Part shown: positions 1-64,000 of the stretch, piece by piece
How positions within the stretch are numbered: the first letter of the stretch is position 1
Layout: each line of letters starts with the position of its first letter
Assembly (NCBI GenBank): GCA_001775755.1
Contig: MEYF01000099.1
Location: 5,739-69,738, forward strand
Origin: Candidatus Aminicenantes bacterium RBG_19FT_COMBO_65_30
GTDB lineage: Bacteria; Acidobacteriota; Aminicenantia; Aminicenantales; Saccharicenantaceae
Length of the DNA: 64,000 bases
Direction: 5' to 3'
The notes under the pieces: generated by a model
Databases searched by the model: none
What the model was told of the DNA's origin: nothing
The model's input: only the letters and a program-made list of their open reading frames with translations
Translations under genes and position numbers: made by a program

Positions 1-504
1 GAACTCCCCTTCCTCATGGGACTTCTTGGCCCGGTCGGTGTAGACCTGGTTGAGGGCGAAGTTCGACAGGACCTCGCCGGAGACGCGGGCGTTGAGACCG
101 GCGAAGCTCATGACGCCCTCGTTCGAATTCTCGCGGATCTTCCAGTCGGCGTTGCTGAGGTAGTCCTTGATCAGCCGCTCGAGGTTGAGCCCGATCCTCT
201 TGGCCTCGCGGATGCCCTTGTGCTTCTCGCGGTAGAGGATGTAGGATTTGGCGACCTCGTGGTAGCCCTGCTTCATGAGGACCATCTCGACGATGTCCTG
301 GATCTGCTCGACGGACGGGACGGTGTAGCCGCCGAACTTCTCCTCGATCATGAAGGAGACGATGTCGGAGGCGGTCTTGGCGATCGTCCGGTCCTTGATG
401 CCCTGGGATTGCATCGCCTTGAAGATGGCGTTGGTGATCTTTTCCTGGTTGAAATCCGTGACCGTTCCGTCTCTCTTCTTGATCCTGCCGACCGCGCTGA
501 CCAT
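1..504 (-). CDS. nrdD: Anaerobic ribonucleoside-triphosphate reductase NrdD, N-terminal part (ATP-cone), running off the window start
   Basis: The reverse-strand frame from the ATG at 504-502 translates MVSAVGRIKKRDGTVTDFNQEKITNAIFKA...DWKIRENSNEGVMSFAGLNARV, an ATP-cone followed by the NrdD ENxN motif. A GGAGG RBS sits upstream. It is absent from the ORF track because it is open-ended. Confidence 0.8.
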   Translation of the reverse strand, partial: MVSAVGRIKKRDGTVTDFNQEKITNAIFKAMQSQGIKDRTIAKTASDIVSFMIEEKFGGYTVPSVEQIQDIVEMVLMKQGYHEVAKSYILYREKHKGIREAKRIGLNLERLIKDYLSNADWKIRENSNEGVMSFAGLNARVSGEVLSNFALNQVYTDRAKKSHEEGEF

Positions 505-617
505 GAGGTGCCTCCTTCTTCTTTGCCCGGCTCACAAACCTGGGATTTTCGCGGGCGACGTGCTAAAATCAACCCTTCCTAAAACCATGGCAAAAATAAA
601 AAGCCTTTCGGCTCTAT

Positions 618-665
618 CCCATATATTGTGTAGCTATGGCAAGGAAAATACCAAATATTGTATTT
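618..665. promoter_or_regulatory. Two NrdR-box-like half-palindromic sites (cccATATATTGTGTag and accAAATATTGTATtt), 32 bp centre-to-centre, upstream of nrdD
   Basis: The shared core AATATTGT resembles the right half of the NrdR box consensus. Tandem boxes about 3 helical turns apart are typical of nrd promoters. The location is the nrdD/yjbQ divergent intergenic region. Confidence 0.4.
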
Positions 666-741
666 TCCGAGCAGACTCTACACCCGGAAAATCGGCTTGT
701 CAAGCCCTTTTAAGAGATTCTTTTAACTTGTTGAGGCGGCA

Positions 742-1137
742 ATGAATACCATCGAAATACGGACGCGGATGAAGGAAGAATTCGTCGATGTGACGGCAGA
801 TGTCGGCCGGATCGTGGCGGCCTCGGGGGTCGCGAGCGGGATTTGCGTCGTCGCCGTGCCCCACACGACGGCCGGCGTCACCATCAATGAGAACGCCGAT
901 CCGGACGTCCGGGCGGACCTGCTGACGACCCTGCGGCGGATCGTGCCCGACGCCCTCCCCTACGCCCACGCCGAAGGGAATTCGCCGGCCCATGTCAAGG
1001 CTTCGCTCGTCGGTTCGTCGGCAATCCTCACCGTCGAGGGCGGGCGCCTCCAGCTCGGGACCTGGCAGGGGATCTTCTTCTGCGAATTCGACGGCCCGCG
1101 GACCAGAAAAGTCTGGGTCCAGGTCGTCGGCCGATAA
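742..1137 (+). CDS. YjbQ/UPF0047 family protein (secondary thiamine-phosphate synthase-like)
   Basis: 131 aa containing the family-typical VPHTTAGVTINENADPDV motif. Confidence 0.75.
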   Translation: MNTIEIRTRMKEEFVDVTADVGRIVAASGVASGICVVAVPHTTAGVTINENADPDVRADLLTTLRRIVPDALPYAHAEGNSPAHVKASLVGSSAILTVEGGRLQLGTWQGIFFCEFDGPRTRKVWVQVVGR

Positions 1138-1235
1138 GAGAGGACTAGCACCCGGCACCGGGCGAGCCGATGGTCACCTGTACTCCCCCGTAGCGGAAGG
1201 GGACCGGCAGGGAGCGAATTCCGAGGAGCGACCGA

Positions 1236-1272
1236 CAGAAGTACGGCGGAGCAACTCGGAGCCGTACTTCTG
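1236..1272. terminator. Perfect 12-bp stem hairpin (cagaagtacggc...gccgtacttctg) between the convergent yjbQ-like and HAD genes; no clear U-tract
   Basis: The inverted repeat is seen directly and sits between convergent gene ends. Confidence 0.35.
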
Positions 1273-1384
1273 GTAAATATCGGAAACGAGTTTCCAGTTC
1301 CGTATTCTGAGGATATATCGGTTCCCGGAGGGGCCGGGGGAGAAAGGTGACCCCGGCGGAGCAAAGCCGACGGCGGGGGCCTCC

Positions 1385-1993
1385 TTAGAAACGGAGCCCG
1401 AGCTTGCGGAGCTCCGCTTCGAGGTCGGTCTCCGGCGCGTAATGGACCCCGCGCAGGCCGACGGCCTCGGCGCCTCGCACATTCTCCTCCATGTCGTCGA
1501 TGAAGACGCACGCTTCAGGTGGAGTGCCGGCCATCCGCGCCGCCGTGAGGTAGATGGCCGGGTCGGGCTTGAGCAGCTTGAGCTCGTAGGACAGGACGTA
1601 GCCATCGAAAAACAGGATCTCGGGGAAGCGGCGCCGGACGAAGCCGAAGCGCTCCGGATCGGTGTTCGAAAGGAGCAGCGTCTTGTAGCCGGCCGCCTTG
1701 ACCCGGGCGAGCACATCGACCGCGGGCGCGTTCAGAGAGAAGATATCGTTGTAGATCTCATAGAAGACGCCGTAGGGGATGTCCGCGCCGACGATCTCCA
1801 TGACCCGCTCGTGGAAGCCGGCCGGCGTCACGGCCCCGCCGTCGAAACGGCGGATGAGCTCGAGGTCGCCGTGGACGACCGCCTTGACCTCCGCGAAGGG
1901 CTTCCCGGCCCGCTCGGCCAGCTTACGGAGAAAGATATTGTTGTCGAACCAGAGGACGACGCGGCCCAGGTCGGAAATCACGGTTCGTATCAT
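1385..1993 (-). CDS. HAD-superfamily hydrolase (subfamily IA-like)
   Basis: MIRTVISDLGRVVLWFDN (DxG motif I), ...LLLSNT..., ...VFIDDMEENV. The start is taken at the internal Met at 1993. Confidence 0.7.
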   Translation of the reverse strand: MIRTVISDLGRVVLWFDNNIFLRKLAERAGKPFAEVKAVVHGDLELIRRFDGGAVTPAGFHERVMEIVGADIPYGVFYEIYNDIFSLNAPAVDVLARVKAAGYKTLLLSNTDPERFGFVRRRFPEILFFDGYVLSYELKLLKPDPAIYLTAARMAGTPPEACVFIDDMEENVRGAEAVGLRGVHYAPETDLEAELRKLGLRF

Positions 1994-2080
1994 CGGCGGT
2001 GAAGGCTCCGTTTCATGGTCGAAGCGAGAGGACGTTATAGCAGAAACATGCGGCCGGGGCAAACGACGGGCCGATTTTGA

Positions 2081-2116
2081 TTGACATTTTAATGGGCCTC
2101 CCCCATACTGACGTCA
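2081..2116 (+). promoter_or_regulatory. Sigma70-type promoter TTGACA-17-CATACT followed by the perfect palindrome TGACGTCA
   Basis: TTGACA is at 2081-2086, there is a 17-bp spacer, and CATACT is at 2104-2109. TGACGTCA at 2109-2116 overlaps the -10/+1 region. Confidence 0.5.
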
Positions 2117-2198
2117 TCACATGCGTTTATTCATTCGGCCTCTTGCCGTTCGTTCATCCGGCCGGCGGAGTCAGCTAAATCCATCGAAGGAGGAATGT

Positions 2199-2369
2199 AT
2201 GCCGATCAAGAGAACGACCCATCGCAGCTCGAAGGGGACCAAGCTCTATGCCGTGCGCGATGCCAAGGGGCGCTTCAAGGACATCCAGACCTACAAGCGC
2301 GCTCACGCCGCGGACATGAGGAAGACGAGCAAGACCGAAACGGCGGCCAAGGCCAAGAAAACCGAGTAA
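2199..2369 (+). CDS. Small, very basic hypothetical protein (56 aa; MPIKRTTHRSSKGTKLYAVRDAKGRFKDIQTYKRAHAADMRKTSKTETAAKAKKTE)
   Basis: A GGAGG RBS sits 6 nt upstream and a strong promoter lies upstream. The ATG at 2199 is in frame with the listed 2121 ORF. A hairpin and T-run follow it at about 2397-2456. Confidence 0.5.
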   Translation: MPIKRTTHRSSKGTKLYAVRDAKGRFKDIQTYKRAHAADMRKTSKTETAAKAKKTE

Positions 2370-2487
2370 ACGAACTAGAAACGTTCTCTAACCCGGAGAG
2401 ATCGGCCCTCGATCTCGAGGGAGCTCCGTCCGGATTTATTTTTTCATCGGACAGCCAGCCGCTCTTAAGGTCCCGGGCGAATCGACC

Positions 2488-3822
2488 TCAGGACTTGGCT
2501 TTCTGCGGGATCTCCAGCCTCTGTCCCTCACGCCGGTCGGCCCGCTTGAGGAGAAGAGCGAACATCAGCCCGATGAGGCCCAGGCCGGCGAACATGATCT
2601 GGCTCCCGACGTAAGAGCCCGTTTTGTCGCGCAGCAGCCCGTTCAGGAGCGGGAAGAGCCCCAGCCCGATGTTCTGAATAGCCGTCATCAGCCCGAAGGC
2701 CGTGCCGACCCGTTCCGACCTGACGATGAGCGGCACGGACGGCCACAGGGCCGCCGGGACGAGGACGAAGGCGAAGCCGAGGAGGATCATCGGATAAACC
2801 GGATAGATCTTCGTCAGACCCATGGCCAAATGGCAGGGGATGAGGAGGAGGGACCCGGCGATCATGAACGTCGCCCTTTTTCCCACCCGGTCGATGAGCC
2901 GCCCGGCGAAGGGCGCGAGGAGCATGGAGGCGAAGATGATGATGCTGGTGATGCCGCCGGCCGTGCTGAAGATGTGGAGGAGGTTGTTGAAGACCTGGGC
3001 CAGGAAGCCCCCGGCGGCCGACGCCGTCCTGGCGATCCCCCACTTGGTCACGAAGAAGTCCGTCGACAGGCTCTGGAAGGGGAAGATGGCCGCGTAGAAC
3101 GTGAAGCAAAGCGCGGTGACATACCAGAAGGTCGGCTTGAACTCCTTGATGTCCTTGAAGACGATCTTGTCGCCGGCGCTCTCGTCGCGGAGGTTGAGGG
3201 CCTTCTCGCCGCGCTTGTCCATGACGATGTAGAAGAGGTTGCCGACGAGCGACAGGGCGCAGGCGCCGACCGCGGCCAGCAGGGCGTAGCGGTAGCTGCC
3301 GAAGTAGCTCGAGAAAAGCTCCCCCGTGTTGAAGGCGAAGAGCGATCCCAGGCGGCTCACCGTCAGCTGGACGCCGAAGGCCATGGCCATTTCCTTGTTC
3401 TTGAACCAGCGGGCCAGCATGGCGCTCTGGGCGACGACGAGGGGTTCGGAGCCGGCCCCGAAGACGAACCGCCCGAGGAAGATCATGGGGATGCTTCTGG
3501 CCTGCCAGACGATCGCCGCGCCGGCGAGGACGAGGACCGAGAAGATGATGCTGGCCTTGCGCGTCCCCAGCCGGTCGATGAGCATGCCGCCGAACAGGAC
3601 GACCAGGATGGCGGCGACGCTGTACATCGTGTTCATCGTGCCGACGGTCGCGCGCGCCGCCTTGAGCTCCTCGATGAGCGACGGGGCGATGGCCCCTATG
3701 ATGTCGTAGGCGAAGTAGCTCCCGAACGACAGCGAGGAGATGAAGAGGAGGTTGGTGAATCTATAGATCGGCCTCGTCGGATGGAAGAAGCCGACCGGCG
3801 CGGCGGCCTCGGTGTTCGTCAT
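2488..3822 (-). CDS. MFS transporter (12-TM, MFSD1/lysosomal dipeptide transporter-like)
   Basis: The translation is hydrophobic with an MFS-like repeat pattern (GRLIDRVGKR). The start is taken at Met 3822 with a GGAGG RBS. Confidence 0.8.
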   Translation of the reverse strand: MTNTEAAAPVGFFHPTRPIYRFTNLLFISSLSFGSYFAYDIIGAIAPSLIEELKAARATVGTMNTMYSVAAILVVLFGGMLIDRLGTRKASIIFSVLVLAGAAIVWQARSIPMIFLGRFVFGAGSEPLVVAQSAMLARWFKNKEMAMAFGVQLTVSRLGSLFAFNTGELFSSYFGSYRYALLAAVGACALSLVGNLFYIVMDKRGEKALNLRDESAGDKIVFKDIKEFKPTFWYVTALCFTFYAAIFPFQSLSTDFFVTKWGIARTASAAGGFLAQVFNNLLHIFSTAGGITSIIIFASMLLAPFAGRLIDRVGKRATFMIAGSLLLIPCHLAMGLTKIYPVYPMILLGFAFVLVPAALWPSVPLIVRSERVGTAFGLMTAIQNIGLGLFPLLNGLLRDKTGSYVGSQIMFAGLGLIGLMFALLLKRADRREGQRLEIPQKAKS

Positions 3823-3920
3823 GAGAGGGCCCTCCGATCTCGCTGTAGTCCGGTCATCCGAGGCTTCTATCTTCCGGAATCCGGCGAAAATAATCAAGCG
3901 CCTTTATCCGGTCCCCGCGG

Positions 3921-3932
3921 TGCTGGTATAAT
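3921..3932 (+). promoter_or_regulatory. Extended -10 element TGgTATAAT upstream of pgi
   Basis: tgcTGgTATAATcc lies about 27 nt upstream of the pgi ATG. Confidence 0.4.
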
Positions 3933-3958
3933 CCCCCCTACTGGAAAGGGACCCGCCC

Positions 3959-5662
3959 ATGAACATGCGAAGCCGCGACATCCAGATCGTCAACCCGGAG
4001 CGCCTGGCCCCCGAGCTCGCCCAGGGCCTCCGCGACCTCGAAAAGGACGCGATCGTCCGCCGCATCTGGGACCGGGATTGGACGGTCTGGAAATCCGAGG
4101 ACAAAGAGATCTCCAACCGCCTCGGCTGGCTTGCGTCCCCGCTGACGGCGGAAGAGGAAGTCCCGGATCTGGAGGCTTTCACGGCTTCCGTCCGCGGCGA
4201 CGGGCTGACCAAGGCGGTCGTCCTCGGCATGGGCGGCTCGAGCCTCGCGCCCGAGGTCTTCGCCCGCGCCTTCGGGACGCGCGAAGGCTTTCTCGAGCTC
4301 GAGATCCTCGACACGACCGAGCCCGAAACCGTGACCGCCGCCGCAGCGCGTTTCGACCTCGAAAAAATCCTGTTCATCGTCTCTTCGAAGTCCGGGACGA
4401 CGGCGGAGCTCGTCTCTCTCCTGTCCTTTTTCTACGACCAGGTCCGCCAGGAACTCGGCGGCGAGCGCGCCGGTCGTCATTTCGTCGCCGTCACCGATCC
4501 GGGGACTCCGCTGGAGGCCCTGGCCGGAGATCTCCATTTCCGCCGCGCGTTCCGCGGCCGGCCGGACATCGGCGGACGGTTCTCCGCTCTCTCGGCGTTC
4601 GGCCTCCTGCCGGCGGCCCTCAAGGGCATCGACCTGAGGCGCCTCCTGTCCCCGGCCCGTGCCATGGCCGACAAGTGCCGCCTCGAAATCCCCGCGGACA
4701 ATCCCGGCGCCTTCCTCGGGACGGTCCTGGGAACGGCCGCGGCGAAGGGTCTGGACAAGCTGACTTTCTTCGTCCCGCCGCGGCTCGAGCCGCTGGCGGG
4801 CTGGCTCGAACAGCTCGTTGCCGAGAGCACGGGAAAAGAAGGCCGGGGCATCGTCCCGGTCATCGAGTCCGGCCCCAAGAATATCCGGGATTATGGAAAG
4901 GACCGCGTGTTCGTCGATTTCCCGGCGTCACGCGACGCGGAACCTGACGAAGGCGTCCGTGCCCTCGCCGATACCGGAGCGCCCCTCATCCGGCTGATCC
5001 TGGACGATCCCTATTCCGTGGCCGGCCACATCTTCCTCTGGGAATTCGCCACGGCTGTCGCCGCTCATTTCCTGCACATCAATCCCTTCGACCAGCCGGA
5101 CGTCGAGGCGGCCAAGAGAAAAGCGCGGCAGGTCCTGGCCGGCGCCGCCCGGGCAGGAAGCGCCGCCCCGGAGGACCGCTCACCCGCCGGCGAAGGGCTG
5201 CGGATCGCCGGGTCAGGCCCGCAAGAAGGCCCCGAGGATGCCGTAGCCCGATTCCTGGGCGGCTGCCGCGAGGGGGATTATCTCGCGGTGCTGGCCTTCC
5301 TCCCGAAGAGAGCGGGAATCGAGGAGCTCCTCGCCGGGCTGGCCGACCGCCTCCGGCTCAAGACACGTTTGCCCGTGACCCTCGGCTTCGGCCCCCGCTA
5401 CCTCCACTCGACCGGCCAGCTCCACAAGGGCGACGGGAACAGGGGCCTTTTCCTGATGCTGGTCCCGGCCGTCTTGCCGGAGGTCGAGATTCCCGCCGTC
5501 CCGGGGATCGCCCGGCCCGCCGCGGATTTCGCCGGCCTGTTCACGGCTCAGGCGCGGGGGGACGGGATGGCTTTGGCGGAGAAAGGGCGGCGGGTTCTGA
5601 CGATCGAGTTCGGGAGCCCGATCGAAGCGGGGATGGTGAAGCTCGCGTCCCTCCTGGGGTAA
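3959..5662 (+). CDS. pgi: Glucose-6-phosphate isomerase (the PGI type found in Tal-Pgi proteins; SIS domain)
   Basis: RIWDRDWTVWKSED...RLGWL and LGMGGSSLAPEV (SIS) motifs; 567 aa. Confidence 0.8.
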   Translation: MNMRSRDIQIVNPERLAPELAQGLRDLEKDAIVRRIWDRDWTVWKSEDKEISNRLGWLASPLTAEEEVPDLEAFTASVRGDGLTKAVVLGMGGSSLAPEVFARAFGTREGFLELEILDTTEPETVTAAAARFDLEKILFIVSSKSGTTAELVSLLSFFYDQVRQELGGERAGRHFVAVTDPGTPLEALAGDLHFRRAFRGRPDIGGRFSALSAFGLLPAALKGIDLRRLLSPARAMADKCRLEIPADNPGAFLGTVLGTAAAKGLDKLTFFVPPRLEPLAGWLEQLVAESTGKEGRGIVPVIESGPKNIRDYGKDRVFVDFPASRDAEPDEGVRALADTGAPLIRLILDDPYSVAGHIFLWEFATAVAAHFLHINPFDQPDVEAAKRKARQVLAGAARAGSAAPEDRSPAGEGLRIAGSGPQEGPEDAVARFLGGCREGDYLAVLAFLPKRAGIEELLAGLADRLRLKTRLPVTLGFGPRYLHSTGQLHKGDGNRGLFLMLVPAVLPEVEIPAVPGIARPAADFAGLFTAQARGDGMALAEKGRRVLTIEFGSPIEAGMVKLASLLG

Positions 5663-5867
5663 AAGTCAAAAAAAAGGTTCATCTCCGATTTTCGGGAAAT
5701 CCACCCGGAGGCGGCGATGGATGTCGCCACGAAGCCCCCGTGAGGGAAGGGGGACCCGCCGGAGGCGGGGGAAACCGTTTACGGAGGTTTCCGGGGCGCG
5801 GGGATGCGAGGGGCGATATCCTGAGCGAAGCCGGAGAGATGGATATCCCGGAATCGGGAGAAGAACC

Positions 5868-5897
5868 AAAAAAAAGGACGGCCCCGAAGAGCCGTCC
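5868..5897 (-). terminator. Rho-independent terminator for the lipoprotein gene (ggacggc-loop-gccgtcc followed by T8 on the minus strand)
   Basis: An A8 run at 5868-5875 and a 7-bp GC stem at 5876-5897, seen directly. Confidence 0.5.
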
Positions 5898-5919
5898 CTG
5901 ATTCGTCCCTGCGAAGAAT

Positions 5920-6606
5920 TTAGAAGAGGCCGACGCCCACGACATCGGCGTGGAAGATCTCTTTCGTCCGCGGCCGGATCTTCTTGTCGACGCTGTCCTT
6001 GACGTTGAGGTAAAACCAGAACTTGTCGAAGAGCCTCAGCTTCTGGAGGTAGTAATTCGAATAGGTCGAGATGGAGTCGACGATGATCTTGGCGATTTCC
6101 TTGCCCTTGTCGTCGGAGAGGACGATAGAGTTGACATCGCCCTTCTGAAGCTTCCCGTAGATCTTGACCTGGCCCTTGCCTTCCCATTCCTCGGCCTTGG
6201 CGACGCCGGAGATGGCCAGGGCCGGAACGCCTTCCCGGGCCTTGAACTCAACGAAATCCTCTGACTGGAATTCCTGACTGCGCGTATACACGCTCGAGCC
6301 GGGGCCGGTTTCGACGGTGTCGGCCAGGAAGATCGGAGGATGGTCGACGAGCAGGTCGCCCTTGACCTTGATCGTCTTGCCCATGAGGGTGGCGGCGTCG
6401 AAGCCGGGGAGGACGATGTCGAAACCCGGGGCCGTCGAAAGGTACATGTACCGGCCGAGGGCCGCCCGGACCGTCCCTTCGAAATCGGTGACGGCTTTTT
6501 GGACCTCGGCGGCCTGGCTTTCGGCCGCATTCTTCTGACAGGCCATGGTGCCGGCGAGGAGGGCCAGGCTTAAGATCAAAATCCCTGTTTTCTTGGTGGA
6601 ATTCAT
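5920..6606 (-). CDS. Hypothetical lipoprotein (signal peptide plus lipobox LLAGTMAC)
   Basis: MNSTKKTGILILSLALLAGTMAC... with a GGAGG RBS. I did not recognise a domain. Confidence 0.65.
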   Translation of the reverse strand: MNSTKKTGILILSLALLAGTMACQKNAAESQAAEVQKAVTDFEGTVRAALGRYMYLSTAPGFDIVLPGFDAATLMGKTIKVKGDLLVDHPPIFLADTVETGPGSSVYTRSQEFQSEDFVEFKAREGVPALAISGVAKAEEWEGKGQVKIYGKLQKGDVNSIVLSDDKGKEIAKIIVDSISTYSNYYLQKLRLFDKFWFYLNVKDSVDKKIRPRTKEIFHADVVGVGLF

Positions 6607-6753
6607 TGGACCTACCTCCATGTGTCGAACAAGCGCCCGGAAGTCTCCTTCCCGAACGAGGAGTAGTTTATACCACCGCGGCCTCGAAAAGTAAAGAAAA
6701 AAATCAGGACTCGGGGATCGGCAGGGAGCGGAAGAAAATGAAGCCGGATTCGA

Positions 6754-9045
6754 TCAGCCTTTTCTTTTCACGCTGCCGGACTTGGACGAGGAGCCCGAAG
6801 ATTTGGAAGACGAGGAGCTCGACCTGCCGGAGGACGCCGAGCGGCCCGAAGAGGACGACCCGCTCGATCTCGGCGCGCTATAGGAACGCCCGGAGGATGA
6901 GCTCGTCGATCTCGGCGCGCTGATGCTGCGGCCGGAAGAGCCGCTCGACCGGGAGGGGGCGGAATATGAGCTTCGGGACTGGGAAGAGGACGATGAACGG
7001 GAGGAGCCGGGCCGGGAGTAGGAGGGGGAGCTCGACCGGGCGGAGGAGGACGGGCGCGAGATCGAAGAGGAGGAACGCGAGGCCGAGGACGACGGGGCGC
7101 TCAGCCGCGAGGACGTCCGGGAGACTGACGATCTGGAAGAATAGGTCGGACTTTGGGACCGCGCGGACGACGTTCCGGAAGTCGGGCGTGGCGAGCTCCC
7201 GAGCGATCGTGAAGGCGTCGAGTCCGTCCGGTTCGAGCGTGCCGGGTATTCCGTGGACGGCCGGTCCGATCCGGACCGGATCGTCCGGGCTGTCGTCGAG
7301 GTCCGCTGCCTCACGGCCGTCGATTCGGACCGCGAGCTCGAGGGGTCATTCTTGATGGTCTCGCCTTTCTTGGTGACGGCGCTTCCGGATTCATTCTCGG
7401 TCTTCCGGGTTCTCTGCGGCTCCCGCGCCGTTCCGGACTTGGGAGATCCCGATGCCTGTCCCTGGGACGGGGAGACGCGGGCGGCGTTGCTCCCTGTCTC
7501 GGCCCCGCTCCTGCGGACGGGCGCGGCGACGGCGTTCCGACGGTTTTCGGAAGCGACGCCCTCACTGCGGTTCCCGGAGACCTTCTGGCTCGGATAGGAC
7601 CGGATAGCCCGGCTTCCCGTCTCGGGGTTCTTGACGGCCGGCCGCGAAACGGCGTTCCGGTTCGGGTTGGACAGGGAAACGTCCCGTTCTCTCGTCCGGG
7701 CGCCCGAGTTGACCGTGCCCTGTCTCAGACGCGAAGAGGACAGGGAACGCGACGGCGCCAGCGACTTCACCTCGCTCCGGCTGCCGGGACGGTCAGCCAG
7801 GGCCCGCTTGGCCGCGAGGGCCTGGGGCCGGGCGTTGTCCACGGCCGGACGGATCGAGGGCTGTTCGGCCCTGAGGGCCACCTTATCGATGCGGTTGAGC
7901 TCGCTGCGGCCGATCTGGCGGCGGCCGATGTCGCGGGACTGGAGATGGTCGCGGCGGACGACGGTCATAGCCCGATTGTGAGCCGAGAAATAGCGGTCGT
8001 CGAACCGATCATAGAAGCGGTTGTCGACGAGCAGGCCGGGACGGTTATACCAGGTGAGAGGGCACCAGCCGATGTGGTCGCGGTCCCACCACCAGTGCAC
8101 CCAGGCCGGCCCCCAATGATTCCGGGGGATCCAGTACCAGCCCAGACCGAAGCGCCAGTTCCAGCGGCCGTAGTGGTAGACCGGCCAGCCCCAGGATTCG
8201 GAGGAAACCCAGGTCCAGCCGATAACGGGATACCAGACCCAGCGGCCATAGGAATAGGGCCGCCAATCGTCATAATAGGACACGTTCGGGACCCAGACGT
8301 TGCCGTAGGGCCGTTCGTAGACCCAGTTGCCGTTCTGGTCGAGCTCTTCCTCGTATTCTTCGATCTCGGACGGGAGGTACTGCCGCTCGCTTCTCTGGGA
8401 AAGCTCGGCGTCCCGGGAGCCGTTCCAATCGTCGAAGCCGTCCTCCCGGGAGATAGAGTATTCCGGTTCACCGAGGAGCCGGCCGTCGGCGGCCGTCACG
8501 GTCTCCTTGTCCCTGACGAGGACGGACCCGTCTTCGGCGGCGGCTTCCAGACTGCCCTCACGGACGAAGACCTCGGTTTCCTGGTCGAGTCTGACGTCGA
8601 ACCTGTAGAGCCCTTCCTCGAGGACGTAGAAGGACGCGTCGGGAGTATGGACTTCGATGCCCTTGTCCAGGGCGAGATGGCTCACCCGGAAATAGGCGCT
8701 GCCTTCGGTGAGATGGATCTTGATGCGCTCCTCCCCTTCCTTGGGAAGGACGGCGAATTCGACCTTGGTGTAATCGTTGAGGCGGAGGTAGTTCCGGCGG
8801 CCGAAGTGGATCTCGGCCTGGCCGTTCTCGGTCCCCATCTTGTCTCCCTGGACGAGGGCGAGGTTGACCTCTCCCTTTTCATAGCCCAGGTCCGATGTCC
8901 TCTGGACATAGACCGAGCCGTTGACATAGCTCAGGCGGGCGAAGCTGTAAGGATAGAATCCTTCGTCCTGGGCCATGAGGCCGAGGGGGATGGAAACGAT
9001 GAAAGCGATCGCTAGGAGCGAAGCCTGTCTCATCATCTTGTTCAT
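6754..9045 (-). CDS. Secreted FecR-domain-like protein with a Trp-rich central region (DUF6600-like) and a ~330-aa Ser/Arg-rich low-complexity C-terminal tail
   Basis: Signal peptide MNKMMRQASLLAIAFIVSIPLGLMAQ. FecR-like beta region. W-rich block YYDDWRPYSYGRWVWYPVIGWTWVSSESWGWPVYHYGRWNWRFGLGWYWIPRNHWGPAWVHWWWD. A tail of SRSSSS/RSxSAPRS repeats. GGAGG RBS. Confidence 0.75.
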   Translation of the reverse strand: MNKMMRQASLLAIAFIVSIPLGLMAQDEGFYPYSFARLSYVNGSVYVQRTSDLGYEKGEVNLALVQGDKMGTENGQAEIHFGRRNYLRLNDYTKVEFAVLPKEGEERIKIHLTEGSAYFRVSHLALDKGIEVHTPDASFYVLEEGLYRFDVRLDQETEVFVREGSLEAAAEDGSVLVRDKETVTAADGRLLGEPEYSISREDGFDDWNGSRDAELSQRSERQYLPSEIEEYEEELDQNGNWVYERPYGNVWVPNVSYYDDWRPYSYGRWVWYPVIGWTWVSSESWGWPVYHYGRWNWRFGLGWYWIPRNHWGPAWVHWWWDRDHIGWCPLTWYNRPGLLVDNRFYDRFDDRYFSAHNRAMTVVRRDHLQSRDIGRRQIGRSELNRIDKVALRAEQPSIRPAVDNARPQALAAKRALADRPGSRSEVKSLAPSRSLSSSRLRQGTVNSGARTRERDVSLSNPNRNAVSRPAVKNPETGSRAIRSYPSQKVSGNRSEGVASENRRNAVAAPVRRSGAETGSNAARVSPSQGQASGSPKSGTAREPQRTRKTENESGSAVTKKGETIKNDPSSSRSESTAVRQRTSTTARTIRSGSDRPSTEYPARSNRTDSTPSRSLGSSPRPTSGTSSARSQSPTYSSRSSVSRTSSRLSAPSSSASRSSSSISRPSSSARSSSPSYSRPGSSRSSSSSQSRSSYSAPSRSSGSSGRSISAPRSTSSSSGRSYSAPRSSGSSSSGRSASSGRSSSSSSKSSGSSSKSGSVKRKG
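6757..6960. repeat. Imperfect tandem nucleotide repeats of about 42-45 bp encoding RS(Y/I)SAPRS..SSSGRS units of the Ser/Arg tail
   Basis: Repeated ctcgatctcggcgcgct at 6866-6882 and 6907-6923, plus the repeated SAPRS peptide units. Confidence 0.5.
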
Positions 9046-9150
9046 CGTCTTTCTCCTTCCGACCTCTTATTAAGCAACTATCGTGCCATCCATCTTCCCA
9101 AGGGGAGAAAGAGAATTTCGTCCTATTAAGAGGACAACCCTGCCGGGACG

Positions 9151-9172
9151 AAAAAAAAGGGGGACAGTCCCC
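9151..9172 (-). terminator. Rho-independent terminator: GGGGACAGTCCCC hairpin followed by T8 on the minus strand, downstream of the CpxP-like gene
   Basis: aaaaaaaagggggacagtcccc on the plus strand is a hairpin plus U-tract on the minus strand. Confidence 0.55.
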
Positions 9173-9196
9173 GGACGCGGGACCGTCCCTCTTCGA

Positions 9197-9796
9197 TTAC
9201 CAGCGCCGCCAGCGGAGGAACGGGCGGTGGCGCAAGGCTCTCAGCCGGGCCATGCGCTCAGGGCCGAAACCGGGTTCCATGAACCGTCCCATGCGCGGTC
9301 CGTGTAAGCCCATCCGGCCCAACGCCATACGGCCCCGCCCGGCGGCCGCCGGCCGGCCTTCGAACCTCGACCGGAGGGCTTTCATCTTCTCCAACTGTTC
9401 AGGCGTGAAGATCTTGTCCCTGTCGGCCCTGTTCCTGAAGGCCGCTTTCTCCCGTCCCGACCGGAGCTCCGCGGTTCTGTCGATGAGCGCGTCGATCTTC
9501 GCCTGGTTGGCCCCGGGGTCCTTGGCCAGCTCGCGTATCTCGGCGCGGAGCTTCGTCATCTCCTCGCGGAAGGCCTTGTTCTCCTCCGTGCGGGCCTTCC
9601 GGAATTCCCCGAGGGCCTTCTCCTGTTCGGGCGTGATATCGAGGGCTTCCCGGGCGAGCATCCTCGCTGGCCGCTCGGACCGGGCCGGCGGAGCGGTCTT
9701 CGCCTCCTGGGCGGCGGCGAAAACGGGGAAGATCAGGGCGGCAGCGAAAGCGAGGGCCGCCGCGCCGATGATCAGTCTTTTTGATGTCGTTCTCAT
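9197..9796 (-). CDS. Periplasmic Spy/CpxP/ZraP-family protein (LTXXQ motifs)
   Basis: Signal peptide and two LTXXQ-like motifs (LDITPEQEKAL, IFTPEQLEKM); 199 aa. Confidence 0.65.
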   Translation of the reverse strand: MRTTSKRLIIGAAALAFAAALIFPVFAAAQEAKTAPPARSERPARMLAREALDITPEQEKALGEFRKARTEENKAFREEMTKLRAEIRELAKDPGANQAKIDALIDRTAELRSGREKAAFRNRADRDKIFTPEQLEKMKALRSRFEGRPAAAGRGRMALGRMGLHGPRMGRFMEPGFGPERMARLRALRHRPFLRWRRW

Positions 9797-10084
9797 GATG
9801 AGCCTCCTACGGGTCGTTACATTCCTTTAGACGGAGGAGACGCAAAAACCTTTGAAGAGGGAGAGTCCCGATAAATCGACGAAAAACCCGTGAGGCCGCG
9901 GAAGAAGGGGCCGAGCGGTGTCCCGGAGTGAGCATGAAGCGGTTATTTAGCCGTCATCGGGACGGAGACGTCCAAGTCGGCTCCGGACCGGGAAGGCGTG
10001 AAGAATAACCGCAGCGAACGGAGGGATCCACGAGGCCCCTCCGCGGCCGGTTCGGGAGGGACGGCCCCCTGCGGGGACAGTCCC

Positions 10085-11050
10085 CTAGCGGTGGCGCAGC
10101 CGGTCCAGGGCGACGGCGATGACGATGATCGCCCCGATGATGATCTCCTGGATGTAGTTCGGCCAGCCCATCATCGTGCAGCCGTTGCGGAGGAAGGACA
10201 TGATCAGGACGCCGATCATGGTGCCGAGGATGCTCCCCTCGCCTCCGCTCAGGCTCCCGCCGCCGATGACGACGGCGGCGATGATGTCGAGCTCGAGCCC
10301 CACGGCCACCGTCGGGTCGCCGACCGTCAACCGGGAGAACTCCATGACGCCGCTCAAGCCGCAGAAAAGGCCGGAGAGGACGTAAACCAGCACCTTGACC
10401 CGGTTCGTCCGGATGCCGCAGAGCCGGGCCGTCGACTCGTTCGAGCCGATGGCGAAGACGTGCCGGCCGAAGACGGTATATTTAAGGACGACGGCCAGGA
10501 CCACGGCGAAGAGGATGACGACCCAGATCCCCGGGGCCAGGAGCAGCCAGGAGGGACGGGGGCTCTTGGCCATGAGCTCGTTGACCCAGGTCATGGGCGC
10601 GTCGATCTTCTGGTTGCCGGCGATCCACTTGGCCGCTCCCCGGGCGATACCCATCATGCCCAGGGTGACGATGAACGGGATGAGCCTGAGCCGCGTCACG
10701 AGGGCCCCGTTAGCCAGGCCGACCAGGCCGCCGGTGAGCACGCCGAGGACGAGGGCGGCGAGAGGCGGCAGGCCGGCGTTGACGGCGTAGGCCGCGATGA
10801 CGCTCGACAGGGCGATGTTGGAGGCCGCCGAGAGGTCGATGCCGCCGGTGATGATGATGAAGGTCATGCCGAGCGCGCCCAGGGCCACGATAACGGACTG
10901 GGTGGCGACGCTCTTGAAGTTGGCGAACCTCAGGAACCGGCCCTGGACCTCGGGGATCAGGGAGAACAGGGCGATGACGAGGACGAGGCCGATGAACGGG
11001 CCGAGGACGTTGAGGGCTTTTTGGAGTCCGGCTGGACGTTGACGGCTCAT
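10085..11050 (-). CDS. Sugar ABC transporter permease (CUT2 family, RbsC/XylH-like)
   Basis: MSRQRPAGLQKALNVLGPFIGLVL... with about 8-10 TM helices. Its ATG overlaps the ATPase stop (ATGA). It is the C-terminal part of the fused 10085..12925 ORF in the track. Confidence 0.85.
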   Translation of the reverse strand: MSRQRPAGLQKALNVLGPFIGLVLVIALFSLIPEVQGRFLRFANFKSVATQSVIVALGALGMTFIIITGGIDLSAASNIALSSVIAAYAVNAGLPPLAALVLGVLTGGLVGLANGALVTRLRLIPFIVTLGMMGIARGAAKWIAGNQKIDAPMTWVNELMAKSPRPSWLLLAPGIWVVILFAVVLAVVLKYTVFGRHVFAIGSNESTARLCGIRTNRVKVLVYVLSGLFCGLSGVMEFSRLTVGDPTVAVGLELDIIAAVVIGGGSLSGGEGSILGTMIGVLIMSFLRNGCTMMGWPNYIQEIIIGAIIVIAVALDRLRHR

Positions 11051-12591
11051 TCCGCGATCCTTTGACCCATAGTATTGTCCCGGGCCGCCCGGCCGACGGT
11101 GGCCGCGGCCATCAAGCTTGGGGCGTCCCACTCCGGGATCGGCCGGGATTCGACGAGAGCGCCCCGATGGAAGACGGCGATCCTGTCGCATATCCCGAGG
11201 AGCTCGGGGAGGTAGGAACTGACGAAGAGGACGGCCTTCCCCTCCCGGGCGAGCTCGCCGATCCATTCGTAGATCTGGGCCTTGCTGACGACATCGATGC
11301 CGCGCGTCGGCTCGTCGAGGAGGAGGATCGAGGCCTTTTGATGGAGGAGCCTGGCTAGGGCGACCTTCTGCTGGTTCCCGCCTGAGAGGTCGCCGACCGT
11401 TTGGGCCGGACCCTTGGTCTTGATCTTCAGCTTCCCGATCAAATCGGACACGGCCCGGCGCTGGCGCCCGGGCCGAAGGAGACCGTGGCGCCGGTAGGGG
11501 GCGAGATCGCTCAGGGTCATGTTGTCGGCCACGGACAGGCTGAGGGCCAGGCCCTCCCCCTGCCTGTCCTCGCTGAGGAGGCCGAGGCCGCGGCTGATGC
11601 GGGTCCAGGGCGTTCTCCCCGCGAGCTCGGCCCCGGAGATGACGACCGAGCCGCCCTCGGCCTCGTCGAGCCCGAACAGGGTCCGTAGCATCTCCGACCG
11701 GCCGGAGCCGACGAGTCCGGCGATGCCCAGGATCTCGCCCTTCGACAGGGTCAGGCTGACGGGCGCCGTCATCTTCGTCCCCTTCAATCGGTCGAGGGAC
11801 AGGACGGCCTCCCCGACGGCGTGCTCGACCCGGGGGAAGAGTTGCGTGAATTTCTGGCCGACCATGAGCTGGATGATGTCCTCGAGCCGGGTCCCCTCCA
11901 TTTTCCCGGAGCCGACGCTCCGGCCGTCCCGGAGGACCGTGTAGGAGTCGGCCACCTTTTGGACCTCCTCGAGGAAGTGGCTGATGTAGATGACGCTGAC
12001 GTCCTGGCCCTTGAGCCCGCGGATGATCTCGAAGAGCCGCAGGCTGTCTTCCTGGGTCAGCGAGCTCGTCGGCTCGTCCATGACCAGGATACGGGACCTG
12101 TTGAGCAAGGCCCGGGCGATCTCGACGATCTGCTTCGCCCCCACGCTCAGCCTGCCGACGGGGATGGCGGGCGAGATCTCGGGATGACGGACGAGCTCGA
12201 GGGCCTCCCGGGCCTTCCGTCTCGTGGCCTCCCGGTCGAGCCAGCCCGCCGCGTGGACCTCGCGGCCGAGCACGATATTCTCCTCGACCGTGAGATGCGG
12301 GGCCAGGGTGAGCTCTTGGTAGATCATGGAGATGCCGCCCCGGAGGCCGTCGCCGGGGCCGGCCGGGGCGTAGGGCCGGCCGTCGATTTCCATCCGGCCG
12401 GCGTCGGGCGCGATGGCGCCGCTGAGGATCTTCATCATCGTGCTCTTGCCGGCGCCGTTCTCGCCGATAAGGGCGTGGACTTCGCCCCGGCCGAGCTCGA
12501 AGCTGACGTCGTCGAGGGCTCGGGTCGCGCCGAAGCTCTTGCTCACCCCGGCCATGCGGAGGACGGGGGGCTCGGCGGGCGCGATCGTCAT
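11047..12591 (-). CDS. Sugar ABC transporter ATP-binding protein with two ABC domains (RbsA/XylG-like)
   Basis: GENGAGKST Walker A, LSVGAKQ, a second domain GLVGSGRSE...LSGGNQQK; 514 aa. Confidence 0.9.
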   Translation of the reverse strand: MTIAPAEPPVLRMAGVSKSFGATRALDDVSFELGRGEVHALIGENGAGKSTMMKILSGAIAPDAGRMEIDGRPYAPAGPGDGLRGGISMIYQELTLAPHLTVEENIVLGREVHAAGWLDREATRRKAREALELVRHPEISPAIPVGRLSVGAKQIVEIARALLNRSRILVMDEPTSSLTQEDSLRLFEIIRGLKGQDVSVIYISHFLEEVQKVADSYTVLRDGRSVGSGKMEGTRLEDIIQLMVGQKFTQLFPRVEHAVGEAVLSLDRLKGTKMTAPVSLTLSKGEILGIAGLVGSGRSEMLRTLFGLDEAEGGSVVISGAELAGRTPWTRISRGLGLLSEDRQGEGLALSLSVADNMTLSDLAPYRRHGLLRPGRQRRAVSDLIGKLKIKTKGPAQTVGDLSGGNQQKVALARLLHQKASILLLDEPTRGIDVVSKAQIYEWIGELAREGKAVLFVSSYLPELLGICDRIAVFHRGALVESRPIPEWDAPSLMAAATVGRAARDNTMGQRIAE

Positions 12592-13592
12592 CAGTCGATG
12601 ATCTGGGAGAGGTCGGGCGACAACAGGGGCCTGATCGCCGGGTCGTCCATGTTGTCCGCCGTGGCCAGGGCGACGCCGGTATCGATGATCTTCTCGACGG
12701 GCTCGCCCCGGAGGTGGGCGACGATGGTCTTGACCCCGAGATAGCCCATCTTGAACGGGCTCTGGAGCACGAGGCCCTGGATGTGGCCGTCCCGGAGGCC
12801 CTGGACGAGCTTGGGCGAACTGTCGAAGCCGACGAAGACGACCTTGCCGGCGAGGCGTGATTCCTGGAGGGCCCGGAGGGTGCCGAAGGTGCTTGACTCG
12901 TTGGGGGCGAAGACGCCCTCGACATCGGGGAAGCGGCTGATCAGATTCTCGGCGAGCTGGTAGGCGGTCTCGGTCGTCGCCCCCGCGTATTGGTCCTGAA
13001 CGAGGAGGACGAGGCCGGGGAATTCATTCTTGACGGTGTCGTAGAACCCGGCTTCCCTCTGCACGGTGCTGGCCGAGCCCTCCTGGTAGCGGATGAGGAA
13101 GATCCGGCCCTTGCCGCCGAGGAGCTCGCCGAGCCGGCGGGCGGCCAGAACGCCGCCCTTGTAGTTGTCCGTGGCGACGTAGCTCGCGAAGTCGCTTCCC
13201 TGCAGGGCGGAGTCGATGATGACGACCGGGATCTTCTCCCTGACGGCGTCTTGCACGGGCCGCATGAGGGCCCGGTCGTCGAGCGGCGCCAGGACGATCC
13301 CGTCGACGCCGCGGCTGATGAAATCCTCGACCACGGTGATCTGCTGGGCCCGGTCGTCCTCTTTCTGCGGGCCCTTCCAGATGACCTCGACGCCGAGCTC
13401 CCGGGCCGCCCGGACCGCGCCCGCGTGGATGGACTTCCAGAACTCATGCGTCGTCCCCTTGGGAATGACGGCGATCTGGAGGATCTTGCCCTCACCCGGG
13501 CCGGGGGCGTCGGAGGACTTCTTGGCGCAGGCCGCGAGGGCCAACGACAGGCACAGACATCCGCTGAGGACTTTGGGGGCGAGGGATTTCAT
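12591..13592 (-). CDS. Sugar ABC transporter periplasmic substrate-binding lipoprotein (RbsB-like)
   Basis: MKSLAPKVLSGCLCLSLALAAC lipobox and a periplasmic-binding-protein type I fold pattern. The stop overlaps the ATPase start. Confidence 0.8.
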   Translation of the reverse strand: MKSLAPKVLSGCLCLSLALAACAKKSSDAPGPGEGKILQIAVIPKGTTHEFWKSIHAGAVRAARELGVEVIWKGPQKEDDRAQQITVVEDFISRGVDGIVLAPLDDRALMRPVQDAVREKIPVVIIDSALQGSDFASYVATDNYKGGVLAARRLGELLGGKGRIFLIRYQEGSASTVQREAGFYDTVKNEFPGLVLLVQDQYAGATTETAYQLAENLISRFPDVEGVFAPNESSTFGTLRALQESRLAGKVVFVGFDSSPKLVQGLRDGHIQGLVLQSPFKMGYLGVKTIVAHLRGEPVEKIIDTGVALATADNMDDPAIRPLLSPDLSQIID

Positions 13593-13598
13593 GGCCGC

Positions 13599-13627
13599 AG
13601 TATACTCAGAAGGAAAGGAGCCGTCAA
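13599..13627 (-). promoter_or_regulatory. Sigma70 promoter TTGACG-17-TATACT ending 6 nt before the ATG of the binding-protein gene; a leaderless transcript is predicted
   Basis: Minus-strand sequence tttgacggctcctttccttctgagtatactgcggccATG. There is no SD sequence. Confidence 0.45.
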
Positions 13628-13639
13628 AGAAACCGCCGA

Positions 13640-13690
13640 AAAAATAGGGGGGAACCACCTTCGGGGAAGGCCGCAAAGGTGGTTCCCCGT
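13640..13690 (-). terminator. Hairpin with an 11-bp stem (gggaaccacct...aggtggttccc) followed by a T-run on the minus strand, downstream of the small gene
   Basis: The inverted repeat and T6 are seen directly. Confidence 0.45.
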
Positions 13691-13739
13691 CCATGCCGGG
13701 AACCGGGGCTCCCGGCGTCGCTCGCCGGAGGAAAAGGCC

Positions 13740-13937
13740 TTACTTCTTCTTCAGGATGGGCATCCCGGTCTTGGTCGTCTCTTGGACGACGTAAGCCGCG
13801 GGGACCGCATCCAGCGCGCCGGGCCGGATGTCGCGGGCGAAGAAGTAGATGGTCTGCTTGCGGCCGCCCTTCAGCAGGACGTCCTTGGAGTGCAGGAAGT
13901 AGCTGACCCCTCGCGAATTCTTGAATTCATACGCCAT
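13740..13937 (-). CDS. Small hypothetical protein (65 aa; MAYEFKNSRGVSYFLHSKDVLLKGGRKQTIYFF...)
   Basis: GGAGG RBS and own terminator. I did not recognise a family. Confidence 0.5.
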   Translation of the reverse strand: MAYEFKNSRGVSYFLHSKDVLLKGGRKQTIYFFARDIRPGALDAVPAAYVVQETTKTGMPILKKK

Positions 13938-14049
13938 GTCTATTACCTCCGTAATTGAAATGATATTACTCCTGTCGGCCTTGTTCAACTAATATAGAAA
14001 ATCCCGCCTGATGTCAAGGCCGGGAAGAGGGAAACCGCCGGCCGCGAAG

Positions 14050-14343
14050 TCACTGGATGAAATCGACCGTGGGCGGCATGTCCGCCGGGATGATCGTCCC
14101 GTAGGCGTCCTCGTAGCGCTTGATGTTCGCCTGCAGGGCCTCGAGGAAGCGCTTGGCGTGGGCCGGGCTGACGATGATGCGGGCCACGAGCTTGCCGAAG
14201 GGCCCGTCGGGGAAGAGGAAGGCGAAGTCGAACAGGAACTCCTCCCGCGAGTGGCGGATGGCGGCGAGGCTGGCGTATTGGCCGAGCGCGACCGCCTCGT
14301 CGACCTTGATCTCGACCTTTTTCGGATCCGTTTTTTGGTCCAT
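14050..14343 (-). CDS. DUF3467-like protein
   Basis: 97 aa with LGQYASLAAIRHSREEFLFDFAFLFP and a GGAGG RBS. Confidence 0.6.
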   Translation of the reverse strand: MDQKTDPKKVEIKVDEAVALGQYASLAAIRHSREEFLFDFAFLFPDGPFGKLVARIIVSPAHAKRFLEALQANIKRYEDAYGTIIPADMPPTVDFIQ

Positions 14344-14664
14344 GGTCCCTCCCGAGTCCGGATGACCCTTCCATTGTGGGATGAAACGGCAAGGAAATCA
14401 ATAGGATGGAGGCCGCGAAAAAAAAAGAGAAAAAAAGAAAATAACGCTTTACAACGCGTTTCGAAGTGCTATAATAATAGTGGCTTTCTTGAGCGGGCTG
14501 GAGAAAGCCCCCACCTTTTTGGTTCCCATCATCAACCCCCCTTTTGCTGACAACAGCCCGCACTTCTCCGCGCACGGCACATCGGATAAAAAATATCACG
14601 CGGGCGCAAGGCGGAACCGGCGAGCGTCCGCGGTCTGGGCCGCCGGAGCGCCGCGCGGATCCGT

Positions 14665-16137
14665 TCAGTCGGTGTAATAGAGGATCGTCCGCAGGACGGC
14701 CGCCTCGCAGACCCGGCAGAAGGGTTTCGTGCCCTTGGTGAACATCAGGCAGTCGAGCTGCGGGCGGAAGAGGCCCTGGGCCGCGTAGCCGGCGCCTTCG
14801 AACGCGCCGACCTTGTCCCGGAACTTGCTGGCCCGCAGGAAGGCGTCGACCTTGTCCGCGTGCTCCCGAGACAGTCGCTCGGATTCCTCCTCGACGCGGG
14901 CGACGTCGGCCGCGGCCGCCCCTTCCCTTTTCATCCTGGCGATCTTGCCGTTGATGTCGGCCCGGATCTTCTGGTAGGCGTTGTCCATGTCGTCGAACTC
15001 CGCTTTTTCCCAGAGGGTCGGGACGCCGATCCCGGCGCTGGCAAGGCTCTTCCACTTCAGCTTGTCCGGCTCGAGCAGGGCGGTGATGTTCGGCTCGGCC
15101 GGCTCGACGCCGGCGGGATAGAACTCGTTATAGGCGACTTGGGAGGTGTAGTATTCGTCGGCCAGGCCGGTGAAGGAATGGCCGAATTCGTGGAGGAAGA
15201 GGTATTCGTACCACTGGTTGTCGGTCGTGAACGTGCAGTAGAGGTTATAGATCCCGCCGCCGCCGTACCTCGTGTGGTTGACCATGATGTACAGAGCGTC
15301 GTAGGGTACGTGGGCGGCGATGTCGCGCAGGCTCTTGTTGTCCTCGGTCAGGAGGTAGCGCTCGGAGCCGAGGGAGTCGAAGGTCGTACTGACGGCCGTC
15401 GCTTTGAACGAGCCGTGGCTCGGCTCGTCGCAGCCGCTCTCCGGCGAGGGCTTGAAGACGCCGTAGAGGTTGAACTTGTCCCGGTGGGACTTGTACGGCT
15501 CGAGCTTGAAAAAGACGGCGGCGAAGCGGTCGAGGTCGGCTTTGAGCTTGGCCTCCTCGGCGGCCGTGTAGCCCTCGGCGACGATGGCCACGTCGACCTT
15601 ACGGCTGGGCTCGCCGGACTTGAGGACTTCGAAGACCTTGACCCCGGGGACGAGTTCCTCGCGGATGACCGTCACGGCCGCCGGGTCGATGACCTGGCTG
15701 AACAGGACCTCGTAGGCGTTCTTGCGGTCCTTCGCCTCGACCGTGAACCGGACGGGCTTCCGCGGATACGGCAGGAGGGCGGACTCGTGGTAGGTCCGGC
15801 GGACGCCTTGGAGGGCCGGCTCGGAAGTCTTGTATTCGCCGCAGTAGCTGTCGAAGCCCTTGCTGAAGATGAGCGTCCCGCTCGCCGCGTCGTAAACCTT
15901 GATCAAGTAGCGGCCGAGGTTGAACGGGTCGATGAGGTTCGTCCGGCTGCCCGCCCAGAGGCCTTGGTCGAAGACCTGGTCCAAAGTGACCGTCTCCTCG
16001 GAGGAGTTGCCGGCGTGGAAATAATCGACGCGCATGGTCTTGTCGACGAACCAGGCGTCGAAGGCCGGCCCTTTCTGGGCCCGGGCGCAGCCGGCGATGA
16101 CGGCGGCCAGGGTGATGATCACGAGAAAGCGTTTCAT
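14665..16137 (-). CDS. Peptidase M64-family (IgA-peptidase-like) zinc metalloprotease lipoprotein
   Basis: Lipobox VIAGC and an HEFGH zinc motif; 490 aa. Confidence 0.75.
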   Translation of the reverse strand: MKRFLVIITLAAVIAGCARAQKGPAFDAWFVDKTMRVDYFHAGNSSEETVTLDQVFDQGLWAGSRTNLIDPFNLGRYLIKVYDAASGTLIFSKGFDSYCGEYKTSEPALQGVRRTYHESALLPYPRKPVRFTVEAKDRKNAYEVLFSQVIDPAAVTVIREELVPGVKVFEVLKSGEPSRKVDVAIVAEGYTAAEEAKLKADLDRFAAVFFKLEPYKSHRDKFNLYGVFKPSPESGCDEPSHGSFKATAVSTTFDSLGSERYLLTEDNKSLRDIAAHVPYDALYIMVNHTRYGGGGIYNLYCTFTTDNQWYEYLFLHEFGHSFTGLADEYYTSQVAYNEFYPAGVEPAEPNITALLEPDKLKWKSLASAGIGVPTLWEKAEFDDMDNAYQKIRADINGKIARMKREGAAAADVARVEEESERLSREHADKVDAFLRASKFRDKVGAFEGAGYAAQGLFRPQLDCLMFTKGTKPFCRVCEAAVLRTILYYTD

Positions 16138-16148
16138 GATTCCCTCCC

Positions 16149-16997
16149 TCAGGACGGCCGGACGATCTTGCCGGCGGTCTCTTTGATGATCTTGAAAGCG
16201 GCGGCGGCGGTGATGCCCGCGGGGTCGCGCCCGGGATTCAATTCGACGATGTCCAGGCCGACGATCTTCCCCTTGAGCGCCTGGATGACCTGGACGGCTT
16301 GGCGGGTCGAGAGCCCGCCCGGCTCGTGGTGGGATACGCCCGGGGCGAAGGCCGGATCGAGCGCGTCCATGTCGAAGGAGATATAGACGGGGTTGACGAA
16401 GCGGAGATGGAGCGGGCCCTCGATCTCCTTCATCTCGATCATCCGGACGCCGTGCTTGAGGGCCTTGGCCCGGTGGGCGGCCGTGATGGCCCGTACGCCC
16501 ACTTGGACGACGCTGGCGGCCAGCCCGTCCTCGAGGATGCGGGCGAAGGGACAGGCGTGCGACAGCCGGTCGCCGTAGAGATCGTCATAGAGGTCCGGGT
16601 GGGCGTCGAAGTGGAGGACGTCGAGCGGCTTGTAGCGGCGGGCGAAGGCCTTGAGCACGGGATAGGTGATGGAATGGTCGCCGCCAAGGACGATGGGGAC
16701 GGCGCCGATGTCCAGGACCATCGCGACGGCCTTCTCCGTCAGGGCGAATGATTTGTCCGGATCGCCGGAGGTGTCGACGTCGCCGAGGTCGACCATGACC
16801 GTGTCCTCTTCCAGGTTGACTCCGAGCTCAGTGGCGCCGCAGTAGCACTTGCCGGTGGAGACGGCCCGGACCGCGGCCGGGCCCCCGGCGGCGCCCCGGA
16901 GATAGCTCGATTTCTCGTCGAACGGCACGCCGAGGATGGCGATCTTGTAGTCGGGGTTCTCGGACAGCGGCTTGACGGCTCCGCCGAAATCGGACAT
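16149..16997 (-). CDS. Ureohydrolase of the arginase/agmatinase family (agmatinase-like)
   Basis: GGDHSIT, DAHPDL and SFDMDALDPAFAPGVSHHEPGGL motifs. GGAGG RBS. It lies in an operon with the M64 peptidase. Confidence 0.8.
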   Translation of the reverse strand: MSDFGGAVKPLSENPDYKIAILGVPFDEKSSYLRGAAGGPAAVRAVSTGKCYCGATELGVNLEEDTVMVDLGDVDTSGDPDKSFALTEKAVAMVLDIGAVPIVLGGDHSITYPVLKAFARRYKPLDVLHFDAHPDLYDDLYGDRLSHACPFARILEDGLAASVVQVGVRAITAAHRAKALKHGVRMIEMKEIEGPLHLRFVNPVYISFDMDALDPAFAPGVSHHEPGGLSTRQAVQVIQALKGKIVGLDIVELNPGRDPAGITAAAAFKIIKETAGKIVRPS

Positions 16998-17026
16998 CGT
17001 CGACCTCCTGAGGGAAAGCTCTCCCG

Positions 17027-17032
17027 ATTATA
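17027..17032 (-). promoter_or_regulatory. TATAAT -10 hexamer on the minus strand about 30 nt upstream of the ureohydrolase ATG
   Basis: cggTATAATcgggagag...ggaggtcgacgATG on the minus strand. Confidence 0.35.
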
Positions 17033-17150
17033 CCGGATTTGACTCCCCCGCCCAAGAGTCAGGATGGTTATATATTTATAAGCTCTTCCAATCCCGGGTG
17101 CGCTACGGCGGCGACGCCGCGGGATTGGGAGATGACCGAAAAAGGGGCCG

Positions 17151-17189
17151 AAAAAAAAACGGGGGAGAGAGATCCTCCCTCTCCCTTTT
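17151..17189. terminator. Bidirectional-terminator-like element (A9, hairpin gggagag/ctctccc, T4) lying between divergent gene starts
   Basis: aaaaaaaaacgggggagagagatcctccctctcccttttc, seen directly. No annotated gene ends here on either strand. Confidence 0.4.
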
Positions 17190-17306
17190 CACAACCTTGG
17201 CACCGCCTCTTTCGAGGCCGTCGCGACCTAAAGGCTGCGACCGGGAGCAGAATCGCATGGGGCCCCCGGGGGGTCAATCGCCGTCCGCGGTGATTCCGGC
17301 GATGAG

Positions 17307-17321
17307 AAAACGGACCGTTTT
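17307..17321. promoter_or_regulatory. 15-bp palindrome AAAACGG-A-CCGTTTT about 60 bp upstream of the ABC-2 promoter -35
   Basis: Perfect 7-bp arms seen directly; a candidate operator. Confidence 0.3.
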
Positions 17322-17382
17322 TCACCCCCAAAGGCTAGCCCGCGGCCGGCCGCGGGCGCCTTCCTCTGAAGCCGGAACGTGG

Positions 17383-17410
17383 TTGACTTTGGGGCGCCGT
17401 TTCATAAAAT
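17383..17410 (+). promoter_or_regulatory. Sigma70 promoter TTGACT-16-TAAAAT for the ABC-2 operon
   Basis: ggTTGACTttggggcgccgtttcaTAAAATagggagcgATG. Confidence 0.45.
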
Positions 17411-17418
17411 AGGGAGCG

Positions 17419-18336
17419 ATGGCTGACGCGATCCGGATCGACAAGCTTCAGAAGACATTCCGGCTCGGCTTCATCCCTAAAACGCGGCCGATCCTCAAAG
17501 GCATCTCGTTCTCCGTCCGGGAGGGCGAGATCTTTGGTTACCTGGGGCCGAACGGCGCCGGGAAGACGACAACCATCAAGTGCCTCCTCGGGCTCATCCA
17601 CCCCGACGCCGGCACGATCGAGATCTTCGGCCGCTCCCACCTCTCCCCCCGCTCCCGCGAGCCGCTCGGGTTCCTGCCGGAAAATCCCTATTTCTACGAC
17701 TATCTCACGGCCAGGGAGTTCCTCGCCTTCACCGCCGACCTCTTCGGCCTCGCCCGGAAGGAGACGGGGGGCCGCATCGCCAGGCTCCTCAAGCTCGTCG
17801 GCCTCGAGCGGGCCGCGGATCTCCCGCTCCGGAAATTCTCCCGGGGCATGCTCCAGCGCGCCGGGCTGGCCCAGGCCCTGATCAACGACCCCAAGCTGGT
17901 CATTCTCGACGAGCCCCTGGGCGGCATGGACCCCCTCGGCCGCAAGGAGATCCGGGACATCATCGTCCGCTTCAAGGACGAGGGCAAGACCGTCTTCTTC
18001 ACCTCGCACATCCTCCAGGACATCGAGATGATCTGCGACCGCGTGGCCATCATCGTCGGCGGGCGCATCGTCAAGGAGGGCGCCCTGCGGGACCTCGTCT
18101 CGGAACGCGTCCTGTTCACCGAGGCGACGGTCTCCGGACTATTCCCGGACGCTTTCCGGGGCCTCGCCGAGAGCGTCTCCGTCCAGGGCGACAGGGTCCT
18201 GCTCAGGATCTTCGAAGAATCCAAGGTCGGCGAGGTCCTCGACCTCGTCCGCGCGCACAAGGGCCGGCTCGTCTCCCTCAGTCCGCGGACCGAGACGCTC
18301 GAGGACATCTTCGTCGAAACGGTGACGCGGACATGA
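17419..18336 (+). CDS. ABC transporter ATP-binding protein (ABC-2 exporter type)
   Basis: GPNGAGKTT Walker A, FSRGMLQR signature, ILDEPLGGMD Walker B. Confidence 0.9.
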   Translation: MADAIRIDKLQKTFRLGFIPKTRPILKGISFSVREGEIFGYLGPNGAGKTTTIKCLLGLIHPDAGTIEIFGRSHLSPRSREPLGFLPENPYFYDYLTAREFLAFTADLFGLARKETGGRIARLLKLVGLERAADLPLRKFSRGMLQRAGLAQALINDPKLVILDEPLGGMDPLGRKEIRDIIVRFKDEGKTVFFTSHILQDIEMICDRVAIIVGGRIVKEGALRDLVSERVLFTEATVSGLFPDAFRGLAESVSVQGDRVLLRIFEESKVGEVLDLVRAHKGRLVSLSPRTETLEDIFVETVTRT

Positions 18337-19097
18337 AGATCTGGGCCATCGCCGGGATCACGTTCAAGGAAGCCAAGCGCGACCGTATCCTCTATCTCCT
18401 CTTCTTCTTCGCGGCCCTCGGCATCGTCGCCTCCCGCGCCCTGGCCGTCCTCACGGTCGGCGACCGGGTCAAGATCATCAAGGATGTCGGCCTCGCCTCG
18501 ATCTCCGTCTTCGGCGTCCTCATGGCCATCCTCATCGGGACCGGGCTCGTCTACAAGGAGATCGACAAAAAGACGATCTTCACCCTGCTCGCCAAGCCCC
18601 TCCACCGGGCCGAATTCATCCTGGGCAAGTTCCTCGGCCTCGTCCTGACGCTGTTCGTCATGACCCTGGCCATGTCGCTGATCTTCCTGGCCATCGTTTA
18701 CGCCCACACGCTCAAGATCGAAGGGGTGCTCCTCGTCGCCGTCGGCTACATTTTCCTGGAGCTCGTCCTCATCACGGCGGTGGCCGTTCTCTTCTCCTCG
18801 TTCTCGACGCCCATCCTGAGCTCGCTCTTCGCCCTGGCCTTTTATCTCATCGGGCACCTGTCCTGGGGCCTGGAGCTCATCATCAAGAAAATGAGGCCGG
18901 GCGCGGGCAAGGCCCTCGTCCGAGCCCTCTACACCTTCCTGCCGGACCTCGAGAACTTCAACTTCAAGACGGAGGTCGTTCACGGTCTGCCCATCCCGCC
19001 GGGGATCTACGTCTCGGCGTTCCTCTACGGCGTCTGCTACACGGCCTTCATCCTCGGCCTGGCCGTCCTCGTTTTCAGGCGCCGGGACTTCATCTGA
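18333..19097 (+). CDS. ABC-2 family transporter permease
   Basis: MKIWAIAGITFKEAKRDRILYLLFFF... with 6 TM helices. ATGA overlap with the ATPase stop. It is the tail of the fused 17580..19097 track ORF. Confidence 0.85.
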   Translation: MKIWAIAGITFKEAKRDRILYLLFFFAALGIVASRALAVLTVGDRVKIIKDVGLASISVFGVLMAILIGTGLVYKEIDKKTIFTLLAKPLHRAEFILGKFLGLVLTLFVMTLAMSLIFLAIVYAHTLKIEGVLLVAVGYIFLELVLITAVAVLFSSFSTPILSSLFALAFYLIGHLSWGLELIIKKMRPGAGKALVRALYTFLPDLENFNFKTEVVHGLPIPPGIYVSAFLYGVCYTAFILGLAVLVFRRRDFI

Positions 19098-19124
19098 CCG
19101 GGCGGGCGTGCGACCGTATCAATC

Positions 19125-19991
19125 ATGGGCAAGAGAGTGTCCGCGAAAAAAGTCCCGGCGGCGCTCCTGCTCACCGTCTTCCTCGTAGCCACGGCGGCCG
19201 CCTTCATGGCCCTCAAGGTCGGGGCGGACAGGATCGTCCGGAAGAAGCTCCCCGGTTCGTCCATCATCTACATCCCGTCCGGCAAATTCCTGAAGTACGC
19301 GACCTTCGGCTACCGGTCCCTGGCCGCCGACGTCATCTTTCTCTGGGCCATCCAGTATTACACGACGCCGACGATCGACGACCGCTTCGACCACCTCGAC
19401 CACATCTTCTCCATCATCAACGAGCTCGACCCGCGCTACCAGGACCCCTACGAGGTCGGCGCCCTCATCGCCGTCCAGGAGGCCGGGGACACGCGGGCCG
19501 CCTTCGCCATCCTCGACCGGGGCGCCGCGAATAATCCGGACCAGTGGGTCTATCCGTTCAACGCCGGCCACGTGGCCATGATGACCCTCAAGGACTTCTC
19601 CCTGGCCGAGAAGTACTTCGAACAGTGCATGAAGATCCCCGGCGCCCCGGAGTTCGTCGAGAGGCTCCGGGCCAACGCCCTCTTCAAGAAGGGCGACCTG
19701 GAGACGTCGTGGGAGACCTGGCTCGACATCTATAACAGGGCCGCGGACGAAGAGATGAAAAAGATCGCCTCGAACCACCTCTACAATGTCAAGGCGACGA
19801 TCGACGCGGCCGCCCTCGAGGACGCGGCGGCGAAATACCGCGAGCGCTTCGGTCACTTGCCCGCGAGCCTCGAGACCCTCATCCGGACGGGCTTTCTCCG
19901 TGAAGTCCCGAAAGATCTCGACGGGAAGGACTACGTCTACGACCCGGTGACGGGGGACGTGAAAACGGTGGTCAGCCCGTGGCGACGTTGA
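19125..19991 (+). CDS. Hypothetical membrane-anchored protein (N-terminal TM helix; C-terminal motif reminiscent of pseudopilin C-termini)
   Basis: 288 aa. The C-terminus LETLIRTGFLREVPKDLDGKDYVYDPVTGDVKTV resembles the GspG-like YL..LPKDPWG..Y.Y pattern. There is no prepilin leader. The stop overlaps the pilD start. Confidence 0.55.
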   Translation: MGKRVSAKKVPAALLLTVFLVATAAAFMALKVGADRIVRKKLPGSSIIYIPSGKFLKYATFGYRSLAADVIFLWAIQYYTTPTIDDRFDHLDHIFSIINELDPRYQDPYEVGALIAVQEAGDTRAAFAILDRGAANNPDQWVYPFNAGHVAMMTLKDFSLAEKYFEQCMKIPGAPEFVERLRANALFKKGDLETSWETWLDIYNRAADEEMKKIASNHLYNVKATIDAAALEDAAAKYRERFGHLPASLETLIRTGFLREVPKDLDGKDYVYDPVTGDVKTVVSPWRR

Positions 19992-20749
19992 TGGTCATCA
20001 TCATCGCGGTCTTCGGCCTCGTCTTCGGCAGCTTTCTCAACGTCGTCATCTACCGCCTGCCGCGGCGGATGAGCCTGATGCGGCCGCCGTCGTCATGCCC
20101 GGGGTGCGGCGCCCGGATCAAGCCCTACGACAACGTCCCCGTCCTGTCTTATCTCCTCCTCGGCGGGAAATGCCGCAGGTGCGGGCGGAAGATATCGCCC
20201 CTCTACCCGGCCGTTGAAGCCCTGACGGGGCTCGGGTTCGTCCTCGTCTACTTGAACGCCGGACGCGCGCTCGGCCTCGAGCTCATCGCCGGCTGCGTGT
20301 TCACGAGCGCCCTCATCGCCCTGGGCTTCATCGATTACCATCACCAGATCCTGCCCGACGTCATCACCCTGCCCGGGCTCGTCCTCGCCCTCGCCTACGC
20401 CTTCTTCAGGGACGACCTGACCTTCCGCGGCGCGCTCCTCGGGGCCGTCGCCGGAGCCGGGTTCCTGATCCTCGTCTACGGGGCCTACTTCCTCGTCCGC
20501 AAAAAAGAGGGCTTGGGCATGGGCGACGTGACCATGCTGCTCATGGTCGGGGCCTACCTCGGCCTGATGCGGACACTCCTGACCCTCATCCTGGCGTCGT
20601 TCGTCGGCGCCCTCGTCGGCGTCTACTTCATCCTCCGCCGGGGCAAGGATTTCCAGTTCGCCCTGCCCTTCGGGACGTTCATCGCCCCGGCGGCCTTCGT
20701 GGCCATGCTCTGGGGAGAGCGGATCGTCCGCGCCTATTTGGGCCTTTAG
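19991..20749 (+). CDS. pilD: Prepilin peptidase (A24 family, PilD/GspO)
   Basis: FGSFLNVVIYRLP, CPGCGARIKPYDNVPVLSYLLLGGKCRRCGRKI zinc-binding motif, and 8 TM helices. A GTG at 19979 is an alternative start. Confidence 0.85.
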   Translation: MVIIIAVFGLVFGSFLNVVIYRLPRRMSLMRPPSSCPGCGARIKPYDNVPVLSYLLLGGKCRRCGRKISPLYPAVEALTGLGFVLVYLNAGRALGLELIAGCVFTSALIALGFIDYHHQILPDVITLPGLVLALAYAFFRDDLTFRGALLGAVAGAGFLILVYGAYFLVRKKEGLGMGDVTMLLMVGAYLGLMRTLLTLILASFVGALVGVYFILRRGKDFQFALPFGTFIAPAAFVAMLWGERIVRAYLGL

Positions 20750-22199
20750 AAGCGCGGGTTCTCGAGACCCGGCGCGGTCGCCGGCGCCCGCCGCCCCGCT
20801 TCAGCCTGATCGAGAAGACCCATTCCGTCGTTCCGGTGATCTGATATTTATCGCCGACGGGAAGCCCAGGCACCCAGACGATCTCGCCCCGGGAAAGGAC
20901 GACGGGCAGACGGTCCCTTTCCGCGGCCGGGATGCCCTTGGCCCGGAGGATCTCTTTGATTTTTTTCCGTCCCGGCGCGCCGAACGGACGGTAGATGTCG
21001 CCCGGCCTTCGGTTCCTGACGACGAGCGGGAACTCGAGCCCGGCCGCGTCGAGGTCGGCGCCGGTCCGGTCGTCGTTCCTGAAGGACCGGCGTCCCCGGT
21101 CCGCTTTTTGGCGAAGGCCCTTGAAGGCCAGGCCCGCCTCGGGGAGGACGAGCTCGCCCCGTCCGTCCCAGCGGACCTCGTACGACTTGGCCGGCGGCGT
21201 CCGCTTTTTAAGACCGGCCAGGCCCGCCTCCCGCCGCAGGACGAGCCCTTTCCGAAGCGGCAGGTCCTTCGCCTCGCCGAGCGCGACGAGCGCCTCCACG
21301 TCTTCGTAGGAGACGTCCCGGAGGTCGCCCAAGAGCTCCCGGAGGTACTCGCGGGCGACGCGTCGGGCCAGGGCGGGCGGGAGGAGGGGCAGGATTTTCA
21401 AGTCCAGAGAAACGTGGCGGCCCTTCCTGAGGATGAACTCGTCGGCCAGCTCACGGACGAACCCGCCGAGGAGCTCGTCCTCCTCCCGGGCGATCGAGGC
21501 CAGCCGGGCGACGTGGGCGACGGCCTGAGGCTCGTAGCGGCTCTCGAGCTCCGGCAGGAGCTCGGCCCGGACGCGGTTGCGGAGGTAGCGGCGGTCGCGG
21601 TTCGACGCGTCCTCGCGGAAAGGGATGCCTTCGGCCTCGAGCCAGGCGCGAAGATCAGGCCCGGGGATCCCGAGGAGCGGCCGGACGACCGGGCAGGGAT
21701 CGCCGGCGACGACGGGGGCGATCCCGGCCAGCCCGGCGAGTCCCGTCCCCCGCATGAGGCGCATGAGGACGGTTTCGGCCTGGTCGGTCATGGTGTGACC
21801 CGTGGCGATCTTGGTCGCCCCCACGGCCGAAGCGGCCCGGCGCAGGAAGCCGTAGCGAAGATCGCGTCCGGCCTCCTCGAGGTTGAGCCTTTTTTTGGCC
21901 GCGAAAGACCTGACGTCGGCCGACCCCGCGGCGAGCGGAAGGACCCAGCGCCGGGCGAGGTTCCGGACGAAGCGTTCGTCCTCGTCGGCCTCGTCCCTCA
22001 GCCGGTGGTTGAAATGGGCCAGGCGGATTTCGAGGGGCATCTCCCCGCGGAGCTTCAGGAGCAGGGCGACGAGGGCAACCGAATCGGGACCGCCGGACAA
22101 GGCCGCGAGGACGCGATCGCCGGGGACGATCATCCGCTGTTCGAGAATCGTCTTCTTGAAAACCGTGAAAATGCGGGCCGCGATTTTTTTGGGTGCCAT
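20679..22199 (-). CDS. tilS: tRNA(Ile)-lysidine synthetase TilS
   Basis: PP-loop ALSGGPDSVAL. 506 aa with a C-terminal substrate-binding domain; the Arg-rich C-terminal tail overlaps the pilD end. Confidence 0.8.
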   Translation of the reverse strand: MAPKKIAARIFTVFKKTILEQRMIVPGDRVLAALSGGPDSVALVALLLKLRGEMPLEIRLAHFNHRLRDEADEDERFVRNLARRWVLPLAAGSADVRSFAAKKRLNLEEAGRDLRYGFLRRAASAVGATKIATGHTMTDQAETVLMRLMRGTGLAGLAGIAPVVAGDPCPVVRPLLGIPGPDLRAWLEAEGIPFREDASNRDRRYLRNRVRAELLPELESRYEPQAVAHVARLASIAREEDELLGGFVRELADEFILRKGRHVSLDLKILPLLPPALARRVAREYLRELLGDLRDVSYEDVEALVALGEAKDLPLRKGLVLRREAGLAGLKKRTPPAKSYEVRWDGRGELVLPEAGLAFKGLRQKADRGRRSFRNDDRTGADLDAAGLEFPLVVRNRRPGDIYRPFGAPGRKKIKEILRAKGIPAAERDRLPVVLSRGEIVWVPGLPVGDKYQITGTTEWVFSIRLKRGGGRRRPRRVSRTRASKGPNRRGRSALPRAWPRRPPGR

Positions 22200-22237
22200 C
22201 GTCGCGTTCAGGTCATGAGGGCAAGAACTCGGAGAAA

Positions 22238-22311
22238 TGGCGGCGGAGGGATTTGAACCCCCGACTCTGCGGATATGAGCCGCATGCTCTGACCAACTGA
22301 GCTACGCCGCC
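22238..22311 (-). tRNA. tRNA with anticodon CAT (elongator Met, or the lysidine-modified tRNA-Ile2); 74 nt, no encoded CCA
   Basis: Manual fold of GGCGGCGTAGCTCAGTTGGTCAGAGCATGCGGCTCATATCCGCAGAGTCGGGGGTTCAAATCCCTCCGCCGCCA gives a 7-bp acceptor stem with G1-C72, a D-arm, anticodon loop CTCATAT and a T-arm GGGGG/CCCTC. Confidence 0.85.
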
Positions 22312-22451
22312 AGGGTGCAAGAAATTCTAGCGGAATCGACCCTCGAAGTCAACGAAGGCGGCGCGGGGCGACGTACGGATGGCCCTCGGCTTCTGTGCTC
22401 GTCGCACACCGCGAATCAAGAATCCCGACATCACATGAAAAGGAAATGGCG

Positions 22452-23666
22452 CTACTGGCAGAGAGCGGCCTCGGTCTCCTTCTTAAAGGAGAAGCGGCCG
22501 TCGCGGAAGAGCTTGATGCAGGCGTCGACGACGCGGGTGTCGTAGCGGATGCCCCGGCCCTTCCGGATCTCCTCGAGGCCTTTCTCGAGCCCGAGGGCCG
22601 GGCGGTAGGGCCTCAGGGCGCAAACGGCCTCGACGACATCGGCCACGGCCAGGATCCTGGCCTCTGGCAGGATAGCGTCGCCGACGAGCCCTTCGGGATA
22701 GCCCGAACCGTCCAGCCTCTCGTGGTGCTGGAGGATGATGTGGGCCAAGGGCCAGGGGAAGGCGATGTTTTTGATCATTTCGTAGCCGACCCGGGGATGC
22801 TCCTTGATGAGCTGGAATTCCGTCTTCGTCAAGCGGCAGGGCTTGGTCATGATCTCGACCGGCGCCGCGATCTTGCCGATGTCGTGGATGATCCCGGCGA
22901 ACCGGAGCCCCTCGATCTTCTCCCAGGCCAGGTTCATCTCCTGGGCAATGGCCACGGCCAGGCTGGAGACCCGGTGCTGGTGCCCGGCCATATAGGGGTC
23001 CTTCAGCTCGAGGGTCATGGACATGGCCCGGAAGGTCCCCTCAAGGGATCGTTCCAGCCGGTCGAGTGTGCTCTGGAGGTAGTCCTCCGAGCGGCGCGTC
23101 TCCAGGACCTTGCCGTGGAGCTCGTCGTTCGCCCGGGAGAGCTCCGCGGTCCTCTTGTCGACGAGGTGGTCGATCTCGATTCGGGCCAGCCGCAGCTCCC
23201 TCTCGATGCGGACGCGCTCGGCGGAGTCCTTGTCTAATTGCACGGCCCGCTTCGCGGCATCGTCCGCGAGGAAACGGTTGCGGCGCTCCAGGTCCCGGAA
23301 GGTCTTCTCCAGGCCGTCGACCATGGCGTTGAAGGTCCTGGCCAGCAGACCGGCCTCGTCCCGGCCGTAGATCCGGGCGCGCTGCGTGAGGTCGCCGTTG
23401 GCCAGTCTCTCCGCCGTCCTCGTCATTTGGACGAGAGGCCGGGTGACCATGCCGCCGATGAGGTGGACGAGGAGTCCGCCAAGGATCAAGGCGATGAGCG
23501 CCGCGAGGAGCATGGCCCCGCTGGGCTTGCTCAGGGTCAGGAACAAGCCAAGGTAGCAAGCCATCAGGACGCCGAAGAGGAGGAAGAGCTTGGTCCGGAT
23601 CCTGCGCGGGCCGAGGTTCGCGAGCGGGCCGCTGAGGTTTGGGTTTTCCTGGGTGCTGCGGCTCAT
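22452..23666 (-). CDS. Membrane-anchored HAMP-domain HD-GYP phosphodiesterase (c-di-GMP)
   Basis: N-terminal TM helices, a HAMP-like helix, HDIGK and HHERLDGSGYP motifs. Confidence 0.85.
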   Translation of the reverse strand: MSRSTQENPNLSGPLANLGPRRIRTKLFLLFGVLMACYLGLFLTLSKPSGAMLLAALIALILGGLLVHLIGGMVTRPLVQMTRTAERLANGDLTQRARIYGRDEAGLLARTFNAMVDGLEKTFRDLERRNRFLADDAAKRAVQLDKDSAERVRIERELRLARIEIDHLVDKRTAELSRANDELHGKVLETRRSEDYLQSTLDRLERSLEGTFRAMSMTLELKDPYMAGHQHRVSSLAVAIAQEMNLAWEKIEGLRFAGIIHDIGKIAAPVEIMTKPCRLTKTEFQLIKEHPRVGYEMIKNIAFPWPLAHIILQHHERLDGSGYPEGLVGDAILPEARILAVADVVEAVCALRPYRPALGLEKGLEEIRKGRGIRYDTRVVDACIKLFRDGRFSFKKETEAALCQ

Positions 23667-23809
23667 CGCGATATCCGGGGCTGTCCTTTTATCCCTTCTA
23701 GATTAGCGGAATGCTCAGGGCGGACAATACTCTTTGGGGGTGATTTTGTGGGGTGACGTTTCACCCCCAGAGGGGGGGAGGGGTGAGGAGCGGGCCGGGC
23801 CCGCGGCCG

Positions 23810-25132
23810 TCACCAGCGCTTGGCTTTTTGGGGCTCCATGCGGCGGAGGTCGAGGCCGCGCTCGACGGCGCCGATCCTATAGAGACAGATCTCGCGGAGA
23901 GACGACGGGTGGTGGAGGACCTCGGAGAGCGACTGCGCCCCGACCGCCCAGACGCCTCCTCCCCTGACGACGGCGACCTTGTAGTCGTGGAGAGAGCGGA
24001 CGAGTTCGCCGGCCGAAACGTCCGGCGGCAGGATGGGGATGACGAGGTAGAGGAACGACCCCTCGGCGTCCACGGGGATGATGCGGTCGGCCGGCGCCGA
24101 TTCGCCGGGATAGACATAATGGGCCGAGGCTTCGGCTTCCGGGATGTGGCAGTGCATGACGGTCTGGAAGTCGCTCGCCGCGTAGATGGCCTTGTGGAGC
24201 GCCGTCTCCGCGTCGTCGGCCGGGCCCACGGCGAGAGGGACGCTGAGCAAGGGCCCGCCCACGTCCCGCGGCATCGAGGCCTTGGGCGCGTAGAGCACCG
24301 TATCGACGCCGCGGACCGACATCGAGCCCGTGTGGAAGGGTGAGAGGCGGGATTCGAAGATCCGGTGGCCCGCCTTGACGAATTCCTTGAGGATCTCCTC
24401 CTCCTCCCGGAAATCCGAGCGGTCATCGCCCTCGATGTCGTACGCCGGCGGCGGGAAAGCGAAAGCGCGTCCGGGGTCGGCCGCGACCGCGCGCCGGACG
24501 GCGCCGACGTCGACGCGAAGCTTCTCCATCGCCCGGACGACCGCCCCGGCGTTGTTGCCGACGCAGAGCCGGAAGAACGCCTCCCGGAGGCTCCTGCCCT
24601 TGGCCATGGCGCCGTGCCCGAAGATGATGGTCAGGGGATGGCCGGCCAGCCGCTCGGGGATCGTCCGGGCCAACTCGGGAGAGCCGCTCGGCACGGCGAA
24701 CCAATCGACCGGGATGCCGCCGCCGAGGTGGTGCCAGGCGAGCGGGTCGACGGGAACGAAATCCGGCGGTTTCCCCGGCTTGGGCGCGTCATCGAGCGTC
24801 GCCAGGATGAGGTCCTTGACGTGGGCGTGCATCGAGGCCCGGACGCCCGGCAGTTGGAGGACCCGGGCGTGGATATCGGTCTCCGAGGACGCCTTGTAGT
24901 AACCGTAATCGGTCTCCGTGGCCGAGAGGAAGCAGATCTGGCTCGGCTCGAGGTCGCCCTTCTGCGAGCCCGTGGCCGTGATGACGATCTCGTCCTCGCC
25001 GCGCTCGCTCGTCCGGCGGACGGCCATGTTCCCGCTGTGGCTGTCCTGGACGTCGTAGAGGAGGGAGGCCCGTCCCAATGCCTGGAACTCGCGAAAGAGC
25101 TCCCCTGTCGCCTGCCATTTTTGGGCGCTCAT
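23810..25132 (-). CDS. Tandem class II aldolase/adducin-domain protein
   Basis: Two aldolase_II-like halves (ITATGSQKGDL... and FHTGSMSVRG...). The start is at Met 25132 with an ATGA overlap onto the AOR stop. Confidence 0.65.
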   Translation of the reverse strand: MSAQKWQATGELFREFQALGRASLLYDVQDSHSGNMAVRRTSERGEDEIVITATGSQKGDLEPSQICFLSATETDYGYYKASSETDIHARVLQLPGVRASMHAHVKDLILATLDDAPKPGKPPDFVPVDPLAWHHLGGGIPVDWFAVPSGSPELARTIPERLAGHPLTIIFGHGAMAKGRSLREAFFRLCVGNNAGAVVRAMEKLRVDVGAVRRAVAADPGRAFAFPPPAYDIEGDDRSDFREEEEILKEFVKAGHRIFESRLSPFHTGSMSVRGVDTVLYAPKASMPRDVGGPLLSVPLAVGPADDAETALHKAIYAASDFQTVMHCHIPEAEASAHYVYPGESAPADRIIPVDAEGSFLYLVIPILPPDVSAGELVRSLHDYKVAVVRGGGVWAVGAQSLSEVLHHPSSLREICLYRIGAVERGLDLRRMEPQKAKRW

Positions 25133-26985
25133 CTCTTGCTCTCCTCGACCCGCAGGGACCGGAGCAGTTCGGGCGTCGGCCGGCCGGCGGCGTCCCAACC
25201 TCGGACCCGGTAGTAATCCTGTTTCATGCGCTCCTGGTCCTGCCGCGAGACGCGGCGCTCCTTCCCTTCGACGACGATGGGGACCTCGGCGAAACGGGCG
25301 GGAAGGGCGTCGTCTTCCGCCGTCGCGCCGGCTTCGACGTTGAACAGCCGTTCGAGGGCCGCGACGCGGTTCTCGACCTCCTCGAGCCGAGCGACCGAGA
25401 AGTCTCGGCCGGTGACACCGCTGACCATCCGGGCCCAGGGGTCGGAGGAGAACGCGTAACCGGTGAAGCGGCAGACACCCAGGCTGTCCTGGAGGATGCC
25501 GACGTTCTGCATGTTCCGTATGGCGATCGGCGACTGGAGGAGGCTGAAACGGGGGATCTCCTTGGCCCCGCCGAAGAAGGCCAGGGAAACGGCGTAGCCG
25601 CCCCGCAAGTGGCAGGCTCCCGTGGGCGAGGTCATGTAGCCGAGGGCCTGGGTGTAGGAGGCCCGCGGGTCATAGGCCGGGATCTCCAGCCGCTTGACCG
25701 TCATCGAGAATTCGGGGCGTCCGTAATGAGCGGCCAGCCGGTAGGAGCCTTCGGCCAGGCGGGCGCCGAGGCCTTCCCGGCGCGCCGTCATCGCGGCCAG
25801 GGATTCGAGGGCTTCCCCGCTGCCGAAGGAGAGGTCGAGCCCGCCCGCTTCCGCGCGTCCGATGAGGCCGCTTTCGGCGAGCTCCATGGCGCAAGCGACC
25901 GTCCCACCGTAGCTCATCGTGTCCAGGCCGAGCTCGTTGGCGCGGTAATTGGCCCGGGTGATCGCGGCGATGTCGTAGATGCCGCAGAGCGGGCCCATGA
26001 GGACCATCGTCTCGTATTCCGGGCCCTCCCCGCGCTCCTCCCTCCCGTCACGCCCGGCAACGCGCGTGTGCCGCTGACAGCCGATCGGGCAGAGATAACA
26101 GGAGCCGGCCTTTTCGAGCAGGGTCTTGGCCAAGGTTTCCCCGGAAATCCTCTCGACGTCCTCGTCGCGATGGAGGCAATCCTGGAAGTTCTTGTGGGGG
26201 AGCATGGCGATGAGGTTGATCAATTCGACGAGTCCGGCCGTGCCCAGGTCCCGGAGGAGGCGCTTCGTGACCGGGGCTTGCTTCATGAGATAGAGGGCCT
26301 GGTCGAGGCCGGACTGGTATTTTTCCCTGTCGGCGATACCGATTTTCTCCTTGCCCCGGACCCGGACGGCCTTGAGCTTCTTGCTGCCCCAGACGGCGCC
26401 GGGGCCGCACCGCCCATAGACGCGGTCCCGGTCGTTGGCGACCGCGGCAAAGCGGACGAGGTTCTCCCCCGCCGGCCCGATGCACAGGACCCGGGCCGGG
26501 TTTCCCGGCTCGGACACCGCGGATAGGACGTCGTTCGTCTCGTGGGTCGTCTTGCCCCAGACATGGTCCGCGGGCAGGATTTCGGCTCGTCCCGGTGAGA
26601 TATCGATCATCACCGGGGTCGCGGACGCGCCCTTGACGACGAGGACGTCGAAGCCCGCGGCTTTGAAGGCCGCGCCCCACGTCCCGCCGGAGTTGGACGT
26701 CCCCAGGACGCCGGTGAGCGGCGATTTGAAGGCCATGTGGCCGCGGCCGGCCGTCGGGGCGTTCGAGCCGACGAGCGGCGAGGCGGCGATGACGAAGGCG
26801 TTGTCGGGGCCGAGCGGGTCGCAGGCCGGGTCGATCATGTCGTAAAGGACGCGTGTCGCCAAACCCCGGCCGCCGAGATAGTCGAGGGCCGCGTTGGGAT
26901 CGAGCGGCTCGGTTCGCGCCTCTCCCCGGCCGAGGTCGGCGACGAGGACCCGGCCGTGGTATCCGGAGATCGGGAATTCAGCCAT
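25129..26985 (-). CDS. aor: Aldehyde:ferredoxin oxidoreductase (tungsten-containing AOR family)
   Basis: 618 aa. AOR N-terminal domain, a Cys cluster AGSCYLCPIGC, and family-typical EYETMVLMGPLCG. Confidence 0.85.
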   Translation of the reverse strand: MAEFPISGYHGRVLVADLGRGEARTEPLDPNAALDYLGGRGLATRVLYDMIDPACDPLGPDNAFVIAASPLVGSNAPTAGRGHMAFKSPLTGVLGTSNSGGTWGAAFKAAGFDVLVVKGASATPVMIDISPGRAEILPADHVWGKTTHETNDVLSAVSEPGNPARVLCIGPAGENLVRFAAVANDRDRVYGRCGPGAVWGSKKLKAVRVRGKEKIGIADREKYQSGLDQALYLMKQAPVTKRLLRDLGTAGLVELINLIAMLPHKNFQDCLHRDEDVERISGETLAKTLLEKAGSCYLCPIGCQRHTRVAGRDGREERGEGPEYETMVLMGPLCGIYDIAAITRANYRANELGLDTMSYGGTVACAMELAESGLIGRAEAGGLDLSFGSGEALESLAAMTARREGLGARLAEGSYRLAAHYGRPEFSMTVKRLEIPAYDPRASYTQALGYMTSPTGACHLRGGYAVSLAFFGGAKEIPRFSLLQSPIAIRNMQNVGILQDSLGVCRFTGYAFSSDPWARMVSGVTGRDFSVARLEEVENRVAALERLFNVEAGATAEDDALPARFAEVPIVVEGKERRVSRQDQERMKQDYYRVRGWDAAGRPTPELLRSLRVEESKR

Positions 26986-27576
26986 GTTCGGCCCCTAAGA
27001 TACCAGAACGCCGCTGAGCTCGCAAGGAACGGATGCGCAGGATGTTGCTGTCTGGCGAGCCCCCTTACAAACGCTCGGAGTATTCCCGCCGTCGGCACGC
27101 GGCCCGTCCCGGCGAGCCGGGCCGCTTCGGCTCCGGGCTCCGCTCTCCTCTCCCTTCGGTCGAGGAACCGTGCCCGCTTCGCCCTCCTACGGCCTCCTCT
27201 TGGAACACCCCTGCGCGTTTTGCGTGGGCTCGCCTTCTAAACCTACAGCGAGCAAAGATGACCCCCGAGGCCCTCGTGTCGAGCGAGCTCATGAGCGAGC
27301 GAGACGACCGCTAAACCCGAGGCCGAGGGGTGTCGTCGGAGGAAGCATGAAGCGGCGCGATGAACTTTGCGGGCATTCGCGGGGCGTAGGCCACAAGGGG
27401 CGACGACACAACGGCGTGGGGGCCCCCCGCCCGCCCGGAACCGCTGATGCCTGGGAGCTCTTTGGAGCGGCGAGGACGGATGGGGGTGACGCCGAGGGAG
27501 GAGGAGCCCCGAGCCAATAGCCAATCGAAGGCGTTAAGAATCACCGCGGCGAACGACGACGATCCCCGAGGCCGCT
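26986..27576 (-). other. 591-bp ORF-free, GC-rich leader between moaD and aor; a candidate structured RNA or riboswitch region
   Basis: No protein-like ORF appears in any frame. The gene context (tungsto/molybdopterin enzyme) is typical for Moco/Tuco RNA motifs. The motif itself is not verified. Confidence 0.3.
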
Positions 27577-27852
27577 CTAGCCGCCGCCCATGATCGGGAA
27601 GACGGCGATGGTGTCTCCGTGCGCGAGCGGCGTCGCCAGTCCCTTGAGGGATTGGACGGGAACGCCGTTGACCATGACGATAAGGTAAGGCTTGAGTTGG
27701 TCGCCGGCGAAGATCTCCCGGCGGCGTTCGGGAGTGTCGCAGAGAAGGGCCAGGGCGTCGCTGACCGTCGCACGCTCTCCGACGATGACCTCCCGTTCGC
27801 GGCCCTGGAAAAGGTCCCGGAAATAGGCGAAGAACTTAGCTTTGACCGTCAT
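27577..27852 (-). CDS. moaD: MoaD/ThiS-family sulfur-carrier protein (C-terminal GG)
   Basis: 91 aa ending ...IAVFPIMGGG with a beta-grasp pattern. Confidence 0.75.
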   Translation of the reverse strand: MTVKAKFFAYFRDLFQGREREVIVGERATVSDALALLCDTPERRREIFAGDQLKPYLIVMVNGVPVQSLKGLATPLAHGDTIAVFPIMGGG

Positions 27853-28375
27853 CGGGCTTGACCGTTCCGAGAAGGTTCTCGTCCAGGAGCTCCTGGACGT
27901 CGGGGTCGCGGATGTCGAAGACGAGAGGGACGACAGGCGCGAGGACGGCGGCGAGATCTTCCAGGATCTCCTCCCTGGCGACGAGGAGGATCCTCCTCTC
28001 CGGCCGGCCGACCGTTTCGCGGAGGGCCGGCCACAGGCCTCCGCCCTGGAGCTCGAGGGGGCCGACTTCGTCGACGACGAGGAGCTCTCGGGCGTCGGCC
28101 TCGCGGATGATCGACCGGGCTAGGTCGAGCGCCGCAGGGACGAAGACGAACGGGCCGGTCCGCTCCGCCCCCGGCTCCCCTTGCCGCCGCAGGTAGGGCC
28201 GGCGGCGGCCTTCCTTGAGCTCGAGCAGGTCGTAGCCCTTCTCTCCGTCGGCGGCGGTCACGGCCGGGCTGAGGAACCCGGCGCATGAAACGCCGCGCGC
28301 CGTCCAGCGTGGCAGGGATCTTTCGAGGAACGTCGTTTTGCCCCCGTGGACGGGCCCGGAGAGGACGAGGACCAT
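27836..28375 (-). CDS. P-loop NTPase of the DUF2478/THEP1-like family
   Basis: Walker A GPVHGGKTTF and Walker B LLVVDEVG; 179 aa. It overlaps the moaD start by 17 bp. Confidence 0.6.
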   Translation of the reverse strand: MVLVLSGPVHGGKTTFLERSLPRWTARGVSCAGFLSPAVTAADGEKGYDLLELKEGRRRPYLRRQGEPGAERTGPFVFVPAALDLARSIIREADARELLVVDEVGPLELQGGGLWPALRETVGRPERRILLVAREEILEDLAAVLAPVVPLVFDIRDPDVQELLDENLLGTVKPDDGQS

Positions 28376-28381
28376 GCGTCC

Positions 28382-30514
28382 CTATCGGATGTTGACGCTC
28401 GCTTCGCCCGTCTGCAGGACTATGGCCTGCCCCATCGGGCTCCCGGCCGTCGCGCTGGTGAAGCCCAGGGACGTTTCGCCCTGGCCCATGGACGTAAAGA
28501 CGAGGACGGCCAGGACCGCCCGGCCCTTGAAGCCCCGGCCGCCCGGCGTGCCGGAGAAGCCGATGGTGCAAGTCCCGCCGCTGATGTGCTTGAGGAAAGG
28601 CACCTTATCCCCCAACTGCCGCAGGCCGCCGCCTTCGAGGACGTCCTTGAGCTTGAGGATCCGGGGATCGAAGGTCAGCACGAGGGAGGCGTTCCCGATC
28701 TCCTGCTCGCTCGAGAGTTCGACGTTCATCCGGAATTCCCGGCCGCGGGGGGCCTCGAAGCTGGCCGGTGAGAGGTAGACGGCGCTCGCGCCGGTGTCCT
28801 CCGGCTGGGCGGGGTTCTCATCGGCCAGGGCCGCCTCCTCGCGCGCGTCCATCGCCGCCCCGGCCGCGCCCGCGCCGGTGACGCCGGAGAGGTTGTCGGG
28901 ATCGACCCAAAGGGGCTTGGCATCGTCCTCGGAGATCTCGATGGCGCGGATGATGTGGGGGGTGATGGTCAGGATGACGTCGGTCTGCTCGATCGTCTTC
29001 TGGGTCGCGGAGAACAGGTTCCCCAGGAGAGGCAGGTCCTTGAGCCCGACGATCCCGCCGGTGGACTTGCGCTCCTCGTCGCGGAGGAGGCCGGCCAGGA
29101 GGTTCGTCTCGCCGTCCTTGAGCCGGACGGTGTTCTTGATCTCGCGGTTGGCGATGATGGGGATGCCGGCGACCCCCTCCGCCGCGATCGACGAGACCGT
29201 CAGCTCGATCTCCAGGGTCACCTCCCGCTCGAGGTGGATCCGAGGCGTCATCTTGATGGTGATGCCGATGTCCTGGAGGGTGTAGTTGACGATCGGCTGG
29301 GTATTGAGCCCGCCCGCGGCGATGGCCGCGAACGTCGAATTGATGATGGGGACTTTCTGGCCGACGATGTACTCCATCTTCTCGCCGCCGAGGCCGCGGA
29401 TCTTGGGCTGGGCGATGATCTTGGTGTCCGAGTCGGTGCCGAGGAATTGGGCGATGGCCGCGGGCACGGTGATCTGGTAGTTGGCCAGGTCTCCGAAGTC
29501 GAGGCCCTTGAACCGGAAATAGCCGTCGTCGGTCATCGAGCCGTCCGCGGGGTTGAGCCGGATGCCCAGGATACCGGAGCTGAGGTCGATGCCGAGCTTC
29601 TTCAGCCGGATCCGGTTGACCTCCATGATCTCGATGTCGATGATGACTTCGCCTTTCGACTTGTCCCAGGAGCGGAGGAGCTTCTCGGCCAGGGCCACGG
29701 CCTGCGGCGTATCCCGGATCGTGACCGAATTGAGGTTCTTGTCGACCTGGATGACCGGAACCTTGTACATGGTCTTGACCATCTGGGTCAGCCGCATCTG
29801 GACGTCGCTCGCGTCGATGTTGGACAGGTAGAAGGTCTTGATGGCGTTGAGCTCGTACTGCATGCGCTTCTGGACGTTGTCGGGGACGATGATGACGGTC
29901 CGCTCGTCGATGACGCGGGAAAAATTCTTGCTGGCGACGCAGAGGAAATTGACGGCCTGTTGGAGGTCCTTGCCGGTCAGGTCGATGGCCAGGTTGGTGT
30001 CGCGAAATGTGTCGTCGTAGAGGAAGTTCACGCCGGCGACGCGGCCCAGGGTTTGGAAGATCGAGCGCAGGGACACTTCGTTCCGGAAGCTCAGGTTGAG
30101 GGTCTCGCCGGAGCCCTTGAGCCGGACCGGGCCCTCGAGCTTTTCCTGAACGGACTTACCGCTTTTCGGCGGGGGCGCGAGAAGGGCCTGCAGCTCTTCG
30201 GCGGCCTTGAAGTTCCGGGGGTCGAAGAAGAGGGCTTTCTTGTAGTTGAGCTCGGCCTCCTTCCTCTTGTTCTGGGCGACGAGGCTTCGGGCCGTCTGAA
30301 CGAAGAAGAGGCCGGCCGAAGCCCTGGCCCGAACGAGGGCCAGGCGGTAGACCGAATCGTTGGGGTGGTTCAGGGCCGCTTTCTGGTAAAACTGGACGGC
30401 CTCCTCGTATTTCTGGTTCATTTCGGCCTTGACGCCCTGCCGGTAGTCCATGCTGAGCGTTTGACAGGCCCCGGCCGCCAGGGCCAAGACCAGGATCAAG
30501 GCGTATTTTTTCAT
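28382..30514 (-). CDS. pilQ: Secretin (PilQ/GspD family) lipoprotein with an N-terminal TPR region and a C-terminal ~190-aa extension
   Basis: Lipobox LAAGAC, TPR-like N-terminus, secretin core ...GIVGLKDLPLLGNLFSATQ..., and a C-terminal beta-rich cohesin-like tail. Confidence 0.8.
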   Translation of the reverse strand: MKKYALILVLALAAGACQTLSMDYRQGVKAEMNQKYEEAVQFYQKAALNHPNDSVYRLALVRARASAGLFFVQTARSLVAQNKRKEAELNYKKALFFDPRNFKAAEELQALLAPPPKSGKSVQEKLEGPVRLKGSGETLNLSFRNEVSLRSIFQTLGRVAGVNFLYDDTFRDTNLAIDLTGKDLQQAVNFLCVASKNFSRVIDERTVIIVPDNVQKRMQYELNAIKTFYLSNIDASDVQMRLTQMVKTMYKVPVIQVDKNLNSVTIRDTPQAVALAEKLLRSWDKSKGEVIIDIEIMEVNRIRLKKLGIDLSSGILGIRLNPADGSMTDDGYFRFKGLDFGDLANYQITVPAAIAQFLGTDSDTKIIAQPKIRGLGGEKMEYIVGQKVPIINSTFAAIAAGGLNTQPIVNYTLQDIGITIKMTPRIHLEREVTLEIELTVSSIAAEGVAGIPIIANREIKNTVRLKDGETNLLAGLLRDEERKSTGGIVGLKDLPLLGNLFSATQKTIEQTDVILTITPHIIRAIEISEDDAKPLWVDPDNLSGVTGAGAAGAAMDAREEAALADENPAQPEDTGASAVYLSPASFEAPRGREFRMNVELSSEQEIGNASLVLTFDPRILKLKDVLEGGGLRQLGDKVPFLKHISGGTCTIGFSGTPGGRGFKGRAVLAVLVFTSMGQGETSLGFTSATAGSPMGQAIVLQTGEASVNIR

Positions 30515-30972
30515 GGCCGCTCTCCTTGTCTCGGGAACGTTTTCCTCTCGGAATTGGGGCCCTGGACGACGATCGCATCGGCCGTGACCCCGACGACCTT
30601 GTAGCCGGGCGCGATCTCGTCGCCCTCTCCCACGGATACGGTCTGGCCGTTACGGAGGACGAGGGCGATCGTCCGGCCGCCGGACTTGATCGAGCCGATG
30701 TAGCTGATCCTCAGGGCGAAAGCCGGCGGGACTTCCGGCCGGGGGACTTCCGGCCCCGCGACGGCGGGTCCGCCGGCCCGGCGGACGGCCGCGGGGACAG
30801 CCGCGGTCTTCGGCCGGAAGATGTCGCGCACCGGCGGGGCGATCTCGCCGCTGCCGAAGACGAGGAGGTCCATGCGGACGAGGGATTTCGGGCGCTCGGC
30901 GTCCTGGGCCGCGAAGAGAGCCAAGGCCCCGCCGAGGACGAGACCCGCCACCGCCGCTTTCTTAGATGCCAT
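30511..30972 (-). CDS. pilP: PilP-like pilus-assembly / secretin-associated protein
   Basis: 153 aa with a signal/TM segment, a Pro-rich linker and a C-terminal beta domain. Its position between pilO and pilQ supports the call. Confidence 0.5.
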   Translation of the reverse strand: MASKKAAVAGLVLGGALALFAAQDAERPKSLVRMDLLVFGSGEIAPPVRDIFRPKTAAVPAAVRRAGGPAVAGPEVPRPEVPPAFALRISYIGSIKSGGRTIALVLRNGQTVSVGEGDEIAPGYKVVGVTADAIVVQGPNSERKTFPRQGERP

Positions 30973-31522
30973 AGTACCCCGCCAGTGTCAGCTTGGCGTT
31001 CAGGCGCTCGCCGCCGGAACCCGTCCTCGGGAAATCAACCTGCTCGATGACCAGGAACTTAGGGAACGCTTCAAGGGCGGCCAGGAGCTTCTTCAAGCCT
31101 GTGTACGTGCCCATGTAGGTGAAGGTGACGAGCGTTTTCCGGACCTGTTCCCTCTCCATTTCGGAATAGCCGTAGTTGAGATCGGTGATGGTCGTCCCGG
31201 CCAGGGCAAAGATCTGCTCAAGATCCTGGCGCAAGGCCTGGACCCCTTCCTCTTTTTCGTAGAAATAGCCCGTTCGGAGCTCTTCGAGGTCGCGGCCCGC
31301 GTCCTCCCAGCGCTTCCACTCGGCCCTGGCTTCGTCGCGCGCCAGGACGGCCCTCTGGGCGGATTCCTGAAGACGGAACGAGGCCGTCCTTTCCTTCTCC
31401 AGGCCGCCACGCATCCGCGCGAACAGGACGAGGAAGACGACCAGGGCGAGGATCGCGGCCAGGCCGAGCCGGCCGAACGTCCGCCGCTCCGTGTCGTTGA
31501 ACTGGTCAAAGAACGCGTTCAT
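30962..31522 (-). CDS. pilO: PilO/GspM-like inner-membrane assembly protein
   Basis: 186 aa with an N-terminal TM helix, a coiled coil and a C-terminal ferredoxin-like domain. Gene order supports the call. Confidence 0.55.
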   Translation of the reverse strand: MNAFFDQFNDTERRTFGRLGLAAILALVVFLVLFARMRGGLEKERTASFRLQESAQRAVLARDEARAEWKRWEDAGRDLEELRTGYFYEKEEGVQALRQDLEQIFALAGTTITDLNYGYSEMEREQVRKTLVTFTYMGTYTGLKKLLAALEAFPKFLVIEQVDFPRTGSGGERLNAKLTLAGYYGI

Positions 31523-32072
31523 AGCTCAGGGTAATCTCCGCGATGAGCCGGCCTTCCTGGCTCCGGGTCTCGCCGCCGACTTGGATATGCTTGAAGCCGC
31601 GGGCGGTGAGGTCGGTGATGAACGCGAGGAGGTCGTCGAGGCTGCGCGAGGTCACCGACATGCGCATCGTGATCGCGCTGTCCGTCGTGAAGCCCGGGCT
31701 GAGCGTCGTGATATAGCTCGGCCCGGGGAGCGCCTGCTCGAGCTCCGAGAAAAGCGCCGTCCAAAGGAACGTCTTCCTCAGGATGATGCCGTTGACGAGG
31801 TCCACCCGCGTCCGGCTGAGCCCCTCTTCCCTCTGGATGTCGGCCGTCAGGCGCTTCTCCTCGATCTCGGCCTCGCCCTGGAGAATCCGCATCTCGGCGC
31901 TCGAGGACTTGAGCCGGGCCGCTTCGCCGCCGTATTTCAGGATGTCGAACGCGGTCAGGGCGGCGAGAACGACGATGAACAGGGCCAGGGCCCAGAGGAC
32001 GGCCGCATAGAAGCGCCGGTTCCGGAGCGGCCTCGTGGCCAGGTTCAGGTTGAGCGTGACACGTTCATTCAT
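31506..32072 (-). CDS. pilN: PilN-like inner-membrane assembly protein
   Basis: MNERVTLNLNLATRPLRNRRFYAAVLWALALFIVVL (typical PilN N-terminus and TM helix). The start is at Met 32072, overlapping the pilM stop. Confidence 0.6.
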   Translation of the reverse strand: MNERVTLNLNLATRPLRNRRFYAAVLWALALFIVVLAALTAFDILKYGGEAARLKSSSAEMRILQGEAEIEEKRLTADIQREEGLSRTRVDLVNGIILRKTFLWTALFSELEQALPGPSYITTLSPGFTTDSAITMRMSVTSRSLDDLLAFITDLTARGFKHIQVGGETRSQEGRLIAEITLSYERVL

Positions 32073-33013
32073 AGAATCTGTCCGACGAGAGGGGCGAGCA
32101 GGTCCTTTTGGGCCTCGGTCCACACCTCGGGAGCCTCGTAATCGACGGATTGGATCGGCAGGACGATCCTCTCTTTCAGCCGGCCCATGACCTCCGGCCT
32201 TTCCGCGGCGGCGGCGCAGCGGAGCCAGAGCCTCTCGATCCTCGTCTTGTCCTTGTCCTCAAGGAAGCGGATGGTGTTCTCCACTTCCCTGACGATATTG
32301 CCGGCGCGGTCATCCGGCCCGGTCCCGCCGGGAGCGCCGACGTCCTTTTGGCGGTAGAGCGCCCAGCCGGAATCGAGGAGCGCCAGGAGCGTCAGGGCTT
32401 CGTCTTCCAGGTTGAGGAGGATGCCGTTGGCCGAGCTTTCCCGCCCGACCAGGTTGACCAGGGTCAGGGACGGGATGGTCACGAGCACCGGCTTCAGCCC
32501 GGCTTTTTCGAACAGAGCTTCGTACTCCCAGACAACCACCTGGCGGGCCATGGCCACGATGACCTTTCTTGAGCCCCGTCCAGGCGTGACCGCGTAGTCG
32601 ATCCGGGCGTCCTCGGGGATGAGAGGCATCTGCTTGCCGATGCGCCAGCGGATAAAGGTGTCCCTCTCCTTGCCGGAGCCTGGAAAGGAGTCGACATTCA
32701 GGACGAAGACGCGGACGGCCGGCTCGGGGATGAGGAGGGCGGCCGACCCGGAGGAGATGTGGAGGTTCTTCTTCCCCTGCGTGATAGCCTCCTCGAGGGC
32801 CGCCGGATCGGTCACGTTGGGCCGGTCGAACGAAGGACTGACCGGGCGTTCCCGGAAGGGCAGGACGAAGCCGCCCTTGATCGACCCGTCATTCTTGGCG
32901 ACGCGGATGCCGCTCAGGTACGCCGGGGCGATCTGGAAGACGGCGTCGGGCAGGAGCCGTTCGGTGAAATGAGTTTTGAGGCGTTTCCCGAGCGTCACGC
33001 GGTCACTCCACAA
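32069..33013 (-). CDS. pilM: PilM/GspL-like actin-fold assembly protein (start uncertain; the TTG at 33013 comes from the track)
   Basis: 314 aa in the upstream position of the pilMNOPQ order. The fold assignment comes from context. Confidence 0.5.
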   Translation of the reverse strand: MWSDRVTLGKRLKTHFTERLLPDAVFQIAPAYLSGIRVAKNDGSIKGGFVLPFRERPVSPSFDRPNVTDPAALEEAITQGKKNLHISSGSAALLIPEPAVRVFVLNVDSFPGSGKERDTFIRWRIGKQMPLIPEDARIDYAVTPGRGSRKVIVAMARQVVVWEYEALFEKAGLKPVLVTIPSLTLVNLVGRESSANGILLNLEDEALTLLALLDSGWALYRQKDVGAPGGTGPDDRAGNIVREVENTIRFLEDKDKTRIERLWLRCAAAAERPEVMGRLKERIVLPIQSVDYEAPEVWTEAQKDLLAPLVGQIL

Positions 33014-34610
33014 AGGTCACTTTGTTCAGGTCCTTGAGGCTGGTTATCCCCGCCCGGACCTTGTCCAAGCCGACTTCTCTCAAAAACACCATGCCCTCCG
33101 CCTTGGCCCGTTTCTTGACCTCGGAGAGGGGTCTTTTCTCAAGGATGAGTTCCCGGATGGGGTCCGAGAGCTCGAGGATCTCGGCGATGGCCGTCCGGCC
33201 CTGGTAGCCCGTGAAATTGCATTCGGGACATCCCTTCGGCTCGAAGAAGTCGGTCTCCGCGTGCCGGGCCGGATCGAGGCCCGACTCCGCGAGCTGCGGG
33301 GCGCCGTAGCGGACGGGGACCTTGCAACGCGGGCAGAGGATCCGGACCAGGCGCTGGGCCAGGATGCAATTGAGGGCCGAGATGAAGCTGTAGGGGTCGA
33401 CCTGCATATGGAGGAAGCGCCCGATGACGTCGAAGACGTTGTTGGCGTGAACGGTCGTGAAGACGAGGTGGCCGGTCAGAGCGGACTGGATGGCGATCTG
33501 GGCCGTTTCGGGATCGCGGATCTCGCCGACCATGATCTTGTCCGGGTCGTGGCGGAGGATGGAGCGCAGCCCCCGGGCGAAGGTCAGGCCCTTCTTCTCG
33601 TTGACGGGGATCTGGGTGATGCCGTCGACCTGGTACTCGACGGGGTCCTCGATGGTGATGATCTTGTCTTCCGGGGACTTGATCTCCGTCAGGGCCGCGT
33701 AGAGAGTCGTCGTCTTGCCGCTGCCCGTCGGCCCGGTGACCAGGACCATGCCGTAGGGCTGGGCGATGTACTTGCGGAATTTCTTCTGGATCTCGTCGGT
33801 GAAGCCGAGGAGGTCCAGGCGCAGCTCGCGGATGGCCTGGGTGATCATCTCTTTGTCGAGGATGCGGATGACCGCGTCCTCGCCGTAGATGCAGGGCATG
33901 ATGGAGACGCGGAAATCGATGGTCTTGTCCTTGATCTTGAGCCGGAAGCGACCGTCCTGGGGGACGCGGCGCTCGGCGATGTCCAGGTCGGACATGACCT
34001 TGATGCGGGAGATGATGGGCGACTGGAACTTCTTGTCGATGGCCTCCATCGCCTCGCCGAGGACGCCGTCGATCCGATATTTGATCTTGACGTCGTCTTC
34101 CTTGGATTCGATGTGGATGTCGCTCGCCCGTTTCTGGACGGCGGTGAAGATGATCGTGTGGACGAGCTTGATGATCGAATCGTCCTGGTCGGCCAGCTTC
34201 TCGATGGAGATGACGTCCTCTTCCTCCCCGCTCTCGCGCTCGACGACCTGGGTGACGAAGCCCTCGGTGGCGTCGCGGAGGACTTGCATGGCCGTCTCGC
34301 TCTTCCTCAGGGCCTCAAGGATGGCCCGCTTGGAGGCGGCGAAGACCTTGACCCTTTTCCCCAGGAAGGCTTCGATGGCGTCGATGGAGGCGATGTCGGA
34401 CGGGTCGGCGACGGCGATCTTCATGACGCCATCCTCGTCGCCGAGGGGGACGAAGTTGAGACGGTGGAGGAATTCGACGGGGAACGACTGGATGAGGTTG
34501 CGGTCGAGCCGTTCGGTCTCGAGGTCGAGGTAGGGAACGCGGTAGCGTGCGGCCAGGGTCCGGGTGGCCTTCTCCTCGCCGCCGACGTTATCCTGCCTAT
34601 CCTTGCTCAT
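33003..34610 (-). CDS. pilB: Type IV pilus assembly / type II secretion ATPase (GspE/PilB family)
   Basis: VTGPTGSGKTTTL Walker A, the tetracysteine motif CPRCK...CPEC, and a GSPII_E N-terminal domain. Confidence 0.9.
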   Translation of the reverse strand: MSKDRQDNVGGEEKATRTLAARYRVPYLDLETERLDRNLIQSFPVEFLHRLNFVPLGDEDGVMKIAVADPSDIASIDAIEAFLGKRVKVFAASKRAILEALRKSETAMQVLRDATEGFVTQVVERESGEEEDVISIEKLADQDDSIIKLVHTIIFTAVQKRASDIHIESKEDDVKIKYRIDGVLGEAMEAIDKKFQSPIISRIKVMSDLDIAERRVPQDGRFRLKIKDKTIDFRVSIMPCIYGEDAVIRILDKEMITQAIRELRLDLLGFTDEIQKKFRKYIAQPYGMVLVTGPTGSGKTTTLYAALTEIKSPEDKIITIEDPVEYQVDGITQIPVNEKKGLTFARGLRSILRHDPDKIMVGEIRDPETAQIAIQSALTGHLVFTTVHANNVFDVIGRFLHMQVDPYSFISALNCILAQRLVRILCPRCKVPVRYGAPQLAESGLDPARHAETDFFEPKGCPECNFTGYQGRTAIAEILELSDPIRELILEKRPLSEVKKRAKAEGMVFLREVGLDKVRAGITSLKDLNKVTFVE

Positions 34611-34631
34611 GTCCCTCGCCTCCCGGGTCGT

Positions 34632-35840
34632 TCATCGGGCGATCCTGATGATGTTGAAGATCGGTATATACACCGAAAGAAGCATCGCCGCCACCACGAG
34701 TCCCATCATGATGATGACCACCGGCTCGATCAGGGTGACCAGTGTCTCGATTTTACCACGAACCCGCTCGTCGTAAAAGTCGGCCATGTCGCCGAGCATT
34801 CCCTGGAGATTGGCCGAGCTCTCCCCGATGCGGACCATGTCCAGGGCCAGGGCCGGGAACGTCCCGGCCGAGGTCAGAGACTCGGACAGGCTCTCGCCGT
34901 TTTTTATGTGGTCCGGGACGTCTTCCATGTGCTTGACGATCCAGGCGTTGGGCACCGCCTGGATGGCGATGCCGATCGCCGCGAGCAGGGAGATGCCCGC
35001 TTCGAGGAGGAGGCCGAGGGTCCGGCTGAAAAGGCTGATGCCCGACTCGAGCCAGATCGTCCGGCCATAGGGAACGCGGAGCTTGGCCCGGTCCAGGTGG
35101 AAGCGGAAATCCGGCCTCCGCCGCAACCGGTAGATCAGGAAGGCGACCGCCAGGAAAGCGGCCACCAGGATGTACCAGTGCCGGCTCATGATCAGGGCGA
35201 AGGCCATGATAAGCCGGGTGATCCAGGGCAGCTCGGCCTCGAAGCTCTTGTAGAAATCGGCGAAATTGGGCAGGACGAAGTTGACCAGGAGGCCTATGAG
35301 GATGAAGGAGAAGACGATGAGGATCGTCGGGTAGGTCATGGCCGACTTGATCCGGGCCCGGGTTTGGGTGATCACCTTGGCGTACTGGATGTAGCGGCCG
35401 ATCGACCCGGCGAGGTTGCCGCTCTTTTCCCCGGCCATCAGACTGGCCGTATAGACCGGGGAGAACAGCTTCTCATAGGGCAGGAAGGCCTCGGACAGGG
35501 CCTTGCCCCTCTTGACCTCCCCGGTGACCTTGATCAGGATCTCCCTGAGGTGGACGTTCTTGACCCGGGCGGTAATGGCGTCGAGGCCCTTGAGGATAGG
35601 ATAACCTGCTTTGATGAGGGCGACGAGCTCCTGGTTGAACAGGATGATGTCCTTATCCTTGACCTTTCGCCCCAACCCGAAGCCCTGCTTCCCCAGCCTT
35701 TTCCAGTCGCGCCGGATGGAGAGGACGAGCAAGCCCTCAAATTCGGACATTTTCCGGCCTTCCTCGGCCGACGGCGCCAGGACGGACCGGCTATCGACCC
35801 GGCCATCCTCACCGGCGATCCGGCACAGATAGTACGGCAT
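34632..35840 (-). CDS. pilC: Type II secretion system F-family inner-membrane platform protein (PilC/GspF)
   Basis: 402 aa with two T2SF repeats and three TM regions. Confidence 0.85.
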   Translation of the reverse strand: MPYYLCRIAGEDGRVDSRSVLAPSAEEGRKMSEFEGLLVLSIRRDWKRLGKQGFGLGRKVKDKDIILFNQELVALIKAGYPILKGLDAITARVKNVHLREILIKVTGEVKRGKALSEAFLPYEKLFSPVYTASLMAGEKSGNLAGSIGRYIQYAKVITQTRARIKSAMTYPTILIVFSFILIGLLVNFVLPNFADFYKSFEAELPWITRLIMAFALIMSRHWYILVAAFLAVAFLIYRLRRRPDFRFHLDRAKLRVPYGRTIWLESGISLFSRTLGLLLEAGISLLAAIGIAIQAVPNAWIVKHMEDVPDHIKNGESLSESLTSAGTFPALALDMVRIGESSANLQGMLGDMADFYDERVRGKIETLVTLIEPVVIIMMGLVVAAMLLSVYIPIFNIIRIAR

Positions 35841-35894
35841 TTTGGCGAATTTCCGTTATTATTTAGTCGCCCCTAATCTATTCCAGGGCGCAAT

Positions 35895-35948
35895 TATTGT
35901 CAAACAGGAGTCTTCGGAGGAAGCTCGCCGGAGCTCGTATTGACAAAC
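35895..35948. promoter_or_regulatory. Two near-identical 11-bp elements tattgtcaaac / tattgacaaac, 43 bp apart, in the pilC / sensor-kinase divergent region
   Basis: Seen directly. Each contains a -35-like TTGACA/TTGTCA. The second is followed by a possible -10 (TAACTA/ACTATA). Confidence 0.3.
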
Positions 35949-35976
35949 CCGGGGATAAGGATTAACTATAGGTGCC

Positions 35977-36252
35977 GTGACCTATACCAAGAAGGCCCTC
36001 TCGGGAGCGCTGGCAGGGGCGATTTTCGGCCTATTCCTTGGTTCCCCGGCGATGCGGCCCGGGTCGCGGACGGCGGCCCAGGAGCCTCCTCCCCAGGAAG
36101 TCCAAAAGCCCAACTATGATTACATGAGCGGGTTCCTTTCGAGGAGCACTAATCCGCTCGGGCTCAAGGACGATCCGGCCGCGAGGAGAATGCTCGGTCA
36201 GGGCTCCGTTCCGTGGGCCATCCGGGCCGGGTCGCGGCACGTCCTCGACTGA
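35977..36252 (+). CDS. Possible small secreted or membrane protein (GTG start); weak call
   Basis: The N-terminal hydrophobic segment ALSGALAGAIFGLFLGSPA is then followed by Pro/Arg-rich sequence that could be GC noise. Confidence 0.25.
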   Translation: MTYTKKALSGALAGAIFGLFLGSPAMRPGSRTAAQEPPPQEVQKPNYDYMSGFLSRSTNPLGLKDDPAARRMLGQGSVPWAIRAGSRHVLD

Positions 36253-36288
36253 GGGAATTTTTTTTATGATCCGGATTCAATTTTTTGG

Positions 36289-39138
36289 ATGCCGATGAAA
36301 AGATCGCTCGTCTTCGTCCTTGTCCTTCTCCTCGCCGTCCTCGCCCTGGGGACGATAAACGTCTACCGGAAGGCGATATGGAGAGACATCACGGACGGCA
36401 TCACCTGGAAGGCCACGGCGAGCGGCCTGCGGGCCATCCGCGTCGACCCGGCCAGCGAAGCCTTCCTGCGGGCGGGCATTCGCAAGGGGGACATCCTCAC
36501 CGCGATCAACAAGGTGCCCGTGCGGACGAAGATCGACGTCCTCAAGAGCCTCTGGCAGGCCGCCGCGACCGACCAGAGCGTCACCTACCAGATCAACAAA
36601 GAGGGGATGCAGATCTACCCCACCTTCTATCCCCAAAAAAAGGCCGCCAACCCCATCTATTATTATCTCGTCCTCGTCGGCGTGACCACTCTCGTCATAG
36701 GCCTCGTCGTCTTCCTCAATTCACGGGGGCCGATGTCCCTCCCTTACGTGTTCTTCTATCTCCTGGCCCTGGCCTTCGCCGCGTTCATGGTCTTTTCGCC
36801 GACCGGCGAGTTGACGGCGCTCGACCTGGTCTTCCACGGATTGGACAAGCTGGGCTTCCTGGCCTTCCCGCCCCTGCTCCTGCACTTTTTCATGATCTTT
36901 CCCCTGCGCAAGCGCTTTCTCAAGAACCGATCCGACGTGTTCCCCTTCCTCTACGCGCCCGCCGCGCTCCTCCTTCTTGCCCGGCTGCGCCTGCACGTCC
37001 CGCTCCCCCATCCATGGAGCGAGGCGGCGGCCCTCCGCTACCAGGACGGCCTCGAACGGCTCGAGCTCCTCCACTTCGCGGCCTTCGCCCTCATCACGTT
37101 GTTGATCCTGGCCCACAGCACTCGCCGGGCCCCGAACATCCTGGTCAAGAAGCAGCTCCGCATCATCGTCTACGGACTGGGCTTCGGCGTCCTCCCTTCG
37201 ACCGTCTTCTACCTCGCCCCCTTCGTCGCCGGAGGGCGGCCGTCCACGGGCGCGGAACTGACGGTCCTCCTCCAGGCCCTCATCCCCCTGTCTTTTTCCT
37301 ACTCCATCTCCCGCTACCGGCTGGTCGACATCGAGGTGTTTCTGAAAAAGGCGGCGACCCTGACCTTCTCCTTTTTCGTTATCGCCTTCGTCTATTTCTT
37401 CGTCAGCTCCCGGACCCGGATCTTCTCGGAGAACCGGCTCAACACCATCATCCTCGGCATCCTGGCCATCGTCCTCGGGGCAACGCTGTTCACGCCGCTC
37501 AAGCGGCTCTTCCAGGGCCTCTTCGACAGGGCCATATATAAAAGGAGCTATGAGTACCGGAAAACCCTGCTGTCCATCACCCGCGACCTCAGCCGTGAAC
37601 GGAACCTCGAGAAGCTCGCCCAGTCCCTCCTCGAGGCCATCGCCAACGCGCTGAACTTGAAAACCGTGGCGCTCCTCCTGGCCGACGAAAACGACCGGCG
37701 GGGCTTCAAGGTTCTCAAGACGAAGGGCGAGGAGGCGGGCTTGCCCGGCCGGATCGTCCTCGACGACTGGCTGGCCGGGGCGCTCCGGGAAAGGGACACC
37801 CTCGCGTTCGTCTCGGCCTCCGAATCGGAGCCCGCCCGGGCGGCGATGGAAAAGCTCTCGGTCCTCGGATTCTTCCACGTCCTCCCGCTCAAGGTCGAGG
37901 ACGAGGTCATCGGCTGCCTGGTCATGGGGAAGAAGCTCGACGGGTCCTTCTTCTCGCGGGAGGACTGGGAGCTGTTGACGACGATCTCCGGCTCGGCCGC
38001 CCTGGCCCTGGAGAACGCCGACCTCTACGGCCGCGAAACCGTCCGGGCGCTGGAGATGCAGAGGCTCAAGGACTACAGCGAGAACATCATCGAGAGCCTG
38101 ACCGTGGGCGTCTCCGTCATCGACGAAGAGGGGGTCGTCATCGGCTGGAACAGGGTCCTCGAAGACCAGGTCTCCGTGCGTAAGGAGGCCGCCCTCGGCA
38201 AGAGGCTCCAGGACGTCCTGGGCCCGGCCACCTTCGGCGTCCTTTTCCCGCAGGAAGGCCAGCAGGGCCTTCGGCTCCTCAGCGAGATCACGCTGGAGAC
38301 GGCCGGCGGCGGGAAAAAGATCTTCGACATCGCCCGGACCCCGCTCCTCGACAACGCCCTTCGGGCCTACGGGACCATCATCGTCTTCGAGGACATCACC
38401 GACAAGATCCACCTTCAACAGCAGCTCCTGACCTCGGAGAAGCTGGCCTCGATCGGCCTGCTCTCGGCCGGCGTCGCCCACGAGATCAACACGCCCCTGA
38501 CGGGGATCTCAAGCTACATCCAGATGCTCCAGAAAAAGCTCACCGACACCCACTACGCCCAGATCCTGGAGAAGGTCGAGGCCCAGACCGACCGGGTTGC
38601 CCGGATCGTCAAGAACCTCCTGACGTTCGCCCGCAGCCCCTCCGACGCCTCGTTCCTGCGCGTCGACCTGAAGCAGAGCCTGGAGGAGATCCTGTCGCTC
38701 ATCGACTACAAGCTGAAGAACATGAACATCCGTCTCGCCCTCGAGCTCGCGCCCGTCCCCCCGTTCTACGCCCAGGGCGAGAGGCTCCAGCAGGTCTTCA
38801 TCAACATCATCCTCAACGCCTTGGACGCCATGCCCCGGGGCGGAGATCTCTCCATCCGCCTGAGCCTGGAGAACGGGGCCGCGGTCGTCCGCATCGCGGA
38901 CACCGGAACGGGCATCAAGCCGGAGCACCTGTCCCGCATCTTCGACCCCTTCTTCACGACGAAGGGCGTCGGCAAGGGGACCGGGCTCGGCCTGTCCATC
39001 AGCTACGCCATCATCAAGGAGCACGAAGGCCATATCGAGGTCCAGAGCGAAGTCGGCCGGGGGTCGATGTTCACCATCACTCTGCCGGTCGGCCGGGACG
39101 GCTCCCGGAGACCAGGGCCCCCGGCTCCGAGGACATGA
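36289..39138 (+). CDS. Multi-domain sensor histidine kinase (periplasmic PDZ-like domain, multi-TM region, GAF, PAS, HisKA, HATPase)
   Basis: H-box GVAHEINTPLTG; the G1/G2 boxes DTGTGI...GTGLGLSI. 949 aa. Confidence 0.85.
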   Translation: MPMKRSLVFVLVLLLAVLALGTINVYRKAIWRDITDGITWKATASGLRAIRVDPASEAFLRAGIRKGDILTAINKVPVRTKIDVLKSLWQAAATDQSVTYQINKEGMQIYPTFYPQKKAANPIYYYLVLVGVTTLVIGLVVFLNSRGPMSLPYVFFYLLALAFAAFMVFSPTGELTALDLVFHGLDKLGFLAFPPLLLHFFMIFPLRKRFLKNRSDVFPFLYAPAALLLLARLRLHVPLPHPWSEAAALRYQDGLERLELLHFAAFALITLLILAHSTRRAPNILVKKQLRIIVYGLGFGVLPSTVFYLAPFVAGGRPSTGAELTVLLQALIPLSFSYSISRYRLVDIEVFLKKAATLTFSFFVIAFVYFFVSSRTRIFSENRLNTIILGILAIVLGATLFTPLKRLFQGLFDRAIYKRSYEYRKTLLSITRDLSRERNLEKLAQSLLEAIANALNLKTVALLLADENDRRGFKVLKTKGEEAGLPGRIVLDDWLAGALRERDTLAFVSASESEPARAAMEKLSVLGFFHVLPLKVEDEVIGCLVMGKKLDGSFFSREDWELLTTISGSAALALENADLYGRETVRALEMQRLKDYSENIIESLTVGVSVIDEEGVVIGWNRVLEDQVSVRKEAALGKRLQDVLGPATFGVLFPQEGQQGLRLLSEITLETAGGGKKIFDIARTPLLDNALRAYGTIIVFEDITDKIHLQQQLLTSEKLASIGLLSAGVAHEINTPLTGISSYIQMLQKKLTDTHYAQILEKVEAQTDRVARIVKNLLTFARSPSDASFLRVDLKQSLEEILSLIDYKLKNMNIRLALELAPVPPFYAQGERLQQVFINIILNALDAMPRGGDLSIRLSLENGAAVVRIADTGTGIKPEHLSRIFDPFFTTKGVGKGTGLGLSISYAIIKEHEGHIEVQSEVGRGSMFTITLPVGRDGSRRPGPPAPRT

Positions 39139-39141
39139 ACC

Positions 39142-40533
39142 ATGAGCAGCAAAGGCATCATCCACATCATCGACGACGAGCCGGTCATCCACGACGTCCT
39201 GGCCCAGCTGCTGACGTCGGAGGGCTACGAGGTCGAGATCTCGGGCTCGGGGGAAGAGGCCTTGGAGAAATTCCCTTCCCAGTCCTTCGACGTCATCCTC
39301 CTCGACCTCCTCATGCCGGGGATGGACGGGATCGAGACCCTGCGGCGGATCAAAAGGTTCGACCCCCTGGCCCCCGTCATCATCATCACCGCTTATGGCT
39401 CGGTCGAATCGGCCATCTCGGCCATGAAGATCGGCGCCCTCGACTACGTCCAGAAGCCCTTCAAACACGACGACCTCCTCCTAGCCGTCGAGAAGGCCCT
39501 CGAGCGCAAACGCCTCCAGGATGAGAACCTCCGCCTCAAGGACGAGCTCCGGCAGCGCTTCGGCTTCGCCAACATCATCGGCAAGAGCGAGGCCATGAGG
39601 GACGTCTTCGAGCTGGTCAAAGCGGCCGCCCCGACGCGGAGCACGATCCTCCTCCAGGGCGAGAGCGGCACCGGCAAGGAGCTCGTCGCCCGGGCTATCC
39701 ACATGAATTCGAATCGGGCCGACGCCCCGTTCGTCACCGTCAACAGCGGATCGCTTCCGCCCGACCTGCTCGAGAGCCACCTCTTCGGGCACGTCAAGGG
39801 AGCCTTCACGGGCGCCGTAGCCCTGAAGAAGGGCCTGTTCGAGGCGGCCGATCGAGGGACCATCTTCTTCGACGAGATCTCCTCCATCAGCCTCGAGACC
39901 CAGGCCAAGCTTCTCCGGGTCATGCAGGAGAAGGAATTCATGCGTCTCGGCGGGACCCAGACGATCAAGGTGGACGTCCGCATCCTCGCGGCCACGAACG
40001 CCGACATCGAGGAGCTCATCGTCCAGAAGGCTTTCCGCAAGGACCTCTTCTACCGGCTCAACGTGATCAAGATCGAGATCCCGCCCCTTCGCGAGAGGAA
40101 GGAAGACATCCCCCAGCTCGTCAAGCACTTCGTCGAGATCTACGCCCGCGAGAATCAAAAGGACGTCGAAGGGGTGAGCGAGGACGTCCTCGAAATCCTC
40201 GACGCCCACGCCTGGCCGGGGAATGTCCGCGAGCTCGAGAACCTCGTCGAACGGGCCGTCGTCCTGTCCCGCTCCAACGTCATCACCCGGACCTCCCTCC
40301 CCCCCTTCCTGCTCCGCGCCGACGGCGTCGACGACGAGGCGCTGATCGCCTCGGAAGAGTCCCTGGACCTCAGGGACCGGACCCAGGCCTTCCAGAAAAA
40401 GGTCATCCTGGCCGCGCTGAAAAAGACGAAGGGGGTCCAGAACAAGGCCGCCAAGCTCCTCGGGGTCAAGCCGACGACACTGAACGAGATGATCAAGCGG
40501 CTCCGGATCGATACGGGCAACTTCCCCGCCTAG
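39142..40533 (+). CDS. Sigma-54-dependent response regulator (NtrC/PilR family)
   Basis: REC domain (DDEPVIHD...LLDLLMPGMDG), AAA+ GESGTGKE, GAFTGA motif, and a C-terminal Fis-type HTH. Confidence 0.9.
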   Translation: MSSKGIIHIIDDEPVIHDVLAQLLTSEGYEVEISGSGEEALEKFPSQSFDVILLDLLMPGMDGIETLRRIKRFDPLAPVIIITAYGSVESAISAMKIGALDYVQKPFKHDDLLLAVEKALERKRLQDENLRLKDELRQRFGFANIIGKSEAMRDVFELVKAAAPTRSTILLQGESGTGKELVARAIHMNSNRADAPFVTVNSGSLPPDLLESHLFGHVKGAFTGAVALKKGLFEAADRGTIFFDEISSISLETQAKLLRVMQEKEFMRLGGTQTIKVDVRILAATNADIEELIVQKAFRKDLFYRLNVIKIEIPPLRERKEDIPQLVKHFVEIYARENQKDVEGVSEDVLEILDAHAWPGNVRELENLVERAVVLSRSNVITRTSLPPFLLRADGVDDEALIASEESLDLRDRTQAFQKKVILAALKKTKGVQNKAAKLLGVKPTTLNEMIKRLRIDTGNFPA

Positions 40534-43160
40534 GTGAACTTCCCGGGCACGGCCTTATCAGGATTGACGCGGATCTTCTCGGGCCGTCGCGGCAGGGTCA
40601 GGGAGATCTCCTCGGTCGTCTCGTCGACGACGACCTTCGTCCGGCCGGTCTCCCCGGCCCGGGTCCACTCGATCCAGAGAGGGAAGATGAACCGGCCCTT
40701 GACCTGGGTCACCCGGAAATCGAGGCGGACGCCCTCCGGGACAGGCGTCTCAGTCCAGGTCGTCCGGACCTCGGGCAGCTCCCAGGAAGAGAACCACCCC
40801 TGGAAAAACGCCTTCAGGTCCTGTCCCGAAGCGGACTCCATGGCGGCGATGAACTCGGCCGTCCGGGCCGCTCGGAACTTGTGTTTTTCGAAGAACGACC
40901 GGAGCCCGGCTTCGAACGTCTCCCGGCCGATGAGGTCTTGGAGCATGAACAGGGCCAGGGCGGCTTTGTTGTAGACGATGGACTGGTAGGCCTGGAAATC
41001 GTGGTAGCTCAAGCGCGAGCCCATGACGATCGGTCCCCGGAAGGATTTCTTCTCGGTCCAACGGGCGAACTTCTTCAGGATGGAGGCGAATGCGGCCTCC
41101 CCGTGCTTGCGCCGCAGGTAGGAGGCCGCCGCGAACTGCGAGAGACCCTCGCTCAGCCACTGGTCCTTGTAGGAGTCGAAGGATACCCCCTGGCCCCACC
41201 ACTGGTGGGCGATCTCGTGGGCCAGGAAATACTCCTCCCACGCCGACAGGTCGACGGGCGTGTCGACCGGCCTCGGAAAGCCGGTGTCGCCGACCCAGGG
41301 GACCTCGTTGATGACGATGAAGGAAGCCGGGCTGTGTCCTCCGAAGACCGGCCAAAGCCTGAAAACGATCCCCAGCTTCTCGTAGGGGTACGGGCCGAAG
41401 GCCCGGCCGTAGAAATCAAGGATGTCGGCCGCCTGGTCGACGATCGCCAGCCGCGAATCCAGGATTTCGGACGATACGTAGCCGGTGACGGGCACAGGGC
41501 CTGCCCGCTCCTTCTGCTGGTCGAACTTGCCGACGATGAACGATAGGTATTTCACGGGCGAGCGGGAGACGAAGGTGTAGACGGGGCTTCCCGCCTTCTC
41601 GATCGCGACGACGTCGTCCAGGTCTTCCCGGCGGCCCTTGGCCACCAACTCTCCGTTGGCGACGCACTTGTATCCAGGGGGAATGACGAGGGTCAGCCGG
41701 GCCAGGAAGTAGTCCTCCGCAGCCGGGCCCGGGTACCAGAATCCGGCGTGGGTGAAAAAGTACGTCTCGTACCGGGGCCCCCTGCGAATATTGACGTTGG
41801 TCCCGGACTGGGCGATGACATCCGTCGAGGGGGCCGCGGGCAGCATCCGCCCGCGGTAGAACACCTCGATCGCCGTCGGGACTTTCGCGACCAGAGGGGA
41901 CAAAAAATAGACGTAGAGGATCTTGCGGAGCTTGTCCCACGTGTAAAAAAGCTCCCTATTCTCCTCGTCCGTGATCTTGAGGATCTCGAAGTCGGGATTG
42001 AAGCGCAACTTGATGCTTTCAAGGAGATCGACACTGGGGACGACCTCGATGCGGGCCTTGCCCGAGAGATACGACGACGCCGGGGAATAGCTGAGATCGA
42101 GCGCGCAGGCGCTGATGTCGAATTTCTCCGCTAGGGAGATGAACAGCCGTTTCAGGGGAGGGCCCGACGCCGGGTCCGGGCTGTAGAGGCTGATGAACCG
42201 CTCCTTGCCGCGGTCGTAGAGGCTGACCTCGTCGCTGGAGAACGGGTAATAGATGTAGGACAGCTCCCCGGCTTTGCGGGCCTTGAACTCCAGGACGGCC
42301 TCGTCGCCCTGGGGAAGGAAGGACAGGAGGTTTTTGCTGTGCGAGCTTTCGATGGTGAACGACCGGGAGTAGTTCCTGGAGAAAACCGCCGCGGCCCTGT
42401 TACGCTCGACGTCGGACACGGCCGGAAGCCCGTCGCCCGTCTCGACGCGGATGTTGGAGGCGAAGAAGCCCGATGAGCACCGGACGTAAAGGGATTCGAC
42501 GTCGTCCTCGATCCGGTTTTTCTTGTAGAGGAGCTCCAGCTGGTGCTTCTCGTTCAGGTCGCCGGGCGAGAAGACGACCTTCCCCTTGCCGACGATGACC
42601 AGCGCCGTCTCGAGGCCGGGGATGTTGTCGTAGAAAACGGCGGCGTCGGCGAAGGTGAAGCGGATGTCCGCGTGGGTGACCTCGACCCGGCGGGCCCGCT
42701 GCGCACGCTCCGAGGGGATGCTGATCTTGTACAGCCGGGTCCTGTTCCCCGTGACGTCCAGGCGGACGACGGACCAGGACGCCTCGCGCCTCTCGAGGGT
42801 CAGCGTCCACGATTCGATGGCCGCTGAGTGGGCGTTCTCGAAAAACGCCTGCAGGAACGCGCGAGCGGGACCGTCCGCGGCGCTCTGGACGCCGGCCGTA
42901 CGGAGCGACACCTCGGTCATCTGGAGATCATCGAAGAACGCCTCCAGCCGGGCCTGTTCGGCGGCGCGAATGTCCGGCGCGAACGCCTGGAGGTAGGCGG
43001 GAAGGTCCCCGGTCCGGAGAAGCCCCTGGATCCGGTCGACGAAGGCCCCCGGGGTCTCCGCCGATAAAGCGGAAGCGCCCGCCTGTCCGGAAGCCGGACC
43101 GGGAACGAGGAAGGGGAGGAGAAGAACCCAGATGACCGCTTTCTTCACGGCTGCCCTCAT
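40530..43160 (-). CDS. Secreted M1-family zinc aminopeptidase (aminopeptidase N-like) with a long N-terminal extension
   Basis: Signal peptide, the HEIAHQWWG zinc motif, and the downstream WLSEGLSQF. 876 aa. Confidence 0.85.
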   Translation of the reverse strand: MRAAVKKAVIWVLLLPFLVPGPASGQAGASALSAETPGAFVDRIQGLLRTGDLPAYLQAFAPDIRAAEQARLEAFFDDLQMTEVSLRTAGVQSAADGPARAFLQAFFENAHSAAIESWTLTLERREASWSVVRLDVTGNRTRLYKISIPSERAQRARRVEVTHADIRFTFADAAVFYDNIPGLETALVIVGKGKVVFSPGDLNEKHQLELLYKKNRIEDDVESLYVRCSSGFFASNIRVETGDGLPAVSDVERNRAAAVFSRNYSRSFTIESSHSKNLLSFLPQGDEAVLEFKARKAGELSYIYYPFSSDEVSLYDRGKERFISLYSPDPASGPPLKRLFISLAEKFDISACALDLSYSPASSYLSGKARIEVVPSVDLLESIKLRFNPDFEILKITDEENRELFYTWDKLRKILYVYFLSPLVAKVPTAIEVFYRGRMLPAAPSTDVIAQSGTNVNIRRGPRYETYFFTHAGFWYPGPAAEDYFLARLTLVIPPGYKCVANGELVAKGRREDLDDVVAIEKAGSPVYTFVSRSPVKYLSFIVGKFDQQKERAGPVPVTGYVSSEILDSRLAIVDQAADILDFYGRAFGPYPYEKLGIVFRLWPVFGGHSPASFIVINEVPWVGDTGFPRPVDTPVDLSAWEEYFLAHEIAHQWWGQGVSFDSYKDQWLSEGLSQFAAASYLRRKHGEAAFASILKKFARWTEKKSFRGPIVMGSRLSYHDFQAYQSIVYNKAALALFMLQDLIGRETFEAGLRSFFEKHKFRAARTAEFIAAMESASGQDLKAFFQGWFSSWELPEVRTTWTETPVPEGVRLDFRVTQVKGRFIFPLWIEWTRAGETGRTKVVVDETTEEISLTLPRRPEKIRVNPDKAVPGKFT

Positions 43161-43283
43161 GATGACATCATTCCCTGACCGCCGCCTGCTGATAAAGCCG
43201 ATTTTATGCCAAGGGCGGGAGGCCTCTGCCCCCAGAGAGGACCTTGGTTCCCCATATGGCCGGGGCGTGGGGGGGGTTACGGA

Positions 43284-43302
43284 ACGTAAAATAGTTTTAC
43301 GT
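43284..43302. promoter_or_regulatory. Perfect palindrome ACGTAAAA-TAG-TTTTACGT in the M1-peptidase upstream region
   Basis: Seen directly. Confidence 0.3.
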
Positions 43303-43310
43303 CGGGCAGG

Positions 43311-43619
43311 CTATTTCTTGAGCTCGCGACCCAGGGCATCTTCGACCTCCCGGACCTTGCCTTTGATCCTGTCGTCCGTCTTCGCCCGGTCGTCGATGGT
43401 GATGTGGGTGTCGACCCTCGAGGCCTGGCCGCGCATAGTCTCATGGCACCGCCGGATGAGACCCAGGACCTCCTCCCACTCCCCTTCGACGATGGTTCCC
43501 ATGGCCGTCAGCTGGTAGGGCAAGCCGCTCTTGTCCACGAGATCCAGGACCCGGGCGACGAGCCCGGCGAGGGCCTCGCCGCGGCCGATGGGCACGACGC
43601 TGAATTCGACGATCATCAT
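43311..43619 (-). CDS. MTH1187/YkoF-family (UPF0045) protein
   Basis: 102 aa MMIVEFSVVPIGRGEALAGLVARVLDLVDKSGLPYQLTAMGTIVEGEWEEVL... Confidence 0.65.
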   Translation of the reverse strand: MMIVEFSVVPIGRGEALAGLVARVLDLVDKSGLPYQLTAMGTIVEGEWEEVLGLIRRCHETMRGQASRVDTHITIDDRAKTDDRIKGKVREVEDALGRELKK

Positions 43620-43628
43620 CGCTCCGCT

Positions 43629-44084
43629 TTAATTCTTGTCCTTGTCGCGGTCCTTCTTCTGGCCCGTTTTTTTCAGCCGCTCCTCCCAGGTGATGAAGCT
43701 GTGGTAGAAAACGGCGTCGCCCTCGTCGATGCCCCGCGTGATCTCGGTGATGTGCGAGGTCTCGGCGCCGAACGCCTCGACGGCATAGATGACGGCCTTG
43801 TCGGGCTTGACGGTAGCGCCGCAGGTGTAGATGTCCAGAGCCGCATAGCCCATCTCGGGCCAGGTGTGGGTGGAAATGTGGGACTCGGAGATGACGACAA
43901 CGCCGCTGACGCCCATGGGCGGGAACTTGCTGAAGGAGATCGACCAGACGTGCGCGCCGGAGATCTCGGCTGCCCGGACCAGGATCTGCTGGACCTTCTC
44001 GACGCTGCCGATGATCTTCGGATCGCAGCCGGACGCCTCGACGATATAGTGGTGCCCGATCGGGAAATGGGTTGTTTTCGCCAT
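43629..44084 (-). CDS. speH: S-adenosylmethionine decarboxylase proenzyme (class 1A, SpeH/SpeD)
   Basis: The ESHISTHTWPE processing-site motif. 151 aa. GGAGA RBS. Confidence 0.85.
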   Translation of the reverse strand: MAKTTHFPIGHHYIVEASGCDPKIIGSVEKVQQILVRAAEISGAHVWSISFSKFPPMGVSGVVVISESHISTHTWPEMGYAALDIYTCGATVKPDKAVIYAVEAFGAETSHITEITRGIDEGDAVFYHSFITWEERLKKTGQKKDRDKDKN

Positions 44085-44114
44085 CGCCTTCTCCTTCGCC
44101 GATTTAAAAATTGA

Positions 44115-44141
44115 TTATGGCACAACTGGGGAATCTGTCAA
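44115..44141 (-). promoter_or_regulatory. Sigma70 promoter TTGACA-16-(TGc)CATAAT for speH
   Basis: Minus-strand sequence ccTTGACAgattccccagttgtgcCATAATcaa. Confidence 0.45.
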
Positions 44142-44181
44142 GGATGGCCGCGACGGCGAGCGGGAGCCCGGCGGCCGCGGC

Positions 44182-44625
44182 TCACACGGCGACCCGGGGC
44201 TCTTCCTTGACGACGTTCAGGACGATGTGGGTGACCGTGCGGTCCACGTGGGGAATGTCCAGGAGCCCCTTGATGAAGCCGTTGAGGTCCTCGCGGCCGG
44301 TGAAGCGCCCGACGATGAACGAGTCCCAGTCCCCGGTGACGTCGTAGACGGCGGCCACATGGGGGTCCTGGGCGATTTTCTTCTGGGTCTCCAGGAGCTT
44401 GCCCTTGGAGAAGCGGACCGCGACGATGGCCGCGAGGGGAATGCCGAAGTATTCCGGGTCGACGACCGGGACATAGCCCCTGATGGCCCCCGCCGCCTCG
44501 AGCTTCTTGACGGTACGGATGACGACCGTGGCCGAGGTCCCGACCTCCTTGGCCACCTCCCGGAAGCTCTTGCGGGCGTTGGCGTTGAGGATGCGAACTA
44601 TCTTCCTGTCCAACTCTTCGATCAT
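44182..44625 (-). CDS. Lrp/AsnC-family transcriptional regulator
   Basis: MIEELDRKIVRILNANARKSFREVAKEVGTSATVV (HTH) plus a RAM domain. GGAGG RBS at 44631-44640. Confidence 0.8.
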   Translation of the reverse strand: MIEELDRKIVRILNANARKSFREVAKEVGTSATVVIRTVKKLEAAGAIRGYVPVVDPEYFGIPLAAIVAVRFSKGKLLETQKKIAQDPHVAAVYDVTGDWDSFIVGRFTGREDLNGFIKGLLDIPHVDRTVTHIVLNVVKEEPRVAV

Positions 44626-44779
44626 GGGCGGAACCTCCAATTATCCAGTATAATATCATAATTATTGATATATGTAAATATTTTTTTTTATTATCTTGAC
44701 AATTGAACCATTTTCATCTTAATTATATGACATTAGAAATGCGCCCCCCAGGTCGTCGGGCGCGGGAGGAGAATGACAT

Positions 44780-46189
44780 ATGGCCCAGACAATGGTCGAC
44801 AAGAGCTTCAAGGCCTTCGGGACGAGGGACGAGAAGGACGTCCTTGGGATCGTCCGCGACCCGGCGAGCGACGTCCGGTTCATCCGGCTCATCTTCCCCG
44901 ACATCCTGGGGCGGCAGCTGGACTTCTCCATCCCGGCGTCGGAGCTGCCCACGGCCTTCAAGGAGGGCAAGGGCTTCGACGGCTCGTCGGTCGCCGGGTT
45001 CGTCCGCATCGAGGAGTCCGACCTCGTCATGAAGCCCGACCCGCGGACGTTCCGGATCCTGCCCTGGACCTACGAGGGCTTCGCCGGCGACATCCGCTGG
45101 CGCGAAGCCATCATGTTCGGGGAGATTCTGACGCCCGACGGCGCCGTCTACGAAGGCGACAGCCGGGCCGCCCTCAAGCGTGTTCTGGACCGGGCCCGGA
45201 AGGAGCTCCGGATCGACGACTTCAAGTGCGGGCCCGAGCTCGAGTTTTTCATCTTCCCGTCGAGCGACGCGCCCGCGCTCACGGACGTGGGCGGCTATTT
45301 CATCAGCGGCCGCTACGGCGGGATCCGCAAGGAGGTCCAGCTCCTCCTCCACCGCATGGGCATCGCGACCGAGTACGACCACCACGAGGCCGCCCACAGC
45401 CAGCATGAGATCGACCTCCGCTTCGAGAGCGCCGTGGACATGGCCGACACGGCCATGGTCTTCCGCTACATGGTCAAGAAGGTTTGCCGGATGCATGGGC
45501 TTTACGCCACGTTCATGCCCAAACCCATCAACGGCCAGAACGGCAGCGGCATGCACGTCCACCAGTCCCTTTGGCGCGACGGCAGGAACCTCTTCTTCGA
45601 AAAGAACGGGCCGTATCATCTCTCTCTCCTCGCCCGGCGATACGTGGCCGGGCTCATGACCCACGCCCGGGAGATCTCGGCCGTCCTCAGCCAGTGGGTC
45701 AACTCCTACAAACGCCTCATCGAGGGATACGAGGCCCCCGTCTACATCGCTTGGGGCCAGAGGAACCGGTCCGCCTACGTCCGGGTCCCGGAATACCAGC
45801 CGGGCAAGGAGCGGGCGACGCGCATCGAGCTCCGGGCGGCCGACCCGGCCTGCAACATCTACCTCGCCTTCGCCGTCATGCTGGCCGCCGGCGCCGAGGG
45901 CATCCGGAAGAAGTACGACCTCGTCGACCCCGTCGAGGAGAACATCTACCACATGAGCGGGACGCGGCAGAAGAAGTTCGAGATCCGGATCCTGCCCCGC
46001 GACCTCGAGGAGGCGGTCCGGACCATGGAGAAGAGCGCCGTCGTCAAGGACGCCCTGGGAGAACACATCTTCGCGAAGCTCGTCGCCAACAAGCTCAAGG
46101 AGGTCGAGGAATACGGCCGGAACGTCTCCGGCGAGTTCGACAAGCAGGTCAGCGACTACGAGATCCGCCGCTATCTCCCCGTCCTCTGA
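44780..46189 (+). CDS. glnA: Glutamine synthetase, type I
   Basis: 469 aa with GS beta-grasp and catalytic domains (KPINGQNGSGMHVHQSLW, NSYKRL). An AT-rich promoter region lies upstream. Confidence 0.85.
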   Translation: MAQTMVDKSFKAFGTRDEKDVLGIVRDPASDVRFIRLIFPDILGRQLDFSIPASELPTAFKEGKGFDGSSVAGFVRIEESDLVMKPDPRTFRILPWTYEGFAGDIRWREAIMFGEILTPDGAVYEGDSRAALKRVLDRARKELRIDDFKCGPELEFFIFPSSDAPALTDVGGYFISGRYGGIRKEVQLLLHRMGIATEYDHHEAAHSQHEIDLRFESAVDMADTAMVFRYMVKKVCRMHGLYATFMPKPINGQNGSGMHVHQSLWRDGRNLFFEKNGPYHLSLLARRYVAGLMTHAREISAVLSQWVNSYKRLIEGYEAPVYIAWGQRNRSAYVRVPEYQPGKERATRIELRAADPACNIYLAFAVMLAAGAEGIRKKYDLVDPVEENIYHMSGTRQKKFEIRILPRDLEEAVRTMEKSAVVKDALGEHIFAKLVANKLKEVEEYGRNVSGEFDKQVSDYEIRRYLPVL

Positions 46190-46501
46190 GCGCCCGAATC
46201 GCCTGGCGAAGCCTGGAGACCATGCATCGGGCTTATGCTGTGAACGGCGTCTGGCTCAGTCACGACGAAAAGGCCATCGGCCGGACCAAGGTCCTGCTGA
46301 CCCTCCTCGACGGCCGGGAGGTTTTCCGCGACCCCTCCTTCAAGGACTGAGATGGGTTGACTCCGAGGGCGGGGGGGCTTATTGTATCCTTAGGATCGGG
46401 AGGAGCCGACGCCGATGAATCTCCGGGTCGGCCGCCGGACGGGATTCATGATCCCGAACCCGGCGGACACCAAAAATCCTAGCAAAACAAGGGGGGAGAA
46501 C

Positions 46502-46798
46502 ATGTTCGCTCGCGTGACGACACTACCGTTCCTCGTCGAGAAGTACGACGAGGGTGTCCGCATCTTCAAAGAGAGCGTCGTGCCCGCTGCCAAGGCCCAG
46601 AAAGGCTTCCGGGCCGCCTTTCTGCTCGGAAACCGTAAGGACGGCCGCGGCCTCGCCCTGACCTTTTGGGACGACGAGGCCTCCGCCGTGGCCAACGAAG
46701 AGAACCTCTATTATCAGGAACAGTTGATCAAGTTCCTGCCCAACTTCACCTCGGACCCCATCCGCGAGGGCTTCGAAGTCGTCGTCGAGGCCCGCTGA
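46502..46798 (+). CDS. ABM-domain / Dabb-like small protein
   Basis: 99 aa MFARVTTLPFLVEKYDEGVRIFKES... with a ferredoxin-like pattern. GGGGGAG RBS. Confidence 0.55.
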   Translation: MFARVTTLPFLVEKYDEGVRIFKESVVPAAKAQKGFRAAFLLGNRKDGRGLALTFWDDEASAVANEENLYYQEQLIKFLPNFTSDPIREGFEVVVEAR

Positions 46799-46858
46799 GA
46801 CGCGGGGTTCTGTTTACTCCATCCCGTTTGTGTGCTATAAAATACGCTCGGTTAACCC

Positions 46859-47512
46859 ATGGATATCCGGCTGATTCTTGTCCAGGTCTTCGTGATATTA
46901 TTCGCCATCACCATTCACGAGGCCGCCCACGCCTGGACCGCTTCGAAGTTGGGCGATCCGACGGCGGCCGCCCTGGGCCGCGCCTCCCTCAATCCCCTCG
47001 TTCACATCGACCCGATCGGCACGATTCTCTTCCCCCTTCTCCTTATCGTCTTATCAAGAGGGCAAGGGCCGGTATTCGGATGGGCCAAGCCCGTCCCCTA
47101 CAATCCCTATAATCTCCGTCGGCCGCGCCAGGGCGGTCTGTGGATCTCGTTCGCCGGCCCGATCTCCAATCTCTTGACCGCGGGAGCCGCGATCCTTCTC
47201 TTCCAATTCCTCAAGCTCTTCGGTGCCCGCGTCCCGGATTCCTCGCTGCTCATCAAACCCCTTGGCGGGCTCAGCGTGATCCTCTTTGCCACGGCCCTGA
47301 TCAACACGGCTCTGGCGATCTTCAATCTCATCCCCATCCCCCCTCTCGACGGCAGCGGCATTCTGGCCGGGCTGCTGTCCGAAAAGGCCGCCGCGAAATA
47401 CGAGCGGATCAGGCCGTACGGATTTTTCATTCTCATCGCGCTGATGTACACCAACGTCCTGACGCTTATCTTCACGCCCATCCACAAGCTGATCGTCGTG
47501 CTGTTCACCTAG
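46859..47512 (+). CDS. Site-2 protease family (peptidase M50) membrane protein
   Basis: HEAAH zinc motif in TM1 and NLIPIPPLDG. A TTTACT-18-TATAAA promoter lies upstream. Confidence 0.8.
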   Translation: MDIRLILVQVFVILFAITIHEAAHAWTASKLGDPTAAALGRASLNPLVHIDPIGTILFPLLLIVLSRGQGPVFGWAKPVPYNPYNLRRPRQGGLWISFAGPISNLLTAGAAILLFQFLKLFGARVPDSSLLIKPLGGLSVILFATALINTALAIFNLIPIPPLDGSGILAGLLSEKAAAKYERIRPYGFFILIALMYTNVLTLIFTPIHKLIVVLFT

Positions 47513-47513
47513 C

Positions 47514-48314
47514 ATGCCTGAAACCGCCGCCGAGACCCTGCCGATCGAAGAGTCGCCCGTCCCGTCCCCGTCCGCCGAGTCGCCGGAGGGCTACCAGGTC
47601 CGGCTGGAGATCTTCGAAGGTCCCCTGGACCTGCTTCTCTTCCTCATCCGCAAGAAGAAGATCGACATCCACGACATCCCCATCGCCGCCATCACCCGCG
47701 ACTACCTCGACTACCTCGACCGCAAGACCGAGATCAACCTCGACCGCGAGGCCGAGTTCCTGTTCATCGCCGCGCTCCTGATTTACATCAAGTCGCAGAT
47801 GCTGCTGCCGCGGGAGACCGACCTGGCCGAGCATGAGGACCCGCGCCAGGGCCTGGTCAACCGCCTCCTCGAGTACGAGAAGGTCAAGGCCGCCTGCTCC
47901 CTCCTCCGGGAGCGGGAGGACGGCCAGATCGTCCAGTGGAAGAGGGATTTCATCCCCCCGCTCCACGGCGAGAACGAGCTCGAGCCGGTGGAACTCTCCC
48001 TCTTCGACCTGGCCGAATCCTTTTTCCTCATGATGAAGCGCCGGTCGGCCGACGACACCCGGACGATTCGCGGCCGGGACGTCTCGATCGAAGTCAAGAT
48101 GAAGGAGCTCGTCGGGCTCCTTCAGGAGCGGCACATGATCGATTTTCTCGAGTACTTCGAGGCCCACGCTTCGCTCGAGGAGGCCCTGGTCTCTTTTTTC
48201 TGCATCCTCGAGCTGGTCAAGTCCCGGGTGGCCGTCGCCGTCCAGGACGAGCTCTTCCAGACGATACGGGTCTGGCTCCGTAAGGATGCGCGCAGGACGG
48301 GTGCCCATGAATAG
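47514..48314 (+). CDS. scpA: Segregation and condensation protein A
   Basis: LEIFEGPLDLLLFLIRKKKIDIHDIPIA... Confidence 0.85.
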   Translation: MPETAAETLPIEESPVPSPSAESPEGYQVRLEIFEGPLDLLLFLIRKKKIDIHDIPIAAITRDYLDYLDRKTEINLDREAEFLFIAALLIYIKSQMLLPRETDLAEHEDPRQGLVNRLLEYEKVKAACSLLREREDGQIVQWKRDFIPPLHGENELEPVELSLFDLAESFFLMMKRRSADDTRTIRGRDVSIEVKMKELVGLLQERHMIDFLEYFEAHASLEEALVSFFCILELVKSRVAVAVQDELFQTIRVWLRKDARRTGAHE

Positions 48315-48855
48315 CCCTCTCAAGAACCTCATCGAATCGCTTATCTTCGTCTCCCAGGAGCCCTTGACCGCAGAACGGCTTCGGGCCGTCCTCGAGGGCG
48401 TTCCGGCGGCCGACATCCAAGCCGCCGCCGACGAGCTCATCGCCGACTACGCCACGGACGGCCGGGGCATCCACATCGTCCGCGTCGGAGGCGGCTGGCT
48501 GTTCTCGACCAAGCCCGCCCACGACCGCGAGGTCCGGAGGCTCCTCCAAATCGAGCGCAAGAACAGACTGTCGTCGGCCGGCCTCGAGACGCTGGCCGCA
48601 ATCGCCTACCGCCAGCCGGTGACCCAGTCCGAGGTCTCGGCCATTCGCGGCGTCGATTCGACCGGCGCGCTGAAGACGCTGCTCGAGAAGAAGCTGATCA
48701 AGATCGTCGGACGGAAGAAGGCGCCGGGCAGCCCGCTCGTCTACAGGACCTCCGACGCGTTCCTTCTCTACCTGGGGCTCAACAGCCTCGACGAGCTGCC
48801 CTCCGAGGAGGAGATCGCCAAGATCCTCGAAGAGGAGAAGGCCGTCGACGCCTAG
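48307..48855 (+). CDS. scpB: Segregation and condensation protein B
   Basis: LETLAAIAYRQPVTQSEVSAIRGV... The start is at Met 48307 and overlaps scpA. Confidence 0.85.
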   Translation: MNSPLKNLIESLIFVSQEPLTAERLRAVLEGVPAADIQAAADELIADYATDGRGIHIVRVGGGWLFSTKPAHDREVRRLLQIERKNRLSSAGLETLAAIAYRQPVTQSEVSAIRGVDSTGALKTLLEKKLIKIVGRKKAPGSPLVYRTSDAFLLYLGLNSLDELPSEEEIAKILEEEKAVDA

Positions 48856-48982
48856 CCCCTAAGTGTAGACGTGGCCTTGACTTAGAGTTGACAACGAGGA
48901 GTTTCTTGTATAGTATGAATCGTTCTTTCCGGGCCCTTGGAGAAGGGACGCCCCAGAATTTTCACGTCAGGAGCTTTGCGCC

Positions 48983-50731
48983 ATGACCGAGTCGACCAAA
49001 GAGCCGGACCGCGACGACAAGATGTCGTCCGAAGATTACGAGCACCTGCTCGACCGCTACGAGTACAGCACCAAAGAGATCACCATGGGGAAGATCCTCA
49101 AGGGCCGCGTCATCAAGCGGACCCCGACCCACGTCCTCGTCGACGTCGGCTTCAAGACCGAGGGCGTCATCCCCAACGAGGACTTCGCCGATCCCAAGGC
49201 CCTCGCGGAGCTGCGGCCCGGAAGCGAGATCGAGACCCTGCTCGAGAAGACCGACCTCAAGGACGGCTACCTCGTCCTGTCCAAGAAGCGCGCCGACGGC
49301 CTCCGCGCCATCGAGAACCTCAACCGCGCCTTCGAGCACGGCCAGACGGTCACGGGCACGGTGACGGAGAAGACCAAGGGCGGGTTCAACGTCGACGTCG
49401 GCATCCCGGCCTTCCTGCCCGAGTCCCACGTCGACATCCGGCCGGTCAGGGACGCCTCCGCCCTCATCGGGCAGACCTTCAAGTTCCGGGTCTTGAAATT
49501 CGACCGTAAAACCGAGAACGCCGTCCTGTCGCGCAAGCTCCTCCTCCAGGACGAGAGGGAGAAGAAGAAGAGGCGCATCTTCGGCAGCCTGGCCAAGGGG
49601 CAGAAGGTCACGGGCCACGTTAAGTCCTTGACCAACTTCGGCGCCTTCGTCGACCTCGGCGGCATCGAGGGCCTCCTTCATGTCTCGGACATTTCCTGGG
49701 GCAAGAGCACCCATCCCTCCGATCACCTGACCGCCGGCCAGGAGGTCGAAGTCATCGTCCTCGACTTCAACGAGAGGGACGAGAAGATCTCCCTCGGCCT
49801 CAAGCAGCTGACGCCCGATCCCTGGGCCAACATCGCCGAAAAATACCAGGCCGGGCAGAGGATCACCGGCAAGGTCTCCAGCCTGACCGACTTCGGCGCG
49901 TTCGTCGAGCTCGAGAAGGGTGTCGAGGGACTCGTCCACATCTCCGACCTGACCTGGTCCCGCAAGCTCGTCCACCCCAAGAAGGTCCTGAGCCCGGGCC
50001 AGGAGGTCGTCGTCACCATCCTCGACGTCAATCCGACAACGAAGCGGGTCTCCCTCGGCCTCAAACAAGCCTCCCCCCACCCCCTGGAGACCTTCCGGCA
50101 AAAGCACGGCGTCGGCGCCCGGATCAAGGGGACCGTGACCAGCCTGACGGACTTCGGCGCCTTTGTCGAGGTCGAGAAGGGCATCGAGGGACTCGTCCAC
50201 ATCTCCGACATCAGCTGGGAGAAGGTCAAGCACCCCTCCGAGAAGCTCCAGGCCGGCCAGGAGGTCGAGGTGCTCGTCCTCAACATCGACGTCGACAAGC
50301 AGAAGGTCTCCCTGGGCATGAAACAACTCGAGGGGGACATCTGGGAGGATTTCTTCAGCCGCCAGAAGGCCGGCGACATCGTCAAGGTCAAGATCGTCCG
50401 TCTGACGGACTTCGGCGCCTTCGTCGAGATCGTTCCAGGCATCGAGGGTGTGGTTTTCACCGCCGAGCTCGACGAGAAGAAGCTCGAGAAGCCCTCCGAC
50501 GCCTTCTCCGTCGGCGACGAGCGCAACGCCAAGATCATCCGGCTGAACCCCAAGGCCAAGAAGATCTCCCTGAGCTTCAAGCAGGCCGTGTACGATATGG
50601 AGAAGCAGGATTTCCAGCGCTTCATGGAATCGCAGAACGACCGGATGACCCTCGGCGACATCATGAAGGACCAGCTGAAAGGCATCAGCGCTCCGAAGAG
50701 GGGCGCCAAAAAGGAGGACTCCCATGATTAA
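48983..50731 (+). CDS. rpsA: 30S ribosomal protein S1 (six S1 domains)
   Basis: Repeated ...G.V..LTDFGAFVE...GL.HISD... S1 motifs. Promoter TTGACA...TAGTAT upstream. Confidence 0.9.
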   Translation: MTESTKEPDRDDKMSSEDYEHLLDRYEYSTKEITMGKILKGRVIKRTPTHVLVDVGFKTEGVIPNEDFADPKALAELRPGSEIETLLEKTDLKDGYLVLSKKRADGLRAIENLNRAFEHGQTVTGTVTEKTKGGFNVDVGIPAFLPESHVDIRPVRDASALIGQTFKFRVLKFDRKTENAVLSRKLLLQDEREKKKRRIFGSLAKGQKVTGHVKSLTNFGAFVDLGGIEGLLHVSDISWGKSTHPSDHLTAGQEVEVIVLDFNERDEKISLGLKQLTPDPWANIAEKYQAGQRITGKVSSLTDFGAFVELEKGVEGLVHISDLTWSRKLVHPKKVLSPGQEVVVTILDVNPTTKRVSLGLKQASPHPLETFRQKHGVGARIKGTVTSLTDFGAFVEVEKGIEGLVHISDISWEKVKHPSEKLQAGQEVEVLVLNIDVDKQKVSLGMKQLEGDIWEDFFSRQKAGDIVKVKIVRLTDFGAFVEIVPGIEGVVFTAELDEKKLEKPSDAFSVGDERNAKIIRLNPKAKKISLSFKQAVYDMEKQDFQRFMESQNDRMTLGDIMKDQLKGISAPKRGAKKEDSHD

Positions 50732-50999
50732 AGCGGATTTGATCAACAAGATCTCCCAGGAACTGGACATCCCGAAGCAGGAAGCCGAAGAAGGCGTGAA
50801 CCTGTTCTTCGAAACGATCCGCGAAGCCATCCTCCGCGGCGAGGAGATCGAGATCCGCGGCTTCGGCAGCTTCCGCTTCCGGAAACGGACCTCGCGGGCC
50901 GGGCGCAATCCCCGGACCGGCGAGCCGGTCAAGGTCCCGCCGAAGAAGGTCCTGTACTTCAAGCCGAGCAAGCTCCTCAAGGAGTTGATCAACAAGTAA
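50724..50999 (+). CDS. HU/IHF-family DNA-binding protein (IHF-beta-like)
   Basis: RGFGSFRFRKRTSRAGRNPRTGEPVKVPPKKVLYFKPSKLLKE. Confidence 0.85.
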   Translation: MIKADLINKISQELDIPKQEAEEGVNLFFETIREAILRGEEIEIRGFGSFRFRKRTSRAGRNPRTGEPVKVPPKKVLYFKPSKLLKELINK

Positions 51000-51541
51000 T
51001 GCGCTACATCTCCGCGCCCTGGAGAGCCGTCTACGTCCGCAGAGCCCCGAGCATGAAACGTTGCATCTTCTGCGAGGCCTTGAAGAGCCGCAACGACCGG
51101 GTCCCGGCCGTCCTTTTCCGCGGCCGCCGCAACTTCGTTCTGCTCAACAGGTACCCCTACACGCCCGGCCACCTCATGATCGCCCCCCGGCGGCACGTCG
51201 CGGACTTCGTCGAGGCCCGCCCCGACGAGCGGGCCGAGCTCGCCGAGCTCTTCCAGACCGCCCTCCGCGTCCTGCGCGCGGCCTACGCGCCCCACGGCTT
51301 CAACGCCGGTATGAACCTGGGTCCCAGCGCCGGCGCGGGCGTCGCCGGCCACTACCATCTCCACGTCGTCCCCCGCTGGACGGGGGACGCCAACTTCATG
51401 CCCCTCATCGGGGCCACCAAGGTCTTCATCGAGGACCTGGACACGACATACCAAAGACTGCGTCCCCTTTTCGACGAAGAGCGGCGACGCCGTGAGCGCG
51501 CGGGACGGGCCAAGCGCCGGGCCGCGGCTCCTTCGAGGTGA
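50999..51541 (+). CDS. HIT-family hydrolase
   Basis: The HYHLHVVPR histidine-triad motif. Confidence 0.8.
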   Translation: MRYISAPWRAVYVRRAPSMKRCIFCEALKSRNDRVPAVLFRGRRNFVLLNRYPYTPGHLMIAPRRHVADFVEARPDERAELAELFQTALRVLRAAYAPHGFNAGMNLGPSAGAGVAGHYHLHVVPRWTGDANFMPLIGATKVFIEDLDTTYQRLRPLFDEERRRRERAGRAKRRAAAPSR

Positions 51542-51545
51542 ACCC

Positions 51546-53474
51546 ATGCTGAAGACCATGAGACGCAACGTCAAGTCGCTCAAGCCCGTCCTTTGGCTCA
51601 TCGTCGCGACATTCGTCGTCGCCATTTTCGCCATTTGGGGCGGCGCGGGCCGCTTGGGCGAGGCCGGCCGGTCCGACACCCTGGCCATCGTCGGCGGCGA
51701 GAGGATCCTCTCCGACGAGTACTTCCAGGCCCTTCGCTCGCGGCTCGAGGCCATCGAGAAGCAGTTCGGCGACCTCAACGCCAACCTCATCCAGCAGCTC
51801 GGCGTCCCCCAGCAGACCCTGGAACAGATCGTCCAGCAGAGGCTCCTTCTCCGGATCGCCTCGGACATGGGCCTGCGGGCGACCGGCGAGGAGGTCCGGG
51901 CCAAGATCGTCGCTTACCCCGCGTTCCAGCAGAACGGACAGTTCATCGGCTTCGAGGACTACAAGCGGATCCTGGACTACAACCGCATCCCCCTCGGGGT
52001 TTTCGAGGACGGTCTGAGGCAGGACGTCGTCATCGGCAAGGTCGTCCGCGTCCTGACGGCCGGCATCTTCGTCACCGACGAGGAGGTCTGGGAGGGCTAC
52101 CGGAAGCAGAACGACACGGCCAAGATCGAGTACCTCGTCGCCGAGACGGCCAAGTCCGAGATCACCGGCACGCCGACCGAGGCCGAGCTCCGGGCCCACT
52201 TCGACAAGAACGCCTCGGGCTACAGGATCCCCGAGACGCGGACCGCCGACTATGTCGTCCTGAAGACCGACGACCTCAAGAAGGAGGTCGCGGTCAAGGA
52301 CGCCGAGATCGACAAGTACTACAGGGACAACGCGGCCCAATTCCAGGAGCCCGACAAGGTCCGGGCGAGCCGGATCTGGCTGCCGTTCACGGCCGCCGAC
52401 AAGGACGCGGTCCTGGCCCAGGCGCGCGAAGTCCAAAAAAGGGCCGCCGGCGGCGAGGAATTCGCCGGCCTGGCCCGGGCGTTCTCCAAGGACGACAAGG
52501 CCGCGTCGGGCGGCGACTGGGGGCTTTTCGACTGGAAATCCCTGACCGCCGCGGAGACCGAGGCCATCGGCATGCTCGACAAGGACGGCGTCTCCGGCAT
52601 CGTCGAGATCGACACGGGCGCGGCCGTGTTCAAGGTCACCGAGAAGGCCCCCGCCGTGACCAAGCCTCTGGCCGAGGTAAGCGCCACGATCAAGGGCCTC
52701 CTCGAGGACGAGAAGGCCCGGGCCCTGGTCGCCGAAAGGATCCAACGGCTCGAAAAGCTGGCCCGCAAGGAGAAGAGCCTCGACGTCGCCGCCCAGAAGG
52801 AAGGGCTCAAGGCTCTCCCGACCGGCCCCCTCAAGAAGGGCGACCCTCTGGGGGATTTCGATTCGTCCGGCTCCATCAGCGAGGCGCTCTTCGGCCTCAA
52901 GGAGAAGGAGATCTCCGCCCCCGTCTTCACCTACGCCGGCGAAGCCCTGGCTGAGCTCAAGACCGTCGAGCCGGAGCGGCCGGCGAAGTTCGAGGAGGTC
53001 AAGGACCGGGTCGAGAAGGACATCCTCGACACCTTGAAGAAGGAGAGGGCCCAGGCCCGGCTCCGGGAGATCGGGGCGACCCTCAAGGACGACTGGGGCG
53101 CCGCGGCCGCGAAGCTCAAGCTCGAGTACAAGTTCGTCGAGGCCCACAAGAAGGAGCAGTACCTGAGCCTCGTCGGGGAAAGGCCCGAGGTCGACAGCCT
53201 CGTCTTCAGCCTGCCCTTCAAGCAGGCGAGCGAACCGCTCGCCGTGGACGAGGGCTACGCCATCTTCCGCGTCCTCGAGAGGAAGGAAGCCACCCGGGAG
53301 GAGTTCGAGAAGGCCAAGGCCACGGAAAGGGACACTCTGCTCGAGCAGAAGAAGAACAAGTTCCTGCAGTCCTACATGGCCAAGGCCCGCGAGGAAAAGA
53401 AGGTCCGGATCAACTACGACACCTTCCTCCGCCTCAACAACGAAATCCTGGCGAGGTATTCGAAGACGCCCTGA
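51546..53474 (+). CDS. Periplasmic chaperone / peptidyl-prolyl isomerase PpiD-like (SurA N-terminal domain, parvulin-like domain)
   Basis: N-terminal TM helix (LKPVLWLIVATFVVAIFAIW), PpiD-like length and composition. Start at Met 51546. Confidence 0.7.
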   Translation: MLKTMRRNVKSLKPVLWLIVATFVVAIFAIWGGAGRLGEAGRSDTLAIVGGERILSDEYFQALRSRLEAIEKQFGDLNANLIQQLGVPQQTLEQIVQQRLLLRIASDMGLRATGEEVRAKIVAYPAFQQNGQFIGFEDYKRILDYNRIPLGVFEDGLRQDVVIGKVVRVLTAGIFVTDEEVWEGYRKQNDTAKIEYLVAETAKSEITGTPTEAELRAHFDKNASGYRIPETRTADYVVLKTDDLKKEVAVKDAEIDKYYRDNAAQFQEPDKVRASRIWLPFTAADKDAVLAQAREVQKRAAGGEEFAGLARAFSKDDKAASGGDWGLFDWKSLTAAETEAIGMLDKDGVSGIVEIDTGAAVFKVTEKAPAVTKPLAEVSATIKGLLEDEKARALVAERIQRLEKLARKEKSLDVAAQKEGLKALPTGPLKKGDPLGDFDSSGSISEALFGLKEKEISAPVFTYAGEALAELKTVEPERPAKFEEVKDRVEKDILDTLKKERAQARLREIGATLKDDWGAAAAKLKLEYKFVEAHKKEQYLSLVGERPEVDSLVFSLPFKQASEPLAVDEGYAIFRVLERKEATREEFEKAKATERDTLLEQKKNKFLQSYMAKAREEKKVRINYDTFLRLNNEILARYSKTP

Positions 53475-53527
53475 GTCCTGCCGCCTGAGTTTCGCCCGAT
53501 ACGAGCGAACTGAGAAAGGAGGTCGAG

Positions 53528-55531
53528 ATGGAGACGTCCCGAAAATCCCTCCCGCCCGAGGCCTACCAGGAGCTCGCTCCCGGGGAGGTCTACAAACCTT
53601 ACGTGCCGGCCGAGTCGGCCGTCCCGGAGGTCACGGTCCGCTCCGTCCTCTGGGGGCTGTTCATGTCGCTCTTCTTCACCTTCTCCATCGCCTACCTCGG
53701 GCTCAAGGTCGGCACGGTGCCCGAAGCCGCCATCCCCGTGGCCATCCTGGCCGTCGGCATCGGCTACGTATATAAGCGGAAGAGCACGATCCTCGAGAAC
53801 GTCATCCTCCAGTCGATCGGCGCCGCTTCGGGCGCCCTGGTGGCCGGGGCCATCTTCACCATCCCGGCGCTCTTTATCCTCGGCCTGCCGACGGACATCG
53901 TCAAGATCTTCCTTTCGACCTTCCTCGGCGGCTGCCTGGGCATCCTCTTCCTCATCCCCTTGCGCCGCTACTTCTGCGTGGAGCAGCACGGCAAGCTGCC
54001 CTTCCCGGAAGCCACGGCCACGACCGAGATCCTGGTCTCCGGCGAATCCGGCGGCAAGCAGGCCTGGGCCCTGATCCTTGGCGTCGCCGTCAGCGGCGTC
54101 TACGAGTTCCTGGCCATCGGCGTCCGGGCCTGGGACGAGCTCATCAACTTCCGCTTCCTGCCGTTCATGGACAACCTGGCCGTCAAGACCAAGATGGTCC
54201 TCAAGCTCGACGCCCTGTCCGCATTCCTCGGACTCGGCTACGTCATCGGCCTGCGCTACAACGCCGTCATCGTCGCCGGCGGGCTCCTGTCGCACTTCGC
54301 CTTCATCCCGGCCATCTGGTTCCTCGGCCAGCACGTCCCCGGGGCGGTCTATCCGGGCACGGTGCCCATCGTCCAGATGAGCGAAACCCAGATCTTCAGC
54401 ACCTACGTCCGCAACATCGGCATCGGCGCCATCTTTATGGCCGGCGTCCTGGGCATCATCAAGTCCATGCCGGTCATGATCAAGTCGTTCTCGCTCGGCT
54501 TCCGCGAGATTTTCAAGGGTCAGAAAGCGGGCGCGGCGGTGGAGCTGAGGACGAACCGCGACATCAAGATGAAGACGATCATCCTGGGGCTCCTGGCCAC
54601 GGCCGCCGGCCTCTTCCTCTATTTTCTCTGGATCTCGAACCTCAAGCTGGCCATCATCGGCGTCCTCATCTGCGTCCTCCTCTCGTTCCTGTTCACGACG
54701 GTCGCCGCCTACGCCATCGCCATCGTCGGGACGAATCCGGTCTCGGGCATGACCCTGATCACGATCATCCTGTCGAGCGTCATCCTCCTCGGGGCGGGAC
54801 TGTCGGGGGAGCAGGGGATGGCCGTCGCCCTGCTCATCGGCGCCGTCGTCTGCACGGCCCTGTCGATATCGGGGAGTTTCGTCACCGACCTCAAGATCGG
54901 CTACTGGCTCGGGGCGACGCCGAGGAACCAGGAGAGGTTCAAGTTCGCCGGAGTCTTGATCTCGGCCCTGACCGTGGGCATCGCCATCTACATCCTGGAC
55001 AAGGCCTTCTCGTTCCAGAGCGGGACGCTGGCCGCCCCCCAGGCCAACCTGATGGCGACCGTCATCAAGTCGATGATGTCGCGCGAGCCCGTGACCTGGC
55101 TCCTCTACGCGATGGGGGCCTCGGTGGCCCTCGTGGCCGAGCTGGCCAAGGTGCCGCCGCTGGCCTTCGCCCTGGGCATGTACCTGCCCCTGCCGCTGAC
55201 GACGCCGCTCCTCGTCGGCGGCTTCATCTCCCACCTGGTCAAGAAATCCACCAAGGACAAGGAGCTGGCCGAGCGCCGCAACAACCGCGGCACGCTCATC
55301 TCCTCCGGCTTCATCGCCGGCGGCGCCCTGATGGGCATCGTCCTGGCCGTCCTCAAACTGACCAATCTCGACCACTTCGTCAGCCTGGGGATTTCCATGG
55401 TTCTCGAGAACGGCCGCTGGGTCGACGGGACGCCCGCGGGCTGGTTCACGGGTTACGGCCAGATCATCAGTCTCGCGGCGTTCCTCATGCTCTGCGGCTT
55501 TGTCTACTGGGACGCGCGGCGTACAAAGTAA
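53528..55531 (+). CDS. OPT-family oligopeptide transporter
   Basis: 667 aa polytopic membrane protein with OPT-like sequence. Confidence 0.8.
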   Translation: METSRKSLPPEAYQELAPGEVYKPYVPAESAVPEVTVRSVLWGLFMSLFFTFSIAYLGLKVGTVPEAAIPVAILAVGIGYVYKRKSTILENVILQSIGAASGALVAGAIFTIPALFILGLPTDIVKIFLSTFLGGCLGILFLIPLRRYFCVEQHGKLPFPEATATTEILVSGESGGKQAWALILGVAVSGVYEFLAIGVRAWDELINFRFLPFMDNLAVKTKMVLKLDALSAFLGLGYVIGLRYNAVIVAGGLLSHFAFIPAIWFLGQHVPGAVYPGTVPIVQMSETQIFSTYVRNIGIGAIFMAGVLGIIKSMPVMIKSFSLGFREIFKGQKAGAAVELRTNRDIKMKTIILGLLATAAGLFLYFLWISNLKLAIIGVLICVLLSFLFTTVAAYAIAIVGTNPVSGMTLITIILSSVILLGAGLSGEQGMAVALLIGAVVCTALSISGSFVTDLKIGYWLGATPRNQERFKFAGVLISALTVGIAIYILDKAFSFQSGTLAAPQANLMATVIKSMMSREPVTWLLYAMGASVALVAELAKVPPLAFALGMYLPLPLTTPLLVGGFISHLVKKSTKDKELAERRNNRGTLISSGFIAGGALMGIVLAVLKLTNLDHFVSLGISMVLENGRWVDGTPAGWFTGYGQIISLAAFLMLCGFVYWDARRTK

Positions 55532-55549
55532 GAGATAAGGAGAGAAACC

Positions 55550-56497
55550 ATGAAAGCCAACAAGCTCTATTCGGCGGCCGACCGGGCCATCAACCAGGCC
55601 CTGCGGCTCAAACCCGGCGAGAAATACCTCCTGGTCACGGATAAGCAGAAGATGGACATCGCCGAGGCCCTGGCCTATTACGCGAAGCAGGCCGGCGCCG
55701 AGACGACGACTTACCTTATGACCGAGACCCTGCGGCCCATCACCGAGCCGACGCGGCAGTTCAAGGACCTCATCCGCAGCGCTTCAGCCACGACTTACCT
55801 CCTCGAAGGCCGGTTCCCGGAAAAGCCCTTCCGCGGCTTCATGGTCTCCGAGGGCGGCAAGCACGGCCGGATCTGCATGATGCCCGGCTTGACCCGGGAC
55901 ATGATGGAGCGTCTGGTCAACGTCGACTTCTCGGAGATGGATAAGTTCACGAAGAAGGTCATGCGGGCGATGAAGGACGCCGAGGACGTCGTCGTCGAGA
56001 ACCCGGCCGGGACGAGGATCGCCTTCAGCGTCAAGGGCCGGGCCTGGCACAACGACAACGGCAACATCAGCAAGAAGGGCATGCACGGCAACCTCCCGGC
56101 CGGCGAGTGCTACACGGCCCCGGTCGAGGAGACGTTCACGGGGAAGATCATCATCAGCCTCATCGACGATAAGCTCGGCCACGGGGAGATGACGTTCAAG
56201 CACGGCAAGCTGGTGGACTTCAAGGGCAAGGGCATCGCCGAGGTCATCGAGACGATCGGGGGGGACGAAACGGGGAAGATCATCGGCGAGTTCGGCATCG
56301 GCACGAACAAGGGCGCCCGGATTTGCCCCAATATGCTCGAGGCCGAGAAGGCCTTCGGCACGGTCCATTTCGCCATCGGCGATTCCTACGGTATCGGTAA
56401 GAACAAGAGCAAGTTCCACTTCGACGCTTTGGTCGACAAGGTGACGATCACGGCCAAGGGTAAAATCATCGCCAAGAACGGCAAGTTCCTCATTTAA
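55550..56497 (+). CDS. Aminopeptidase (M29/AmpS-like family)
   Basis: 315 aa with ...NLPAGECYTAPVEE... and GEFGIGTN. Confidence 0.65.
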   Translation: MKANKLYSAADRAINQALRLKPGEKYLLVTDKQKMDIAEALAYYAKQAGAETTTYLMTETLRPITEPTRQFKDLIRSASATTYLLEGRFPEKPFRGFMVSEGGKHGRICMMPGLTRDMMERLVNVDFSEMDKFTKKVMRAMKDAEDVVVENPAGTRIAFSVKGRAWHNDNGNISKKGMHGNLPAGECYTAPVEETFTGKIIISLIDDKLGHGEMTFKHGKLVDFKGKGIAEVIETIGGDETGKIIGEFGIGTNKGARICPNMLEAEKAFGTVHFAIGDSYGIGKNKSKFHFDALVDKVTITAKGKIIAKNGKFLI

Positions 56498-56500
56498 ATC

Positions 56501-56639
56501 GGGGACACAATACCCGTTTCAGAATTTCCCGTGGGGCCGTTTCGGGCCAAATGGGAGACAGGGGATGAGAATAGTGAGGCCTGAGCGTGCGTGAACGGAA
56601 GGGAACGATGGGAAATTCGGAAACGGGTATTGTGTCCCC
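56501..56639. repeat. Long inverted repeat: 20-bp perfect arms ggggacacaatacccgtttc / gaaacgggtattgtgtcccc extended by 9 more bp (gaatttccc/gggaaattc); about 30-bp stem, about 60-nt loop
   Basis: Seen directly. The distal arm covers the RBS, start codon and first codons of the downstream C-S lyase gene. Confidence 0.6.
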
Positions 56640-57822
56640 ATTTGACAAGATCATCGACCGGACGGGGACCGAATCCCTGAAGTGGGTCTATCCCCGCAAG
56701 GTCCTCAAGGTCGACAACGCCATCCCCATGTGGGTGGCCGACATGGACTTCGAGGCGCCGCCCGCGGTCGTCGAAGCCATCCGCCGCCGGGCCGCCCACG
56801 GTATCTACGGCTATCCCCTCATCCCTCCGTCGTTCTGGCAGGCCGCGATCGACTGGCTCAAGCGTCGCCACGGCTGGAACGTGCGCAAGGACTGGATGGC
56901 CAAGTCGCCGGGCATCGTCCCGGCCCTGAATTATTGCGTCCGGGCCTTCACCGAACCGGCTGATGGTGTCATCATCCAGACCCCCGTCTATTTTCCGTTC
57001 TATCACGCCGTCGAGAACAACGGCCGCCGCCTCATCCGGAATCCCCTCCGCTTCGACGGCCGCCGCTACACGATGGACCTCGACGACCTCGAAAGGAAGA
57101 TCGACCAGGGCGGACGCCTGCTCATCCTCTGCAGTCCCCATAATCCCGTCGGCCGCGTTTGGACGCGGGAGGAGCTCGAGGGCCTCGGCCGCATCGCCGT
57201 CGAGCGCGACCTCCTTGTCATCTCCGACGAGATCCACCACGACCTCGTTTATTCCGGACATCGGCAGCACATCTTCGCCGCGCTCTCGCCGGAGCTGGCG
57301 ATCCGGACGCTGACCTGCATCGCCCCGAGCAAGACGTTCAACATCCCCGGCCTGTCCACGGCCGTGGCGATCGCGTCCAACCCCAAGCTCCTCGAGGCCT
57401 TCAAGGACGAAACAGAACGGGCCGGGTTCGAGCTCGGCCAGGTCTTCGGCATCGTCGGTTTCGAGGCCGCCTACGCTCACGGCGGGGATTGGCTTGACGC
57501 CCTCCTGCCCTACCTCGAGGCCAACGTCGAGCTCATGGAGAAATTCCTCGAAGAGCGGGTCCCCGGCATCCACCTCGTCCGGCCCGAGGGAACCTATCTC
57601 GCCCTGCTCGATTGCCGGGGTCTCGGCCTCGAGCCCGTCGTGCTCAACGAATTTTTCCTGAAAAAAGCGGGCGTTTATTTCAGCGACGGGATGATGTTCG
57701 GCCCCGAGCTCGCCGGATTCGTCCGCGTCAACTTCGGCTGCCCCCGGTCCCTTCTCGAGGAGGCCCTGGAGCGGATCGAGCGGGCCGTCGCCGGCCTCCC
57801 TGAACGGGCGAATCGTCCTTGA
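56608..57822 (+). CDS. PatB/MalY-family PLP-dependent C-S lyase (cystathionine beta-lyase-like aminotransferase)
   Basis: N-terminal FDKIIDRTGTESLKW and the PLP-lysine SKTFNIPGL. The ATG at 56608 has a GGAAGGGA RBS; alternative starts are 56587 and the GTG at 56632. Confidence 0.8.
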   Translation: MGNSETGIVSPFDKIIDRTGTESLKWVYPRKVLKVDNAIPMWVADMDFEAPPAVVEAIRRRAAHGIYGYPLIPPSFWQAAIDWLKRRHGWNVRKDWMAKSPGIVPALNYCVRAFTEPADGVIIQTPVYFPFYHAVENNGRRLIRNPLRFDGRRYTMDLDDLERKIDQGGRLLILCSPHNPVGRVWTREELEGLGRIAVERDLLVISDEIHHDLVYSGHRQHIFAALSPELAIRTLTCIAPSKTFNIPGLSTAVAIASNPKLLEAFKDETERAGFELGQVFGIVGFEAAYAHGGDWLDALLPYLEANVELMEKFLEERVPGIHLVRPEGTYLALLDCRGLGLEPVVLNEFFLKKAGVYFSDGMMFGPELAGFVRVNFGCPRSLLEEALERIERAVAGLPERANRP

Positions 57823-58058
57823 TCATCGCGCCGGGGTCCGGCCCCGGGGGTCGATCTGGGCGCCGGGCTGTTCATTCATTACTCCGGCGTCCGGGATTTC
57901 AAAGCCATCGAGGAGATCAACATGGACTCGTCTTCCGCTCGAGTTGAGATAAAATTGTAGATCTTAAGGGCGTTGCAGTTGTTCTCTATTATGAGTACAG
58001 CCGGACTTACCATGTTCGCAAGCGGAAGCAAAAGGGGCCCTAGAAACGGCAAAGCAGT

Positions 58059-58079
58059 TCGTTCAGGTCATGAACGAAA
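58059..58079. promoter_or_regulatory. Palindrome TTCGTTCA-ggtca-TGAACGAA in the AT-richer region upstream of the amino-acid permease
   Basis: Seen directly. Confidence 0.3.
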
Positions 58080-58194
58080 TTATCGATATAGAAAATGGCC
58101 AGAGTGGACTCGGCTTCGACGAAAAAAAGAAAATATAAGCCCTTGTAAAGCGTCCCGCCCTGGATAGAATTAATCCGAAGAGCGAAAAGGCCGC

Positions 58195-59559
58195 ATGGCG
58201 ATCAAGGCGAAACTGACCACTTTCGACGCGACGATGATCGTCGTCAGCCTGATCATCGGCATCGGCATCTTCAGAACCCCGGCCATGGTCGCCGCGGCGG
58301 CCCGCACGCCCGCGCTCTTCTATGCCGCCTGGGCCCTGGGAGGGCTCATCAGCTTCATCGGCGCCCTGACTTTCGCCGAGATCGGCGGCCGCTTCGCCAA
58401 GCCGGGCGGCTACTACAAGGTCGTGGCCGAGAACTACAGCTCGGGCCTGGCCTTCATGCTCAACTGGACGAACGTCGTCATCCTCAACGGGGCCGGCGCG
58501 GCGGCCGTGGCCCTGATCGGCGCCGAATACTTGACGCCCATCCTATTCCCCGCCGCCACCCCGGGACGGGCGACCGTCCAAGCGAGCGCCGTCGTCCTCA
58601 TCGTCACACTCCTCGTCATCAACTACCTCGGCATCAAGACGGGCGCCTGGGCCCAGAACGTCCTGAGTATCCTCAAGGTCGGCATGATCGGCCTCCTCAC
58701 GGCGGCGGCTTTTCTGTCCAAAAAAGCGCCCGCGGGCCCGTCCGCCCTGCCCCTCGACCGGCCCTGGATCTTCGCCCTGGGCGTTTCGTTCATCTACGTG
58801 TTCTACGCCTACGGCGGCTACCAGAACACGATCAACTTCGGGGCCGACGTCCGCGACGCCAAGCGCAACGTCCCCCGGGCCATTTTTTTCGGCATCCTCA
58901 TCGTCCTGGCCTGTTACCTGACCATCAACGTGGCTTACGTCAAGACCCTCGGCGTTCCCGGCATCGCCTCGGCGAAACTCGTCGCCGCCGAAACCGCCCG
59001 CGTCACCTTCGGCGAGACCGGCCGGCTCGTTGTCTCCCTGGCCATCTTCCTCTCGGCCATGGGCTTCCTCAACGTCACCCTGATGCAGATCCCGCGGGTC
59101 TACTACTCCATGGCCGAGGACCGGACCCTGCCGGCCGCCTTCCAGAAGGTCAACCCGAAGACGCAGACCCAGGCGTTCGGGCTCCTCTTCCTCGGCGCCA
59201 TCATCCTCGCCTCGATCTTCCTCCTGGGCACGTTCGAGAACATCGTCAACTACGTCATGTTCCTCGATACGATGACCCTGGCCATCGTGTCCTCCTCGCT
59301 CTTCATCCTCCGGCGCAAGGCCCGCCTATCCGGCGAGGCCTACACCGGCTACCGGATTCCTCTCTACCCCCTGCTTCCCCTCCTTTTCGTGGCCTTCATG
59401 CTTGTCATCTCGGTCAACGTCCTCCTCACGCAGACGCGCGAGGCCCTCTACGGCGCGGTCTTTTTCGCCGCGGGTTTCCCGGTCTTCCTGCTCATGCGTC
59501 GGTTCAGCCGCCGCCGAGCTACTTCGCCCCCGCCCGAACCGGACGAGCCAGGTCAGTAA
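58195..59559 (+). CDS. APC-superfamily amino acid permease
   Basis: 454 aa with 12 TM helices and APC consensus features. Confidence 0.85.
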   Translation: MAIKAKLTTFDATMIVVSLIIGIGIFRTPAMVAAAARTPALFYAAWALGGLISFIGALTFAEIGGRFAKPGGYYKVVAENYSSGLAFMLNWTNVVILNGAGAAAVALIGAEYLTPILFPAATPGRATVQASAVVLIVTLLVINYLGIKTGAWAQNVLSILKVGMIGLLTAAAFLSKKAPAGPSALPLDRPWIFALGVSFIYVFYAYGGYQNTINFGADVRDAKRNVPRAIFFGILIVLACYLTINVAYVKTLGVPGIASAKLVAAETARVTFGETGRLVVSLAIFLSAMGFLNVTLMQIPRVYYSMAEDRTLPAAFQKVNPKTQTQAFGLLFLGAIILASIFLLGTFENIVNYVMFLDTMTLAIVSSSLFILRRKARLSGEAYTGYRIPLYPLLPLLFVAFMLVISVNVLLTQTREALYGAVFFAAGFPVFLLMRRFSRRRATSPPPEPDEPGQ

Positions 59560-59609
59560 TCCCGCCGCTCGTGGTAAAATGGTGAGGAGATGCCGGAGAG
59601 GAATCGCCC

Positions 59610-60527
59610 ATGGAAAAGACAAGAAAGATCAAGAAGGTCCTGATCAGCCAGCCCACCCTCGAGGGGGCCGGGGTCCATCTCCACCGCGGCTTCGGCTTCC
59701 GCGAAGCCCCGATGTTCGATCCCTTCCTGATGTTCGACGACTTCCGCCAGGACGACCCGGACAAGTACCTCCCCGGCTTCCCTTGGCACCCCCACCGCGG
59801 CATCGAGACGATCACCTACATGCTCCGCGGCACAGCCGAGCACGGCGACAGCATGGGCAACAGCGGCGTCATCGGCCCGGGGGACGTCCAATGGATGACG
59901 GCCGGCAGCGGCATCGTCCACCAGGAGATGCCCAAGGGCGGCGCGGATGGCCGGATGGGCGGCTTCCAGCTCTGGGCCAACCTGCCTGCCTCCCAGAAGA
60001 TGATGGCCCCACGCTACCGCGACGTTAAGCGCGCGGACATCCCCGAGATCGCGCTGCCCGGCGGCGTCACCGCCCGCGTCGTCTGCGGGACGGTGGGGGG
60101 AACGCGGGGCCCGGTCCGGGACATCGTCATCGATCCCGAGTACATCGACGTCGCGATGCCGCCTCAGGCCGAGTTCGTCCACCCGACCAAGCCCGGCCAC
60201 ACGGCCCTCGCCTATGTTTTCGAGGGGCAGGGCTGTTTCTCCGGCGATGCCCGGCCGGATTCCTACGAGGTCGAGCCGGCCAGCTATTTCGATCTCGAAC
60301 GGAAACCTTTCCTCGGCGACCACTCCGTAATCCTCTTCGGCGACGGCGGCCGGATCAAGGTGACCACGGCTGACTTCCGCCTCCGCTTCCTGCTCATCTC
60401 GGGCCGGCCCCTCGGCGAGCCCGTCGCCTGGCAAGGCCCCATCGTCATGAACACCCAGGAAGAGCTTCGGACCGCCTTCCGCGAGTACCGAGCAGGCACG
60501 TTCATCAAACAGCCCAAGCCGGTCTGA
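59610..60527 (+). CDS. Pirin-family protein (quercetin 2,3-dioxygenase-like, bicupin)
   Basis: HPHRGIETITYML...GDVQWMTAGSGIVHQE. Confidence 0.85.
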   Translation: MEKTRKIKKVLISQPTLEGAGVHLHRGFGFREAPMFDPFLMFDDFRQDDPDKYLPGFPWHPHRGIETITYMLRGTAEHGDSMGNSGVIGPGDVQWMTAGSGIVHQEMPKGGADGRMGGFQLWANLPASQKMMAPRYRDVKRADIPEIALPGGVTARVVCGTVGGTRGPVRDIVIDPEYIDVAMPPQAEFVHPTKPGHTALAYVFEGQGCFSGDARPDSYEVEPASYFDLERKPFLGDHSVILFGDGGRIKVTTADFRLRFLLISGRPLGEPVAWQGPIVMNTQEELRTAFREYRAGTFIKQPKPV

Positions 60528-60611
60528 AGCGGTATCGCGGTTTCCCGTCGTGCCCGTTATTGCAAACCGGGGCCGAAATCGGTAATCTGGGGAAAACCTG
60601 GGAGGCCCGCC

Positions 60612-61871
60612 ATGACGATGACAAGCCGGGAGCGCCTGGCCGCCGCCCTCGACCATCGCCAGCCCGACCGCATCCCCGTCGACTTCAACGGCACGGCCGT
60701 CACCGGCATGCACGTCAAGTGCGTCATCGGACTTCGCGACCATTACGGCTTGGAAAAGCGCCTGGTCAAGGTCCACGAGCCCTACCAGATGCTCGGCTGG
60801 ATCGACGACGACCTCCAGACCGCCCTCGGCCTCGACGTCGAAGGCGTCTACGGTCCGGAGACCATGTTCGGCTACCGCAACGAGAATTGGACCCCCTGGC
60901 GCATGGACGACGGGGCCGAGGTCCTGATGTCCGGGAATTTCCGCACGACCAAGGATGCGAACGGGGACACGCTCGTCTACCCCGGGGGCGACCGCTCAGC
61001 CCCGCCCTCCGGGCGCCTGCCCAAGAACGGCTTCTTCTTCGACACCATCATCCGCCAGGAGCCCCTAGACGAAGCCAAGCTCGACCCCGGGGACAACCTT
61101 CAGGAATTCGGCCCCGTTTCCGAAGCTGCGCTCGACCACTTCGACGCCGAGAGCCGCCGGGCCGCGGCGACCGGCCGGGGGACGATCGCCGGCTTCGGCG
61201 GAACCGCCCTGGGGGACATCGCCCTCGTACCCGCTCCCGGCCTCAAACGCCCGAGGGGGATCCGGGACGTCGAGGAATGGTACGTTTCGACGCTGATCCG
61301 GCGACCCTACATCCATAAGGTCTTCGAGCGCCAGACCGAGATCGCTCTCGGGAACCTCGGGAAGATCCACGCCCGGGTCGGCGACCGGGTCCAGGCCGTA
61401 TTCCTCTGCGGCACGGACTTCGGCACGCAGCAGTCGACCTTCTGTTCCGTCGCCGCCTTCCGCGAGCTCTACATGCCCTACTACAAGCGGATCAACGACT
61501 GGGTCCACCGGCGCACGGCCTGGAAGACCTTCAAGCATTCCTGCGGCGCCGTCGAAACGCTCATCTCGTCCTTCATCGAGAGCGGCTTCGACATCCTCAA
61601 TCCCGTCCAGGTCTCCGCGGCCGGCATGGACGCCCGGAACCTCAAGGAAAAATACGGGCGGGACATCGTCTTCTGGGGCGGCGGCGTCGACACCCAGAAC
61701 ACCCTGGCCTTCGGGACCCCGGAGGAGGTCCGGGCCGAGGTCCTGGAGCGGTGCGAGATCTTCGGCCGGGGGGGAGGTTTCGTCTTCAACGCCGTCCACA
61801 ACATCCAAGCCAACGTCCCCATCGGCAATATCGTCGCCATGTTCGAGGCCGTCAAAGAGTTCAACGGATGA
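60612..61871 (+). CDS. Uroporphyrinogen-decarboxylase (URO-D)-like family protein (MtaA/CmuA-type methyltransferase fold)
   Basis: 419 aa with a URO-D-like C-terminal region (GGGFVFNAVHNIQANVPIGNIVAMFEAV). Confidence 0.65.
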   Translation: MTMTSRERLAAALDHRQPDRIPVDFNGTAVTGMHVKCVIGLRDHYGLEKRLVKVHEPYQMLGWIDDDLQTALGLDVEGVYGPETMFGYRNENWTPWRMDDGAEVLMSGNFRTTKDANGDTLVYPGGDRSAPPSGRLPKNGFFFDTIIRQEPLDEAKLDPGDNLQEFGPVSEAALDHFDAESRRAAATGRGTIAGFGGTALGDIALVPAPGLKRPRGIRDVEEWYVSTLIRRPYIHKVFERQTEIALGNLGKIHARVGDRVQAVFLCGTDFGTQQSTFCSVAAFRELYMPYYKRINDWVHRRTAWKTFKHSCGAVETLISSFIESGFDILNPVQVSAAGMDARNLKEKYGRDIVFWGGGVDTQNTLAFGTPEEVRAEVLERCEIFGRGGGFVFNAVHNIQANVPIGNIVAMFEAVKEFNG

Positions 61872-63202
61872 AGAGAGCCGGGCTCTACGTCATCGCCGTC
61901 ACCCTCGTCGCCGCCATCGGCGGCCTCATCTTCGGCTTCGACACGGCCATCGTCGCCGGAGCCACGCGCTACATGAAAGAGCAGTTCTCGCTGAATTCGC
62001 TCCAGGAGGGCTGGGCCGTGAGCGTCGTCCTCATCGGCTGCATGTTCGGCGCCGGCCTGGCCGGGCCCATCAGCGACCGGGTCGGGCGGCGGCGGTTCAT
62101 GCTCATCTCGGCCGTCCTCTTCTTCGTCTCGGCAGTCGGCTGCGCCTTGCCGCGGACGATCACGCAATTCGTCATCTTCCGCTTCGTCGGAGGCCTGGGC
62201 ATCGGCTCGGCGGCCGTCCTCTCGCCGCTCTACATCGCCGAGATCGCGCCGGCCCGCGTCCGGGGCGCCCTCGTCTCGGTCAACCAGATGGCCATCGTCA
62301 CCGGGATCCTTCTCGCCTACTTCGTCAACTGGGCCTTCGCCGGGGCGGGACCGTCGAACTGGCGTTGGATGTACGCCATGGGCGCCATCCCCTCGGTCCT
62401 CTTTTTCCTGCTGCTCTTGCGCGTTCCGGAAAGCCCGCGCTGGCTGGTCAAGAACGGCCGCGAGGACGAGGCCCGCTCCGTCTTGACGAGGGTCAATACG
62501 GCCGAGGTCGCCGCCCGGGAAGTCAAGGAGATCAAGGACACGCTGGCCCTCGAGGAGGGCTCCTTCCGCGAGATCTTCCGGCCCGCCTTCCGGCGGCCTC
62601 TCCTCATCGCCGTCGTCCTGGCCGTTTTCCAGCAGGTCACGGGCATCAACGCCATCCTCTATTACGCCCCGCGGATTTTCGAGGGCGCCGGCTTCGCTCG
62701 GATGTCGGCCATCGGCCAGTCGACGATCGTCGGCCTGGTCAACATGCTCTTCACCGTGGTGGCCATCGTCCTCGCCGACCGGGTCGGCCGCCGGCCGCTC
62801 CTCCTCATCGCCACGGGCGGCATGGGCGTCTCCCTGGTCCTCCTCGGCGCGGCCTTCAAGTTCCCGCTCCTGCCGGCTTCGGCCCTGCTCCTGATCATCC
62901 TCCTCTACATCGCCTTCTTCGCCTCGGCCATGGGGCCGCTCGTCTGGGTCGTCATGGCCGAGATCTTCCCCATCAAGGTCCGGGGCAGCGCCATGGGCCT
63001 GGCCACCCTCGTCCTCTGGCTGGCTGATTTCGCCGTCACCCTGACGTTCCCTGTCATCTCGGACAAATTCCACCCGTCGACGGCATTTTGGCTCTACGCG
63101 GCGATGTGCGCCCTGGACCTCGTGTTCATTTGGTTCTTTCTGCCGGAAACCAAAGGCAAGTCGCTCGAGGAGATCGAGCGCTGCTGGCTAAAAACCGCGT
63201 GA
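61868..63202 (+). CDS. MFS sugar-porter family transporter (XylE/GalP-like)
   Basis: GRR, PESPRWL and PETKG sugar-porter signatures. The start at Met 61868 overlaps the previous stop (ATGA). Confidence 0.85.
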   Translation: MKRAGLYVIAVTLVAAIGGLIFGFDTAIVAGATRYMKEQFSLNSLQEGWAVSVVLIGCMFGAGLAGPISDRVGRRRFMLISAVLFFVSAVGCALPRTITQFVIFRFVGGLGIGSAAVLSPLYIAEIAPARVRGALVSVNQMAIVTGILLAYFVNWAFAGAGPSNWRWMYAMGAIPSVLFFLLLLRVPESPRWLVKNGREDEARSVLTRVNTAEVAAREVKEIKDTLALEEGSFREIFRPAFRRPLLIAVVLAVFQQVTGINAILYYAPRIFEGAGFARMSAIGQSTIVGLVNMLFTVVAIVLADRVGRRPLLLIATGGMGVSLVLLGAAFKFPLLPASALLLIILLYIAFFASAMGPLVWVVMAEIFPIKVRGSAMGLATLVLWLADFAVTLTFPVISDKFHPSTAFWLYAAMCALDLVFIWFFLPETKGKSLEEIERCWLKTA

Positions 63203-63222
63203 CGGACCGGCCGCGGTCCCGG

Positions 63223-63813
63223 CTATTTCGCCTCCAGCGCGCCGACCAGCTTGCGGACGACGATGTCCAGCTCCTCCATCAGGATGCCCGACAGGGTGAA
63301 CGGCAGCAGGCGGACCTTGCGCGCCGCGAGCGGCAGCCGCTTATCGAACGAGTGCCGGACGATACTCCGCCCGGACTTGAATTCGAGGAATTCCAGGTCC
63401 ATGGCCAGCCGGCCGAACCAGACCTTGGGATTGTCGATCTCCTCGATGAGGCGGACGTTCGAACGCAGGACGATCTCCGGATCTCCCTGGAGGACGTCGA
63501 GCATGACCCGGGGAAAGCCCTCTTTTTTCAATAGGTAGTCGCCCATCGCCTCACGGAAGAGGGCGTCGGGCTTCTTGGCCCAGAACACCGTGGAATAGTA
63601 CTTGAGCTCGTAGAGAGAGACCCGGTAGATGACCCGGAAGTCGTCGTAGAGGGGGTCGACGCGGACCGGCTCGATGTAGAGGACCTTGCCGACAGCGGGG
63701 TGGAGCTGGGCGCTCATGTCCGTGACGACGATCTGGAAATAGCGCTTGGACGGGACGGAAAAACAGCCGGCGAGGAGGAAGACGGCGATCAGGTAGAGGG
63801 CGTGTTTCCTCAT
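63223..63813 (-). CDS. ABC-type transport auxiliary lipoprotein (PqiC/YmbA-like, DUF330)
   Basis: Lipobox LLAGC. 196 aa. It immediately follows an MCE-type gene. Confidence 0.65.
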   Translation of the reverse strand: MRKHALYLIAVFLLAGCFSVPSKRYFQIVVTDMSAQLHPAVGKVLYIEPVRVDPLYDDFRVIYRVSLYELKYYSTVFWAKKPDALFREAMGDYLLKKEGFPRVMLDVLQGDPEIVLRSNVRLIEEIDNPKVWFGRLAMDLEFLEFKSGRSIVRHSFDKRLPLAARKVRLLPFTLSGILMEELDIVVRKLVGALEAK

Positions 63814-64000
63814 TTTTTCTTGTCCTTTCGTGTCCGCAGGATGGACGACGGCTCCTCGGCGATCTCGCGGGCAAAGCGGGCCAGGTTCTCGACGGCGACG
63901 CCGAGACTGGCGAAGGTCCGCGTCAGCTCCGCCTGCTGCTCGAGGAGGACGCTCTCGACTTTCTTCAGGCTGACCGAGGCCGTGTCGAGGAAGGACCTGA
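63810..64000 (-). CDS. MCE/MlaD-family protein, C-terminal fragment running off the window end
   Basis: The reverse-frame translation ends ...FAREIAEEPSSILRTRKDKKK*. ATGA overlap with the lipoprotein start. It is open-ended, so it is not in the track. Confidence 0.5.
   Translation of the reverse strand, partial: RSFLDTASVSLKKVESVLLEQQAELTRTFASLGVAVENLARFAREIAEEPSSILRTRKDKKK

What the first reader, a model, noticed from the sequence alone, without database searches (positions are those of the whole stretch)
28382..35840. Complete pilB-pilC-pilM-pilN-pilO-pilP-secretin assembly cluster with no pilin, pilT or alignment-subunit pilins in the window
Seven co-directional, mostly overlapping genes encode the platform (F-family), the assembly ATPase, the MNOP alignment complex and a secretin. 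There is no major or minor pilin, no retraction ATPase, and the prepilin peptidase is 8 kb away in another operon. A sigma54 PilR-like regulator and a large sensor kinase are divergently placed. This architecture fits a T4aP-like or T2SS-like machine whose filament subunits are encoded elsewhere, possibly a non-canonical secretion or uptake system.
Basis: partly seen in the sequence, partly recalled or inferred. Interest (0 to 1): 0.55.

Follow-up and report, generated by a model that had tools for sequence, protein, structure and literature searches.

The report
Pilus-machine core operon without pilins
An uncultured Aminicenantes bacterium carries a conserved seven-gene operon for the motor, platform, alignment proteins and outer-membrane pore of a pilus/secretion machine, the kind called an "unorthodox type II secretion system" in Ralstonia; its filament genes lie elsewhere, so it is an ordinary but little-studied system.

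Summary
Seven translationally coupled minus-strand genes (28382-35840) encode a GspF/PilC platform, a PilB/GspE ATPase, PilM/N/O/P-like proteins and a secretin. The 64 kb window holds no pilin and no second ATPase. Neither do about 6.5 kb and 9.3 kb of flank read from near-identical contigs. The prepilin peptidase lies 7.6 kb away, and a sensor kinase plus a sigma-54 regulator are divergent.

The locus is not a new kind of system. The window comes from Ca. Aminicenantes RBG_19FT_COMBO_65_30. The operon and its divergent regulators are syntenic across Aminicenantes. The same F-E-M-N-O-P-Q core occurs in Vicinamibacterales, Janthinobacterium and the Ralstonia solanacearum megaplasmid, where the literature calls it an "unorthodox T2SS". 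The published Geobacter/Pelobacter Pul cluster has the same gene order.

The family's signature is a lipoprotein secretin with an N-terminal TPR module and a C-terminal cohesin-fold module. Outside Aminicenantes, three dedicated pseudopilins follow the secretin. In other Aminicenantes, a fimU-pilV-pilW-pilX-pilY1 or adhesin-type minor-pilin operon sits between tilS and pilD. In the window's clade tilS and pilD abut and that operon is absent. The core genes are under purifying selection.

Verdict: a dispersed, functional type IV filament machine and a new member of a known, poorly characterised family. Whether it builds a pilus or secretes proteins is unresolved.

The parts
35875..35903 (-). 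sigma-70-type promoter-like site TTGACA-17-TAGATT upstream of the first gene
   Evidence: 10 of 12 consensus matches. No sigma-54 site lies upstream of F in the window, and no site recurs at a conserved position in the related loci.
34632..35840 (-). Inner-membrane platform protein (GspF/PilC family), 402 aa
   Evidence: Pfam T2SSF x2, E 3.9e-49. NCBIfam GspF 276 bits and PilC 241 bits, both below the equivalog cut-offs. M. xanthus PilC 178 bits.
33003..34610 (-). Assembly ATPase (PilB/GspE family), 535 aa, with Walker A GPTGSGKT and a tetracysteine motif
   Evidence: T2SSE 2.3e-129 plus an N-terminal MshEN-type domain. PilB 536 versus GspE 532 bits. The core is equally similar to GspE (369 bits) and PilB (362 bits). 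It is 47-49% identical, at 471 bits, to the Ralstonia/Janthinobacterium unorthodox-T2SS ATPase.
32069..33013 (-). PilM-like cytoplasmic protein, 314 aa
   Evidence: A profile of 27 orthologues hits PilM of M. xanthus (2.1e-16), Thermus (1.4e-9) and P. aeruginosa (1.9e-6). No GspL hit.
31506..32072 (-). PilN-like bitopic protein, 188 aa, with the conserved N-terminal motif LNLA..P..N
   Evidence: One TM helix. N10, L11, P15 and N18 are invariant. The PDB PilN match is not significant (E 0.086). The profile finds the equivalent 'hypothetical' genes in Ralstonia and Janthinobacterium.
30962..31522 (-). PilO/GspM-like bitopic protein, 186 aa
   Evidence: Pfam T2SSM_b 25.9 bits, above its cut-off. 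The profile hits M. xanthus PilO at 1.1e-7.
30511..30972 (-). PilP-like periplasmic protein, 153 aa, with a signal/anchor helix, a Pro/Ala linker and a beta domain
   Evidence: The profile hits Neisseria PilP at 7e-6. No cysteine in the signal peptide.
28382..30514 (-). Lipoprotein secretin, 710 aa: lipobox Cys17, TPR module, N0-like domain, one Secretin_N domain, secretin domain, linker, cohesin module
   Evidence: The secretin domain is closer to GspD (73 bits) than to PilQ (48 bits). A full-length HMM aligns to the Ralstonia (577 bits) and Janthinobacterium (572 bits) secretins.
30185..30463 (-). TPR module of the secretin (residues about 18-110)
   Evidence: TPR_2/TPR_1 hits. TPR families are found in 37 of 41 diverse family members.
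28385..28786 (-). C-terminal cohesin-fold module of the secretin (residues about 577-710)
   Evidence: Pfam Cohesin 26.6 bits, above its cut-off, and present in 28 of 41 family members. AlphaFold2 model with pLDDT 84.5. All of the top 50 Foldseek PDB hits are cohesins; the best is 2xdh, E 1.8e-11, TM 0.74/0.81.
35977..36252 (+). Small conserved secreted protein (91 aa) upstream of the kinase
   Evidence: Found at this position in about 45 Aminicenantes loci. The C-terminal ~50 residues are conserved and end in RHILD/N.
36289..39138 (+). Sensor histidine kinase: TM helix, periplasmic PDZ, 7TM region, GAF, PAS, HisKA, HATPase
   Evidence: Syntenic with the operon across Aminicenantes.
39142..40533 (+). 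Sigma-54-dependent response regulator (NtrC family)
   Evidence: Response_reg, Sigma54_activat and HTH_8 domains. Syntenic across Aminicenantes.
19979..20749 (+). Prepilin peptidase (PilD/GspO family)
   Evidence: A24_N_bact 6.8e-35 and Peptidase_A24 9e-18. In relatives it lies just beyond the minor-pilin operon.
19125..19991 (+). Membrane-anchored TPR-like protein (288 aa), always paired with the peptidase
   Evidence: Its C-terminal ~55 residues weakly resemble the globular domain of the GspG-like pseudopilin 'b'.

Best explanation
This is the Aminicenantes version of a widespread family of type IV filament machines. The literature calls this family the 'unorthodox T2SS' in Ralstonia solanacearum. 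The 'Pul' atypical T2SS of Geobacter and Pelobacter has the same gene order.

The operon encodes the complete envelope-spanning core. The ATPase (E) drives the polytopic platform (F). A cytoplasmic PilM-like protein clamps the N-terminus of the bitopic PilN-like protein. PilN/PilO-like proteins and the PilP-like protein bridge to a self-anchored lipoprotein secretin. Pilins processed by the nearby prepilin peptidase are inserted at the platform and polymerised into a filament that passes through, or pushes through, the secretin.

The filament genes are not missing from the biology. They have been uncoupled from the operon. Outside Aminicenantes, three dedicated pseudopilins follow the secretin. 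In other Aminicenantes, a minor-pilin/PilY1 or minor-pilin/adhesin operon lies between tilS and pilD. In the window's clade that slot is empty, so the subunits must be encoded elsewhere in the genome.

For Aminicenantes I consider a surface-exposed adhesive pilus somewhat more likely than a periplasmic secretion pseudopilus.

Shown: the identity of the parts, the family membership, the synteny and purifying selection. Inferred: the assembly mechanism, the location of the pilins in this genome, and the choice of pilus over secretion.
For: Parts list and topology.

M, O and P profiles match solved PilM, PilO and PilP and match no GspL, GspM or GspC.

Organism and conservation. The synteny RR-HK-small ORF | F-E-M-N-O-P-Q holds in about 45 Aminicenantes loci, down to 43% secretin identity. 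F-E-M-N-O-Q is also present in Vicinamibacterales and other Acidobacteriota.

Ralstonia megaplasmid and Janthinobacterium plasmid clusters have gspF-gspE-four 'hypothetical' genes-secretin-three pseudopilins. The secretins align over the full length, including lipobox, TPR and cohesin (577 and 572 bits). The ATPase scores 471 bits against them, compared with 409 for the best PilB and 370 for the best GspE in the PDB. The N and O profiles find their counterparts.

The three pseudopilins are one-to-one orthologous between Vicinamibacterales and Betaproteobacteria, at 29-50% identity.

[quoted passage not shown] The Pelobacter/Geobacter cluster is pulF-E-M-N-O-P-Q(secretin lipoprotein)-pulG-oxpG (PMC3543383 supplement).

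In Aminicenantes the backbone is Q - tilS - [fimU-pilV-pilW-pilX-pilY1, or two minor pilins plus PilX_N/DUF7305 adhesin-like proteins] - pilD.

dN/dS is 0.12-0.66 for all seven genes within the clade that lacks pilins at this locus.
Against: No pilin gene of this genome has been seen, so coupling to any particular filament is inferred from relatives.

The dedicated pseudopilin trio that defines the family elsewhere was not found in any Aminicenantes locus.

The minor-pilin/PilY1 operons are separated from the operon by tilS and 2-9 kb. They could serve another machine that I could not look for.

No retraction ATPase lies within 10 kb in any of the 82 secretin-anchored loci scanned (L001-L082). 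The secretin and platform score slightly better against T2SS models than against T4P models. Both observations favour the secretion reading.

In three genomes the cluster is interrupted at or in the secretin gene (L001, L017, L091), so the system is not indispensable everywhere.

Orthology with the Geobacter Pul proteins rests on published gene order and product names only. I could not obtain those sequences.
Confidence: 0.6

Rival explanations
1. It is a protein-secretion machine in the strict T2SS sense. A short periplasmic pseudopilus built from GspG-like subunits encoded elsewhere pushes folded exoproteins through the secretin, as reported for the Geobacter Pul/OxpG system. The minor-pilin/PilY1 operons near it in some Aminicenantes would then belong to another function.
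For: The family's non-Aminicenantes members carry three small GspG-like pseudopilins and no PilY1 or PilT. The secretin domain and the platform score higher against GspD/GspF than against PilQ/PilC models. No retraction ATPase lies near any of the 82 secretin-anchored loci scanned. [quoted passage not shown] Aminicenantes are thought to be saccharolytic or proteolytic fermenters that need exoenzymes (my own knowledge, not tested here).
Against: The a/b/c pseudopilin trio is absent from every Aminicenantes locus examined. The pilin genes that are syntenic with the cluster in Aminicenantes are T4aP-type minor pilins with PilX_N, PilY1 or adhesin-like domains. The secretin has only one Secretin_N ring domain rather than the N1-N3 set of GspD. 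M, O and P match Pil proteins and not Gsp proteins.
Confidence: 0.28
2. It is a DNA-uptake (competence) pilus machine.
For: Type IV pilus machines of this composition mediate DNA uptake in Thermus and Neisseria (established knowledge). The Pelobacter paper notes that pul genes lie near DNA uptake and metabolism genes.
Against: No comEA, comEC or dprA-like genes appear among the window genes scanned with Pfam. There is no specific evidence for this reading.
Confidence: 0.06
3. It is a remnant: the pilins were lost from this clade and the core is on its way to decay. Alternatively, it works without canonical pilins.
For: The minor-pilin operon is missing from its ancestral slot, since tilS and pilD abut. 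The cluster is broken in L001, L017 and L091.
Against: All seven ORFs are intact. dN/dS is 0.12-0.66 across four species of the clade. The prepilin peptidase is retained. The promoter and translational coupling are preserved.
Confidence: 0.05

Closest known systems
Ralstonia solanacearum 'unorthodox T2SS' (megaplasmid cluster, e.g. RSgd_p0088-p0098; also on a Janthinobacterium lividum plasmid)
   Same: The gene order is the same: F-E-four small genes-secretin. The secretin has the same architecture (lipobox, TPR, N domains, secretin, cohesin-like C-terminus), aligned over its full length at 577 bits. The ATPase is 47-49% identical. N-like and O-like proteins are detectable by profile.
   Different: The proteobacterial clusters carry three dedicated pseudopilins directly after the secretin, plus a gspG upstream in Ralstonia. 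The window and all Aminicenantes loci lack them. The M and P counterparts are too diverged to detect by profile. The divergent PDZ-kinase/sigma-54 regulator pair was not seen beside the proteobacterial clusters.
Geobacter/Pelobacter Pul system (atypical T2SS; pseudopilins PulG, OxpG, TklG)
   Same: The published gene order pulF-pulE-pulM-pulN-pulO-pulP-pulQ is the same. PulQ is annotated as a secretin lipoprotein and PulM as a putative PilM-type ATPase (PMC3543383 supplement).
   Different: pulG and oxpG follow pulQ there, and nothing equivalent follows the secretin here. Sequence-level orthology could not be tested because no Geobacter sequences were obtainable with these tools.
Type IVa pilus machine (PilB, PilC, PilM, PilN, PilO, PilP, PilQ of Myxococcus, Pseudomonas, Thermus, Neisseria)
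   Same: The inventory is the same. M, O and P profiles match solved PilM, PilO and PilP. The PilN-type N-terminal motif is present. In other Aminicenantes, T4aP-type minor pilins with PilX and PilY1 lie in the neighbourhood.
   Different: The secretin has no AMIN domains; it has a lipid anchor, a TPR module and a cohesin module instead. The ATPase alignment to PilB begins about 55-65 residues into PilB, so it appears to lack that N-terminal stretch. No PilT or PilU was found. None of the proteins reaches the NCBIfam PilB, PilC or PilQ cut-offs.
Canonical T2SS (GspC-O)
   Same: It shares an ATPase, a platform and a secretin of the same superfamilies. The secretin domain and platform score marginally best against GspD and GspF. 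The O protein hits T2SSM_b.
   Different: There is no GspL or GspC, and separate PilM/PilN-like proteins take their place. The secretin has a single Secretin_N domain. No GspG-K genes are in the locus. All scores are far below the equivalog cut-offs.
Self-piloting liposecretins (HxcQ) and TPR pilotins (PilF, PilW, Tgl)
   Same: The secretin has an N-terminal lipobox whose cysteine is nearly invariant across the family, followed by TPR repeats. This suggests outer-membrane targeting without a separate pilotin. HxcQ and the pilotins are cited in PMC12475490.
   Different: The TPR module is only about 2.5 repeats and is fused to the secretin. Homology to pilotins was not tested, so the resemblance is functional analogy only.

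Membership tests
Type IV filament superfamily machine | PilB/GspE-family ATPase and GspF/PilC-family platform | tested here: met
   T2SSE 2.3e-129 and T2SSF x2 3.9e-49. PDB matches to PilB, GspE and PilC.
Type IV filament superfamily machine | Prepilin peptidase available | tested here: met
   A24_N_bact plus Peptidase_A24 at 19979-20749.
Type IV filament superfamily machine | Pilins with a class-III signal peptide | tested here: not met
   None in the 64 kb window or in 15.8 kb of flank from near-identical contigs. The rest of the genome could not be read.
Type IVa pilus machine | PilM-PilN-PilO-PilP alignment subcomplex | tested here: met
   Profiles hit PilM (2.1e-16), PilO (1.1e-7) and PilP (7e-6). 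PilN is supported only by topology, position and the N-terminal motif (E 0.086).
Type IVa pilus machine | PilQ-type secretin (AMIN domains, above the PilQ model cut-off) | tested here: not met
   No AMIN domain. NCBIfam PilQ 93 bits against a cut-off of 284. Closer to GspD.
Type IVa pilus machine | Retraction ATPase PilT | tested here: not met
   No second T2SSE-family gene in the window or within 10 kb in the 82 secretin-anchored loci L001-L082. Not testable genome-wide.
Type IVa pilus machine | Minor pilins FimU/PilV/PilW/PilX with PilY1 | tested here: not met
   Absent from the window. Present 2-9 kb downstream in other Aminicenantes (L024, L030, L032, L036, L055, L060, L062, L091).
Canonical T2SS (Gsp) | GspL, GspM and GspC assembly platform | tested here: not met
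   No GspL or GspC match by Pfam, NCBIfam or PDB profiles. Only the O protein hits T2SSM_b and XpsM weakly.
Canonical T2SS (Gsp) | GspD, GspE and GspF at equivalog level | tested here: not met
   GspD 131 against a cut-off of 351, GspE 532 against 630, GspF 276 against 424 bits.
Unorthodox T2SS (Ralstonia) / Pul-type | Gene order F-E-four small genes (M, N, O, P)-secretin in one operon | tested here: met
   Literature: PMC5080846 and the PMC3543383 supplement.
Unorthodox T2SS (Ralstonia) / Pul-type | Lipoprotein secretin with N-terminal TPR and C-terminal cohesin-like module | tested here: met
   Full-length HMM alignment to the Ralstonia and Janthinobacterium secretins.
Unorthodox T2SS (Ralstonia) / Pul-type | ATPase closer to family members than to reference PilB or GspE | tested here: inconclusive
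   471 bits to the Ralstonia ATPase against 409 (PilB) and 370 (GspE, truncated constructs) in the PDB. These are bit scores only; no phylogeny was made.
Unorthodox T2SS (Ralstonia) / Pul-type | Three dedicated pseudopilins immediately after the secretin | tested here: not met
   Profiles of the three families find them in L071, L072, L077, L080, L081, L089 and L090, but in no Aminicenantes locus and not in the window.
Unorthodox T2SS (Ralstonia) / Pul-type | Sequence orthology to Geobacter PulE, PulF and PulQ | not testable with these tools
   No Geobacter sequence was reachable.

The most novel reading that the evidence does not exclude
The ring of cohesin modules that the secretin carries on a flexible linker may act as a docking platform. 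It is probably periplasmic, by analogy with the position of the C-terminus in solved secretins. It could recruit a partner such as cargo, a pseudopilin-like protein like the peptidase-linked 288-aa protein, or an envelope anchor. That would give this widespread machine family a cohesin-based recruitment step unknown in T2SS or T4P biology. In the window's clade it could even operate with non-canonical, uncleaved subunits instead of classical pilins.
Probability: 0.08. Interest if true: 0.7.

Novelty: new member of a known kind. Interest (0 to 1): 0.25.

Why it matters
The result turns an apparently odd 'pilin-less' cluster into a placed member of a large family that has barely been studied. 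The secretin alone has about 1100 clusters at 50% identity with E <= 1e-30. The family spans Acidobacteriota and Betaproteobacteria and, judged by published gene order, Desulfuromonadales.

It gives the four 'hypothetical' genes of the Ralstonia unorthodox T2SS a likely identity as PilM/N/O/P-like proteins. The N and O profiles detect their counterparts there, while M and P are assigned by position only. It also identifies a family hallmark that I found no paper describing: a lipid-anchored secretin with a TPR module and a genuine cohesin fold.

Because Ralstonia and Janthinobacterium are genetically tractable, the function of the family and of the cohesin ring can be tested there and carried over to uncultured Aminicenantes.

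Tried and rejected
- **Sigma-54 control of the operon.** No TGGCAC-N5-TTGC site lies upstream of F in the window, and no site recurs at a conserved position in the related loci. A sigma-70-type promoter is there instead.
- **c-di-GMP-binding MshE-type N-terminus.** Reading the sequence by eye, the first 110 residues show no RLGxxLLxxG-type motif. The Pfam 'MshEN' hit covers residues 23-104 and looks like the generic N-terminal domain shared by this ATPase family.
- **Finding the pilins of the window's clade.** A PilV-like profile search returned 1559 hits, but the 120 listed were all from the query's own clades.
- **Taxonomic spread from cluster look-ups.** Almost no names came back.
- **First locus scan.** The 41-sequence alignment was too diverse to give search patterns. 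I repeated the scan with 10 sequences.
- **Dockerin partner for the cohesin.** No double Ca-loop dockerin motif occurs in the window or in the ORFs of L001-L082, the loci fetched up to that point.
- **Assigning the ATPase to PilB or GspE by similarity.** The two are tied.
- **Single-sequence PDB search for PilM.** It gave noise; profiles were needed.
- **Mehta et al. 2006.** The paper is not held.
- **Rfam.** It found only a tRNA.
- **NTPase_1 and ThiS genes after the secretin.** They are conserved only in part of the class and are replaced by tilS elsewhere, so I did not count them as parts of the system.

Full report
**Observation.** The region 28382-35840 holds seven minus-strand ORFs with high GC3.
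- F, 34632-35840, 402 aa.
- E, 33003-34610, 535 aa.
- M, 32069-33013, 314 aa.
- N, 31506-32072, 188 aa from the ATG.
- O, 30962-31522, 186 aa.
- P, 30511-30972, 153 aa.
- Q, 28382-30514, 710 aa.

Five junctions overlap by 4-17 nt, and F and E are 21 nt apart, so this is one translationally coupled operon. A sigma-70-type promoter-like site (TTGACA-17-TAGATT) lies at 35903-35875.

Pfam and NCBIfam identify F as a T2SSF x2 platform protein. E is a T2SSE ATPase with the usual N-terminal domain. O is T2SSM_b. Q is a secretin. M, N and P are too diverged for single-sequence searches. Profiles built from 20-27 orthologues hit solved PilM (2.1e-16, 1.4e-9, 1.9e-6), PilO (1.1e-7) and PilP (7e-6), and they hit no GspL, GspM or GspC. 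N has PilN topology and an invariant N-terminal N-L...P..N motif, but only a non-significant PilN match.

**What is absent.**
- No class-III signal peptide motif occurs in any frame of the window.
- tblastn with 18 pilins and associated pilus-operon proteins from related loci finds nothing pilin-like.
- There is one ATPase and one platform gene only.
- Pfam scans of the GC3-supported ORFs (a few short ones not scanned) show metabolism, transport and housekeeping genes.

The prepilin peptidase is at 19979-20749 (+). The kinase (36289-39138) and the sigma-54 regulator (39142-40533) are divergent from F.

The window belongs to Candidatus Aminicenantes bacterium RBG_19FT_COMBO_65_30, on a 73 kb contig. 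Contigs 99.6-99.8% identical to the window extend it by 6.5 kb on one side (Mla genes, a malectin-domain protein) and 9.3 kb on the other (NrdD, nuo genes). Neither extension has a pilin or an ATPase.

**Conservation.** Secretin homologues of 75-88% identity are abundant in Aminicenantes metagenomes, nearly all with the same domain set. At 50% clustering there are 1097 representatives with E <= 1e-30.

A scan of species-representative genomes gave 80 loci. In about 45 Aminicenantes loci, down to 43% secretin identity, the arrangement regulator-kinase-small ORF | F-E-M-N-O-P-Q is retained. Vicinamibacterales and other Acidobacteriota keep F-E-M-N-O-Q.

Within the window's own clade, all seven genes show dN/dS of 0.12-0.66 against four other species. 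The core is under selection even though no pilin gene is nearby.

**Where the pilins are in relatives.** Three patterns emerge.
- In the non-Aminicenantes Acidobacteriota, three small prepilin genes follow the secretin directly. Their best model match is GspG, below its cut-off.
- In several Aminicenantes lineages, a T4aP-type minor-pilin operon lies 2-9 kb downstream on the same strand. One form is a GspH/FimU-like gene, PilV-like, PilW-like, PilX_N and a 1200-aa FG-GAP/PilY1 protein. The other form is two minor pilins followed by PilX_N/DUF7305 adhesin-like proteins.
- The downstream backbone is Q - (an NTPase-ThiS-AOR-aldolase-HD-GYP insert in some clades) - tilS - minor-pilin operon - pilD with a conserved 288-aa partner on the opposite strand - ABC transporter.

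A complete chromosome (CP070750.1, L091) shows this backbone on one stretch. In the window's clade, tilS (20679-22199, minus) and pilD (19979-20749, plus) overlap at their 3' ends, so the slot is empty.

The peptidase '8 kb away in another operon' is thus the far end of an ancestral pilus neighbourhood. The window's clade has lost or moved the pilin operon from that spot. A sigma-54-type site precedes the minor-pilin operon in three relatives, but none is conserved before F. This suggests the conserved kinase/regulator pair acts on pilin genes, in the manner of PilS/PilR. That is an inference.

**Link to known systems.** tblastn of the secretin against plasmids found full-length relatives on a Janthinobacterium lividum plasmid, where it is annotated 'cohesin domain-containing protein', and on Ralstonia solanacearum megaplasmids. 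The annotated Ralstonia region reads gspG, gspF, gspE, four hypothetical genes, secretin, three pseudopilins. Janthinobacterium has the same genes permuted.

The supporting comparisons are as follows.
- The family HMM aligns to both secretins end to end (577 and 572 bits), including the lipobox, TPR and cohesin-like C-terminus.
- The ATPase is 47-49% identical to theirs (471 bits). That is higher than to any PilB (409) or GspE (370) in the PDB.
- The N and O profiles find two of the four hypotheticals.
- The three pseudopilins are one-to-one orthologous with those of Vicinamibacterales.

[quoted passage not shown] The Pelobacter/Geobacter 'Pul' system is listed as pulF-E-M-N-O-P-Q(secretin lipoprotein)-pulG-oxpG (PMC3543383 supplement). 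[quoted passage not shown] I could not obtain Geobacter sequences, so that link rests on gene order and product names.

**The secretin.** It starts with a signal peptide and a lipobox cysteine that is nearly invariant in the family. Then come about 2.5 TPR repeats, an N0-like domain (STN/FecR_C), one Secretin_N domain, the secretin domain, a low-complexity linker of roughly 45-55 aa, and a C-terminal module.

An AlphaFold2 model of the last 152 residues has pLDDT 84.5. All of its top 50 structural matches in the PDB are cohesins. The best is the non-cellulosomal cohesin of Archaeoglobus (E 1.8e-11, TM 0.74/0.81).

By analogy with solved secretins, whose C-termini lie on the periplasmic side of the barrel, the module probably forms a periplasmic ring. 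That is established knowledge applied by inference. No dockerin-type partner motif was found nearby. I found no paper describing a secretin-cohesin fusion.

**Pilus or secretion?** The evidence is mixed.
- For a T2SS-like role: the pseudopilin trio in the other members, the slight preference of the secretin and platform for Gsp models, and no retraction ATPase near any locus.
- For a pilus: the Pil-type M/O/P proteins, the single ring-forming N domain in the secretin, and above all the T4aP-type minor pilins with PilY1 or adhesin domains that are syntenic with the operon in Aminicenantes.
- The ATPase core is tied between GspE (369 bits) and PilB (362 bits).

I put a surface pilus slightly ahead for Aminicenantes, but the question is open. 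It needs whole-genome inventories and experiments in a tractable member.

**Verdict.** The locus is not a novel class. It is a dispersed member of a known, poorly characterised family of type IV filament machines. The features most worth following up are the family-wide TPR-lipo-secretin-cohesin architecture and the replacement of the dedicated pseudopilins in Aminicenantes. Interest is low to moderate.

Noticed in passing
window 35977-36252 (+) and 36289-39138 (+): A small secreted protein lies between the operon and the kinase in about 45 Aminicenantes loci. Its N-terminus varies, but the last ~50 residues are strongly conserved and end in RHILD/N. The kinase has a periplasmic PDZ domain before its 7TM region, so the small protein's C-terminus could be the PDZ ligand.
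   Followed up: partly
window 19125-19991 (+): A membrane-anchored TPR-like protein of 288 aa is always paired with the prepilin peptidase. Its C-terminal ~55 residues weakly but repeatedly match the globular domain of the GspG-like pseudopilin 'b' of the unorthodox T2SS. It has no class-III signal peptide.
   Followed up: partly
window 9074-9088 (-): A perfect sigma-54 promoter consensus (TGGCACGATAGTTGC) lies just upstream of a 763-aa FecR/DUF6600 protein gene (6754-9045). It is the only exact match in the window and a possible target of the sigma-54 regulator.
   Followed up: no
L001 9027-10004; L017 10049-12139; L091 3916-5277: In three Aminicenantes genomes with long contigs the cluster is interrupted at different points: inside the PilP-like gene, just upstream of the secretin, or inside the secretin (only residues 265-710 remain). 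A second assembly of the L001 species (L002) is intact. This could be rearrangement, decay or assembly error.
   Followed up: partly
L070 6844-8508 (also L067): Some Aminicenantes carry a paralogous TPR-secretin (554 aa, no cohesin) without any ATPase or platform genes. It sits among large surface proteins with CARDB, PKD and CarboxypepD_reg domains.
   Followed up: partly
window 27836-28375 (-) and 27577-27852 (-): An NTPase_1 (THEP1-like) gene starts 6 nt after the secretin stop and is followed by a ThiS/MoaD-like gene and an aldehyde:ferredoxin oxidoreductase. This block lies between the secretin and tilS only in part of the class, so it looks like an insertion rather than part of the machine.
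   Followed up: partly
L030 18829, L036 18194, L062 18076: Sigma-54-type sites (TGGCAT-N5-TTGC or one mismatch further) lie 150-200 nt upstream of the minor-pilin operon in three Aminicenantes relatives.
   Followed up: partly
window 22238-22311 (-): A tRNA gene lies directly upstream of tilS. It is the only Rfam match in the window.
   Followed up: no
L024, L030, L032, L036, L055, L060, L062 (PilV-like genes): The PilV-like minor pilin of Aminicenantes has an invariant D-x-N-x-D-x-x-x-D-x-R-R loop that looks like a calcium-binding site.
   Followed up: no

Follow-up and report, generated by a model that had tools for sequence, protein, structure and literature searches.

What kind of element is the long inverted repeat between a peptidase gene and patB in this Aminicenantes genome, and does it control the gene whose start it covers? 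The repeat occupies 56501-56639 of the 64-kb stretch of DNA analysed here (the window). Its left arm, GGGGACACAATACCCGTTTCAGAATTTCCC (56501-56530, + strand), and its right arm, GGGAAATTCGGAAACGGGTATTGTGTCCCC (56610-56639, + strand), are reverse complements that pair over 30 bp with a single A·G mismatch at arm position 21 (A56521 vs G56619); the outer 20 bp are perfect, and the first-pass annotation of this DNA had described the repeat in the same terms. In L001, which is the same species from another sample, arm position 21 is a C and the 30-bp stem is perfect. The repeat had also been called far beyond chance in 64 kb, and it is. Searched at up to three mismatches, the 20-mer occurs in the window as the two arms only (0.00 expected from 100 shuffles), and the 56501/56639 pair is by far the longest inverted repeat of the window. 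The predicted RNA fold of 56490-56655 reaches -80.1 kcal/mol (z = -9.1), and none of 200 shuffled sequences folded equally well. The arms are separated by a spacer of 79 nt (56531-56609, + strand), longer than the roughly 60-nt loop first proposed. A small GGCC-gtttcg-GGCC hairpin is present in the spacer (56545-56558, + strand) as had been noticed, but it is unused in the predicted MFE structure and lacks conservation in orthologous copies. Outside the left arm, the AT-rich flank AAATC (56496-56500) has a partner ATTT at 56640-56643 that extends the palindrome.

The upstream gene encodes an M29/NicX-like peptidase (55550-56497, + strand), and its stop codon (56495-56497) lies 3 nt ahead of the left arm. 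The downstream gene encodes a PatB-family C-S lyase (56608-57822, + strand; 404 aa as called), which belongs to sulfur amino-acid metabolism. Because the called start is the ATG at 56608, the right arm spans patB codons 1-11, a placement that the first reading had right, and it encodes residues 2-11 (GNSETGIVSP). The PatB family model begins at residue F12 (56641), the exact end of the element, and the conserved part of the gene runs from there; an alternative in-frame start is the GTG at 56632. The patB translation start (56596-56610, + strand) consists of an SD-like GGAAGGGAA at 56596-56604 and the ATG at 56608-56610, both supplied by the element. The ribosome-binding site and start codon had been described as engulfed by the repeat: the stem does enclose the SD-like sequence, but that sequence sits in the spacer, outside the perfect stem. 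Antisense ORFs of 200-650 aa (53414-55375, 55784-56419 and 56494-57573, all on the minus strand) overlap an OPT transporter gene, the peptidase gene and patB. Their translations are of low complexity and rich in Arg, Asp and Gly, typical of spurious frames in GC-rich DNA, and we do not regard them as genes.

A transcript reading through from the peptidase gene is predicted to bury the patB start, in line with the first-pass suggestion. Opening positions -15 to +15 around the start is computed to cost 22 kcal/mol in the window, 13-19 kcal/mol in other alleles that carry the element and 4-10 kcal/mol in alleles that lack it. The cost would fall to about 8 kcal/mol if the transcript began inside the spacer. 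A scan of 56300-56750 for sigma-70-type promoters, whose consensus may not apply to this phylum, found no such site, so a promoter inside the spacer is unsupported. An intrinsic terminator was considered and dropped, since the GC-rich stem has no following run of T (ATTTGACAAG follows it); a scan of the + strand finds no terminator-like site here. The strong predicted structure around the start region of a sulfur amino-acid gene invites its interpretation as a dedicated cis-regulatory RNA, that is, a riboswitch, an RNA thermometer or a translational attenuator. However, the region has no Rfam match at E<=10 (over the whole window, the gathering score returns one tRNA only), and a 30-bp perfect helix of about -80 kcal/mol would be unable to melt or switch at physiological temperatures. 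The orthologous junctions bear on this reading as well.

A metagenome scan for PatB relatives yielded at least four close loci, and the orthologous junctions were examined individually. The close PatB homologues come from Aminicenantes/Acidobacteriota assemblies. Most begin with M/L-K-Y-D-F-D-K, and about a quarter begin with MxNSExGIVSP followed by FDK or KYDFDK. The MxNSExGIVSP stretch, present at the N-terminus of many orthologues, is the translated right arm. Of 120 close orthologues, roughly a quarter to a third carry the element at this junction and 79 (about two thirds) lack it. At the empty sites of L201, L202 and L208, the sequence reads ...CTGATTTGAAATACGATTTCGAC; the TGA of the peptidase gene overlaps the TTG of patB in a 4-nt gene overlap, so the two genes are presumably translationally coupled in these alleles. 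In L211, which keeps the KYD codons, the element is bordered on the left by ...ATTTAAATC and on the right by AAAATACGATTTC.... The window, L203, L205 and L207 carry a second filled form (F1), with the left flank as in L211 and a homologous spacer; F1 lacks 9 nt (AAATACGAT) on its right side, where it reads ...CCCC|ATTTGAC. The spacer is weakly conserved in these alignments except at its 3' end, where GAACGGRWGGGA..ATG, comprising the SD and the start codon, is kept in the window, L203, L205, L207 and L211. From this restricted conservation we infer that the element supplies the initiation signals of patB together with about ten extra residues. In L003, both the left flank and the spacer of the patB copy differ, and this copy may therefore be a separate insertion event.

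Other junctions hold the element in stages of decay, each with patB intact. In L209 (470-612), the right arm is mutated (..GGCATCATGTCCCC), creating an ATG where the window has the GTG at 56632. Both arms are degenerate in L210 (520-615). In L005 (8340-8360), only ATGTCCCGC is left, a relic of about 8 nt directly after the upstream stop. L005 had been considered as an ancestral empty site; this was dropped because the decayed copies in L209 and L210 make it more likely that the ATGTCCCGC start is a relic of the right arm. On the PatB tree, the filled, empty and other states are interspersed. The filled L207 (1-2510) and the empty L208 (1284-3657) are 98.6% identical in patB and 93.9% identical in the upstream peptidase genes, a drop that indicates a recombination break at or near the element junction. 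This break, together with the spacer common to the F1 and L211 alleles, disfavours recurrent independent insertion at patB. For the patchy distribution, we favour one old insertion that would then have been subject to recombination, deletion and decay.

The first-pass annotation had named a translational attenuator, a thermosensor and a metabolite-controlled switch as candidates, and a leader shared by orthologous patB genes would have spoken for regulation. None of the three is supported: a leader is not common to the orthologues, most of which lack the element, the hairpin is destroyed in the decayed copies, and the spacer is poorly conserved. The interspersion of filled, empty and decayed alleles among close relatives indicates that the hairpin is not conserved as a regulator. 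The patB element is an old, segregating and eroding insertion and not a conserved leader. The junction thus offers a natural series of alleles, from the empty site through the filled form, with or without the 9-nt deletion, to decayed copies and a relic. The series illustrates how an element of this kind can interrupt translational coupling, contribute a start codon and later erode.

The same repeat occurs away from patB. L003, whose PatB is 84% identical, carries the element twice: its patB copy measures 154 bp, and another of 75 bp lies 8 kb off, in the 3'-3' gap between two convergent genes unrelated to patB. When GTDB genomes, one per species, were searched with the pattern GGGGACACAATACNNNTTTC, at least 118 stretches matched. 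Among the matches listed, unrelated loci of related Aminicenantes share the 20-nt arm GGGGACACAATACnnnTTTC, and so do metagenome-assembled genomes (MAGs) with labels of many phyla: Aminicenantes, other Acidobacteriota, Omnitrophota, Elusimicrobia, Planctomycetota, Armatimonadota, Nitrospirota and several proteobacterial classes. Loci sharing it within L083-L200 include L097 (164-206), L108 (1306-1349), L120 (1217-1260), L130 (5154-5197) and L134 (6843-6888). The similarity reaches past the pattern, and there are several copies per MAG (Aminicenantes POMEDNA-B01, PFL71 and CAZSMW01), spread over several contigs in JAXDAV01, JALHVH01 and CAZSMW01. It had been anticipated that recurrence of the 20-mer would mark a mobile repeat, and the multiple copies in L003, in related Aminicenantes and in other MAGs point that way. 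Their location beside unrelated genes, in 3'-3' gaps and around a transposase gene is a further argument against a dedicated cis-regulatory RNA for patB, which we consider extremely improbable.

The copies are arranged in three ways. In tight hairpins, a perfect 20-bp stem closes a loop of 3-6 nt; doublets span 39-253 bp, the 139 bp of the window copy falling within this range; and other arms are apparently solo. Of 148 arm matches among those listed, 18 were in tight hairpins, 46 had a partner 11-200 nt away and 17 a partner more than 200 nt away; 60 were solo and a further seven were solo near a contig end. Elusimicrobia and Phycisphaerales carry GGGGACACAATACnnnTTTC as tight hairpins, with the perfect 20-bp stem and a loop of 3-6 nt. 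Arm positions 1-13 are at least 95% invariant across 237 family arms. The 6 nt outside each arm read wAAwyc family-wide, placing a foot of wAAwyc|GGGG on both sides, and the flanks of the window copy fit this foot. The two arms of a copy have changed together: in 36 doublets, 15 of 31 stem pairs were changed on both sides (105 cells), and the covariation score of 0.241, compared with 0.101 in shuffles, was reached in none of 500 shuffles and was far lower in slid controls. In the MAG CAZSMW01, four doublets (L095, ~3820-3905; L115, ~4476-4563; L153, 4007-~4095; L156, ~3960-4044) have arms that differ from each other identically in every copy, the left one being ..CCAATTTC and the right one, as reverse complement, ..CCCGTTTC or CCAGTTTC. 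The repetition of the same asymmetry indicates that the doublet is copied as a unit, as described for REPINs. The near-identity of the arm across about ten labelled phyla may reflect horizontal spread, strict recognition of the DNA by an enzyme, or mislabelled bins.

The sole gene repeatedly enclosed by the arms, among the matches listed, encodes a Y1 transposase, in MAGs labelled as four or five phyla. In L099 (Aminicenantes; 3746-4507), L163, L157 and L103, inverted arms 650-830 bp apart enclose an ORF of about 225 aa. Homologues of this transposase adjoin arms in L120 and L148, and fragments are found in L142, L155 and L195. The enclosed ORF matches Pfam Y1_Tnp (PF01797) above the cutoff, with E values of 1e-10 to 6e-14. 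Its sole NCBIfam match is REP-associated tyrosine transposase NF047646 at 52.8 bits, below the 80-bit cutoff, and its best PDB match is E. coli TnpA-REP (4ER8, E 7e-5). Inspection of the sequences, which are 225-226 aa long, revealed the motifs ENHVH, LWQGRF/LFQGRF, YVERNP/YVELNP and WSS. The transposase ORFs terminate inside an arm (...SENGIVSPI*). Statistics of arm/ORF overlap over all loci were too noisy in these GC-rich sequences to add more than a confirmation of this ending. The ORF on the minus strand of L099 (3742-4419) ends in the terminal repeat as ...GRKKSENGIVSPI*, and those of L148 and L103 end as ...ENSIVSPE* and ...EISIVSPN*. The arm reading frame that ends the transposase ORFs is the one that gives the MxNSExGIVSP extension of PatB.

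A MITE-like insertion had been among the first-pass candidates, and it is the one that the evidence bears out, through the second copy in L003, the copies at unrelated loci and the arms flanking a Y1 transposase. Such an element could also be a classical TIR-type MITE moved by a DDE transposase (IS630/Tc1-like or IS5-like), with a merely coincidental link to the Y1 gene. Terminal inverted repeats of 26-30 bp, a length of 139 bp, the lack of coding capacity and AT-rich flanks would suit that origin, as would a possible AAAT direct duplication in L211. However, no consistent target-site duplication was found, the possible AAAT duplication being confined to L211 and a few other copies; for the most part, the family flanks pair with each other and lengthen the stem instead of forming direct duplications. 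No DDE transposase was seen between arms among the matches listed, where the Y1 gene is the one that recurs, and the tight 20-bp-stem hairpins with loops of 3-6 nt fit hairpin-recognising HUH enzymes and not DDE enzymes. We therefore hold a DDE origin to be very improbable. The element shares other aspects of generic MITEs: TIRs of 15-30 bp, a length of 70-300 bp, a lack of coding capacity, and an autonomous relative whose TIRs are the same.

Among described systems, the TIRtrons offer the closest parallels. RAYT-like genes flanked by long terminal inverted repeats in place of GTAG REPs have been named TIRtrons or TIRYTs; many of their TIRs share the motif GGGGWSAS, some form moderately abundant repeat families with single, dimeric or clustered copies, and one group of TIRYTs is confined to Acidobacteria (Di Nocera et al. 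2013, PMC3733652). The arms studied here open with GGGGACAC, matching GGGGWSAS. In related genomes the same inverted arms flank a Y1 transposase of about 225 aa and overlap its 3' end, the repeats are dispersed as singles, dimers and clusters (the window holds one copy only), and Acidobacteria-related lineages carry the group. The present arm differs in being conserved far past the published 8-nt motif, across MAGs of many labelled phyla. Most TIRYTs fall in TnpA-Y1 subclass 2.1 (Quentin et al. 2018, PMC6006769), which corresponds to the Group 1 RAYTs of Bertels et al. (2017, PMC5581495). Members of this subclass have a median of 238 aa and carry the motifs NHVH/NH[YF]H, W[EQ], YIELNP/Y[IV]HLNP and SS (Table 1, PMC6006769), and the arm-enclosed proteins resemble them in NHVH, WQ/FQ, Y..(R/L)NP, WSS and a length of 225-226 aa. 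A C-terminal helix-turn-helix-like domain with similarity to Bac_DnaA_C, HTH_23 or HTH_28 has also been reported for subclass 2.1 (PMC6006769). In contrast, the C-terminal ~90 residues of three arm-associated proteins gave no Pfam match at E<=10 to such a domain, in a search whose HMMER filters may hide very weak matches. A full-text literature search with the arm sequence returned no papers, and the searchable literature yielded no mention of this particular 20-26-nt repeat or of its occurrence in Aminicenantes, Omnitrophota, Elusimicrobia and others.

The REPIN/RAYT systems (Bertels & Rainey 2011, PMC3116915; Nunvar 2010; Ton-Hoang 2012) share with the present family the pairing of two inverted repeats and a spacer into a long hairpin, an extragenic and non-autonomous nature, the link to a Y1 transposase flanked by the same repeats, arms that co-vary, and asymmetric doublets copied as a unit (as in L095, L115, L153 and L156). 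In classical REPs, the hairpin foot carries a conserved tetranucleotide, GT[AG]G (PMC6006769), whereas GT[AG]G is absent here and the foot is wAAwyc|GGGG on both sides. Furthermore, a single arm of the Aminicenantes doublets is not itself palindromic, the transposase falls short of the NCBIfam RAYT cutoff (52.8 vs 80 bits), and the distribution looks cross-phylum, while classical REPINs are lineage-specific and classical REPs species-specific. A classical system also combines a single-copy, vertically inherited transposase with tens to hundreds of REPINs per genome; the present comparison covered 8-kb pieces around pattern matches and the 64-kb window. Given the GGGGWSAS arms and the Y1 motifs, without a GT[AG]G foot, we file the element as a TIRYT-family doublet that is REPIN-like and not a classical GTAG REP. 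Members of the IS200/IS605 group and their miniature derivatives (PATEs) likewise combine an HUH Y1 transposase with hairpin recognition in single-stranded DNA and no target duplication; unlike the present family, they have distinct subterminal hairpins at each end and no long terminal inverted repeats, and their transposases are of subclass 1.1 (Y...Q motif), not of the Y...NP type. In size and effect on host genes, the element also recalls Correia/NEMIS (Neisseria), ERIC (Yersinia) and RUP (pneumococcus), which measure ~70-300 bp with 15-30-bp TIRs. Like the in-frame Rickettsia RPEs, these elements insert at or into coding starts, are co-transcribed and may contribute coding sequence. Their hairpins can change mRNA stability or translation, effects that have been measured in those systems, whereas the effect of the patB element is predicted. 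They differ in being tied to DDE transposases or to none known, and several make TA duplications.

Taken together, these findings make it very probable that 56501-56639 is a 139-bp non-autonomous mobile element of a TIRYT-associated family that has given patB a new start, and that it is no evolved sensor. The element is best described as a REPIN/MITE-like doublet, in which two inverted terminal repeats of ~26-30 nt (GGGGACACAATACnnnTTTCCGAATT) and a spacer make up a unit without a transposase of its own. Its full-length relatives carry an IS200-like Y1 (HUH) tyrosine transposase between the same repeats, a TIRtron/TIRYT arrangement of TnpA-Y1 subclass 2.1. By analogy with IS608 TnpA and E. coli TnpA-REP, that transposase would act in trans on the hairpin formed by both arms in single-stranded DNA, and the doublet would be copied or moved. 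The 64-kb window contains neither a second copy (20-mer search) nor a flanking Y1 transposase gene (tblastn with the transposase), so the mobility of the element in this genome is inferred from its relatives only. The allele comparison shows that the element sits exactly on the former stop/start overlap of the peptidase gene and patB, breaking their presumed translational coupling. With it, patB acquired its new SD and ATG, which lie where the right arm meets the spacer, and about ten arm-encoded N-terminal residues.

In a read-through mRNA, the 30-bp stem over the first 11 codons would be expected to lower patB translation, to create an RNase III-type site, or both. Lowered or uncoupled translation of PatB is the most probable effect; cleavage of the long duplex by an RNase is possible by analogy with Correia and ERIC elements. 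The dampening would be a by-product of insertion and not the output of an evolved sensor. The new ATG starts and the lost pairing in decayed copies fit mild selection against the hairpin, not selection for it. The element explains why close Aminicenantes relatives differ in the start of PatB and in a 10-residue N-terminal extension, and it cautions against annotating such a hairpin as a riboswitch or attenuator. The patB element involves no new kind of mechanism. What is added is a defined repeat family (arm GGGGACACAATACnnnTTTCCGAATT, doublets of 39-253 bp and tight 20-bp hairpins, in uncultured phyla) to the little-studied TIRYT systems.

An element that arrived as a mobile repeat could since have come under selection, its mRNA hairpin uncoupling or throttling patB or setting an RNase III processing site. 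Such exaptation would account for the presence of the element at one junction in a sizeable minority of the close orthologues, for the SD and ATG conserved at the edge of the stem, and for the large predicted opening cost. Local selection could also explain why five orthologous copies combine perfect or near-perfect arms with a diverged spacer, but well-paired arms are a general property of the family, also at unrelated loci. Moreover, the genes overlap in the 79 orthologues without the element, and the arms have decayed in L209 and L210 and shrunk to the ~8-nt relic in L005 while patB stayed intact, with new ATGs at a native-like position. Nearly identical patB genes occur with the filled as well as with the empty state, and a recombination break lies at the junction; this looks like polymorphism. 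We consider exaptation unlikely. A wider version, to which we would likewise assign only a small chance, combines an unusually conserved, horizontally spreading Y1-transposase/TIR system with a patB element co-opted as a structure-gated start, through RNase III processing or strong throttling, in place of coupling. If both parts were true, TIRYT doublets would amount to a portable module, widespread in uncultured phyla, by which gene starts inside operons are rewired. The reading that we prefer remains that of a mobile doublet whose effect on patB would be incidental.

Further palindromes ending in GGGG adjoin family copies in L143 (~1800-1860), L140 (~2440-2519) and L170 (~7290-7352 and downstream). 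They have the forms GGGGACACGATCCCTTTTC...GAAAAGGGTCATGTCCCC and GGGGACGTTTCTG...CAGAAACGTCCCC, accompanied by tandem runs of TGTCCCTGAATTAATTT, and may be sister repeat families or clusters. At the patB junction itself, the empty site of L201 (9985-10010) contains two short AT palindromes, ATTT-G-AAAT and GAAAT-ACG-ATTTC, and the insertions lie at or near the centres of these two (56493-56500 and 56640-56646 in the window). These palindromes and the wAAwyc flank could represent a target preference or bases that belong to the element. One PatB protein, P0068 (N-terminus MKKSEISIVSPKYVSPKYDFDK), has a 5-residue duplication, VSPKY VSPKY, exactly at the element/patB junction, which may be a footprint of slippage or repair.
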